Source of the DNA: Lingula anatina
Lineage: Eukaryota > Animalia > Brachiopoda
Direction: 5' to 3'
DNA: 64,000 bases
NCBI GenBank assembly: GCA_051362555.1
Contig: CM120643.1
Location: 29,082,848 to 29,146,847, forward strand
In this document: positions 1 to 64,000 of the stretch, piece after piece
How positions within the stretch are numbered: the stretch's first letter is position 1
How the letters are laid out: the number at the start of each line of letters is the position of its first letter
The notes under the pieces: model-generated
The model's input: only the letters and a program-made list of their open reading frames with translations
Database searches by the model: none
What the model was told of the DNA's origin: nothing
Translations under genes and position numbers: made by a program

Positions 1-396
1 ACCTGAACGCCAATAATAATAATAATAATAGCCCAATGGCATGGCTACTTCTTTCTTAACTCAGTTTCATGTGAACTCCGAGCCTTCAATGTACGCCTCA
101 TTCGATCTACGTCGGATTTATAAAGGCACAAATGACGGTTGTAGCCCGGAATTACTACTTTTTAGGTGCTTTATTTCACCGCTTAATTGGACTTCCTGAT
201 GCTCTACATTTAATCCAAGGTTGTGAATCACTGTTAACATGGCCTCGATAGATACCGCTATCAGTGAAGACAGAATATCATTCAAAACGCTCAGCGGAGA
301 ACATAAATTGTGCATTTACTGTGTGTTTTAATGTGAATATAGCGACAAAAAATGTTAAAAACCTTAACTTGCTCTTTTTTTCCTTTTTTTTATCAT

Positions 397-545
397 GGTG
401 AAAAGTAGGTCAAAGGTCAACTTCAAGGCCTCATGCAGTGAGATTGCCAGAATATGACCTCCTATACAAGTTCAATAGTAACTATGGGCGTATCTCTGTC
501 AGTTTTGGAGATATAAGGGAAAGAAAATTTGCAAAGTTCAGTTCA
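397..545. repeat. Interspersed repeat with AGGTCAAAGGTCA subunits (Helentron/HINE-like); related segments at 1690-1740 and 27880-28385
   Basis: GGTGAAA-GTAGGTCAAAGGT...GTAACT-TGGGCGT-TCTCT..CAGTTTTGGAGAT is shared with 28173-28260, and ACTAGAGG-TCAGAG heads occur at 1690 and 27880. The family label is inferred. Confidence 0.5.
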
Positions 546-1297
546 AAAATATATTTCCATGTAGCATTTGTGCCTTTATTATAAAGAATGAAACTGTGTG
601 GCACTCTTAGTTTTGTTGTACCACCCAAAGATAAAAATTATAATTAAAAAAATATGACTTAAAAATACAATAAGTGTAAAATTCACAATTTTCTGTGATT
701 TTTCATTGAGAAAACCAAGTACCTAGTCCATTTGATTTTGATAAAATATCATTAATTTTTTTTAGAAATTTCGGCTAGCCCCATTAAAAACATTTGATTT
801 TGTTGTTAAAGACATATCTTTGTAAAAATGTGCAATCCAAAACAACAAATTCTATAACCCAAAATAGTTATGTGGAAACACCTAATGAAATACGAATATA
901 ATCAAATCAAATCAAAGCCTATGATCAAAGACTTGCCATTTAGATTGAATCATCTATTATTTCAATTTATTAAACCCTACGGCTCATCAGAATATAAAAC
1001 AGTGACAATATAAAGTTAGATCTAATCAACTACCATGACTACAACAACTGCTACAGATACAAACAATAATAATAATACGAATAATTATAATAATAATAAT
1101 TATTATAGATATTTCAATCTAAAAGTGTGCAACCCAAAGCATTCATATTCTCTAACCCAATATACTGTAATTATGTGGACACATCCACTGAAATTTTAAG
1201 GAAATCAGCTTTGACATCAAGATTGGGTCATTTATTATTGACATATCAATCTAAAAGTGTGCAACCCAAAGCTTTCAAATTCTGTTGCCTGAAAAAT

Positions 1298-1479
1298 GTC
1301 TGTGGTAGCACCGTCTGATTGTCTCATTTATTATTACCGTTCAGTTAATTAAATTTTGTAATGAAAATCCAAATATAGCAGTTATGTAAAAAGTCTGTGG
1401 TAGCACCATCTGATTGTATCATTTATTATTACTGTTCAGTCAATTAAATTTTGTAATGAAAATCCAAATATAGCAGTTT
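1298..1479. repeat. ~95-bp tandem duplication (2 copies)
   Basis: GTCTGTGGTAGCACC...GAAAATCCAAATATAGCAGTT occurs twice. Confidence 0.9.
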
Positions 1480-1862
1480 CCTTATTGTTGCTCATGATTT
1501 CTAGGAAACAAAGCCTGTCAAGCAGGTTTCTCCAACTATGCCAACCTAAAAATGGCCAAAAAAGAAAAAATTGAGCCCAGAACTTATAAATATTTTTTCA
1601 CCAATGGTCACATCATCACATTGTCACATCAAAAATAATAATAATAATAAATAAAATAAAATAAAATAAATATATAAATAAATAAATAAACTAGAGGGTC
1701 AGAGAGGTGATACCGCCTCCGGATATTGTACCACCAGCATTATTGTAAAATGGGGAGGATTATACACTGTACTGGTATGTGATTCAATAACTGGTATTGT
1801 CCCTGTAACTTTGAGGATTCACCGTATAGATCTTAAGGAAAATACAGGTTACAGTACAGTAG

Positions 1863-1958
1863 GTTACGGTACAGTTACAGGTACATATAAGTATTATCAC
1901 TGATCTTCAGAGATGCATCAGTAATAATACTTATATGTTCCTGTAACTGTACCGTTAC
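1863..1958. repeat. 42-bp-arm inverted repeat (hairpin) with a 12-nt loop
   Basis: 1863-1904 pairs with 1917-1958, with 3 mismatches. Confidence 0.9.
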
Positions 1959-3279
1959 AAGCTTGGAATAATTGTAGCTTTTCTACCATGCAGTGTGAAG
2001 ATCACGTTACCAATTCTAATATTAAATAAAATACGACTAAAAGTTTCGTTTTTACTCCAAGAATTAAGAAGGCTCTATAAACAGTGGGAAATTCTACCCT
2101 TGACAAATCGCAAGAATCGTTTAATTTTCAAGAAGAAGAAGTCGGTCCTATATTTCTTAATTGAAAATGATGGGCATATCTAGTTTTCTGTCGACAATAC
2201 ACCATGCGCAACTATTTATGTTAAGTGTGTTCGAAATGTTTTTCCTATTTTTCTGGCAATACTGTCTTCAACCTGCCATCAACATACGCTAAGCCCCCAA
2301 CCTAAGTGTGTTAGCTCTGTTAAATTCACAATGTGCGAATGTTGAATGTTAAAAACACTTTTCCTCATATTTGGGGTTGGTCGTGATAGTTGACTAAATT
2401 ATCAGTAGTTTCTGACCAAACGGAGAGAAGGTCAAGTAAATATACCTGTGACATATAACTATGCTTGTAAATGTTTTCCAAGAAAAGGTCCTGTTTAGAT
2501 CAAAACATCAGATTACTGTAAATCACTCAGGCAAACACGTTGCTTGCACTAGTTTTCATCTGTAAGGGCAGTGAGACACCGTGAGTTTAAGGGGCTGCTC
2601 TCCTATTTTACCTGCATGTACCTGTATATATATTTCGAGTGATATCTTTCCTAGACCAGTTTCCCTGGGTAATATCTTGAATTTGTATGCACGTCCTAAA
2701 CCCAACTATTTAGACATTGTCAGAAAACGTAGCTGACACAGAGACATGGACCCAAATAAAAGCAGAAATTAACAAACATACGCCATGTTCAGAAAGTACG
2801 TCATCTAAGATACAGCGAAGATAACGACGGTAACGCCCACTTGCGATCACATGTTCAAAGTCACCCAATACAATTACGACAAGTACCTTAAATATGATAT
2901 CAAGCTTCTCCCATTTCTTTTATTTAAAAGGATGTCCGTGCAGTTCTTCCACATGTACACCCGGCTCTTTCCAGCGTTGTAGATGACACTTATTTGTTAG
3001 TACATACGGTTTAAGAATGGCAGTATTACATTTGCTAACTTGCACGTTTTTGTTTGTTCTTATTCAGCATGGTAGAGTTTGGGGAAATGAATTTGTCAAC
3101 ATGCAGTGCAGAGGCACTGGCACCGCCATAATTGATACGCACACCAAAGAAAAGGTTTGTATGCCGTGATAGTTCAATACTTCACTGTATGTCACAACCT
3201 TATTTATGTTTCAATTTATTTATGTGGTTTCTTTGGTCAATGTCTACTGTGTGCGGAAAAAAATTGGGACATTTTGCAG

Positions 3280-5368
3280 AAGGACCAACGGTTACAGTAG
3301 ACGAGGTTCGCCTTGGAAAAGCAATTTAAGACAGATATAACTTGGGTTTTATCTCTTGGACTTAACGTTTTTCGGGTTAGAACAGGAATAAGAATGTAAT
3401 AGTTCACTTGATGATGTTTTTTGACTTCAAGTACACAAAGTGAAAAAAGGGCAGGACCGATAGTAAGTAGACCTGACTGGAGTGAAAAATTATTTCGTAA
3501 TGATAAAATCAACATCCATTTTTGTAATTGCTGGCCGAAACCGTTGAAAGGTAGGAGCACGCTTCAGTTTGCCCAGTTGGTTGAAAAAAAGTGCAGTGGC
3601 GGATTTAGGCGGGTGTCAGGGAGGTCCTGACCCCCATCGGTTTCTAAAAAAACACACCAATAGTCCCCTCTAGAATTTAGAATTTCGACTAGCTGAATCA
3701 TATAGCAGATCTCAACCGTACCCAATGGAACCGTTCGCCCTCCAAACACCAAAAAATTTGGAGATCCTTCGGCGGGCCCCCGAACCCCACGCCATGGGGG
3801 GGGGGGGTGGCGAGGGTAGGATTCCCATCCAAAGCCTGTGTTTCCTAATAAAAAATAATAAAATAAAGAACAAAATGGATTCCCCTTCCCTAAAATAATC
3901 CTAGATCCGCCCCGGGAGTGTTTAAACACTGAACCGAAGAGCTGCTTTAAACGCGTCTAATTTTACTCGATTTTAACAGGTCGCTGAATTGGAAAAGAAG
4001 TTGCAGGAAACAGACGTAGAACTGCGAAACAAGATTAGGCTTCAACAAGAACAGGTAGTGAAATGCGATGCTTTGGTGTCAGATCTCACCAAGAGATTGG
4101 AAAAAATTGAAGAAAAACAGGCTAGTGTAAAAGGTACGTGATGTATAAAGTCATGACAAAAAATAAAAGTTTTGAATTAAATGATTGTTTACGTAGTTGT
4201 TACGTAAGAGTAGAATAAAATCTATAGGCATCCTGCTAGGTAAGGGTGACACTTTTTAGTAGGGGGGTATAGATCCAAACCATGTTCCTGGTAGGCCTAT
4301 TGTCTGCACATATTTTCAAATGTTCTTTACCGAATCTTGCCTTCGGATTCTCGATTTCAGTGTGTCCCCGTGACTTTATTGAACTCTTTGGCAGCTGCTA
4401 CTATTATTCGACGGTTCAGAAGACTTGGCACCAAGCTCAGGAGCACTGTCAAAGTATCTCTGCCAATCTGGTTACTATAACTTCTAAATATGAAAATGAG
4501 ATCATATGGAAACATTTACCAGGTAAGTTCCTTTCCATTATGCTATTAGAGAGTTAATAGTTAATAGTTACAATTTTCAAGTCAAGGTGTGTTTGGGTAC
4601 AACTTTTATATACAGACATATACAGGTAGCATCTGTAGATATAACCATCGCCTGTGTCTGTCGTTGTCGTTGATAATATCCGTGTTACCTGTTGTGCGTA
4701 ATGAAAATTTGGTGTTTATTTTGCTGTTAAACATATTGTACTATTAACAAAATAACCTATTAGGTATTTCCTTCTTAATATCCGTACATTCGACAGCTTT
4801 TCTGTCTTGTTCCAATTCGTGAGCACTTGAATTTGTTGATGTCAGGCAAGTATCAGATCCACCAAACATAAAGGGCAAAAAAAGAAAGAAACTGATCAAT
4901 GTTCAACATTTTGAAATGTGATTTGTCATTCCAGTGTCCTATTTTTAAAGAAAATAGTTAGTTATTAGTGGTGGAAAAAACATAGCAACGAGAGTTGGTG
5001 TGCCCCCTAAATAACAATATGCAATACTTACAGTGAACAATGTACATTATGACTTTTATTAATTTTTTTAGAAAAAAATGTCCAACGCTTTTAATGTTCC
5101 TTTAAATATTTTCAATTCTTTAATTTTACAGGTAGGTTCAGTAAAGCACTGGTGGATAGGTGCTAGCGACCGGATATCCGAGGGGACATGGGTTTGGGTT
5201 GCCAACAACTCCAGACTCACGTACACCAACTGGAATAAAGGTGAACCTAACAACCAAGGTGGATCGGAAAACTGCGCGGAGTTAAACAAGGAAAGGGGGT
5301 CTCCCACGTGGAATGATGTTCCATGTAGTGGTACTCGACAATTTGTCTGTGAATGGTCTCGACTTTGA
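3280..5368 (+). CDS. Coiled-coil neck plus C-type lectin domain protein (EPN/WND, mannose/glucose-type); 5' exons unresolved
   Basis: Phase-consistent GT-AG exons: 3280-3305 (EGPTVTVDE, tentative), 3980-4133 (VAELEKKLQETDVELRNKIRLQQEQVVKCDALVSDLTKRLEKIEEKQASVK, heptad-like), 4361-4522 (CPRDFIELFGSCYYYSTVQKTWHQAQEHC...) and 5136 or 5142 to 5368 (WWIG...W.KGEPNN...ENC...WNDVPC...FVCE, stop TGA). Canonical CTLD motifs WIG, EPN and WND are present. Confidence 0.85.
3594..3915. mobile_element. hAT-like MITE in a lectin intron
   Basis: Termini CAGTGGCGGATTTAGG and CCTAGATCCGCCCCGG; a related partial copy lies at 25085-25328. Confidence 0.65.
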
Positions 5369-8013
5369 CAACAGTTTCAACCCCAGGACCAATGGCAATG
5401 TCATTGCATTCTTTTACGTTACACCTTTTACCTTTGTCAAACAATTTGATCCTTGTTAATACTTTACAGGTACATTTAGCTGGTTCTTTATTATTCCTTG
5501 TAGTTACCTTTCAGCCGTGAGAAAGCCTTTATCAATGAAATACGGTCTTTCTATTGCCTCTAAATTTCCCTGAGTGAATTTTGCAAAAAAAATCATGGAC
5601 GAATTTTAATAAAGATTTCAGGATAGATCACATATCATCCAGGAGAGAAATTTATATATTGGGGGACACCGTTCGATACATTTGGTTTATTTGATTGTTT
5701 ACTGTTTAAGCCGGGGATAAGAAAACAAGTTGTAAAATTAAGAAGGGGTAAATTTTTGGCTAAATATTTAGGTACTAATAAAGATGAGTAACATCTTAAT
5801 CATTTGATTCTGTTGGCATTTTATTTTTCATCCAGTCAGATTAATGTACATTACAAAAGTTGCATGAATATATCTAAATAAAATAAAATAAAAAAATGGC
5901 TGAGCATTTTTTAAAGTAAAATATGGAAACTACAAAAACACCACTTTTAGAAATATCTCCATACGTCAATAGTGCTGCTTAACATATTTTGGCAAATATT
6001 TTGCTTGTTCACTTTGAACATTTGGATAAATAAAGACAATGAGGACGCCACACTTCTACGGCAAAGTTGGAAGCAGATTATAGCACAAAATTATGTAATG
6101 CAACTACAGTGATATTTCAGGAAATTTGCAACATCCCACTTAAAGTGACAGCATATTTTTATATTCGTGACTCATGGGTGTCTTCAAAGTACCGGCATGT
6201 TTTAGACAGTTAACAACAGTTAACAAACAGGATGAAAACATTACATAATTACCTTTAAAATATGTGTATTTAATCACTAAAATAGAAAAAAAATTGAAAA
6301 TGGTGATACATATTATGCTTTAAATATCTTGAAATATGTAGTTTTGACTACTTGTAGTGGATTTACAGTGTCACAGAAAAACAGTTAAATATTCTACAGA
6401 CTGATTGGAGGACAACTGATTTTAAAGAAATAATATGATGATATGTTTAAAAAATTATACACAGATGGTTCTACTTAGTCTGTTTGATCTCTAACATTAC
6501 TTTGGCACTGCGAATGTAATAGTTCTATTTCAGTCTTTTGAGACAGAAACTGGAATGATTTGAACTCTGCAATTACAAACAAATATGATGACATACGTGA
6601 AACATATTAATAATTGTTCAATTAATTTTATGACTACATATGAGGGTAAAACTACATAAAAATAATTATGGGATTATTAGCTCTTGTTGGGTAAAAAATA
6701 AAAATATTTCTATCATTTCAAATATGGACAAAACTTCCTTCTTTTTTATTGTAAGTGAAAAATAACTAAATGAAAATAAATTTGAAAAACATACAGCAAG
6801 TACATCATAATTCCATGTACCATATTTGTTGAACATACATTATATACAAGTATAAACAATCAGTCACGTGGATGTGTTTGTGACTTCCATTGCGGTAGAG
6901 AAGACCAAGTTTTATCACATCTGTAAATGTGGTAGTTGTGATCAGACTGGAAGCAATCAAGATATCTGCTGTGCCCATTGGGTGATTAAAGGATCTGTTG
7001 TAATATCTGCCTAAAGTTGACAGATGGCCAGATTGTCTCAGAAGTAGCAACTAAGCTAATTTTACTTCTCCAGCCTTAATGAATGCATTAATGTCTTTAA
7101 AAATTACAAGAAAGAACTATGCAGGGTTAACGTTCTGACAACTTGACAAATAGGCTCCAAGAACCCTGTATATCTCTAATAAAATATACCAGTCAGGTAG
7201 AGTTCCCCAAAGAAGTTTGGGCCAACATTTGATCTTAATTGAAATGCAAAATCTAGGCTATCTTTAAGAAATGATGAATCTCTAGAAGTACACTTTAAAA
7301 AACGAATCATTGTTCTACAACATCACCTTATTCCCAATTTTAGAAAACATTTGCAATATTTCAACTAAGTAGTTTACTGATATATATATATATATATATA
7401 TCCTGCATCTAATACATTGTTTTTTATGTGGAGACCAACATTTGCTCTAAAGGTCTCTTGTGAAACTGATCCAGGGGCACATTCTAAACTGTTAATAAAA
7501 TCACAAGATATTTATGGTAAGAATTCAGGAAGACACCTTTCTAAAAGTGATTTATCAATACAGCACAACAGACCCCAGAATTCTTTTGGGTTACAAGCCT
7601 CAATCCAAGAAGCAACTTCCTGCTAGAATTCTTAGTCAACTAAGTCCTTTTTTCTAAAGGAGTGTAAAATACCCCTCAGCTTTTCTATCTTTCAACTATA
7701 ATTAGCTCCAAGAGCAATCAGTGACCCAAAAATAAGTCAACATGGAACTCAAATCTGGTGTAGAGAGCATCATTTTGTCAACAGTTTTATATACTGTGTT
7801 CCTAAGTGATGAAAGGAAAAAACTGAAATTCCAGGAAAATCTATAATTGGCATAGAGAGGTCAAATACTCTTTATGTTTTTTAGTTATACTTTTCAACTC
7901 TCTGTTCCTCTTATATTTGGCCACCATTTTAATTAAACTATCCACCAGTCATAATTGTTCCTCCTGCATGTCCTCTTTTATTTGGCCGCCATTATAATTC
8001 ACCTTTCCACCAA

Positions 8014-11000
8014 TCATAACTGTTCCTCTTGTATGTCCTCTTTGATTTGGTGGCCATTTTGATTATCATTCACATAGCTCTGTCTCTGGGAAAGGAAGTG
8101 TCTAAAATCAGGATTAAGTCCCCTCTGTTCATAGGGCACATAGTCATCATCATCATCGTCATCAGAGACTGGGGTACGCTGTATGTTCATATATTCTGGA
8201 AGGGGTGGAGGGGCCATTACTGATGCTGCTGCTGCACCAATGTTTTCATCTGAAATAGATAATTAATATAAAGAGGTGATTAAGTAAGAAATACAAAGCA
8301 TTTTATTTCTTTGTGCTTGTTGAAGGAGAGGAAAGTTGCACTACTGACAATATGCACTATTTCACTACACACTGACAATACCGGTAGTTCAATGAGCAGA
8401 TTTTGTCGTCATAAGCAATTTGAAAAGGAGCAGTTACCATATCTTGCTTTTTTTCAGGAATCATCATCAACAGTGTTTTTTTTTTTTATATAATAAATAT
8501 CTCTTAAAATTGATCATGCAAATACCAAAACTCTACAGTCTAACAACTCTTTAATGCCCTACAACACAGATACGATACCTTCTTCTGGAGTTTTTGTCAA
8601 GTCTCCCGGAGTCTTCGGCAATGGTCTCATGCAAAGATAAGGACGTCCAAGAGGAGACACCATGTCAGCTGGACTGTGCTGCCGCCTATCTTGTGCTGGC
8701 AGTGTGTTTGAAGGACCTGGAGGGTGTATGTAGCCAGAAAGTCCTGTAGGGTTGTGGTCTGAGGGGTGTGGGGGTGGGGGCAGAGAGTGAGATCTTGGCA
8801 TACCAAAACGAGCATCATGAACCACTGGTTCTCGGTCCAGAGGAAGTAGTGGTGCCGTGTGCTGCAACAACAAAGAGCAATGTATTCAATGCTGGGGCCT
8901 GTTTCACACAATGTTTTATACTAGGTTTAAATGGGCACAAAGTGGGCATTAGAGCACAGGATTTTAGAACTCAAGAACGGGATTATAAAGCATCATGATC
9001 TCAGTGGTTTTGAATGGGCTATGCCTTGGTGATTGGGGGAAATTGCTGAAATTTCCAAGAATTTTTTTTTTTTTTTTGTTATTATATACAGAGGTCTAAA
9101 TGTATGGACTTATTTTGAGAATCCTGATTGCAAGTGTGGAAAGCTGCAAAATGTAATATTGTACTTGTGCTACTTGTACTACATATACTACTACCATTAC
9201 TACTACATCTACTACATGCACAGTACTACTACTTTGACTTCTAAAGTTAATGCAGGACTTTTACAACTATTACATGTACTAGGGATTCTTGGACTACTTC
9301 TATATGTACTATAACTACATCTACATCCTGACAGCTTACCCTATGCCTTGCTGACAGTGCGATAGCCCTAGCGACCTCGTTCACTCTGGTGTAAATCTCC
9401 TCCCCCGAAACTGTGTTCACCACATACACCCCTTCCCCCGTCTTACAGTGCCTGGAATAGTCAACATCTTACAGTGCCTGGAATAGTCAACATCTTACAG
9501 TGCCTGAAATAGTCAACATCTTACAGTGCCTGGAATAGTCAACATCTTACAGTGCCCGAAATAGTCAACATCTTACAGTGCCTGGAATAGTCAACATCTT
9601 ACAGTGCCTGGAATAGTCAACATCTTACAGTGCCTGGAATAGTCAACATCTTACAGTGCCTGGAATAGTCAACATCTTACAGTGCCTGAAATAGTCAACA
9701 TCTTACAGTGCCTGGAACAGTCAACATCTTACAGTGCCCGAAATAGTCAACATCTTACAGTGCCTGGAACAGTCAACATCTTACAGTGCCTGGAATAGTC
9801 AACATCTTACAGTGCCTGAAACAGTCAACATCTTACAGTGCCTGAAACAGTCAACATCTTACAGTGCCTGAAATAGTCAGCATCTTACAGTGCCTAAAAT
9901 AGTCAACATCTTATTGTACCTGAAATACTCAACAACTTACAGTGCCTGAAATAGTTAATACTGACTTAATTCTGCTTCTGGGCCTGCTAGCATTAACATA
10001 GTTTTTATCATCATATTAGAATTTAATTGTTCACCAAGTTTACTCAAGATACAGAATTTTTATTATTCATTCACCAATACTGCGTTATCAATTAATTGAT
10101 CAAAAATAATTTAATAATTCATTTATTTTAGTTTATCTGGAATTTATCCATTTATAAATTCATTCATGAATTCATTTTTATATTAACATATTTATTTATA
10201 AACAATTCATATTTAAAAAGCAAACTTACCTTCCAGCCTCAAAGGTAAACTTAGACGAGTCTCCTCCATATCTCCTCAGGGCACTGACAGGCCATTCTAC
10301 AAGCTTTTTTCTTGGATTCTCTACATCCCATAATATTATCTTCTCCAGTGTGACCTGCAGCAGACACTCTCCACAAATGTCTAGGTTGGCGGCAGGTAGC
10401 AAGTACACATGAAATCTCTCTGAAAATAGTTCCCAAAAGTTGAAAACCAATTTTCTTGCATTTAAATTTGAAAGGCTAATAAATAGACATACCCTGTACT
10501 GACATAACATATTAATGATATATCTGGCAAAATTATTTTCTACCAAAGTAAAATTTTCATATGGTATGACAAGCAACCAAAAGATATAAAAATAACACAC
10601 TCTTTCTTTCTCTTAAATTTATATTTTCATTTACTCCAAAGTCATGGGTGATAACCACAAAACTTACCGCTCATTTCTCTGTGCATGCCTGCCTCCAAAA
10701 TATCTGGTTCTCCCAGGCTTATATTGGGTACACCACCCAGACATAACTGTTCCAGAGTCTTGATCCATTCAGTCGCCTCCAGGTCTAAGACAAGGAATAA
10801 ACAACTTAATCACTTAAATAATTAATGGAAAGGATGACAGAAAGACAGGCAGACAAATAGGTGTTAGAAAAAAAAATCACCTATCGCATATAAATCATAA
10901 GGAAATCAATATACACACTGTCAGACAGGAAATGTAGCTTCATTCACTATAAATGCTGATGTAAAATAATGTGCATTGCATCACTCTCTTATTGTTTCAG

Positions 11001-11559
11001 ATGAGGAAAAAAAACCTAAAAATTCTCACTTGGCTATATATATATTGACAAGAAAAAGAATTTAAAGTACAAGCATTGAAGCAATGAAGTAAAAATCAAC
11101 CCAACTTTTACATCGTAGAAAAAAAAAATGTTACCTGATCCACAACAGAAGAGGCGGGAACTTTCATCGTTAAACTTGATTTCAACTCCGTGCTTCTTCA
11201 CTTCCTGTGGCAACCTCTCTACTGCCTTGACATCTTTAAGGTCAATAATCTTGTGCTGTGCGCCACTTTTTGCTGCATCCTCGTTGAGGTATTTCTCTAA
11301 ATGATTGTGACCTTTGCTCGACATCCTGTGAAGTCGCACCCAGCGCTTGATCCATCGCTGGAAAAGATGGCGGCAAACCAAAATAAAAATGTGATTCACA
11401 CATAGCTGTTAATGCTGGGAAAATATCTCTGAGATCTAATACTACAGAAAATGGAAATATTCCATGCTTATCTGCAATATCTAATATTTTATATACTGGT
11501 AATGTATGGACAGTGTATCTTTTGATATCCCATAAATCGCCCAATTAGCAAGTCTCCTG

Positions 11560-11597
<38 letters not shown>

Positions 11598-14500
11598 GAC
11601 AACAGTAATCTGACAAAATAATATTCATATGTATTGTATAATCTAACTGAAATTCAAAGTATCTCCCTGCCAAAATGCTTTGCATTATTTCAATTCACAA
11701 TTCTATTCCTAGTCTAATTCGGTTTACCAGAAATATGAAATTCCAATGTATTTTTCTCATCAATACTTATGCATAAATTCATGGTTTTTGGTGTCTAATC
11801 AATAATGTTCCTCTTTGCTGATATGTGAATATAAACTAGACCTGTGCACAGGTCAGATGCCTGCGTACTTCATAAAAGTTCACTGCTTGGATATTTAATA
11901 TACGTATGTATACCAGCTTTACAAGTATGTTTACTGATATATTTATTTCTTTTTCAAAAAACATGCCAAGAAAAATTTTATTGAAACAGACGTCTGACTA
12001 AACCTAAAAGTAAAATTAGACTAAAAAAAAGGTCTTTAAAATAAGACCAGCTTCTTGTTTGAAGTTCTTCAGTGTGACCAGCCAATACTAGAGGTTATAG
12101 TTTACAGGAATCCCAGAACTTCAGGGTGATACTGGAAACAACACAGGCTTGCTGACAATAGAGGATTGTTTCCAGAGATCTTTACACTCAGGGTGTAAGC
12201 AAAGCACCTGCTACACAACACTTAACTTGTTATTATCCCCCAAGGTCTCTCTATTATCACTGGCAATGAAAAGCACCCTAAATGAAGAAATATTACAACA
12301 TGTTTATACCAGGAATAACTTTGGAATTAACAAACTGTGTGATGTCTCCAGTGAGATCAATCAGTGTCCTATGTGAACACCCTTAAAGAAGTATAAACCC
12401 AATATCACAGAGGTCAATTAGGGACTAGTCACTAGGTCAGAGAGACTTGCCAAGTTACTAGATAGTGTTACAGTTATCTACATAATCAATATTTCTCCTG
12501 GGGCTGGTCTATAGATCATACTGCAGTATTTTCAGAAATTGACCAAAAATAAATAATAAAAATTGTGCTACATAAACTGGACTGGGGCCTGTTTCAATAA
12601 AAAAAAACTTAATTAGCCAAAAAAAGATGGCCAACACCTTTAAACCAAAAAAAAATTGGTATGACTTAATAAATTCAAGGTAAGTTCACAGTAGTCCACT
12701 TGAATAATGTAATGTTCTGAAACATCAGCAATTTATGTCCCTCCTGTTATAAAACAAGCAGAGCATATAAAATTATTTGGGAAAAAAGACTGGATGGAGA
12801 AAATAATTCCCTGGACAGTTTTCACTGGCGCTTTGTTAAAAAAAACGCCTTCAATAATGATGTCAAATAAGTCTCTCGTACATGTCATGGTGTATAAAAC
12901 ACAGTATAACATTAACATAACAGCACTAGGTCTACCACTGACTCTCAGCTGGGTTAACTACTGCTAATAGGTGGGAATCAGCTGGGATGACTGCTGGCTT
13001 GGGAAATCAAGTAATGGTGCAGTCACTGGGGCCCATGCCAGTTAAGGTTTTATGGGGGTAATTAAAACACTTTGACTAACTCTAAGTGAGCCAATGGAAT
13101 TTTATTACACAATCTAGTTACTTTACTGATTACTTAGAGATACAACTAATTAGCTAAGACACAATATAAAGTGCGTAAGACACAATATAAAGTAGATATT
13201 ACAGATATGAAGTACCTAGAGTACAAACACAATTGGTACATAAGCCTCCTAACTTTTCTTTATAATATGGCAGGCAGGTGCTGGCAAATATAAACTGTAC
13301 TTAGATTAAGACAGTTTTAATCAAAACAATGCTGAACACAGCCAAAGTTTCTGAACACATTTGCTGTTTCCCTGATTTCATTTTCTACTGTCATTTTTCA
13401 TTCTCTGCCAATTTCCACAAAAATAAAGTGAAAGCAATCCAGTGCCACAGCATAAAAACTACCAAAATAATTAAAAGCCCAGAGTGGGAATAAATTGTTA
13501 TTGCCAGCTTTTACTTCTTCTTCTGCAGATATTACTTTTCTTTTTTTTCAATACTGTTTGAGATAGCCTTAAAACAAATTTATATGATTTCCTTCTCTTG
13601 ATTTCTGTCTGACTACCTCTCTCTCTCTCTCATGATCTTATCAAATATTTTTTTAATTAATTTCAACAATAAAATGCTCTTCTAAATTACTAGTATGTCA
13701 GTTAACATGAAGATATCAACACAGAAAACAATATTTTTTCGGACTTAAGGTAGACCCCTGCTGTGAACAAGTCCTTACAAGAAAGAAAGAAAGAGAAAAT
13801 TTCAAATGTTATATTCCACAACACATAGAATTAATACATGTACTCTTTCTAAGCAGATAACTCACTAAATAAAAATAGCTTCGTTCTCAAGCTGTACCAC
13901 AATTGGATTCTACTAATTGATCTTTGGATCAATAACCACTAAAAAGTGTGTGACGGCATCTGGGTCTCAATTCTGCAGTGGTAATTGAATTTTTTTCTGA
14001 GTAAATTTATTCAGTCAATGTTTACTTAGCATTTCTGTAGACAACTTCCCAACTCCATTTTGGGCTCTAACATGTGAAGTCTTTTTCATAAAAGAGAAGA
14101 GTTCCTTCAAAATTGCAAGTTAAGCCATTTCTTCAAGAATATAGCAGACCCATATCTAACAAACTTACAAGCCTGGCACCCGACTCCTCAAAATATGATT
14201 AAATGAAAGAGAGATAGAAAGAATTAAAGTCTGGTGTAACCCCTTCAGTAAGAGAGCCTGCAATTTGTGGCTGACCAATTATATTCATTATTACTGAATT
14301 TTTCCAGATTTTTACAGATTTATCTTGGACTGAAGTACTAGTAGACTCAAATTTGCCTGCTCACAGCTTTTTAAAAATGAAATTATTTGTGATAAATGGT
14401 TCAACTAAAAACTGAAAATAACACTCTTACTAATACTTTCAAATTGGTAATGAAGTTCCCAATAAGTTCAAACAACATGAATTAATTTTTTCATTCAAAA

Positions 14501-14750
14501 CATGTTTTGTTAGAAATATACTTTAGAAATATGGATTCAAGGGTTTTGAAAAGCTTGCTGGTTTCATACAGTACTGTTTGTTCTTTTGAGGATCCAAAAA
14601 TGGTAAATCTTAGAAAAAGTAAAAAATTACAAAACTGAGGTGTATGAAAAGATAGAGTAATTACCGTAGCACAGCTGTACTTACCCCAAGATGTTTGCTC
14701 TTCATCTTCACATAACCCTGCCTGACTATATCATTGTAATTTATAGACAT
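8014..14750 (-). CDS. DOK: Docking protein DOK4/5/6-like (PH domain, IRS-type PTB domain, Pro/Tyr-rich tail), ~408 aa
   Basis: Exons 14750-14685 ([22 protein letters not shown]), 11357-11135, 10784-10668 ([11 protein letters not shown]...ISLGEPDIL), 10419-10230 (ERFHVYLLP...[10 protein letters not shown]...FTFEAGR), 9451-9340 (HCKTGEGVY), 8861-8579 and 8249-8014. All junctions are GT-AG, phases sum to 1227 nt, and there is an in-frame TGA just upstream of the ATG. The N-terminus and PTB motifs match vertebrate DOK4/5/6 as I recall them. Confidence 0.93.
9441..9960. repeat. 26-bp minisatellite, 20 units, spanning the DOK intron 4/exon 5 junction
   Basis: Unit TCTTACAGTGCCTGGAATAGTCAACA repeats with point variants; the last two units are degenerate. 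Confidence 0.97.
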
Positions 14751-15591
14751 CTTGCTTGCTCAACTTCTTTGTGATGATTCCTGAACTGATTTTCTAGCAG
14801 CTTCTCTTATACTCTCTCTGAGAAAATTACTGAGACAAATACTGTCACCCTTGCCAACAAGAGTTTTTCCTCAATACAAAGCAAAATAGTCTTCACTCCC
14901 TCGTTGAGAAAATATCAAACATGAAAAATGTATTTTCATTAGGTCTGGTTCTTTGCTGAGAAAAGTAATCAAATACCAATATACTTCATGTTAAGTCACT
15001 GGAAAACGATCCTTGAAGACCACTCTAGATCACTCAATGCATGCAGATGGAAGTTTAACTGCAGTATCGTCCCTGACACTTTATACAGTAGCTGACTCAA
15101 TTGAAGAGTCTCATATGGGCCAACTATGACTATAATTAGTCTTCTTCCACTGGTTTCAGTTTACACTAATACATGTGTTAGTTGGTTTCACTCAGATAAT
15201 AAGAGTTTCTATTGTAGACAGTAGTCTCTAATCAGTATCAGTAGATGGGGTTTCCAATTCCCAGTCAGAAGCCAGTTTTCAACAGGTTTCCACAAATTGA
15301 GTCAGAATTGTAGAAGGTGATGTTCTCACATGGTTGATATCTCTAATCTCTCACTGTAATTCAAACACTAGAGTTTTATTGAGCCCAGTTTATAGTCTTC
15401 ATTGGGTACAGCATAGGATTTCAAAGGTGAATGTAAGCAGATAATATATATATACTGGTAAATTGCCGCTTAGCTAATAAGTTATTCTGGGAGTTTTGAT
15501 CCCATCAGTGACCAATGGTCAGTTCTCTCTAGTTGTACGTGTTGACCATCCCTTTCTGATGGTCCAGTATGAGATTCCAGATGTGGCCAAC

Positions 15592-15802
15592 TCACTGCTC
15601 AGCTATGGTCACTCCCTGCTCAATTGTGGTCACTCCCTGCTCAGCTATGGTCACTCTCTGCTTAGCTGTGATCACTCTCTGCTCAATTGTGGTCACTCCC
15701 TGCTCAGTTGTGGTCACTCCCTGCTCAGTTGTGGTCACTCCCTGCTCAGCTGTGGTCACTCCCTGCTCAGTTGTGGTCACCTACTGCTCAGATCTGGTCA
15801 CT
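15592..15802. repeat. 21-bp tandem repeat, ~10 copies (TGTGGTCACTCCCTGCTCAGT), upstream of the DOK start codon
   Basis: The periodicity is directly visible and explains the repetitive ORFs at 15496-15875. Confidence 0.95.
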
Positions 15803-17186
15803 TGCAGCTAGCTTAAGACTGTGTCAGGCTCCATTTCACTCTGGCTCATCCACTTGGTCATTTATTCTAAAATAAAGGCAGAAAAATTGCTGTTAGACAG
15901 CCATTCCAATTGATTTAACCGATATCCAATTACTTCTAATCTCAGTTCTAGTAATATGACGGATATCCAATTACTGTTAATGTCTGCCCCTGGAATTTAT
16001 TTGACATCAGTGGTCTGATTGTTCTGGTCGGTCCCGTTCCCGGGGTTGTCAGTGTTCAATACTGCATGTGATATTCACAACGAGAAAAAACAATGCACAC
16101 CTCTTTTGGTTGTGTGGCTCCTGATGGTAAAATACAACATGTGACAACCAGATATAGCATCCCATGCTTTTTTGTGGGGCATGTCAGGGTTAAACACTCC
16201 CAGTGACAACCACAAATATACTTAACTGTTCCAGTACTGATAGGTACTCCTTTTTCAATTATGGGGAACTATTATATGTAAAATACAACATGTGAAAATC
16301 ACTTTTAACAGTATATTTTCTCTGGGGATAACAAAGGGCAGTTTGATCTTCAATTTTTAATAACTTGAAGCTAAAATAATGTTTGCTTTTTTTCCTAGAA
16401 CAAGCCTTGGGGCCAGATAGCTTAAAAAATTAACCTACATTGTACTTCAGTTCAATGTATTAATTCATATTTATCCAAATTAAATCAAGTAAAAATTGTC
16501 CATGTCTTCCTTGTACATTATAGAACAGACAATGACCCTGAGTATAATATAGTAAAAATGAAGTCAGTTTTTGGGCTAAAATCTTAGCCTCCTAACATTT
16601 AGCCAACTAAGCTTTTTTCACAAGAATTTGAAGGCTTCTTACTTTATTTGTATTGGTCATTGAACTAATAAAATAAAACTGCTTGAGGAAACTGACAATC
16701 TTGCAACTATCACATTCTCTTATCACTACAGGTCACTTGTTGTACTATAGACAGCAGAATCAGATTCAAATACTCTGATGATAAAATCTCAAAATGACAC
16801 AAAAAACACCAATAACAAACAATTTAAATATCAGCTAATCCAGAATCAGATTTGTAACTTTGAAAATATCCTACTGCCTTTTTACGGTGGTACAAATACC
16901 CCGGTACCTTATCCATTACATCACAGTGATACCAGTAGTTAACCTTTATCCTCTCAGACTATACTGTTGTTATCTCCATCCTATTTCTCCCCCACTCTAC
17001 TTGACCCAGATATCATAGTCTACTTTTACCAAAGGGGAACAATGCTGTGTACTGTTAACAGTGTAAATATCCCTGTTACCTTATCCTTAACTAGAGGTGT
17101 ACTGTGACGTCATCCTACATCCACTGACAGGTTTTACTTCCTGCCTTGTATCCTGAGCTCCCTGCCATATACAGTGTATATGTAGT

Positions 17187-17243
<57 letters not shown>

Positions 17244-19953
17244 CAGGGGCCCCATAATAACTTGCTTGTACTGACTAGCTTAGAAAGCCTGAAAATTGAG
17301 ATAAACTTTAAGACAAAATTTTATGACTCAAAATAATAAAGTACTAGTACTAGTATTAGCAGTTCAGTTAATTACCACATACACCTCAGTCCTGTACATG
17401 TTTTGTTACAGCATACCTGTCAACATTGACAATTGCCAGAGAGGGAGATTCCCTTGCATGCCATATGTCCCCCACCCCAACACACACTCATATATTGCAA
17501 AATCTCACTTAGTTTCTATACCTTTACCTATACCTATATCTTTTAAATACCAGAACTAGGTGATATGTAACTACAAATCAATCATAAAATTATTTTGGTA
17601 CCAAAAAAAAATTTATCATTTAGACTAGCTGAAATACAGTTCATGCAAATAATGAGATAAAATGTGTATAGTTTGAAATGCCGAGTAAAAACAAGCAATG
17701 GAAAGTGGAGGGACAGACGTTATACATCATTGATCAAACAAACCAAAGAATACTTGATACCTATTGAATTTTACCATTTGAACCCCACTTTGACCTTTGA
17801 ACATAGAATTTCATGTGTATTTATACATGTAAGTCAGATTTTGACAAGTAATCTCAATTGTACACGTTCCATCCCCCCCCCCTTTCCGTCTCCCTCCCTA
17901 CAGCTGCAGTGTGATATATGATAGATAACACTTTTATCATAAACACACCCCAGTACCCTCATGGGGAAAAATCAATAAACAATGATAGTTGCTGGCCTGT
18001 TGTTATAGTAACAGTACAGTAACAGAGCTGGTATTCATCTCCATTTGTAGGTCAGGAACAGAAATAGCTCACAGCATTGTGGTAATTGTTCATGTAACCC
18101 AAAACAGGTTGTTTTTTTTACGTATCAGTGTTGGTATTGGATAAAATGATTATTTTTCTATTCATATTATTTACGCAATATTTCCATTTGTGTGTGTGTG
18201 TCTGTGTGTGTGTGCATGAGTATGTGTGAGAGAGAGAGAGAGAGGGAAAGAAAGAGTGGGTGCTACATCAGACCTTGTGAACACACAGTACTATAATTTG
18301 TGCCACAAACAAGTATTCAATTACTGGTACCTGAAAACCACTATCAAACAAGCCTCAACAAGGAATGAAACAACAAAGAAAGAAACTAAACTTCAGAAAA
18401 CACATGTTTGACCTCAATTTTGAGCACATAGAAAGCCATCTGGTGAAATTGATTTCTTATTACTATCTAGACATTAACTGCATAGGAAAAATTCATGATT
18501 CCCTATTAGTATTATAATGATAGTTTAGTCATATCAAACTATATGATAGTTTAACACTTATTTAGTCAATTGCTTTTGCTAAAATAACATAATAAAATGT
18601 CACCTCATAGAAATAAAACATTTTGAGGGCCAGGAGATTAACCTCCCATTGCAGATCGAAATATCCCAGAATGAAGTTAGCCATGATGTCGATACGATGA
18701 AGGTACTACCCAGTAAATAAATTGCCAGTAGACCACTGTAAACATCTCTTGAAATGCGGAACAGAAAAACTATGCCTCAATAAAGTGAAAGGTTTCAGTC
18801 ACTGTACAAATATATGTGCGTGGCTGAACAAAATTAATATCTATTATATTAAGCCAGTTTTGATCATACACTAAGTTTTTAAAATGCTATGTCTTGTCTG
18901 TTGTCTTAGAATTAACTTTTGCAGTGGGCAAGTTGATTACTACTTGTAGCTTATGGTTATTTGAGAAATTAGCACTTACCTATTTCTACAATGAAAAAAC
19001 TTAGCATACAAAAACCAAGACAAGCTATATTATTACAATAATAAATACTAGTAGTGAACAAAAACTAACACAAGCTTCAATCATTTGTCAGGTGTGAAAG
19101 CTGCATTGCTAATACCACTTACATCAAGGCTTTTCCTGGTGATCTGCCCAGCCTTAATTCTGACGACCCCCAGCACCACCGGACAACCTATATTTTCAAA
19201 GACAGCTGGACAGCTTATGGATTTTTTAAAATGTGACAGCTTTAGGCATACTTGGACTTCCCGAAATTTTGTAGGATATTACAGATGGTAATTTTGGATG
19301 GCCTGTGCCCCCAACCCTAGGAAAAGCCCCGACTTACATGCACTCTGCATATAAACTCTTCACATTATCAGCGCGTCAAAAGAAAGCCGATAACCATCTG
19401 GACCTTCCCTAACAAGACACTTATAACCCTGGTACATGTACATATAGCAACCACAATTTGATTCTCTTGGTGCCCATTTTATTTGGCTTTTTGTTGTTTA
19501 TTAAATTTTTTCACAATTCTGTTTCACAAGCTTACCATTTTTTATGGCCTGGGGTACATTGTACATGGCGATTTTATGAAGTTTGTTCAGGGGGTGGAAA
19601 CGCGCTACTTATATGATTATGACGAGCCTAACCGTCAGCACCGTATATTAGTTTGTGACCTTGAGGGGCTATTAGGCTTGGTCTTTGCGGCACGCACGAA
19701 CAGTAGTCGATCTACCACACCTGGGTCTTTTGTTTTTGACAACTGTTCACTCGTCAAGGAGGTGCTTGTTCAAGACTACAGACTGATATCTACTAGTACT
19801 ACCAGTGGCTTCATTAGTAACGTTCCCACAATACATGGTTTTCTGTCTGTGCGTACATACCCTGAATTTGGTTAGCCTCACTGACGAGAACAATGGACGT
19901 TTCTTACCCCTCTCTAGGATTACCCCTGGTTTGTTTAAATTAAAATATACGAC

Positions 19954-19984
<31 letters not shown>

Positions 19985-20400
19985 GGGGGGGGGAGGAGTT
20001 ATGGTAGACTACTACAATAGTAGTATGGTAGTCTACTCAGTAAATTAGTTTTATGTGGCTTTTAGGTTTATCTGCCCAGTTGATTAAGGTGACATGCAGT
20101 CGAGCGTGGGGCTACGCTGTGTAACTTACTACTGTGGCAAATACATAATTTAGTCCAACGTGAGCAGAAAGTACACAGTATTTTTAACAAGCTTGTTCAT
20201 GCAAGTGTACATGTGTACCGTCCCTACAGTATATGTATTGAACTTGGAAGTTTCAAGTTTCATCTATTCAAACAGATAGTATAACTGCATGTAAACTTCC
20301 ATTGGCACGCTAAAAAGTGCACGTGTCTTGATTGTTCGCCAGACGTCAATCCCGATAGAGGATACTAATCCAAAGTTCGTGTTTTGTAATGTATATCTTA

Positions 20401-20939
20401 CCTGCTTGAAGTTATTACTTACTTTCTCGTCGCTTCTGAAACCAACAAGTTTGTTTGCTCAACAGGTGGCCGCACGGTCTTAGCTTTGAATTTAGTTTCG
20501 AACTTTTTGTAATAATTCCAGAAAATGTAGCAGGCGTGTGTAGCATAAATTTTAACAAACTAAGATAATGGAAAACTCTGTGATAAATGTTTTTGTGTTC
20601 GTTATATTTTAATACCGAATAATTTAATATACGTTATCTTCAAATTTGCGAGAAAATGCGGTGTGTCTTGTCTTGGAAAAAGGCAAAGGCTTGTTTCCGA
20701 AGGACGACTTCCTTGCGAGAACCCATTCACAAAAAGCTATCATGTTTTTTTAACAGTCTGATAATTAATCCTACTTATTACTTGTGATGCTAAGAGAATA
20801 AACAAGCAGCTGAAGTTTTATTCATTTATGTCTCCTTTTTATTAAAAATCATGACACTTTGACTGGTTTGTTTCCTCACATGACGAAGATCTGCCGTGGC
20901 AGGCCGCCATACGGAGACATCCCCTAACATATTGGAAAG
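20401..20939. promoter_or_regulatory. Probable bidirectional promoter region between DOK-like (-) and CNEP1R1 (+)
   Basis: Local rise in CpG; minus-strand CAG|GTAAGA donor at 20401/20400; YY1-like GCCGCCAT near 20903; CNEP1R1 ATG at 20940. Confidence 0.4.
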
Positions 20940-23763
20940 ATGTCTCTGGAGCAAACAGAAGGTAAATACTGATTTTTGTCCCGTGTTATGGTGTAAGATC
21001 GACACATATGAACATATAAAAAGGACATCAATAGCGTATATATTTAGTAGTCCTGAATCACGAGTAAAACAAGCGCAAGTGTTGTTAAATCTGGTTCTGT
21101 AAGCTGGCCAGCTGGAGGCCTTTTTGTCCACCGGCGACGGTCGATGTTTTGGATGCGTTTGCCACCGCTCACGTCAAATTATGATAAGTTTTCTATTCTA
21201 ATCTGATGCATCACGGTATTTTGGATAGCCCTATAGTCACTGTGAATAGTCTTGGGCATTTTGATAGTCCTATGGTCATAGTCCTATAGTCCTGTAGTCA
21301 TTCGTCATCATGGCGTGTTAAAAGGATTTTCACGTGCGTATAGTTGAGCATCTAATGTAAGGCTTAAAATACAATACATGTAAATCTGATAGCTTAATTA
21401 ACTTCTCAGTACAATTATATAATACCCAGTACCTCATTGTAAATATTATGTTTGCAATCTTTATAAGGACCCATATCCTTTCATTGCTCACATAGCCCCC
21501 CTCGCAACTGTGCAGCTATTTGTTTAATATATACCATCAAGCCTTCTATGTCGATCTTTATAGCTTGATCGATCATTCTTTGTATTTTATATCATTATGT
21601 ACTTCTCAAATAAATTAACGTGTTTCAGATCTGAAAGCGTTTGAGAGGCGTCTCACAGAGGTGATCTCACAGCTCCAGCCGGCCACTGGAAGGTGGAGAT
21701 GTAAGTACTGGTCAACAGGGGTTAGTTGAAGGGGGGCTGTTAAGGGGGCATTCCCACTGAAACTATTGTGATTGAACATTGATCAACTTAACCAAGACTT
21801 GCTGAATGTAGTCAGATTAATAGATTTACACACCTCCTGGTGTTGAGAAGACTACTAGTACAGAAAAGCTGATTATAAATGTGAGAATATTGGAAACGAG
21901 AGCTAGGAGGCATGTTTATCAGTGAATCTGATTACATTCAGGAAGAGTCCCCCCTCCAGAGTTGGTTTAATTGACATATATTGATAGTTACTGGGAACAT
22001 GCCCTAAGACCCTCAACAGAAATAGATCAACAAAGACCACTACCCAGTATGGATTAATGCTCATTCTGTAGTGAAAATAAGCTTTTTAATACAGACATCA
22101 AATGCTGTGCACCAAGTTAAAAATCAGTGTTTAAAAACTGGTCACATTTATGCGTTACCACACCAAGTAAAGTGTACTCTGTATGTTTTTAGAGTCGAAG
22201 GATGTTGTGACAAAGTTATTTACTTTTTGTTTTAACTAAAAGCTGATTTACACATTTTTATAATTAGCTTGGTGGATGTCAATAATATGCACAATCATGT
22301 ATATGCCAGTATTTTCATTAAACAGCTTTCCCCTCTTTATTCTTTTATAATTAATATATACTGCATATAAATATTGTGGGAGTTGTTTACATGAAGCATA
22401 GCTATCAGATATTCAGTATTTGTGTTTTTTATCTTATTTGCATTTTTTAAAATAAAATTCACGGTTATTTCTAGCTTCACTAATGATACATGTACTAGTA
22501 GTTCTTTTAAGCTATGAATTTCATGTGTGTCCTGTCAGAGTTTTACCTGTTTTGCATTATTATTATTATTATTATTATTATAAAAAGCTTATTTATAATT
22601 TTTTATTATCAATTCCAGTGGTGCTAATAGTTGTATCAGTCTGTACTGCCACAGGAGCCTGGAACTGGCTGTTAGACCCTGAGACATCACATGTAAGATA
22701 AATATTATATACCTATATCAGAGTTAGACAGTTTTTATATGACTTGTTTCTCAAACCCCTCTGAAGTTAAAATATCTAAACTAGGAAAAAATCAAGAAAA
22801 ACTGAGATTGTGACACACAACACAAAGTGAAAATTAGTGGGGGGAAAATGGTCTAAAACTGACAAGACTGTTGTTGTTGCTGTCATGTAAATAAGACCAC
22901 CACAGTTTGTGAATTGAATTAGACTCACTGGGTCTTATCAGTGTGCTTTAGAGAAAAGCAAAACAAAACATTAGCCCAGTGTGTGAAGTTGTACTCATAG
23001 TTTTTTTAGATAAAGTATTTACTGACAATAAAAAAAAATGATTGATGTAATTTTAATCAGTGTTATATGTGTTATTTTTCAGGTATCATTTTTCCAGTCT
23101 CTCCTCAACCATCCCTTCTTCACCATCACGTGCATCATCTTACTTGGGCTCTTCTTGTGTGGAATTCATAAAAGAGTGGTGGCCCCATCTATGTATCCTT
23201 TTATGGTGAATAATGCGATATATAGTTGATATTTTTATGAGAGTTTCATTATATTTTTTTTCAGCATCTGTTGTCACATTCTAACATTGTTAGCTGTCTA
23301 TGCTATTTCTGTCTAATACTGCTGTATGTTTGTGAAACCAAAAGTGAAATTAATAATAAATATGTTAATAAAATAAATAAGTGAATAATTTGTCCTTGAC
23401 TGGTGTACAGCATAGCATCAAGATGTCGGATGGTACTAGCAGATTACAATATGTCATGTGATGATGTAAGTGCCAAGCAGATCATGCATTGTTTAAATGA
23501 TAGATCTTGGGTGAAATTTGGTGTAGACGTTGATCAGCGATGAGTCAACATTGATTGAACATTAAAAATGTGGTATTGATTCAGTGTTGAATATAGCTCG
23601 AGTCCAAATCTTGCTTCAGCCTTGACCTGTGAATTAATATAAAATGATATCTTTTAGTTATAAATTTTATAACCAGTTATAAAGAACAACAGCTTCTAAC
23701 AGCAATACCTTGTTTCTCTTTCAGACAGGGAAACTAATATTAAAACCACGACCGACAGCATGA
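20940..23763 (+). CDS. CNEP1R1: Nuclear envelope phosphatase-regulatory subunit 1 (TMEM188; Spo7-like partner of CTDNEP1), 123 aa
   Basis: Exons 20940-20961, 21629-21700, 22619-22692, 23083-23192, 23411-23465 and 23725-23763 (372 nt) give [123 protein letters not shown], closely matching human CNEP1R1. Confidence 0.96.
23193..23410 (+). other. U12-type (minor spliceosome) GT-AG intron in CNEP1R1
   Basis: The 5' site is GTATCCTTTT; the branch site TCCTTGAC (23393-23400) lies 10 nt before the end of the CAG acceptor; there is no polypyrimidine tract; the reading frame requires exactly these ends. Confidence 0.92.
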
Positions 23764-24642
23764 CGTCAGCTCTAATCAAAATGTTAGGAAAAAAGTGACT
23801 CCTTCGGGAATTGTACATGAACAGCGACATAAGTAAACCCAGGCTGTTGCTAGGAAAAAGTGCTCATCTGTGTTTTCGTGTAATAACTGTACAAAGATGC
23901 AGTGCAATCGAATGGCATATTATTAGCTTGAGAAATATGCTGTTTTATTTATCGTAAAGAGCACAGTGTTGCTGTTCCCTATAGAGCATGTTGAGGTTGG
24001 AGAAAAAACTGCCATGTTTCTCTTCAAAAAGTGGAGTTGTTTTATACTGCATTGTGGTGAAAATGGACAGCATTAACATGTTGAATCCAGTGTTGTATAA
24101 TAATTGTGATGTGGAGTCTTGAGGCTTGTATGGTGGGACATTGTGCCACTTCATTGTGACTGATGTTATAAACATGTCCACTGAATGTACTACTGTCATA
24201 TGTCAGGTTAAGTAGAGAATAAATGATGAACTGCACATGATTCTGTGGGGTTTTTATTACTAAATCTAATAGTGATAATGCCATTTAGATAATTAGTACA
24301 TTAGCATAGCACTTGCATTTCATTACAAAAAATTCTTGACCTTATGATTTTTCATTATTGTTAGTTTCGACAAATGCAGTAGAAAGAGAAAATATCAATT
24401 TTATGTCAAAGGAAAAAATGTTTTTAAAAAATGGACATTTAGGAACACATCAAGAATATCAAGTGGAATGTGGAAAATGATTTATTGTCAACAATATGTT
24501 CCAAATTGATTCACTAAATTCACATACAAATATCAACTGTTCTCTAAATCTGCCTGTCTTCCAAGTAAATGACAGCTATAGTTTAGTCAAAGAAACATGT
24601 CTTCCTTTGTAGAATATTTCGTCATCTTCTCCAGTAGGGAGT

Positions 24643-27600
24643 TCATTGAGTTGATCCTGTAAAAATAGCAAATATTTAGTTACCTTAATTATTTACTGTA
24701 CTTGAATGAAGAGATTGATTTTTTTCAGTACAACATATTATATTATTATATATATTATTATATTTAGTGTAATATTCTTTTCATATGACAGTAAACACAA
24801 AGAATAAATGGTCTCTATATAACAACAAATGTTGAACTTTTCTGGAAATTACAATATCCCCCATAATCACCAAGGTATGCTATTTTACAATTTAATGAGC
24901 AATATCCCAAAAATGGACTTGATATAGATGTGCTTTCTCTGTACAATTCTGCAATTTAGAATTTAGTTTGCATGGTACCTTAAGACTAAGTGAACAAGGC
25001 AACAAAAATGCACAAAATAGTCCATTTTGTTAAATTTGACACAATAATTAATAATCCTTAATTTTTTTTTTCAAGAACAGTTCAAAATGAGTAAATTTCG
25101 ATTTCTGGTCATCTCTTGAAATTAGAATTTAGACTAGCTGAATCATAGTTCTAAACCTTACCAAATGGCATCGTTAGCCTTCTTAAATACCAAAAGAATA
25201 CCAAAAGTTTTGGGACCATTCAGTGGGCTCCGAACCCCACATCAAGAGGGGGCCCGGGGGAGGGGGAAAGGATCGGCTTCGCTTCCACGGACCCCCCCTC
25301 CCTTCAAATAATCCTTGATCCGCCCCTGAAAATTATGCATGCGCGTGTCAGCCATAAAATCAATGCAGTGTGGCATTAATGAACGACAAAATATAAGCAG
25401 AAAAAGACATTATTTAAATTTAAGACAGTGTTATAAATGAGAAGATTTCAAAATACTAACGAACACAGGAGGTATATCCATCTCCTTGGTAGCCATCTTT
25501 ACAGACACAGTATTGATGATATAGCTTATCGCATTCATCATGGTTTCGGCATTTTTTCTTTATTGTGCCATTCTTTAATTTCACAACGCACTCGGCATTG
25601 GTGGCACAAGACACTGAAAATAAATGAAAATATGTCTGTGCTTTCGTTTTTAGGTATCACCACACTCTAAAATTACTTTTGACATCTTTAAGACCCCATT
25701 CCCTGGATGTTCACGCTAAATAGCTGTCAGCCGAGTGGGCACGGAGTTAATTACCCCCTTACAGCTTGTAGTAGGCGGGGCGGACATTTAAGCCAGATTA
25801 TCTGACAGTAATCTAGAGAGACTCCCTACGGGGATAGATCGATCTAAATGTCTGGGAATACGCCCTTAAATACATGTGCGTCATGTGCTAAGGCATTGTA
25901 TTGTACGGAAAATAAGCTCACGTAATCTTCAGAATTCTGTGTACATTAACACAGGCGCACAGCAGTTTTTAATGACACAAAATTAACTCGATTGAATGTT
26001 GAAAATTATAATATTAAATTAACAAAAGTAATCTCTTTTTATATGTATTATTATTATTATTATATGATTTTTAGTGCTTTTACAATTTACATTGCACAAC
26101 TATTGGGGAACGTGAGTCCGTTGCTGCTATCAAGCATGGCAATAGCCTAAATAATGAAAGCTATCTATACCGACCTCACAAAAATATTCAAGTATGCACT
26201 TTTTGACGAACGCAACCTACATGTACCTTTGTTGCAAACGCGACCAGATCTTCCACCTGAGCAGTGACACCGAAAGTTACCATTATCGAGATCCGTGCAT
26301 GTCCCACCATTCAAGCAAGACTGAGAGTCGCAAGCTGTGATTTCTGGAAAAAAAATCGGACCTTGCCTTGACTGATAAGTGTGCATGATATAAATCCAAG
26401 TCACACACAGATGTAACACGCACATCACACTGACTCACCAAATCACCAAATCACTGTCAAAATTAAGATATTTTCACAGGTTTTTGATTTTCAAGTTCCT
26501 AATTTTTTTTAGCCATTCTTGTAATAGCAATGTGAACGGGTAAGTTCCACATTTGATGTTACTTACGAAAAGGTAATGTAAGCCTAGGAGGGAAGGAGCG
26601 TTTGACCATCAATTATAAACTGCAGGACAAACGATTATAAAATGCTTTAAAATACTTACTAGTACAGGAGGAATATCCATTGCCTTTGAAGCCCTTTTTG
26701 CAAACACAATATCGACCACTACTTTGAAAGCAGTCATTATTTTCCTCTGGTTTTTTCTCTATTTTGCCGTTCTGTTTCTCCAGAACACATTCAGCGTTGA
26801 CCGCACAAGGCACTATAAACAAGAGGCAAGTCATATTATGAAGAATATTCATGAAAATTAGTTCTTTTCATTTTTAATCTTGTTGTTATAAAGTTAATTA
26901 CTTACGCTTACACTAATTACAATTAATAATAAAAGGAAAATCAAATAGATGAAAAGTTAGAGTGATATTGAGTGTAAATTAAGTTTCATCAAGAGTCAAC
27001 AAGTGTAGATCCTGTTTTTAGTGTCAGAAAAAGATGGAAAAGGTCAAAGTCAATAACATTTAATGTGATTGGTTAATTTCATAACAGATTTTAATTTTGA
27101 TCAACTGTTTATCACATGATAACTGAGTTTTGGACATGATTCAAGTATGAGTAATGCAAATAGTATTTTGGATAAGTTTAGTTGAAAACAAGGCTCTTAG
27201 ACATTGCCTAATAAGGGAATGTTCTATGGTAAAGTCAACATGACAATGGAAAGTTTCTGGAAATCACGCCATAAACAACCAAAAGAACATAATTACACGC
27301 GTGATCAGTACGGAGAATTAGAGTATAAATATGGGTAAAATTGTACGAAAAGTGAGTGGTGAATAAATGATTCAAGACTCCAGAACCTCGTCGTCGTACG
27401 CGCGTTATAATAAATGGTGGAGGATGCGGGCATCGATCCCGCTACCTCGCGCAGCCAAACGGCACATATGAAGTGTGGCCTTCCTACAGACTCATATATG
27501 ACTCATTGATTTTTAAAAAAAAATTATTTCAAATATTACCCTAAGTAATTCTGTATAGGGTAGGCCTATAGGCCTATAGATGTGTATAGTCGTATACTGA

Positions 27601-27699
27601 AGTATCAGAATGGAAAACAGGACATTCCGGTGACTAGAATCCCGCCTTCGGCAAGACAGGCATGTAACATCACTAAACGAAGCATATGAGCTGATGTCA

Positions 27700-27734
<35 letters not shown>

Positions 27735-30177
27735 GGTAGCTAAGCTGTCGAAATAACAGACGAAAAGAAGAAAAAATGTTGCATAAATTGGTTACATGAT
27801 TCTGATGCAATATATAATGCTTTACAGCAAAATCAACATTAAATTTCAATTATGCCCAGCAGGTAACATGGAAAATAAGACTAGAGGATCAGAGTGGCGA
27901 CATCACAGCCAGATATTGCACTATCAGCGAGACTAACCTCATTCAAGGTTAGATGGTAGCTATGGATGTATCTGTTTTAGTTGTGGAGAAATAGGGATAG
28001 TAAATACGCCAAATGCATTTTATGAGGAAAAGTACGTAAAAAAATCAAATCCAAGGCCATATTACGATGCACAATATATATAATTTCCTATTGAATTTCA
28101 ATAGTATCAATGAGTGTATTTCTGCTAGTTTTGCAGTTATGAAGGTTAGAAATATTTGCAAACTACACTTTATGGTGAAAGTAGGTCAAAGGTAAAATTG
28201 AAGGTCACATTAAGGTAGTAACTTTGGGCGTTTCTCTACCAGTTTTTGGAGATTTTAGGGCCGGACATTTGCATAGTACATTTCATGGTGACAGGTAGAT
28301 CAAAAATCAAATATGAGATCATAATAAGATTGTCAATATACGACTTCCAGTTCAAGTTCAATTGTAGCAATCTAGTTTTGGAATAATTGACTTTTTTCCA
28401 CAATTTTTTTTAACCGTTGAGCTGTGCCTTTTGAAATAATGCAACTCCTAAATCATATTATAAAACACCAATTTATATCATCAACTGCATTCATTACATT
28501 AGAAAACAGCCATAGCGTACCTTTTTCGCAAGTGCTTATTGATCCTTCGGAACATTGGCATTTGGAATCACTGCCATCGAGGTAAACACACGTCGACTTA
28601 TTACTACAGGACCGATCCTCACATATTTCTGAAATAACAGCACAAAGTAAACTACTCTTACAGATTATTATTGTTTTATCAGTCCTTTTCTTGTCACATT
28701 AAGACGTATGTCATGATTTCTGCACATTTGCTGGGGGTATCCCAGCAAACACGTCACGTTCGGATCACGTGGCTAGCACGTTACTACCACATTATATAAC
28801 GTCATACACTACATAGCAACGTGCTAGCCGTTAAATCCGAACGTGACGTGTTTGCTGTAAATTTGATGCTCTAATGAGGCAAAAGCAGCAAGAAAAACGT
28901 TTTTCAAAATCTAAAAATAAATGAAAAAAGTTACCAGAGCAGGACATATATCCATTTCCAAAATAGTTCTTTTCACATAGGCAATAGTGGCCATTTTGTG
29001 TATTACATCCAGCATTATGTAAAGGCCTTTTCTTTAAATTGCCAGACTTCTTTTTAACTTCAATGCAATTTGCGTTTGCTGCACACGACACTGAAAAAGA
29101 ATGTAGAATCTATCTTCGGCGTTGCTCACAGCACAAATACCTTTTTCTGTCAGCGTACTATTTGACTTAATGGCTTAAATTATATCAATGAAGCACTTAA
29201 AATGGTACTGACACTCTGACTTTTAAAGGGACGTTTAGCGGGCTTCAGCCTGTAAAATTCCGTCTGCTGTTATGTAGGCATAGGATATTGCTTTACTAAA
29301 TAAAGCTAGAATAAAAATGTTCGCATGTTCATATCAGAACTATATAACCTTTAAATCGATTGATTTATAATCAATATATGATGTTCTAAATACAATTATA
29401 AGCAGTTTCTGGCATGTATTATAAAACAGTTTACCTTTGCTGCACCACATTCCATGTGTATTGTAAAACAATTTACCTTTGTTGCACCACATTCCATGTG
29501 TATTTCCGAGACATTTACACTTAAACCCATAATTTGTGTCATTGCGGTTGATACATATGCCGTTATTTAGGCAAGGCTGGGAGTCACACGGAGCTGAAAA
29601 GAACATTTTGCAGATAATTTAGATTTTAACCTGGGCTTGACTGAACAACTCCCTCCCTCAACCGCCCCCAGATTACAGACTCATAAGGGACTGTTCTTTT
29701 AATTGGTCTGGTATGCTGCTATATACAGATATAGATTGAGTCAAAACTTTCATGTGTCAAAGATAAAACCACGAAGTAATACAAGGCATTAAATAAATGT
29801 GGGCAATTGCTGAGTAATTTAAATCTAAAAATTAGAGTTATTCTTGAATAAAATTCTAAACCTTTTCAAACATGCAATTTGACACGTTCTGACTCATTTC
29901 ACTTCAACACTTCAAACTGAATTGTGTCTGCAGCCTTGTGCACAGTCAAAAATTCACATTTAAAACTAAGAAACATATTGCTCTCTCAGAATACAGAGAT
30001 ATAATCACTGTCTTTAATTTTTTTGTTTCTTGGACAAGAAAATACGTCCCAAAATTCCTCGGAATAATGGCCAATGTCACAGTGGCCCCTATACTTACAG
30101 TTTGCGGCAGTGTGGCTGACGAAGACACACACCATTAACGCTACAACGAGGAGCAGATAGAACGCCAATCCCTTCAT
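24643..30177 (-). CDS. Secreted EGF-repeat protein, paralogue A: signal peptide plus 3x(canonical EGF + atypical long-loop EGF)
   Basis: Exons 30177-30099 (MKGLAFYLLLVVALMVCVFVSHTAAN), 29593-29477, 29090-28935, 28628-28521, 26812-26660, 26343-26227 and 25613-25461, all phase-1 Cys-rich modules with GT-AG. The terminal exon 24656-24643 (RSTQ*) is tentative. Confidence 0.85.
25085..25328. mobile_element. Partial copy of the same hAT-like MITE, in the last intron of EGF paralogue A
   Basis: Shares GAATTT-GACTAGCTGAATCATA, CCGAACCCCAC and the terminal GATCCGCCCCTG with 3594-3915. Confidence 0.65.
25688..25869. mobile_element. TTAA-flanked MITE (Kolobok/piggyBac-type target), copy 1
   Basis: TTAAGACCCCATTCCC...TCTGGGAATACGCCCTTAA; homologous copies at 37941-38160 and, inverted and diverged, at ~43408-43670. 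Confidence 0.65.
27220..27458 (+). mobile_element. LTR fragment followed by an extended tRNA-Ala primer-binding site (Gypsy-like)
   Basis: An ~190-bp unit starting TGTTCTA, containing TATAAATA and AATAAA and ending TTATAATA, is followed after 2 nt by TGGTGGAGGATGCGGGCATCGATCCCGCTACCTCGCGCA, the complement of a tRNA-Ala 3' end including CCA. Confidence 0.7.
27415..27453 (-). pseudogene. 3' half of tRNA-Ala(AGC), positions 38-76, with encoded CCA (reverse-transcribed fragment, not a gene)
   Basis: The minus strand reads TGCGCGAGGTAGCGGGATCGATGCCCGCATCCTCCACCA: T-arm GCGGG-ATCGATG-CCCGC with the A54 typical of eukaryotic tRNA-Ala(AGC). There is no D arm or 5' acceptor strand. Confidence 0.85.
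28741..28857. mobile_element. Small palindromic MITE (CCCAGCAAACA terminus)
   Basis: Perfect 23-bp inverted repeat CAGCAAACACGTCACGTTCGGAT / ATCCGAACGTGACGTGTTTGCTG; absent from the matching intron of paralogue B. Confidence 0.75.
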
Positions 30178-32399
30178 CACTGATCAGGCTGATTTTAGAA
30201 TTAATGTTCTGCACTTCTCTTCTAGTATAAAATCAGATTTCATGAAGAGTGTCATAAAATTTCCACATCAACATTTTATCAAATTAGTATATTTTTAAAA
30301 TTTTGAAATCGAAATTTTTGTCAGCTTTGTTTTTTTAATTGCAAATTACTGTTTGATTAGACCTAGTTCCTTTCTCAAACATGAAATATATTTTAGATAG
30401 CTTAATCAATCAATCAATAATTAAAAAGACGCAGAAATGAATGGGAATTAGATAAGTAGCTCAAACATAATGCAAATTGATATGATACGATATAATCGGT
30501 TATACAGAATTCACACTGGGAGGAAAATAAATTGAAAAAAAAAACAATGGATAGGATAGGATAGAAAGGTGGAGCAAATGCCTGACAAACAAGAACAATC
30601 GCCGATACTAGTTTCAGTAGGTCACCAATTCCATCTCTCTTTCGTATGATTTGGCAAATGCACAACACTGCAACCCAAAATGTACATGTTCTTAAAAATT
30701 GTAAATAGCTTGAATTGTTACCGTTCTTCTGGATACACTGTATGTTTACCTATTATCTCATCTTTATGAGTACCGCACATAAACATTTTTCGTCGAGATA
30801 AAACCTACCTTAACCTACCTTAACCTCGTTTGTCTACACTGAATTCATATCGGGCAATGTGGCATCTACCAGTTCAAAATTGTTTTATTTAATTCACCTC
30901 CAGTATCATGGCGTCTGTCATGATGGTCGTCGTGGCTCGTTACAGAGTACTGTTTATGAGGACGGAGAACGGAATGCAACGAAACGCCGACAACTCCCCC
31001 CCCCCACCTCCTCCATTAACCTCCCCCCCCTCTCTCTCTCTCTCTCTCCATAAAATACATAGTATTGTACCTGACATTTTCCATCACTCTCTTTTTCTCT
31101 CACCTTTCCTGTATGAGCAACCCACATTGAAAAGTAGGCCTACTAAAACACTATACCACTAATTGAAATTTACCATGATAAATAAATGGAACTATATAAC
31201 CTTAATTGATCCGAAGTGAGGGTATAGGCAGTTTAGTGTTGATCCCGCCACTTCCATTTGATCTTAACTCCATATATGCTTGCACGCAGCCTGGTTGAAA
31301 TAACTCGATCCTTCTTCAAATTCGGTCATTAAGAAAACAAGTATACAGCATTGGTCAAAAAAGGTTTCCCCACCTCCAATTACATGGGCTTTTATTTACA
31401 AATGATCACTTCACAGTACCTGTGTGTGTGAGTGTGTGTGTGCGTGTGCGTGTGAGGTGTGTGTGTGTGTGTGTGCGTGTGCGTGTGAGGTGGGTGTGGG
31501 TGTGTGTGTGTGTGTGTGTGCGTGTGCGTGTGAGGTGGGGGTGGGGGGTCGAATCACGATGATGACAAATCGCTTAAGTGCCAAGATTTAAACATTAGTC
31601 TAGATATTGTCAAATTTGCGGACAGGTTTGTTTCTGTTCAAAATGTGGAATTGACTTTTACAGCATGCACTGTCATGTTGAATCCTATGTTGTATAATAA
31701 TTGTGATATGTATTCTTGATCAAGGCTTGTATGGTGGAACATTGCGCCAAATACACGTGTATACTATTGTCATTTGACAGGTTAAGTAAATAGTAAATAC
31801 TGTATATGATTCTAAAGACTTCATTCAAAGTCTTATTGTGCTTATTGTACTCTAAGCATAATATCAGGCATACTTCTCGCAAGTTTGCCGAAAAATTTGC
31901 TGCAAATTGGCAGCAATTAAATTTTTTTTTCTTGCAAATTTCTACAAACAATCTTCCGCAAACTTTTCATTTTGCTTAGGGTAGCTTTTGAATTTTCAAG
32001 TTCTCTTCTTGGTATACTTTCAATTTTAATAACTCACTACAGTTTTTATATCAAGAATATTCTTCAAGGTCAACTGATTTATTTTCGACAAATTCAAGAA
32101 GTATATAAAGAGAATATCAATCTGTCAAAAATATAGTTTTAAAGAAATTAAGATTTAGGAACACGTCAAGAAAGTGTTGTAATGCAATGTTGAAAATAAT
32201 TTATTGTTATCTACCTGTGCATGAACCAAATTGCTCCATTGAATTCAAATGAAATTTATTATCAACGGATATTCAAAACCGTTTTACTTCCAAGTGTATT
32301 TCTTGAAGAACTACAGATAAAGCCTGCTGTGATTTAGAATAAGAAATATATATGCCTTCCTTTGCAGAATGTCCGTTATAATCTTTAAGGAGAGCTTAT

Positions 32400-35300
32400 T
32401 TAATGGATCCTGTAAAAAAAAGAAACTATGTTTAGTAACCTTAATTTTTTCACTCCACGACTTTTCGGTTTTTCATGATCATAATATCGTATTATTTCCA
32501 GCGTAATATCCTTTTATACGAAAGTAAACACAGTGAGTAAAAGGTCATACATTACATTTTCCCTGAAATCCCAACTTTTCCCTTAATCACCAAGGCGAAA
32601 AAGGCAAAAAAAAGTCTTTTGTAGCAATGTCTTGCAGATACCTTCCTTTTTATGTATCTTTATTTCAATGTCGTTAACTTTTATTAAAAAGAAAAACACT
32701 AAAAGCCCCACTTCAATATATGGCTCTAGGGTTACCATGAAATGAGTGTACATTGCAATATTTAACGTTTAGTTTGTAAATCAGGACGTCTTTTCTTGGG
32801 AGGCACAGCCTAATCCTTGACAAATCACAAAAGCATTTTTTTTTTCACCCAAAAAGCGGGAATTTTAAACACCGGTTATTATATATATTGATACATAACA
32901 AAATATTTGGTATTTTTGAGAAGCAAGGTTGATATATTATCACAACAGTCAAACCACAAACACAAACCTGAACAAGACATACACACACCTACTCACTTGA
33001 TTTTTTCAAAGAGAAAAAAATAGAAGAATATAAAACAAAACAAAATCTTGAGAGCTTGTGGAACACTACTGTGGTTGACAGTGCCTGCGTCGGACGTAGG
33101 GTGATCTTCATTTGAAGAAAAAAACAAAATACAAGAAATAATTCACGAAATTAAAACGTTTGGTTGCATAAAATCCATAAGATAGGATATTGTTATAATT
33201 ATAAGTAGAAATAATCATACAGTGAGCGATGATTTGTTTACATAGATGCTAATACCCTTACAAAACTTCCAGCAGGATGTTCTATAAGACTCTATATGGG
33301 ACTCCACAGGAATCATACATGACTCTACAAAACCGATCTGCCGATCTTCATATAGTATTCCTATGTATGACTTATTTCCTATAGGAACCTATACGATTTG
33401 TGGTCAATTTGCTATGGGACCCTATAGGAAATTTCCGTAAGTGCATGCAGTTACGACAATTAGCCTCTTTCTCTTTCACGATAACTCGAAAAGTGGACAA
33501 AAAATTATGTGTTATTCATCCAAGCTCGAGGCGAAATACACCAATAAGGACTCAATACCTTCATTCAATACAACTCCGATTTCTACTTAGTATTTACTTG
33601 CACGCAATTTTGATTCACCATCACCGAGAAAAAGTGACGTCATACATAAAATAAGACAAATATATGTAATTAAAATTTAACAAAATTACAAGAGCAAAGC
33701 TTTTTCATAAAAAACAGGTTTCTAATTTTCTAATTTTATGAAGACGAAAATCAAAAAAATACTTACGAACACAGGAGATATTTCCGTTCCCATGGTAACC
33801 ATCTTTACAGACGCAGTAGTGGTTGAACACTGTATCGCATTCATCATTTTTATCGGGCATTTTCCTAATTGTGCCGTCCTTTAATTTCATTACACATTCG
33901 GCGTTTGTCGCACAATGAACTGAAAATACACTTAAGAAATTAAGCATCGTCTCACATCGAAATTGTATGTGTCATTTTTATAAAGATAATCATGTTATCA
34001 TTATTATTTATACTTTAACAAACTGCAACTACTTCTTTTGTATAAATAGCCTAAAACTCTTTTAATAAAGTGATCCTTTAGAGGGATAATAACTCTTCGT
34101 TTTGGCCAAAAATTGAGTTTTCCTGGATAAACAACAATTTCCCCATACTTACCAATGCTTAATGAATCTATTTTTAGAGGAGGAGTCCCTGGGTTTTTTT
34201 TTTTTTTTTTCTAAACAGTTTTTTGTTAAAATCTCTTAAGAGATTATAAGAGAGTATAGTCATCATTGGAGGTCACGTGGTCTGAAGACAAGCTCAGATA
34301 TCAGAATAATAGCTATAACTGCCGTTTTTGTGGTAAAACAGAATATACTATATTTCTACGAGTTGTTCACAATGTTTTTATTGTGAAATATAGATCTCAT
34401 ACGAAGAGTTATTATCCCTTTAACATTTTTGAACACAAGCAAACTACATGTACCTATGTTGCAGGTAAGGCCGGATCTTCTGCCTGAGCAGTGACACCGG
34501 AAGTCACCATTATCGAGATCCGTGCATGTCCCACCATTCAAGCAAGGCTGAGAGTCGCATGCCGTGATTTCTGGAAAGGAAGAAATTAATTAATTTCGAA
34601 AATTCAAGCCATCCACGAATTTAGCTACTACACCACGCTGACTCTGTATCTTTTCAAATATTTTCTCACTTTCTGTTAGTGGCCATAAGACACATCATGT
34701 CCACGACTTGACAACATTACAATGTATACACCATTTTATTATTATTATTATTATTTTCTTAAAGATTCTCTTTTTAAGCCACATTGAGATGAAAACTGAT
34801 AAATTTCACCCCTAATGGTGGCTAAAAAAAGGGTGGGAGGGGGGAGAAGCTAACAAAGGAGAAAGCGTTTGATCTGACATTAATTAACGTCAGGACATAC
34901 GTTGGTAAAATGCTTTAAACTACTTACTAGTACAGGAGGTATATCCATTCCCTTTGAACCCCTTTTTGCAAACACAGTATTGACCACTATTTTGAAAGCA
35001 GTCATTATTATCTTCCGACTTTTTCTCTATATTGTTGTTAATTCTGTCCACAACACACTCAGCGTTGGCCGCACAAGACACTGTAATGCGAAAAAAACCA
35101 CGAAATCTAGTCCAAAAATTTTTTATCTAGTTATTGGCACAGTAGTGTGAGTTGTGTCCTCGTTATAGACTCGAATGTGACGGATTAAATAACCAACGTT
35201 TCAGGTAATGATGCATGTTATTCTGTGCAGGCTATACATATAGTCGTGTTGGGAGTATCAAATGGAAAGTCAGAAGATTTCAGTGGCTAGAACCCCGCCT

Positions 35301-38300
35301 ACAATGTAGGTCAAGACAGGCGTATGACATCACTAAATGAAGCATATCAACTAGTGTCAAAAAGAATAATCATAATAAAGAATTCCTGAAAACAGCCCTG
35401 TTAACAAATATAATGACTGAAACTTAAAATTCTAAAACAAGGCAACTGCAACTACCATCTTGCAAATTTCGGTTTACATACTCTTAAAAACAGCCATAGC
35501 GTACCTTTTTTGCAAGTGCTTACTGATCCTTCAGAACATCGGCATTTGGCATCCCTGCCATCGAGGTAAACACATGTTCTATTATTACTACAGGACCGAT
35601 CCTCACAAATTTCTGAAAATGAGACTACAAAGTAAACTACTCTTACAGATTTATTCTTGTTTTCTCAGCATTTTTGTAGTCTTATTACGGATAGACTCTT
35701 GTTCAAAAAGGTTGTCCCACCTTTAGTCCTATGTGTTTCTGTTTACAAATGATCATATGATAGCTGCTAACCGTTTTATATACCAAATTTCACATGACTT
35801 AAGAAAAGCTTAAATGATGGTGGTCGCAACACGCACTCCAAATCATCCCTCAAGAACTGTATATTCAAGCTCAAAGGTTGTTGTTCCCTCCTCAGAACAT
35901 TGCATTTCTACAACTAACCAATCAACCATCGAAAACTGTCACGATGAAGCCTGTAGTTATCCCTGAAGTCACCTCAAGTAAATAGAGTGAGATATCAGAT
36001 AAAAATACCACGACCATTGGCTTCAGCTATGCAATCGTCACTGTAATGGAGTGCATTAATTTTTTTTATTTTTGATCTAAGTAAACATGTTAGGGGATGT
36101 GTGCAGGGTAACATCGTCTGAGGTGCCGTGTCCCTCCACGTTTGGGGTGAATTCTATGTTTTTTTTTTTTTTTTTTTTTTGAAATAGTTCCTTCCGTCAA
36201 TGGGGCCATTTACCGTAACATTCTCAGCGGATATTTCACTAAAAAGGTCACTTCAAGGATGATTACAGGCTTCATCATGACAGGGCACTTGCTGGCAGTT
36301 CTTGTCTAATGAGTGCATTGTTGCAGAGAAGCAATATGGGCCAACCTTTCTTACCAAAAATCTTTGTCGTCATTTCCGCACATATATTGGGGATAGAGAG
36401 AAAATATGATGGACTAATAAGTTTTATGGGCTTATAAGCCATAAGCTGCAAGAGTTTCTTTTTTTTTTTCTAAATTTTTTTAACTTACCAGAGCAGGACA
36501 TGTACCCGTTTCCAAAGAAGTTCTTTTGACAAAGACAATATTGGTCATTTTTTGCATTGCATCCAGCACTATTTAAGGGCCTCTTCTTTAAATTGCCGCT
36601 CATTTTAACTTCGATGCATTCGGCATGTGCTGCACACGGCACTGATAAAGAATACAGAATCTGTATTCGGCGTTGCTCAAAGCCAAAATACCTTACTCTT
36701 TTAACGGACTATTTGGCTTAAGCATAGGACTCGCTTAAATTTATATCATGCATATAAAGGCACTTAAATTGTTGGTGTTATTCTCTGTAGAAGGCATATA
36801 TAGTAGTCTTCAGCCTGTAAAATTCCGTCTGATGCTATGCGGGCATATTGCTTTACTAAATGAGGCATATCAGTTACTAGTAGACTGAAATGGAGATATA
36901 ATCTTATCAGAATTATTTTAAAATTAAAATTAAAATTAGAATATACCTTGATTTATTATATTTCAGTCAATCTATTTGCTGCATTTTACATACAATTTTT
37001 AATGAGATATTTTGGTAATTATTTTAAAAGAAACACGGCCTACCTTTGTTGCACCACTTTCCATATGTATTTCCGCGACATTTACACTCAAAACCATGCG
37101 GTATGTCAGCACGATTGACACATACTCCGTTATTAAGGCAAGGCTGGGAGTCGCACGCAGCTGAATAGAATATTTGCAGATAAGGCAGTTTTTAGCTAGG
37201 GATTGACATCCCCCCTCACCCCACTCCATCCGTACCCCACCCTACCTCCCCCCCGTCACCCCACTCCACCCCTACCCCACCCTACCTACCCCCCCGTCAC
37301 CCCACTCCACCCCTACCCCCCCTACCTATCCCCCGTCACCCCACTCCACCCCTACCCCACCCTACCTCCCCCCGTCACCCCACTCCACCCCTACCCCACC
37401 CTACCTACCCCCCGTCACCCCACTCCACCCCTACCCCACCCTACCTACCCCCCGTCACCCCACTCCACCCCTACCCCACCCTACCTCCCCCCGTCACCCC
37501 ACTCCACCCCTACCCCACCCTACCTCCCCCCGTCACCCCACTCCACCCCTACCCCACCCTACCTCCCCCGTCACCCCACTCCACCCCTACCCCCCCTCCC
37601 CAACCCCCGTCACACCACTCCACCCCTACCCCCCCTACCTACTCCCCGTCACCCCACTCCACCCCTACCCCACCCTACCTACCCCCCCCGTCACCCCACT
37701 CCACCCCTACCCCACCCTATCTGCAGGCAACTGTCACTAGCTGTGCTTTAAACTGCTTTTATTTTAATTGATCGCACATGCTACAAAATATACTGAGTCA
37801 AAAAGTTTATGTAGAATAGGCAATACAAAGTATTATAAAGTGAAATATTTCAAACCATTATGATAATTGTTGCGGAATTAAAAAAAAAGAAATACACTTT
37901 ACCCCATTCCCATTTGCACCATTGGTCTACGTAGATCGATTTAAAACCCCATTCCCAGAGATGAGATCGATCCAACTAGATCGACCTAACTCCCTTGAGG
38001 TTCACGCTAATTAGCTGTAAGCCGAGCGGGCGCTAAAGTTAATTACCCCCTAGCAGCTTGTAGTAGGCGGGACGGACATTCAAGCCGGATTATCTGACAG
38101 TAATCTAGTGAGACTCCCCACGGGATAGATCGATCTAAAATATATGGGAATGCGCCCTAACTCGCTGCATGCAAACAGCTTAACTGAAGAACACGCCTCC
38201 CTTGCTTGTGCAAGGCTGACGCTTGCACGACTTTTGGCCCCGATTTTGTCGTGGCAAGTCGTGCCATTTTGGGGCACGAAGTGGGAGGCTCCCGCACTGT

Positions 38301-39248
38301 TCCCGACTAGTTCACACATAGTTCACGACGAGCAAACGAATAGTTTGCGAATGCGTTTCCACATTGACACGAACTGGCACGCATCCTCCCGCATCGTCCC
38401 GACGAGTACACGATGAGTTCACGAACAGTTTGCGCATAGTTCACTACCTGGCTGGGAAATTTTGTCGTGACCAAAATTTTGAACATTTCAAAATTCTCGT
38501 CCCGACATGGCACGCAGTTACGGCGAGATTTCGTATTTCACGCCAGTTTACGACTAGTTTGCGCACTGGCACGACTCGAGTCGTGCCAATGTGTGCCACA
38601 GAATCGTGCAAGTGTCAGCCTTGCTTTACAACGTACTCTTAGAGAGCAATCGCAACGAGAAGAGCCCAGGTCAAGCAAGGCTGAGACCTAAATATGGCGG
38701 ACCTACATGAAAGGAAGACTGCTAATTCTGTAATGGTCTCTCTCATGCCTCCCCACGGTCACCCCTGCAGGGACACAGTAATTAAATCTCGGCTCAATTC
38801 AACCGGTCGAGGGACGACGCGTGAGTGAGAGAGGCGGAGAGACCATTACAGGATTAGCGGTCTTCCTTTCATGTAGGTTCGCCATATTTAGGTCTCGGCC
38901 TTGCTTGACCTTGGCTCTTCTCGATGTGAATGCTCCCCTATAATCACCAGCTTTTTGTGATTTACTTAACACCAGGGGGAGGTGTTTTAATCTTTAAAAC
39001 TCACTGCATGCAGCCAGAGTCCCGCGGAGTTGGTTCGATCTACATAGACCAAGGGTGTCTAGGGATATGGAGCCCTAGTCTTTCTTGGACAGGTAAAAAA
39101 CATCCCAATCACCCCTCGTGAATAATGAACAGTCAATGTAGTCAATGTCACAGTGGCCCCTATACTTACAGTTTGCGGCAGTGTAGCTGACGAAGACACA
39201 CACCATCAACGCTACAACGAGGAGCAGATAGAACGCCAATCCCTTCAT
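32400..39248 (-). CDS. EGF-repeat protein, paralogue B, with a probable C-terminal GPI-signal-like hydrophobic tail
   Basis: Exons 39248-39170, 37160-37044, 36641-36489, 35612-35505, 35080-34928, 34570-34454 and 33919-33767 are collinear with paralogue A. Tentative exons 33105-32997 and 32409-32400 give HHPTSDAGTVNHSSVPQALKILFCFIFFYFFLFEKIKIH*. Confidence 0.83.
35936..36283. mobile_element. MITE-like insertion with ~40-bp inverted repeats in a paralogue B intron
   Basis: CTGTCACGATGAAGCCTGTAGTTATCCCTGAAGTCACCT versus AGGTCACTTCAAGGATGATTACAGGCTTCATCATGACAG. Confidence 0.6.
37210..37720. repeat. C-rich ~33-bp minisatellite (~15 units), G-tract-rich on the transcribed strand
   Basis: Unit CCCCGTCACCCCACTCCACCCCTACCCCACCCTACCT; it explains the Pro-rich ORF at 37203-37751. 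Confidence 0.95.
37941..38160. mobile_element. TTAA-flanked MITE, copy 2
   Basis: Its core is near-identical to 25688-25869 (GTTCACGCTAA...TTAATTACCCCC...GATAGATCGATCTAAA). Confidence 0.65.
38205..38625. mobile_element. Non-autonomous DNA transposon with subterminal ACGA repeats
   Basis: Inverted termini CAAGGCTGACGCTTGCACGA / TCGTGCAAGTGTCAGCCTTG; GC-rich relative to its flanks. Confidence 0.65.
38658..38920. mobile_element. Fold-back MITE with ~85-bp near-perfect terminal inverted repeats
   Basis: GAAGAGCCCAGGTCAAGCAAGGCTGAGACCTAAATATGGCG...GTAATGGTCTCTC is mirrored at 38838-38920. Confidence 0.85.
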
Positions 39249-39889
39249 CACTGATCAGGCTGATTTTAGAATTAATGTTCTGCACTTCTCTTCTGAAATA
39301 AAACTAGATTTCATGAAGAGCGCAGTGATACAAAATTTCCACATAAACATTTTATCAAATTAGTAATTTTTTTAATTTTTAAATCGAATTTTTGTTAGCT
39401 TAGTCTTTTTAATTGCAAATAGTAACTACGTTGATGAATCAGTTAATTTATCAAAATATAGATAATTTTAGCAATCAATGAATAATGGAAAAGAAAATGA
39501 AAGAAAGAAATGCATGGAAGAATTAATAAGTACGTCAAAGATAAAGCAAATTGATTTGATATCATCATTTACAGTGGGAGGAAAAAAAACATTGGATAGG
39601 ATAAAAAGGTCCACAAATGCTTGGCAAACAAGAACAATCGCCGATAATACATTCAGTTTCTGTAGGTCAACAATTCCATCTCTCTTTCGTATGATTTAAA
39701 AAATGGACAATAATGCAACCCAAAATGTAGGGCTACATGTAAAGGTTGCCAACGAGCGTGCCTAGTCAGACGCCGTATTTCTCCCATAAAACCTTTCTTC
39801 TGTGTTTGCATTATTATCAAATCCCGTAAAACAATAAAAAAGGCGATTTTGATTTAGAAATGAAATTCCTTCAAGGTAGTCTTTATTTA

Positions 39890-40265
39890 ATACGTGCAGA
39901 TAGTAGAAAAACTGGATGATAACACCGGAAGAAGTGTGGATGTATTCGAAATGAAGTGGTTCAGAAAATCCCAGGAGATACTGTACACAGCACATGGAAC
40001 TTACGAAAGTGTCAACGTTGAAATTGCCCAGAAAAAAACCGAAGACCATGTAACTTTACACATTAGATGGCAGGGTGCCTCGGAAACTCGACAGAGGAAC
40101 ACCTAGAAAGAACTAAATGGCAAATATTGCTAAATGGACAAATATGACGCCTGGCTTATAACGCATCAAGAACTGAGGAAAATCGACCAAAGTGAAGACC
40201 ACTAGTTCAAGTCCAACTTAGTGCCCCTGTGGCCTCTTGGCTATAGATAATAGTAGAAGTGTAGA
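39890..40265 (+). mobile_element. Degenerate 3' end of an RTE-clade-like LINE
   Basis: VDVFEMKWFRKSQEILYTAHGTYESV resembles the C-terminal AFEMxCxRRILxIxWTxHxTNExV motif of RTE-type ORFs. It is followed by stops and frameshifts and a short (TAG)-type tail, and is absent from the paralogue A flank. Confidence 0.55.
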
Positions 40266-41474
40266 CAGTAGTAGAGGACTGTCTGAGTATGAAGGTCTGA
40301 ATATGGAACGTTACAGCAATCTCACTCTAATTGTTAAATAATAATAATAATAATAATAATATTAATAATAATAGTGCTTGAGCATTGCACTTATCAAAAC
40401 ATTTATTCGTCGAGATAAAACCTACCTTTACCTCGTTTGTCTGCACTGACTTCACATCGGGCAATGTGGGATCTACCAGGTCATATCTGTTTTATTATCA
40501 CGGTGTCTGTCGTGGCTTGTGAAGGAATACTGTTTATTGAGGACAGAGATCAACACACACACACACACACACCAAACACACACACACACACACACTTACC
40601 TCATGGAAACGCGATGGCGATTTGCTTAAATGTTTGATAGATTATCGTACCTGGAGTTTCCGATCTTTACTCCGTCACTCTCTCTCTATCTCTCTCTCTC
40701 TCTCTCCGTCTATGTGAAAGTGACCCACATTGAAAAGCTCGATTAAAACGTTCTACCACTCTCTGTGATTTGCCATAATAAATAAATGGTACCGTTTAAA
40801 AACAAGCCTTAATTGAAGAAAATGAAGGCATATCCAACTACATGGTAAATATAACTTCTATTCGTCTTCAAAATCTAACAAAGAAACCAAATAATCGATT
40901 CTTTAAATTACAGCTTATTTTCACGGCGATATTTCAGTGTCTAACAAAAAATTTTAATCAGCAGCTGTAGTCACAGGTGTTAATAATATCACTACTACCC
41001 CTGTATGTATACTGATACAGTAAAGTGACCTGCCCCATCTATACAAGAGGTCACACGATACTGCCTGAGTGGAGATGCACTTTATAAGCTTAGGACCTAT
41101 TCTACCCCCACCGCCTCAAAAAAAAAGGAAATAACCAAATAAAAATAAGAGCGAGCTCGAGATAAAACCAAGTAACTACTGCTTCCCATAGCTATGCAGA
41201 CATATGTCATAGCAAATTATCACTGCTTAAAATTCAAGTTCTTGTACTGCTCCATTTAATAAATCTGGATCTGCGGGTGACACATTCACATGCATCAGTA
41301 CTCATACGGGGACTACAGCTACATAAGTGTAAATAATATTGATATGTTCTCTGATACTGTACGGCAGCGCCTTCACCCACCATTTCCTCTACATAAACCA
41401 GACATCAGAGGATGAAAAGGCCAACTGCGCATATTGGTGGTGGCGTCCCAACGACGGATTTATAGTTTTTTAGT

Positions 41475-41479
<5 letters not shown>

Positions 41480-41519
<40 letters not shown>

Positions 41520-42101
41520 CACCCATGGGCGCGCACACACACACGCTGAAATTTTCTGAGTTGTAACTCTGATACAACTTTACTGGCTGATTCTTTGTTG
41601 AAGGCGGAATCCCCTTTCTCTTTTTTTTTTTTCAGTAACGATAGACGCAATTAAAATACAACCATGCAACGTTAACCTTTGCATTCTGGCGTTCTATATG
41701 TTAAAAAAAATTGTTCTTCTCTTCTTTTTTTATTTTGGAAATTTATCTCTGTACCCCCTCATACTCACCCACACAAACACACACACATCACTCCCCCTTT
41801 CATTATCCATATACATGTACTCTCTGACCACAGGGTGCAGTAACTGTATGTTACAAAGTCTGCAATAATTTGTATACTATTTCAGAAGCCCCTGATATCA
41901 TAGGGTAGATCCGCAAGTGACGCATTCAATACCTATCCACGTCACTGGGTAGTTAGACTTGAAAAATAGCTTATGTGAAATTACATATGGAAACTCGCGA
42001 ACCTCCACCGTAATTTCCTTTTGTAAGTTGTTTAAATAAATGAAGTTTTGCTACCTTTATACATTTTATCATCATTCAAAAATGTTTTTCTATTGTTATT
42101 T

Positions 42102-42132
<31 letters not shown>

Positions 42133-42461
42133 TCTTTTTTGTATCTATAAAATACAGTTAATTCGTGCCGTGAATTAGGCAGGGGCATTAATGCTTGTGA
42201 AAATTCCATCTATGACCGGGTAGACGGTAGACTTTTGCCCTAACTGTGACCTGCATTTTACAGTAAAAATATTCAGACTATCTTTAGCGCTTGTTTTGTG
42301 TTGTGAATATTTCGTTTACATTCTTGCCCCTCCCCCTCCTCCTTCCACCTTTAGCAAAACCCTGAATGTATTAATTTTAACTTATTGCATAAAGATTCCG
42401 GGAATAGAAAGCCTTAATCTACTTGTTCGAGTCGCTATTGTTCAGCAACCTCGTCAGTGGA
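41480..42461 (+). repeat. Dispersed direct repeat, copy 1 (copy 2 at ~58810-59458)
   Basis: (CT)n-CAAACACCCATGG...TACTCTCTGAC-ACAGGGTGC...CCTTTAGCAAAACCCTGAATGTATTAATTTT...CAGCAACCTCGTCAGTGGAG is collinear in both copies. Confidence 0.85.
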
Positions 42462-43001
42462 GGTGCCACTTGGAAGAGTGTGCGCAGGGTAACAACGTCT
42501 GGTTTTTGAAGACTGTTTATAGGCACTTGAAAAACGAAATTTTAGAGCTGTAAGATAGAAATACTTTTAAAATATTTCTATGTAACTTGAAATGATAAGT
42601 TGTTTGAAGGTTTTAAATAAATGTGTGTGTGGCGTACGTATGTTAAGCCTCTCTTCTTGTCCTCAAATCAAGTTCGGTTCCTTGGTTCTAAACTGTTTGT
42701 TTCGTGTGCCGGGTATTGTGGTAGTGCAGACCTGTACAACAACTACTGTACTTCGTTCATGTGTTGGTCAATATGATACTATCATTTGTAAAAGTTAAAT
42801 CGGGCCCTCATTCATTTTATAGGATGGGCTTAGTTGTGAGGTTCGAGTATTAAAAGCATAACGTAAAGCAAGCATTTAATGATAATTTGGAGAGCTTTCA
42901 ATGCAGAGAATCAGTCGAATTCCCCAAATAAATAAAATTACAAAATTACTGTAGTAACATTCAGCACAATAGCCTCCGTCCGGATCACTGCAAACCTGTT
43001 G

Positions 43002-43044
<43 letters not shown>

Positions 43045-44209
43045 TACCAAGATCTGGACAGGACTAAGAAGAAAACATGGCGCATCGCGTAGCTCTGCAC
43101 CGATTTCGTCGTCCTAAATTTGGGAACATACATGTATCTAATTAATTAATCACCAACACAAAAAGTTACGGTATTCAGTTAGGGTTTAACGTACGATTTA
43201 TAAACGCAAGTTCTCCAAGGACAAATAATGCTTTTTAATCATTTCAACAGATAAATATGATTTAATAATTTTATCAAAAAGAATCTTATTTAGCAGTTTC
43301 TGACCAATTTCACCACTAATCATTTTTTTTTCATCGCGCGCAACCTGGAATTTAGTGCCGGAAGTGACGGTAATTCTTTAAAAAATTAAACAAGGTTAAT
43401 CATTAGTTACGGGACCATTCCTAGACCCTATCGTTCTAACTGTGGATCAATCTATTTCCGAGGGGATTCTCGCTAAATTGCAATCAACTTAAGCGACTTA
43501 GATGTCTGTCGCGCCTGCTGAAGCTGCTAGTGGGTAATTTATCGTTTAGCAGCTTTGAACAGTAGGCGTGCCAGCACCTAAGCCGCTTAAGCTGAAAACA
43601 GTTTTGTGAGAAAACCCTAGGAGACGGACCGATCCTATTAGATCGATCTAGGTATGGGAATCCAGTCTTAGGACTTTTTTATGTTCCCAAATTGTTTCAG
43701 AGTTATGGCGAGTGTCAGGAATGGAGGATCATAGGTTGGTTAGTCGGAGAAAAATACCGTTTACCTCCAAAATATTTAAGTGCTGAAAACCTTACGCTGG
43801 ACAACATTATATTTAAAAACCTGAACTTATTTTGAAACAGGCTTTTTTATAGATCCTCTCTTTCATCTGTCCCTATCATCTATAAGAAAAGGTTGGTTGA
43901 CATGAAACCGGACACACAGAAAAAATTACAAATGTTGCACAAATGTTGACTGTGTTTGCGACCATGGTGGTGTGTCCACCTGAATAATGACGACAATCCT
44001 GGAAGAAAATGAGGGGTTTAAAGAGAACAGGTGCTCTTAGTAAGGTCTCAGCAACAAAAAACTACACGTAGAACCTCTACAGTTTACCTGTACTTTGGGG
44101 ATAGGAGGAAGTTTGAAGCCTTTTGTCTGAATGCGATATCATATCTGATATCTGAATGCTTCAACACTGACTAACGTTTTGACCAATTTATTTGAAAATA
44201 ATCAATAAG

Positions 44210-45000
44210 AAATAAGAAATACAGGTAAAAATCCAAAGCTCATCATCATCTAACATGCCGTTAATGCTAAAACGACAATTACATATCTTATTTTAACTTC
44301 ATTTTTTCCAAATGATTATAACCTACAGGTAACTATGGCATACAGTTATCGGGTATGTATGATCTGATTATATGTCACATCTGTTAATAACAATGGCAAA
44401 TTGATGACAATTTTTTCTTCAGAGTTAATCTAATTATTAAATACATCCATTTATTTTATCTGTAGTGTATGTTGACAGAATAAGGTAAAATAACCATGGA
44501 ATTCCTTTTAATAAGAAATACAGGTAAAAATCCAAACCTCGTGTAAAAAAACTTATGTCCTATATCATTTAACACGCCATTATAGCATCTAAATGCTAAA
44601 ACTTTAATTATATATATTATATCTTATTTAAACTTCATATTTCACAAATGATTAAAACCTATAACTATGGCATACAGCTATCCAGTACATATATAATCAC
44701 AGGCCCGTAGCCAGAGGGTTCGGGAGATTCGACAAAAAAAAAACTTTTCCCTTGCCATGGGAAAAGGATTCCTCTGGGAAATTGTTATCTAGGCACATGA
44801 TGATAAAAGGTCCACTTTATAAGAAAAAAAAGACCTCCCCCCCCCCCTTTTGAAATTGCTATGCTACGGGCTTCAATCATATGTTACATTTGTTAATAAC
44901 AGTGACGAACTGACGAAAATTTTTCTTCATTGTTAATCTTATCATTAAATACATTCATAAATTTCATTTGTAGTGCATGTTGACAGAATAGGGTTGGATA
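44210..45000. repeat. ~280-bp tandem duplication whose second copy is interrupted by a MITE (44700-44875)
   Basis: AATAAGAAATACAGGTAAAAATCCAAA...GTTGACAGAATA occurs twice; the CAGGCCCGTAGCCAG element sits only in copy 2. Confidence 0.85.
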
Positions 45001-45335
45001 ACTACAAAATTCATTTCACTGCTACACCACAACCTTTGTTCTATTGTTTAACCAGTGCTGCCGCCTGTCTGAAAGAACTACACTAGGTTTTAGTCACACG
45101 ATTAAGTCGTGAGTATTGCTGAATACCAGTATGTCGTAGAGATTAAGGTTGGATTTTATATATCTAATTTTATATATCGTATCGTATTCTACTGCCACAA
45201 AGTGAAATCTGAATTGCGCGGGACCTATATACATATATACATATATATTAGATATTGTGCAACGTGACTATAGCTGTTTCGTTTCTGCTTCGTTTTTATA
45301 TGTAGTCACCGAAATAAAGGAAATAAGTGTGTGGG

Positions 45336-45380
<45 letters not shown>

Positions 45381-45420
45381 TTGGGGCATGATTTCTGATA
45401 AACTGTTGTTGACTGCTAGT

Positions 45421-48236
45421 CTAATCTTTCGGCGGACAAGTAATAGATTGTAAATCAGCTAAGATCCCCAAAACAATAATGGCCACGCTTCCCAAGAACA
45501 AGAGACGGTTTAAACAAGAAAAAAACTTCTCACACGGGTTCGGGCAAGGTCCAGCGCAGATGACGCAATCTCTCCTGCAGAAATCGCACTCGCATGCGCA
45601 GATGTCTCTACATTTGTCGAAGCACATGGAACAGTAACATCCGCGTTTTGGTGCCTTCTCATATAGGCAGCAAACGAAACAACACTGACCTAAGACAAGT
45701 TCACCCGTCTTTCTTACTGTTACCATGCGACAACAACAGCATTTGGTCTTTTTAAAATATCGTCTTTTACAACAGAGGTCGGGATCAAACCAAATCCTAG
45801 CATCCGTCTCAAGGCTTCGAAGAAATACGGAGAAAAAATCGGTGAATGCTGATGATTTTGCCAATTTCAGGACCAAGTCAGCTGCTTCGAATTTACCTGT
45901 CTGCCCGTCGCAGAAGCAATGAAATATTAACGGTAAAATTCCTTGCGGTATTTTCGAACAGAACAGCACAAATATCTCGTAGGTTGTTTTCAGCCTGTAT
46001 TTGCCGAATAGCCCTCTGACGTCCAAGCTATTAGACCTGCGTTGACGTATGTCTATGACAGTTTCGTTTATGAGGTGCAAAAGTTGCAACAAGGCAAGAA
46101 CGGAGGCCAGTATTGAAAGTACGAGCGACCAGACTCCTCCGCATTCAGCACTCTTCGGCTCCAAATAGGAACTCCAGTCTGCGTATAAATCCCAGGCTGT
46201 ACAAGCAACAGATAGGATACGCACAATCACGTCCCAAACGATCTTCTTTTTCGTCTTAGGTTTGCTCTTCTTTTCTCTCCTTTTCTTCTCTATTTTCTGT
46301 CGCAAATATTCAGCCTCGAACCTCCGTATGTTAGCATACCATGTCTTTGTCCCAGGTCTTCCTTCTATGACCGGCTTGTCTGTTGATGGGGGTTCGGTTA
46401 TGACGTCACTCTGACCGCCAATGTTTCTCATTTCAATATCTTGTTCTCTTCCATAATACCCACGGTTGTCAAATTCAAGCCCGTTATTATCCCATCCATA
46501 TTCCCGGGGAACTTGCCTACGAGCTGCCTAAAACAAAAATAAATACCTGATGTAAAAAACGGAACAATTTATCATATAGCATTTTGTATACTGATACATC
46601 GGCAGAATTGTTTTTATTATGAGATTAAGCAACGTAATATCAGGGCTGTGACTGAGGGGGGGGGGGGGGGGTCCGGGGGTTCGAACGAACCGCCCTTTTC
46701 TCTGGGAAAAGATCCAAAATTTGATCTAGCTTGTATGACATTTCTCAACTTGGGCCAGATTAGGGGAGGGAGTCGTTGTCTACTTAATTACCCGAAGAAG
46801 CCGGCTTGTAAAAGTGGATGTGTTGTTGTAAAAATAAGCAAAGCCTTGGTAGCTTTCCTCGTAGTACGGTATGATTGTATTGCTATCTGATCGCTATCTG
46901 TAATGGGTGAGAATGGAAGTACTCTGCATGGTACTAAAAGACCCAGCTTGTTTTTGTGCGTTTCTTCCTGCAAAATGTTATGTAAATGAAGGTTTTCTTG
47001 CAAATTTTCTGCAAATTTGCAACAAGGTATAGTTATCCTTGCAAACTTTCTTCAGGCTTTTATGTAGATGAGCAGTTTCTTGCAAATTTGCTGCAAATTT
47101 GCAACAGTGTATAGTCTTTCTTGCAAACTTCCAGAAAACTTTTATGTAAATGAAAATAGAAGCTTTCCTGGATATTATAACTTTTAATCTTCCTGCAAAT
47201 TTGCAGCAAATTTGCAACAACTGTGATTTTTCCTGCAAAAACCTGCAAACAGTTTCTTGCCAACTATTTGGTTTGCAGCAAATTTGCTGCAAATTTGTTG
47301 CAAGTTTGCTGCAAACTTTTCACTTTGCTAAGGATATTGTTTATTGCAATTATTATTTCTCATTGAAACTCAGAAAACAATAATATGACGGTACTTTTTC
47401 GTCAATAAAAAGTCACCATGCAGAAGAATCTCCCTGAGCGTATATAGCTGTTCTTTTCTAATTTAATATATATATCTATTGTGTTGGTCTGTAGTTTTTG
47501 TATCTTCATTACCCACTTTTTGAACAGCGACCGTTGGCTTCACTCGAATTTCGGCATTAGCGCAATTAAGAACTGGCATCAATGACCAAAAACTGAGGCA
47601 AACTCTTGGATAACTCGTGCTTGTTACGTTTTCAGGCTCGCAATATTTAACTATGTAGACTGGCTCATAGCTTTCATTCCGAAGTTTCAACTGTCTCATT
47701 GATTCAATTTTCTATTTTTTTATCTGATAAAAATCCAGTATTTAATTTTGAATATACAATTAACTTTTATTTATCTTATTTAGTTTTAAGATGGAATTTT
47801 GTGCCAAGCCAAAATCGAGGCTCATCAGACAAGATGATGAAAGTTCCAGCCCTTTTTCTACAACAGATTTGTACTAGTAAATCCTCATGACTGATATTAT
47901 TCTTAGTCGCGATTCTGTGAAATTAAATGAAAATATCAAGTGCCTCAAGAAGACTCCATATACAACAACAGGGAGGTAACAACGACATGTCATTTTGTTG
48001 AAGCATTTCTCAACACAGCAAGGGCAACATATGCAATCATACCAGAGCCTCGATTCTGAATCTAGGATCCGGACAAAAGAGGAGAAAATGCCCCGTTGTA
48101 AACTGTTTCTATGCTAACAAAATGCGATTGCAAATCAAGATAATTAAAGTCTGTAAGATAAATAAATTCTCTAGGAGAAATAAAAATAAGTTATTGTGAA
48201 CACCAGGGTAAAAAATGTCAGCAAACTCACCGGCAT
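45421..48236 (-). CDS. Multi-pass membrane protein with XK-family-like motifs and a 23-Cys loop, ~370 aa
   Basis: The large exon 46527-45421 (acceptor TTTTGTTTTAG) extends the 336-aa ORF by 32 codons. It has four or more hydrophobic segments, WDLYADW after TM1 and SKIPQGIL. The first coding exon is proposed at 48236-48231 (ATG CCG|GTGAGT, phase 0; tentative). The family assignment rests on motif resemblance only. Confidence 0.75.
46965..47333. mobile_element. GCAAATTTGC-repeat non-autonomous element (related fragment at 31875-31981)
   Basis: Many TGCAAATTTGC(T/A)GCAAA palindromic subrepeats and a shared end AAACTTTT..TTTGCT(T/A)AGG. Confidence 0.6.
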
Positions 48237-48707
48237 GTCTCTGTGCTTTGATTTAACTTATACAACCGTCTAGTCGCGGGTCCCGTGACTTCTGTATTGA
48301 AATGGAGAATCGTGAACCCTTTAATTTTGTAAGAGTTGATCCACGCATGTGCGAATTCGTGGAAATTGTATTTTAAACAAACGTACCGTTTAACGTAGCC
48401 AACAATGTAAATGTGGGCATTCTTTTTCAGATAAGAGAAATTGATTTGCTCACGTTATCAGTGCCCCGCCAATGATAAGGTTTTAAGATCGTCCACATCG
48501 TCCACTCACATAATGAAATGTGTCAAACTGTATTTGCCTTTCCACCCTACTGGTTTATAAATTATACTTAAAATATTTTGACGTTATATTGGCTAACTGT
48601 AGGAACAGGCCGAACATTTTGCACACCCTTTTTATTTTTATCTCCCGATTCATATTATTCTACAACATCCCTTTGTTCATTTTGTTCGTCTGCATATAAA
48701 AAAGGCT

Positions 48708-48890
48708 AATTATAATAATAATAATAATAATTTTTATTGAAACATTGCAACCAGACCCCTGCTTCAACCCGTAAGTGATGAGTGCCAAGCGGGGAAACAG
48801 CAGGTATGTTTGTAAAGGACTGGTACAGCTGTATGTCCCCGGACGGGTCTGAACCTACGTCCTCCCGCTCTGGGCAGCATACTGACCGTT
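48708..48890 (-). mobile_element. tRNA-derived SINE with a Meta-domain-like core and (ATT)n tail
   Basis: The minus strand has a B-box-like GGTTCAGACCC, then TGCTGTTTCCCCGCTTGGCACTCATCACTTACGGG...GTCTGGTTG resembling the MetaSINE central domain, then AATAAA and (ATT)n. Confidence 0.6.
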
Positions 48891-49933
48891 TCTGGGTAGA
48901 ATACTGAAACCGCTTGGCTTTCTTTATTGAGGTCAAATTTCACCCGTACCGCTGATATGGACAGTTGCTGCTCCTTTATCGTATGAAGATATCTGCGCAT
49001 GTGCAAATTCTCGTAAATAATATTTGTCTCCTCCATCCCAATGTACCACAAACTTTCATTTTCCCATTCATAACAAGAAAAAGGGCAACAAGAATCTCGA
49101 TTGTTCGACATTTGGCTAAACAAGGCCCCACTAACCCACTATGCTAATCATTTTAACAATAACAACAATGTAGCAAATTGTTTCGTGTATCAAATGTTAT
49201 GGCCTAAGGGATAAAAAATACATCAACTATTCAATAAGAATCATCATCCTAAAATTATTATGTGACGAGTCAGGAAAAGTTATTATTTGCAAAAAAATTT
49301 GCAGATATTGTTTGTGGGGTTGAAATATTTTGAACTGAAGATTTAAGTTGAAGATTAAAGATAACTTCTAGTTTAATCGTACCGTGCTCATTAACAAAAT
49401 GAATCGATCGCAAAATGGGGTCAGGCAGTCACGCCCACTTGGTATCAGTGGCAGCATGTGTCTCAAATGTGCTAATTGCGCATGTAGGTAAATAAGCTCT
49501 AGAAATTGTTGTCGCCATAAAATATCGTTTGAGTACGGTCTTTCTTTTTCAGACAAGAGAAAATGGTTTGCTCACGTTATCATTGCCCGCCAATAGCCTT
49601 TAATGATAAGGTTTTAACATCACCCATAGACATTATGGAATGTGTCAAACTGTATTTGCCTTTCCACCCTACTGGTTTATAAATTATATTTAATATCTTG
49701 GCATAGCTGGCTATAGGTATTAATTAGAAGTAAAGTTTAGAAAATGAGGCCACTACACAGGTGATCTCGTGGACTAACAGGAATGCAAATCACATATATG
49801 GCCGACCCAATCGAAAGTTTTCCGCGTAAGCCCTGTGGTTTAGCAGGTTAGAATGCCAGACGACCTCTCCGGAAGCCGCTGTAACAGCAAAACGTCGGCG
49901 TTTGTTTCTCTAATGAATTGGTGACTATGGCCG

Positions 49934-49981
<48 letters not shown>

Positions 49982-51187
49982 TAGAATACTGAAAACGCTT
50001 GGCTTTTTATTTCAGGTCAAATTTCACTCGTACCGCTGATATGGACAGTTGCCACTCCTTTATTGTTGTATGAAGATATCTGCGCATGTGCAAATTCGTG
50101 TTAAGAATATTTGTCTCCCCCATCCCAATGTACATCAAACTTTCATTTTCCCATTCATAACAAGAAAGAAGGCAACAAGAATCTCGATTGTTCGAGATTT
50201 GGCCAGACAGGGTCGCGTTTATTAAATAACCCCTATTCTAACAACAATAACAATGTAGCAAATTGTAGCCTGTATAAAATGGTATGGCCTTAGGGATAAA
50301 AATCATATATTAAATGTTCAAAAAGACTCATATCAACCTAAAAATTATTATGTGACGAGTCAGCAAAAGTTATTATTTACAAGCAATTTTGCACAAATTT
50401 CGTTTGTGGGGTTGACATATTTTGAACTGAAGTTGAAGATTAAAGTTGAAGATTAGAGATAACTTCTAGTTTAATCGAACCGTGCTCGTTAACAGAATGA
50501 ATCGATCGCAAAAAGGAGTCAGGCAGTCACGCCCACTTGGTATCAGTGGCAGCATGTGTCGCAATTGAGACGATCCCTCTAATGGGGAATTGAGCATGTG
50601 CAAATTGCGCATGTACGTAAATATTCTCTGGAGATTGTTGTCGCCATAAAATATCGTTTGAGTACGCCAAACTTCTTTAACATTGCATCCTTTGAAACAG
50701 CGCCCTTTTTAGCGTCCGTTTCTTTCTAGGCCAAAATACTCGTGGAAAGAACATTTTAACCTTGCTGTGTGTGAATAAGGGTTAAGCCTAGTTACAGCAT
50801 CATAACCCGGGCGTGATTTGTCCACGTGGAAGGCCTTTCCAGGGGAATATAATACCCCCAGTTAAAAATGAAATAAGATAATACACTGTATACATTGTTT
50901 CTGTTTACAATATTAGTTAGGTAAATGAATACTTTGACAAAAATATATCACCCAGATACACGGTGATTGTGCGTGTTCAAATGGCCCTGAAAGAAAAGGA
51001 CGCTGAAAAGAACGCTTTTTCATAGGATGGAATGTCAAACAACAGTTATTGTGAACATCTGAGAAAAAAGACAGCAAACTAACCGACATGTTTCTGTGCT
51101 TTGACTGAACATAAACAACCGTCAAGTCGCAAGTGCCTTCACTTTTGTATTGATTTGGAGAATTGAGACTTCTTTATTGTTGTATAA

Positions 51188-53291
51188 AGGCCTCGGACAC
51201 AACCGTCAGTGCTGGCTCCTACGGCCTGTTTGCGTCCAAATTTTGCGTAGAATCTCACGTGCCACCCAAGTCCTTCTTGGGCCAGCAAGCATGTGCGGAA
51301 GATGTTGGACATGTCCAAATGGTTCTACGAATAAAATGCGAACAACGATGCCGCAAACGTAACTTTCTCTACTCTCAAGGAGTTTGTGAGAAGTAAGCAA
51401 GTGAGTCGTGCGTGGTCTAAGGTCGTAAACAATGAAGGAGCAAGTGCCCTTTGCGTGTTGAGTACGACACACGCCCTCACAGCTAACGAGCAAAGTTGAA
51501 GGCACGGAGGAAGTGCTTTGCCCCCACACCAGGAGTATAAAAGACATGCTCACGATGTACGTTCGTGTCTCGACAAAAGAGAGTTTTGGCAAGGCTTTCC
51601 GTACGACCTTTAACGTACGACGTCATCACTTTGTGCGTGGTCTTTCTCAAGGACAAGTCATAAGTCATACGGCACTACGTATGATTTGGTGATTACACGT
51701 AGGTAAGAAACGTATCGAATTTAATAGATTTACGCTTATTTCTTTCAAGTTTAACATACTGCAGAGGAATATATAGGGTGTTAAGATTCCACTGAATCAC
51801 TTTTAGACGCTGTCGGTAGAAATGCTCTGTGAAAACAGCTGGAAAAACAGCCAGTCAATCAGTCGTCCGTAGTAGTATCAAATTCAATTTAAGTTGATTT
51901 TTTTTTCATAAACAACAGGATCTGCGGCATCAATTGACGTAAATAATACATTCCATTCAACATCTTCCATTATTCATCTATCTAAAAAGAATCCACAAGC
52001 AGCCCCATGTTCGTGTAATCCATATATATATATATAGGCCTATAAAAAACCACATACGGAGTGAGACCTGCCAAACCCACTGCTCGCTCTCTCGCGTACG
52101 TAAAACGTATTACGTATTGAACTATACGTTACACGTCATACGGAAAGCCTTGCCAAAACTCTCTAATAATGTCGCTTGTGTCTCGTGTACAACATTTCAA
52201 AAATTTTGAAATTTGCCCAATGCAGCTTCTAATATGCCTCCATAATGCAAGGGAAAGAAGCTAAGAGATCAGAAAAGAAGGAAGGAGGAAAAAGAAAGAA
52301 TGGGAGAACAAGAGGCAAAACTGACGTACGCGGTCAGTACGTCATTACAAGCGTGTGGGTCAAGTGCGAAGGAAAAGGAAATTATTTCGCCGTGCGTAGC
52401 ATTCTCTTCATAAATGGTGAGAGCGTGCCACGTGCGCAGGTAGCTAGACAAACTCAAGAAACGAGTACATCGCACCTTGCAATTAACGCCCCTGCTTCTC
52501 GCGTGGACCCTGCAACTCGCAAGCCAGACTTGCGCCTTTCCATTGCAAACTTTCTTCTACCTCTACGAACTCCACGGAAACTAAATTGAGCAAAAATTTG
52601 AAAATTTTGAAAATTGTTGTACAGTCGACGTTCATTGTAAAGACACGGGCGTGCGTCGTGAGCACGCCTTTTATACACCAGACGTGGGGGTGACGCACGT
52701 GCGACGCATTCCCGGTGTGCTTTCGACTTTGTTCGTTAGTTGTGAGGGCGTGCGCCTTACTTAACACGCAAAGGGCACTTGTTCCTTTATTGCTTGCGAC
52801 GTGCGTCTTGCAAAACGCGCTTCTCTCTTGCTAAAGCCTAGGTCCCAACTACGTTTTGGACGCACGGTTTTTAGGTTCCTTGCGTCCGGCTAAGACGTAG
52901 CTAGATCGCACGTAGCAGCTGTTGATTATGTCGAAAAGTTACTACGTGCTGTTTGCGTCCTCCAAAAATCGTACGATGGACGTGCTCCTCACGCACGAAC
53001 TCCCACGTTTTCTCCGTTTTTTTTGGCCGTAGACCACACGTAGCAGCCCGTACGTTCGGTTGGGACCTAGCCCTAACTCTGTTCGAGGGGAGTAAGTTAC
53101 GCTTGCGGCCTCGCTGTTCGCAGGCTATTCGTAGAATCTTTTGGACATGTCCAACATCTTCCGTACGTGCTTACGGGCTGTCTGCGAACTCGAAATTTCG
53201 TAAGAAGGACTTGCGTGGGACGTGAAATTCTGTGCAAATTTTGGACGCAAACAACCCGTAAGAGCCCGAACGGCCGGTTGTAACCGAGGCT
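51188..53291. mobile_element. ~2.1-kb non-autonomous DNA transposon (PIF/Harbinger-like) inserted in the array
   Basis: Termini GGCCTCGGACACAACCG and CGGTTGTAACCGAGGCT, with TAA on both flanks and long internal inverted blocks. Other array units show the empty site (TGTATGAAGATATCTGCGCATGTG). Confidence 0.75.
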
Positions 53292-56200
53292 TAAGTTATC
53301 TGTACATGTGCAAATTTGTGGAAAGAATATTTAACAATGCATCCTTTGAAACAGCGGCCAGTTAAAAAATGACATAAAATGGTGCACTGTATAGATTGTT
53401 TCTGTTTACCATATAAGTTAGGTAAATGAATGTTTTGACAAAAATATATACCACAGATATGTGGTGATCGTGCGTGTTCAGATGGCCCAGAAAGAAAAGG
53501 ACGCTTAAAAGGACGCCGTTTCATAGGATGGAATGTCAAACAACAGTTATTGTGAACATCTTAGAAAAATATTAGCAAACTTACCGACATGTTTCTGGGC
53601 TTTGATTGACCTTAAACAACCGTCTTTTAGCAGGTGCCTTGACTTTTGTATTTATATGGAGAATTGGGACTTATTTGTCGCTGTATGAAATTATCCTTGT
53701 AAGTGCAAGTTCTTGGAAAGAACATTTCATTACCATGCTGTGTTTAAATAAGGGTTAAGGTTATCTACCTTATGTGTGAATAAGGGTTAAAGTTATCTAC
53801 CTTATGAGCTACCCAAAGATTTTTCCCAGGGAATACACGCCCCCAGTTAAACAATGATATAAAACAGTGCGCTGTATACATTGTTTCTGTTTACGATATA
53901 AGTTAATGAATATTGGTAATGATAAATGAATACTTTGACAAAAATTATATACCACAGATACGCGGCGATCGTGCGTGTTCAGATGGCCCAGAAAGAAAAG
54001 GACGCTGAAAAGGACGCCGTTTCATAGGATGGAATGTCAAACAACAGTTACATTGTATTGTGAACATCTGCGAAAAATGGCAGCGAACTAGCCGACATGT
54101 TTCTGTGCTTTGATTGAACTTAAACAACCGTCCAGTCGCAGGTGCCTTGACTTTTGTACTGATATGGACAGTTGCTACTCCTTTATCGATGTATGAAGGT
54201 ATCCGCGCATGTGCAAATTCGTGGAAAGAATATTTTTCTCCCCCATCCCAATGTACCACAAACTTGCATTTTCCCATTCATAACAAGAAAGAAGGCAACA
54301 AGAATCTCGATTGTTCGAGATTTGGCAAAACAAGGCCGCTTTTATTATATGAACCCACTATCCTAATCATTTTAACAATTATAACAATGTAGCAAATTGT
54401 TGTCTGTATTAAATGTCAAATATTCAGTAAGACTTATCATCCTAAAAATTATTATGTGATGAGTCAGGAAAAGTTATTATTTACAAACAATTTTTTCACA
54501 AATTTCGTTTGTCGGGTTAAAATATTTTGAACTAAAGATTTAAGTTGAAGATTAGACATAAATTCTAGTTTAATCGAACCGTGCGCGTTAAAATGAATCG
54601 ATCCGAAAATGGGGTCAGGCAGTCACGCCCACTTGGTATCAGTAGCAACATGTGCCTCACTGGAAACGATCCCTCTAATGGGGCATTGAGCATATGTGCA
54701 TCCTTTGAAACAGCGCCCTTTTTTGCGTCCGTTTCTTTCTAGGCCAAATTACTCGTGGAAAGAACACTTTAACCTTGCTGTGTGTGAATATGGGTTTAAG
54801 CCTAGTTACGGCATCATTATCCGGGCGTGATTTATCCACTTGAAAGGCCTTTTCCAGGGGAATATAATACCCTCAATTAAAAATGAAATAAGACAATACA
54901 CTGTATACTTTGTATCTGTTTACAATATTAGTTAGGTAAATGTATACTTTGACAAAAATATATCACACAGATACACAGTGCTTGTGCGTGTTCAAATGGC
55001 CCTGAAAGAAAAGGACGCTGAAAAGAACGCTTTTTCATAGGATGGAATGTCAAACAACAGTTATTGTGAACATCTGAGAAAAAAGGCGGCAAACTAGCCG
55101 ACATGTTTCTGTGCTTTGACTGAACTTATACAACCGTCCAGTCGCAAGTGCCTTGACTTTTGTATTGATTTGGACAGTTGCTACTCCTTTATCGTTGTAT
55201 GAAGATATCTGCGCTTGTGCAAATTCGTGGAAGGAATATTTGTCTCCTCCATCCCAACGTGCCACAAAACTTTCATTTTCCCATTCATAGCAAGAAAGAA
55301 GGCAACAAGAATCTCGATTGTTCGAGATTTGGCAAAACAAGGCCGCTTTTATTATATGAACCCACTATACTAATCATTTTAACAATTATAACAATGTAGC
55401 AAATTGTTGTCTGTATTAAATGTCAAATATTCAGTAAGACTTATCATCCTAAAAATTATTATGTGATGAGTCAGGAAAAGTTATTATTTACAAACAATTT
55501 TTTCACAAATTTCGTTTGTCGGGTTGAAATATTTTGAACTGAAGATTTAAGTTGAATATTAGAGATAACTTCTAGTTTAATCGCACCTTGCGCGTTAACG
55601 GATGAATCGATCGCAAAATGGGGTTAGGCAGTCACGCCCACTTGGTATCAGTGGCAGCATGTGTCTCAAATGAGACGATCCCTCTAATGGGGAATTGAGC
55701 ATGTGCAAATTGTGCATGTACGTAAATAAGCTCTGGAGATTCTTGTCGCCATAAAATGTCGTTTGACTACGCCAAAATTTTCTTTTACATTGCATCCTTT
55801 GAAACAGCGTCTTTTTGAGCGCCCCTTTCTTTCTGGGTCAAAATACTCCCGAAGAGAACATTTTAACCATGCTGTGTGTGAATAAGGGTTATATTAAGCC
55901 TACATGTAGTTAGAACACTATTATAGGGGCGTGGTTTACCCACGTGAAAGTCCTTTTCCAGGGGAATATACTGCCTCCAGTTAAAACAATTATATCAGAC
56001 AGAGCACTGTTCACATTGTTTCTGTTTACAATATTAGTTAGATAAATGAATACTTTGGCAAAAAATATATACCATAGATACACGGTAATTGTGCGAGTTC
56101 AAATTGAAAAGAAAGAAAACGACGCTGTTTCATAAATTGGAATGTGAAACAAGTTTTTGTGAACACTTGAGCAAAGAAAAGAAAAGCAGCAAACTTACCG

Positions 56201-57574
56201 ACATGTTTCTGGGCTTTGACTGAACTTATACAACCGTCTTGTGGCAGGTGCCTTGACTTTTGTATTGATTTGGAGAATTTCGACTTCTTTATAGTAGTAC
56301 GAAGTTATCCGCGCATGTGCAAGTTTGTTTTAAACCATACTGTGTGTGAATATGGGGTTAAGGTTACCTACCTGGGAGAGCACTTTAGCAACCGTCCAGT
56401 CGCAAGTGTCTTGACTTATCTTTATCGCTGTATGGAGTTATCTTGGAAAGAATATTTCAAACCATGCTGTGTGTGTATAAGGGTTAAGGTTATCAACCTG
56501 GGAGAGCATCTTAATCTTGACATGCTACCCACGTGAAAGATTTTTACCCAGGGAATATACTGCTCCAATTAAAAAATGACAGAAGACAGTACACTGTTCA
56601 CAGTTTCTGTTTACAGTATTAGTTAGGTACAATAAATGAATACTTTGACAAAAATATGTCACCCAAATACACCAAATTTCGGAAATTTTCAGACCTTTTC
56701 GTCACCCCATTGACCTTTTTATCCTCGTCTGAACTTCTTATCTCAGTGCCGCCTCCTTTGGTGTCGTAAATGATTAAATATTAGAACACCATTATGTGAT
56801 TATCTGTGATTTTCATATTCACCAATGAAGAAGGTAATGTTTTTATCGGCCTTGGTGTGTCTGCTTGTGGTTTGTTATTAAAATAAGCAAGATTTCTCAA
56901 TAAGTTTTTCACAAAACTTTGATGGCATTCTCATTTCAATTTGTATTTATTCTCGTTCTCCTTACATTGTAAAATAAGATATAATAAAGGAAAGAAGTTG
57001 ACATTTCAAATCACCAATATGAGCTCATTATGGCGATGGACATATGTGTGTCTTATTGAAACAAACAAAGAAATAGGAAAAATACGCTGGGATACGTTAT
57101 TTGATTAAATGAATATAGGCCTATCATGGTTGACATTATGCATAAAGGGTTAAAACGTCAAAATCCATTCCAGTGGAAGTTAAATGCCATTAATTGTTTG
57201 CCTTCACTTTTAGGAAATGAATACACTTTACATTATATATCAACCTGTACGACAATTATACGCTTATGTTGTAACGTCCATGATCTTTAAAAAATGAGGC
57301 GAAAAGAAACATTATCTATTCCCCTCGACCATTGAGACAAAACGTATTTCTAACATACACCACCCCTTACCCTCCGCCTAGATCCAGTAATGAGGCTCTA
57401 TTATTCTCCCTTTGTCGCCCTCCTCCACCCCCCCCCCCCTCCCCTCTACTCACAAACGTCACCACATGCCGTTTTGTTTCTGTTAAACCAGCGACCTCGA
57501 ACTGTCTCATAGATTTGACGTCTTTATGAAACCCTGCGAACAGTTAGCACACTGTCTGCGGTTTATTTACTTAA

Positions 57575-57741
57575 CAGGCCCGTAGCCAGGGGGGTTCGGG
57601 GGGTTCGAAAGAACCGCCCCTTTTGGTGGGAAAAGGTCCACTCTGGGTAAAATTTGATCTAGGTTCATGAAGTTTTTATGGAAAAAGGTCCACTTTTTCA
57701 GAAAAAGAACCCCCCTTTTGAAATTGCTGGCTACGGGCCTG
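57575..57741. mobile_element. hAT-like MITE with perfect 15-bp TIRs
   Basis: CAGGCCCGTAGCCAG...CTGGCTACGGGCCTG; relatives at 44700-44875 and, partial, at 46641-46750. Confidence 0.8.
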
Positions 57742-58807
57742 CTTATTTATATGGAAGACTTTGAAGACTGACCGCCCTGGGACGACAATAAACAAAACAC
57801 CGCCGCACACCAAGAATTGCCGATCACTATAAATATTTGAGAAAAGATGAAACACAGTCACGGGACAGTTGTTATCAGAATGAGACTGACTTCGTACCTT
57901 GAGTATATTGAAGTGTTCAGAATTAAACAGTCATACGAAGTGGGTGTTGGTGTCACCAGTCTATTTCTATCTGACGGTCGCCTGTAGTCAAGCTGAGTGA
58001 TTAGAGCGCCGTTGGATCAAGATGGGATACTGCTGGGCCGGCGACTTGATGATATTGTGCCAACATTTAATATCTAAAGATTCTGCTATACCTTTATTCA
58101 ATATACTTTCCGAGTTGAGTAGTAAGTAGCTATACCCTTTTAAACACCCTATATCATTCTCTATAGTGGTTTTTATATGGTTTTATATGCTGTGTGTGTG
58201 TATGTGTGCATGTGTGTGTGTGTGTGTGTGTGTGCAGGAGGGGGGTACTTTATATCCCGCACCCACCTGTCTGAGTTATTTTATCTGTGAGTAAGCTGCG
58301 ATGGCGGTCTACAACATTGTGTTAGTTGTTCTTCAGTAATTGTGCTGGGCGGTGATTGTGACCAAATGTGCATATAACAGTGCGTTAGTGCACATGAAGT
58401 ACTTGAAAATATGGTAGTTAATTCATCCTGGCTTACAGTTTCATACTATCATTTTGCGAAGGATTCTACTTCAGATTAAGATATTATCCCTTTCATTTAA
58501 ACGTCGATAAAACAGTTAAAACGCTTATTGCCTGTCTCTTTTTGTAATCTGTTTTATTCTCCCTTCTTGATAATTGGCACACTGACTTGGTATACAAATA
58601 ATTTATGTTGGGTAACTTTAAAAGAAAATAAAAATTAAATAAATAAAAAGTCTTTACCTCAATGCAATGAACACTACCCATGGCACAATCTACAAGACAG
58701 TTCCCCTCAAACTTAGTACTAGATTTTGTGGTATATTTTCATTTCTATTTTCTTTTTTAAATTTTAATATTACTATATAATTATTTTATTAATAGTTGTT
58801 TTTTTAG

Positions 58808-58809
<2 letters not shown>

Positions 58810-58861
<52 letters not shown>

Positions 58862-59458
58862 CACCCATGGATGCGAACACACACACGCTCCAATTTCCAG
58901 AGTTTTCACCTTGATACAACTTTAAAGGCTGATTCTATGATGGACGGGAAGCCGATAAAAGCAAGATAAAAAACAAGCATACTCTCTGACGACAGGGTGC
59001 GCTGGTAGTCTGTTACAAAGTCTGCAAAGTTATTGATATAAATAAAACTCGCGCACCTCCTTCACAATTTCCTTCTTTAAGTTGTTTAAAGTTTATTCAT
59101 CTTGATATATTTAAAAAAATGTTTTTTTATTATCTTTTATTTTCAATAACTACGAAGTACAGTTGAATCGTGTCATGAAAGAGGCAGAGACTTGTCTGTG
59201 AACGTAGTGAAAAATCAGCTGTGACCCGGTAGACTTATGCCCTCACTGTGACCTACTTTTTACAGTGAAAATATTCAGACTTTATTAGCGCCTGTGTTGT
59301 GTCGTGAACATTTAGTCTACATTCCTGCCCCCCCCCCCCCCCACCCCCACCTTTAGCAAAACCCTGAATGTATTAATTTTGACCTATTGCATAACGATTC
59401 CGGGAATAGTAATCCTTAATCTATTTGTTCCGAATCTCCAGCAACCTCGTCAGTGGAG
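58810..59458 (+). repeat. Dispersed direct repeat, copy 2, upstream of the TSP1-Sushi gene
   Basis: Collinear with 41480-42461, with internal deletions. Confidence 0.85.
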
Positions 59459-60056
59459 CTTCCGCTTCAGTGCTGACGATCCCAGATGATGACGTCTGCA
59501 CTGCCCGAGGGCAGAAGCCACTCAATAATTCCTCAAGCACTGACCACCCTACCAATACGTCTGGAAAACTACAACATTACCTGAAGAAAATAATTTGGTG
59601 AAACACTTCCTAACCCCCGACCTAAAATGAACCTCAGAAGGACGAAAATTATACAGTAACAACCAACGTTTCTTACCGATATCAGTGCTACAAGTGCACT
59701 CCTAAATTTGTAAATAAACGGCTCAGACGGCTGCATCACTGGCTTTCCTTAACTACTCACACCAGAGGTCGCACACTGCGCCACTCTCGTTCCAGATCCT
59801 GGAAAAAATATATGTATGCAGCAGTTTACACCCTAGCCTACTAGCTGACACCAAAATTAACAATCCACTAAAATATCAGAAAAAATGGGAAAATCACTTT
59901 TTAATTACAACACTCCATTCGTATACTATAACAGGCCATGATTGGTCTATTTGGTGGCTTCTCTTTAATCCTGTTTAGGCTGTTTGAGGTCCGTATCCTG
60001 GTTGTAAATCCAGTCATTTAGGACGGAGGCAGCGCCGTAGACAGCAGTTCTTCAAG

Positions 60057-60265
60057 ATGAAAGGCTATCTGACGTTGATTTGCTGTTCAGTTTTTCTTAT
60101 ATTATTGAGTTCGAAGGTTTTTTGTTCCAGCGATGTTAGCGACGATGCAGAAAGGTTCGTGTGTAGATGTCATTCTATCTTCGCTTAAGTTTCATGTACT
60201 AATGCCATGCCTTTTTTGTGTTTGAAAGCCCAAGCTTTATCTTTATCATTATTTTTATCACTATG

Positions 60266-60349
<84 letters not shown>

Positions 60350-63300
60350 GAAACACTGACGCGAAACTTTCTGGTGTATTCTGCATTTGTCATATTTCTT
60401 ATATGTATTATGTTGGATTTTCAAAAGGTTAATTTCACGATACTTTTTTGACCCGCATATATATTTTTTCAAGAATATCAATTCAAAGTAAAATTATATG
60501 ATGACGTGCATTATACGTGTACGTTCAAACACCCGTTGATATCCAGAGATTTCCTTTAAACATTTCATTTTTGTTATTTAATGATCAGTTTTTTCACGAA
60601 TAAGACATGTTCTTAAAAAACTCTCTTTTAGCTGAGGAGGTGCAATTATGTTTACAAACAAAACAGACAAATGAAGAAACACGTAAATTGAAAATTTTGT
60701 AAAAATTTTGAGATCATATTCCGTCCAGGATGTACATTGTGTACAGAATTAATCCAAGATTGCAGATAAGTCCGTATATACAAGCTATTAAAGCAGTGCC
60801 AAGCTAGATAGAAAGGAACAGCAGTATCTATTTATTTACTGAATGAGTTTATACTTAGGACGGGTGTCCTTTCGTGTTTAGTTATTTCGTTGGACGCATA
60901 CCGACTTAACCCCCCCACCCTATCTCCGCTCCCTTCTCGTTGTTTAACCAAGCCCTGATATCCTTCTCGCCCCTTGGCGACCACAAACTTAATCAGGGAT
61001 TTTCATAAAGCTCAGATCCGCGTTTGGTTATTTTTCAGTCCAGCTTCCATTATCAAGCAAGTAATTATTGAGGAAATAAGTTGATGATTCACGTTTGTTG
61101 TATCCGTGTGTTACGCCGCTTGCCGCTTGTGAAGACACTGATTAAACCCAAATATACCCTCTCTCACAGGTCTTCCCTCTCTGTTACCTAGCTGTATGAA
61201 GTCTTATGTAAAAATCTGTAACAGCTAGAGGCATCTGGTAAAAAAACAATTGCATACGTTTTCTTTTTTTTTTTTTTCATCTGTAAGAATTCTCGCCATT
61301 CTTTTATATCATAAATCTTATTTTCACTCTTTACTTAAGTTAGATATATGTTATATGTACAGATATGGTGGAATACATTTTCTATACAAACAAATGGGTT
61401 CGCAGGGGGGAATTACAACCCACCTTTTTTTATTTGGGAGTGGGATTTATGACTAGTATTTTTTTTATTGAAACTGATATTCTGTTTTGGGAGTGGGAGC
61501 TGTATCCGGCTTGTGATGTCCGTACATTATAGACCATTATATATACACATGTACAACTGCAATGTAGACTTAATTTAGGGGTCTTATTAGTTATTAACAG
61601 ATCTTTTTAAATATCTTATAATAATTCATACTTTAAGATAATGGGTTCTTAAATTATTCAAATTTCGGTAAATTAATGTATAAAATAATCTAAGCATAGA
61701 ACGCATTCACAAACAATAATTTTTTAATGTGAAAATATGTCCATTTTGAAACCAGTGCCGATGACCAAGAGAACGAGATATTTATCTCGGAGCGGGCGGC
61801 CAAAGCTGTTGCTAAGAAACCACGGCGCGTGAAGCGTGGCTTCCGGTTCCGGGTTCGATTCCGTGTCAAAAGGCTCTGGGGAGAGGAGAGAAACGAGGAG
61901 AGGGAGAGTAGGAACGAGGCTGCACGGCGGGCGGCGCACAATGATTTCTGCAGGAAGAATTGCAAGTGGTCGGCGTGGACTAGCTGGACCGGGTGTTCCG
62001 CTAGATGTGGGAACGGCGGTATGTATAGTATGATTATTATTTCCATTACTTATCAACGGTTTTTGAAACAGCCACATTCGTCTCATGAGACTGAACAATG
62101 TAGATATTTATAATTTTAAAATAAAAATTCTGAAACAAACCAACAAAAATGACAAATACCGATGCACCTAAAAGCACACACTAGAGGCAATTGGAAATTA
62201 TTTTTTTTCATTTTAAGCTTTGATTCGATTCTGTTACACCAAATTAAGCTTTAAGTGAATGAGCTTTTAAGCTTTAACTGATGAAACAGAAGAAACCCAA
62301 ACGAAATTTTACAACGCGTTAGCTTCATATATAAACGTATAAAAAGTATGAATAAAGCATATATAAACTGACAACTAGATTTTTCTAAGCCTAGTGTATT
62401 TCTCTTCCAGGTATCCGAACGCGCACGCACACACGCCAATATCCGGGCAACTGCGGCGCGTGGGCGAGTGCAAATGGCTGTACGGGCACTGCCACAGAGA
62501 CAGACAACAAATGCGCACAACCATGCCAAAACGGAGGAATAGCAGCAAACAAATTCTGCCTGTGCACTCTGCAGTTTAAAGGAACTTGTTGTGAACTGAG
62601 TAAGGACACACTTTATGTTAGTCTAAGTATTTTGAGGATTTACAAGTATTAGTATATATGTTAAAAAAGCACAAGGAGATTTGCTTTTAAGTAAGCGCAG
62701 AATCTCTCTCACACAAGGACAGTCGTACACCTGCACACACACAAACACATATGAAAAATAATTATCCTCAGGTGGCGAAGGCCTTGATTGCAAAAACACG
62801 TATATCATTACTCACAACTCTGGTCGACAATGGTGACATAGTTGTTTTTCATATAATTGGATCGATCTAAAATAAATAAACTTACCAACAAACGAAGTAA
62901 TGAACGAACAAACAAACATGCAAATAATAAATGGAGTAAAAAACCAAGCAAACAATTCAATGTTTTGAAAGTGAATATATATAACTTTATTAATTTATTA
63001 AATACATAAATACATAAATAATTATCCCCAGGGAAGCAGTGTCAACACCCGGGTAAACCTGCCCACGGCTCCGTGACTCCTGACAGCGCACCTAACAACT
63101 ACGGCACCATAGCTCGGTACAGCTGCCAGACGGGATACAGGCTGCAGGGGGCCGCCACCAGGAAGTGTGAGGCTAACGAGCAGTGGGCGGGGACCGTGCC
63201 CTCGTGTCAACGTAAGTGTAAAATGTCAACATATGGCATGGGGTACTTTTCAGTGAAAAATTCAGTCGATTTCTATTTTAGAAATGCTAGTCGTGTATGA

Positions 63301-64000
63301 ATGCTGTTCAAAGTGAGCACGACTTTTAAGGCTCAAATTAGACAGCACGATACGAAAATGTCCTAAGAAAAGACTAAATATTATTATGTACCTTGTAACA
63401 GCTAAATAGCAGCCACATACATTTATAAAACTGTTATATCGATCATAAACCATGTAACTAAAAATATAAATACCAATAAATATAGATTACAAGCAAAAAC
63501 TTGAACCATTCCAGTTGTCAACTGCGGCGACCCCGGCACGCCCTCTTCCGGCAGTCGTTCCATGACAGCCACCACCTACCAGAGCACCGTCACCTACAGC
63601 TGTAACACCGGGTACAGGATCTCTGGAGGTGTGGTCAGGACATGTCAGGCCAATGGACAGTGGAGTGGATCTCTACCCTCCTGTCCGAGTGAGTGAGATG
63701 GTGACGTATAGGGTGGTGGGGGTTTAAGTTTTAGGCCACACAGTGAAAGTTCGATGTTGTATAAATTTTAATTTTCCTGGAATATCTACTCTCTAGGCTA
63801 CTCGTTATCACTAAGGTAGGCCTACACTGTACTATATCAAAAACTGTTTACAGAATTTTGATTCCACAAAACTTTTTGTAGTTAAAAGAATTTTCAGCAT
63901 CTTATAAATAATTTTTTCAAGACCTGAAGAAATCCCGCTCACCCATGACCTCTATTCCATGTTGCAGTAATATCATGCGGCGCCACTCCCCCACTCCCCA
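60057..64000 (+). CDS. Secreted TSP1 + EGF-like + Sushi/CCP-repeat protein, 5' part (continues beyond the window)
   Basis: Exons 60057-60154 (signal peptide MKGYLTLICCSVFLILLSSKVFC), 61756-62018 (RVKR sites; WSAWTSWTGCSARCGNG), 62411-62599 (GIRTRTHTR...CAQPCQNGG...CLCTLQFKGTCCE), 63032-63211 and 63515-63688 (two CCP modules, C..PG.P...Y.C..GY...G...R.C..NG.W.G..P.C), and 63968 to the end (third CCP starts). Phases are consistent. Confidence 0.9.

What the first reader, a model, noticed from the sequence alone, without database searches (positions are those of the whole stretch)
9441..9960. A 20-copy minisatellite made of a splice acceptor: DOK exon 5 sits behind 19 decoy 3' splice sites
Seen: on the coding (-) strand each 26-nt unit reads TGTTGACTATTCCAG|GCACTGTAAGA, i.e. 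the last 15 nt of the intron plus the first 11 nt of the PTB-encoding exon (R-H-C-K). Only the last unit in transcript order continues into ...TGEGVY. Each unit has a branch-like TTGAC, a short pyrimidine run, an AG and, 5 nt later, a donor-like GTAAGA. Two units have lost the AG (CAG>CGG). Using any earlier AG shifts the frame or hits an in-unit stop. Inference: the spliceosome must bypass about 17 intact upstream acceptors, or use them as 5-nt microexons or recursive-splicing steps; three microexons (15 nt) would restore the frame. Copy number could then tune productive DOK output through NMD. It also looks like a natural intermediate of intron gain by tandem duplication of a splice junction.
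Basis: partly seen in the sequence, partly recalled or inferred. Interest (0 to 1): 0.8.

Follow-up and report, generated by a model that had tools for sequence, protein, structure and literature searches.

The report
Repeated splice acceptor in brachiopod DOK
In a signalling-adaptor gene of what is likely the lamp shell Lingula, one intron-exon boundary is copied 20 times in a row; spliced RNA reads join only to the last, genuine copy while a minority of RNA still holds the repeat, so this is likely a tolerated, slightly leaky example of a repeat type already described in lancelets rather than a shown control switch.

Summary
The array is real: 20 units of 26 nt (9441-9960), each 15 nt of intron 4 plus 11 nt of exon 5 of an intact 408-codon DOK5-like gene. 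17 of 19 upstream units keep the AG, and every earlier acceptor gives a premature stop. A public protein named for Lingula anatina matches and uses the last acceptor. In RNA-seq, all 22 listed junction reads (6 of 8 runs) join exon 4 directly to 9451; no microexon or decoy joint was listed. However, 8 sense-strand reads in 2 of 4 runs lie in the array while introns 5 and 6 have none: roughly a tenth of transcripts, likely unspliced intron 4 or an early decoy. This is a 'mirage' minisatellite, described in amphioxus (PMC3087553, PMC3902484), with human donor-side parallels (F7, ABCA7). The intron looks old, so it is not an intron-gain intermediate. Copy-number tuning is untested. The scan reported this kind before on other DNA, including this genome. 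New member of a known kind; low interest.

The parts
9441..9960 (-). Array of 20 x 26-nt units; unit = last 15 nt of intron 4 + first 11 nt of exon 5
9340..9451 (-). Coding exon 5 (112 nt), second half of the IRS-type PTB domain; its acceptor is unit 20, the one used in spliced reads
   Evidence: (weak Pfam IRS hit, below cut-off)
9467..9960 (-). 19 upstream units; 17 keep the AG, units 9 (junction 9737) and 16 (junction 9555) read CGG
9909..9960 (-). Diverged 5' edge units 1 and 2 (4 and 5 differences); unit 2 is the only one with AG|GT (junction 9919)
9452..10229 (-). Intron 4 (778 nt, phase 2), with a strong donor at 10229 and about 270 nt of unique sequence before the array
10230..10419 (-). 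Coding exon 4, first half of the PTB domain (best PDB match DOK5, E 1.8e-25)
10668..10784 (-). Coding exon 3
11135..11357 (-). Coding exon 2 (PH domain, Pfam hit below cut-off)
14685..14750 (-). Coding exon 1
   Evidence: loose ends at 11358 in run X7 read as this exon's end
8579..8861 (-). Coding exon 6
8014..8249 (-). Coding part of exon 7 to the stop codon

Best explanation
The 26 bases spanning the end of intron 4 and the start of exon 5 of a DOK5-like gene are repeated 20 times, spliced reads join exon 4 to the last copy, likely because the spliceosome defines exon 5 across the exon, and the array is likely a tolerated product of repeat slippage that leaves a minority of transcripts still holding it. 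Shown: the anatomy, the premature stops on paper, the junction used, and array-holding sense RNA in two runs. Inferred: (1) a local duplication of the junction seeded a minisatellite that grew by slippage or unequal exchange; (2) it survives because extra copies fall on the intron side, so the exon stays intact; (3) the last AG wins because it is nearest exon 5's donor and is the only one followed by the purine-rich exon body, since upstream context cannot tell the copies apart; (4) the array-holding RNA is mostly unspliced intron 4, or use of an early decoy, and would be an NMD target; this is a small cost rather than a selected switch.
For: Junction use: 16 loose-end reads at the exon 4 donor in 4 of 4 runs read as the start of exon 5, agreement 0.98-1; 6 more at 9453 in 2 of 4 other runs read as the end of exon 4. 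The public protein model also uses unit 20. Upstream context is identical to unit 20's for up to 84 nt in some decoys, while +12..+61 is 68% purine after the true site against 48% after decoy 13; using a decoy would lengthen the exon from 112 to 138-606 nt. Both flanking introns exceed 250 nt (778, 478), the size class in which human data show the upstream-3'ss preference much reduced and shorter exons favoured (PMC9225289, abstract, passages and section 9). Diverged outer units with a homogeneous interior, and AG lost in some units, match the mirage description (PMC3087553 passages). The two AG losses are the same variant unit, so probably one mutation copied, with no sign of selection against decoys (inference). 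Array RNA: depth 5 in X6 and 1-2.8 in X3 over 9470-9544 on the gene's strand, zero in introns 5 and 6 in 4 of 4 runs; the variants of X6's reads fit the 5' half of the array.
Against: Read numbers are small and include mates: perhaps half as many molecules, and overhangs of 10 nt or less cannot tell unit 20 from a decoy; 0 decoy joins in 8-16 informative reads still allows up to 17-31% decoy use. Runs X7 and X9 are mostly 90-99% alike, with many fixed differences, and may not carry this array. No DNA run was listed, so the allele of each RNA donor is unknown. The array share reaches about a fifth in X6 and is zero in X2 and X5, a spread that could be regulation as well as noise. In the human data the exon-definition class only reduces the upstream-3'ss preference rather than reversing it, so step 3 is not fully explained by precedent, and it was not tested in this animal.
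Confidence: 0.74

Rival explanations
1. Dosage rheostat: array length or a tissue-specific splicing factor sets how much DOK pre-mRNA is left unspliced or sent to a decoy and NMD, as the ABCA7 VNTR does in humans.
For: Array-holding sense RNA in X6 (5 reads) and X3 (3 reads), none in X2 and X5, none in neighbouring introns. All decoy products carry stops 77-563 nt before exon 5's donor. [quoted passage not shown]
Against: 8 reads; X5 has no exon 5 coverage at all; no genotype or tissue is known; no evidence of selection on the AGs; similar arrays are reported at many unrelated genes of this genome by unchecked notes, which fits a mutational habit.
Confidence: 0.12
2. Splicing is wholly clean, as reported for amphioxus mirages, and the array reads come from another locus with the same repeat or from ordinary pre-mRNA background piled onto a collapsed four-unit reference.
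For: No whole genome is held, so other copies cannot be excluded; a paralogous PTB domain exists in the species (P0002). No array read was shown to be joined to exon 4, exon 5 or the unique intron. X1 and X4 show no read on the unique part of intron 4.
Against: The reads carry the window array's two commonest variants and lie on the gene's strand; a uniform background would put all of them in the array with p about 0.0007 (8 reads) to 0.027 (4 fragments); the unit is absent from the rest of the window.
Confidence: 0.08
3. Stepwise removal: exon 4 is first joined to unit 2, whose AG|GT regenerates a donor, and is then re-spliced to unit 20 (recursive splicing); or 5-nt microexons are used in threes.
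For: Unit 2 reads CAG|GTACAA; after joining to exon 4 its donor would be about as weak as the exon 6 donor, which is used (inference). It would make RNA holding most of the array, as seen in two runs.
Against: Depth is zero over 9857-9964 in 4 of 4 runs and no joint to 9919 was listed; the intron is 778 nt whereas recursive splicing is described for long introns (PMC6110456, start of abstract only); junction consensuses have no inserted letters; microexons in adjacent units would need 21-nt introns, below the roughly 60-nt minimum quoted in PMC3265369 (passage).
Confidence: 0.03
4. The array is an intermediate of intron gain by tandem duplication.
For: PMC3087553 proposes, as a hypothetical model, that mirage units can become new exons and introns (passages); duplication of an exonic AGGT can make a working intron (PMC3265369 passages).
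Against: That route duplicates AGGT inside coding sequence; here 19 of 20 units read AG|GC or GG|GC and the duplicated piece is an existing acceptor. Intron 4 has its own donor and unique part, and 5 of 46 homologues break off at the same codon (three end R-stop, two run on as RYV/RFV), as expected from reading into a phase-2 GT donor (inference from protein only).
Confidence: 0.02
5. Assembly artefact.
For: No DNA run was listed to confirm 20 copies.
Against: Nine distinct unit types with a gradient of divergence; independent RNA reads run through more than four units (6 wrap-around reads).
Confidence: 0.01

Closest known systems
Amphioxus 'mirage' minisatellites (Adh3, troponin C, globins BflGb6/BflGb9, PGBD5); PMC3087553 and PMC3902484, passages read; the original 2002 Adh3 paper was not held
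   Same: Tandem repeat whose unit spans an intron-exon boundary; acceptor type as in BflGb6; unit size within the 10-160 bp range given; many but not all units keep the splice signal; diverged boundary units; regular splicing prevails.
   Different: Host is likely a brachiopod, not a cephalochordate; 20 copies against 3-6 in BflGb6; here a minority of RNA holds the array, whereas those papers report no interference with splicing; length instability not tested here.
Human F7 intron 7 VNTR (37 bp; PMC1557585, abstract and outline only)
   Same: Minisatellite whose terminal unit spans the exon boundary; identical pseudo-sites are functional but normally silent; the copy adjoining the exon is used.
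   Different: Donor side, explained there by 5'-to-3' scanning; here the used site is the last of the series, which simple 5'-to-3' scanning cannot give.
Human ABCA7 intron 18 VNTR (25 bp; PMC5954066, passages)
   Same: Splice-site-bearing minisatellite of near-identical unit length; leak into the repeat gives a frameshifted, NMD-type isoform.
   Different: Donor side, unit begins at the GT; a length effect is reported there and untested here.
Intron gain by segmental duplication of an exonic AGGT (Rogers model; PMC3265369, passages)
   Same: Local tandem duplication of splice-site-like sequence.
   Different: Creates an intron in coding sequence; here an existing, likely old intron is lengthened.

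Membership tests
Mirage minisatellite | Tandem repeat whose unit spans an exon-intron boundary | tested here: met
   20 units, 15 nt intron + 11 nt exon; boundary confirmed by RNA reads
Mirage minisatellite | Units duplicate the splice signal, many but not all intact | tested here: met
   17 of 19 upstream units keep AG
Mirage minisatellite | Regular splicing is preserved | tested here: met
   22 of 22 listed junction reads use 9451; qualified by 8 array-holding reads in 2 of 4 runs
Mirage minisatellite | Homogenised interior with diverged boundary units | tested here: met
   Units 1-2: 4-5 differences; units 3-19: 0-2. The exon-side edge unit is the consensus, not diverged.
Mirage minisatellite | Length instability between alleles or cells | not testable with these tools
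   No DNA run listed, no genome held
Intron gain by tandem duplication (Rogers/Hellsten) | Duplicated AGGT within coding sequence supplies both new splice sites | tested here: not met
   AG|GT in 1 of 20 units; intron 4's donor is outside the array
Intron gain by tandem duplication (Rogers/Hellsten) | Position intronless in relatives | tested here: inconclusive
   5 of 46 homologues show a break at the same codon, pointing to an old intron; protein-level inference, no orthologous DNA seen
Recursive splicing | AG|GT ratchet point in a long intron | tested here: not met
   One AG|GT unit with a weak donor in a 778-nt intron
Recursive splicing | Intermediate junction from the upstream exon to the ratchet point | tested here: inconclusive
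Microexon (5-nt, in threes) | Extra letters between exon 4 and exon 5 in spliced reads | tested here: not met
   All six listed junction consensuses are direct joins
Splicing-modulating VNTR (ABCA7 type) | Repeat length changes isoform share | not testable with these tools
   Needs paired genotype and RNA
DOK4/5/6-type docking protein (host gene) | N-terminal PH plus IRS-type PTB domain, closest to DOK5 | tested here: met
   Pfam IRS E 2.9e-9 on exon 4, PH E 0.00093 (below cut-off) on exon 2; DOK5 structure E 1.8e-25 against 1e-4 for DOK1/2

The most novel reading that the evidence does not exclude
Unlike the reportedly silent amphioxus mirages, this acceptor array measurably detains intron 4 or diverts splicing to an early decoy in a tenth to a fifth of transcripts in some samples, and its copy number or a tissue factor tunes productive DOK output through NMD: an acceptor-side, invertebrate counterpart of the ABCA7 VNTR and a natural ladder for testing how the spliceosome picks among identical 3' splice sites.
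Probability: 0.12. Interest if true: 0.5.

Novelty: new member of a known kind. Interest (0 to 1): 0.22.

Why it matters
As an ordinary mirage it adds a brachiopod example to a class named in amphioxus, and it is a clean natural test of 3' splice-site choice: 17 intact acceptors, several with dozens of identical upstream bases, lose to the last one, so the decision must be made downstream. The small new datum is that array-holding RNA is detectable, which the amphioxus passages read here do not report. If that share followed copy number it would show that such repeats carry a splicing cost or act as a dosage dial. I found no paper on mirages in Lingula in two searches and only two papers with mirage, minisatellite and amphioxus together; the library lacks most subscription journals, so this is weak evidence of absence.

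Tried and rejected
No whole genome is held, so other copies of the unit and genome-wide frequency could not be checked. The run search listed no holder of the stretch as RNA or DNA; the 9 rows came by species label, and 8 of the 9 were laid, each only 6-30% read. The interior of the array (units 5-16) was in neither laid stretch, and the two stretches were laid with different runs, so no single lay shows exon 4, the array and exon 5 together. Zero depth on units 1-4 does not exclude reads from the array interior, whose longest exact match to that reference is only 17-23 nt. One search used exon 3 and exon 6 ends one base off and gave a false early stop; one search corrected this. The second AG in each unit (TAAG) was checked as an acceptor: all 20 give stops at 200-206 codons. 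Exon 5 skipping gives a 276-codon frameshifted product; no such join was listed. Depth arithmetic for X3's two partly laid array reads fits an end at 9513, where unspliced reads crossing the array's 5' edge stop matching, and not 9505 or 9531, where exon 4-to-decoy joins would end; this rests on two reads and bin averages, so it is only a hint towards retention. The original mirage paper was not held. PMC11782384 (abstract) concerns direct repeats at intron borders generally and was not used. Searches gave nothing closer. Supplements were not read; Additional files 4-7 of PMC3087553 hold the mirage alignments and could bear on the comparison.

Full report
Observation. The array is as described. 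Tandem Repeats Finder gives 9441-9955, period 26, 19.8 copies, 93% matches and no indels. Cut at the acceptor register there are 20 junctions exactly 26 nt apart, from 9945 to 9451 on the minus strand. Each unit is 15 nt of intron end plus 11 nt of exon start. Eight units are identical to the last one, units 3-19 differ by 0-2 bases, and units 1 and 2 by 4 and 5. Units 9 and 16 share the same variant without the AG, leaving 17 of 19 upstream acceptors intact. The unit occurs nowhere else in the window at up to 7 mismatches.

Host gene. Seven coding exons on the minus strand (14750 to about 8014) with canonical GT-AG ends give an open 408-codon protein (one search was a first attempt with two ends one base off). 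Exon 4 matches the DOK5 PTB structure at E 1.8e-25, far better than DOK1/2 or FRS3, and Pfam IRS. The top homologue, P0001, is named docking protein 5-like of Lingula anatina and is 100% identical over exon 4; over its length it differs from the window by one substitution and one aspartate, and it continues from exon 4 into the exon at 9451. The window is therefore likely Lingula. The array fills most of intron 4 (778 nt, phase 2).

Consequences on paper. Using any of the 19 earlier positions ends the protein at 212 or 218 codons, with the stop 77-563 nt before exon 5's donor, which would meet the usual 50-55 nt NMD rule (rule recalled). The second AG in each unit also leads to stops. The in-unit donor-like motif matches the U1 consensus at only 5 of 11 places and is present in the true exon too; the exon 6 donor scores 5 as well and is used, so weakness alone does not exclude it.

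Which acceptor is used. Nine RNA runs were listed by species label; eight were laid, each 6-30% read. On 9857-11450 (exons 2-4 and units 1-4), runs X1, X4, X7 and X9 each gave 4 loose-end reads at the exon 4 donor whose consensus is the start of exon 5 past the repeated 11 nt, agreement 1, 1, 0.98 and 1; depth was zero from 9857 to 10180 in all four and no joint to units 1-4 was listed. On 8070-9544 (exons 5-7 and units 17-20), X2 and X6 each gave 3 loose-end reads at 9453 reading as the end of exon 4; X3 and X5 had none listed, with little or no exon 5 coverage. So 22 of 22 listed junction reads, in 6 of 8 runs, are direct joins to unit 20. Limits: the tool lists only forms seen in 3 or more reads, mates count twice, very short overhangs are uninformative, a few partly laid reads are unaccounted for, and X7 and X9 carry many fixed differences from the window and may lack the array. 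Zero decoy joins in 8-16 informative reads allows up to 17-31% decoy use.

A result against 'fully silent'. In one search the array end has depth 5 in X6 and 1-2.8 in X3, on the same strand as the exon reads, with six reads wrapping from 9544 back to 9441, i.e. running through more than four units; X2 and X5 have none, and introns 5 and 6 have zero depth in all four runs. Eight reads over a 520-nt array correspond to about 8-13% of pooled exon depth, about a fifth in X6 alone, less if those animals have longer arrays; a uniform background would place them all there with p about 0.0007 to 0.027. The variants in X6's reads are the two commonest in the window's array and fit its 5' half, if the haplotype is similar, which points to unspliced intron 4 or an early decoy, not to units 17-19. 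Bin arithmetic on two X3 reads hints at the unspliced 5' edge. could not have caught interior reads (longest exact match 17-23 nt), though X1 and X4 show no read on the unique intron either. An origin at another locus is not excluded, since no genome is held. These reads also make an assembly artefact unlikely.

Mechanism. Several decoys share 27-84 nt of upstream sequence with the true site, so branch point and pyrimidine tract cannot separate them; what differs is downstream: a 112-nt exon against 138-606 nt, and 68% against 48% purine after +11. With both flanking introns above 250 nt, human transcriptome data show the preference for the upstream 3' site much reduced, and the authors conclude that sites closest across the exon are favoured (PMC9225289: abstract, passages, section 9). 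I infer exon definition plus exonic enhancers; this is untested in this animal. The array likely persists because extra copies land in the intron. The TTGAC adenine lies 10 nt before its own AG, likely too close to serve it, but 36 nt before the next unit's AG.

Age of the intron. Of 46 homologues, 41 continue past the FEAG motif into the next PTB segment and 5 break off at that codon, three as R-stop and two as RYV or RFV, which is what reading into a phase-2 GT donor gives; the window's own exon 4 reads on as R-stop. This indirect, protein-level evidence suggests that the intron predates the array. The duplication route to new introns needs an exonic AGGT (PMC3265369 passages); only unit 2 has AG|GT.

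What is known. [quoted passage not shown] PGBD5 and troponin C are further cases (PMC3902484 passage). The original paper was not held. Human donor-side parallels are F7 intron 7, with silent pseudo-sites (abstract), and ABCA7 intron 18, with a one-unit retention isoform and a length effect (passages). I reached this reading before opening the scan's notes; they hold 28 such findings in at least 15 genomes and two reports of many such arrays elsewhere in this genome, all unchecked. In this window 1 of 12 DOK splice junctions has copies, and a nearby EGF exon has a doubled donor.

Verdict. Observation confirmed; interpretation partly supported. It is a mirage-type acceptor minisatellite, a new member of a known kind, mostly bypassed and slightly leaky. 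Interest 0.22; the rheostat reading has about 12% odds.

Noticed in passing
window 29415-29504 (-): 42-nt unit duplicated twice, spanning the donor of an EGF-domain exon; the paralogous EGF exon near 37160-37043 has a single donor. A second, two-copy junction duplication in this window.
   Followed up: partly
window 7906-8065 (-): 65-nt unit x 2.5 spanning the DOK stop codon; the extra copies lie in the 3' untranslated region.
   Followed up: partly
window about 24000-31200 and 31600-40800: Large internal duplication (64-87% identical blocks about 8-10 kb apart) of an EGF-repeat gene on the minus strand.
   Followed up: no
window 48200-56700: Several dispersed 0.4-1.2 kb repeats at 72-93% identity; none of the five ORFs scanned there hit Pfam.
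   Followed up: no
window 45421-46527 (-): 368-codon stop-to-stop frame, the longest in the window, without a Pfam hit at E 0.001.
   Followed up: no
window 15578-15802: 21-nt x 10.7 minisatellite about 830 nt upstream of the DOK start codon; whether it lies in an untranslated exon was not checked.
   Followed up: no
window 37210-37719: 39-nt x 13 G-rich (minus strand) minisatellite in an intron just upstream of an EGF exon; not junction-spanning.
   Followed up: partly
protein P0002: A public model of the same species fuses a protein kinase domain to a C-terminal DOK5-like PTB domain (76% identical over exon 4); its gene is not in this window. Could be a real fusion or a merged gene model.
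   Followed up: no
window 10230-11357, runs X7 and X9: Two runs under the same species label carry about 30 substitutions each over three exons relative to the window, while X1 and X4 show one each: possibly a distinct lineage.
   Followed up: no
window 8144: 3-nt deletion in the aspartate run of exon 7 in 11 reads of three runs, matching the shorter run in P0001: a coding length polymorphism.
   Followed up: partly
window 4273-4557 (+): Frame with a C-type lectin domain hit downstream of DOK on the opposite strand.
   Followed up: no
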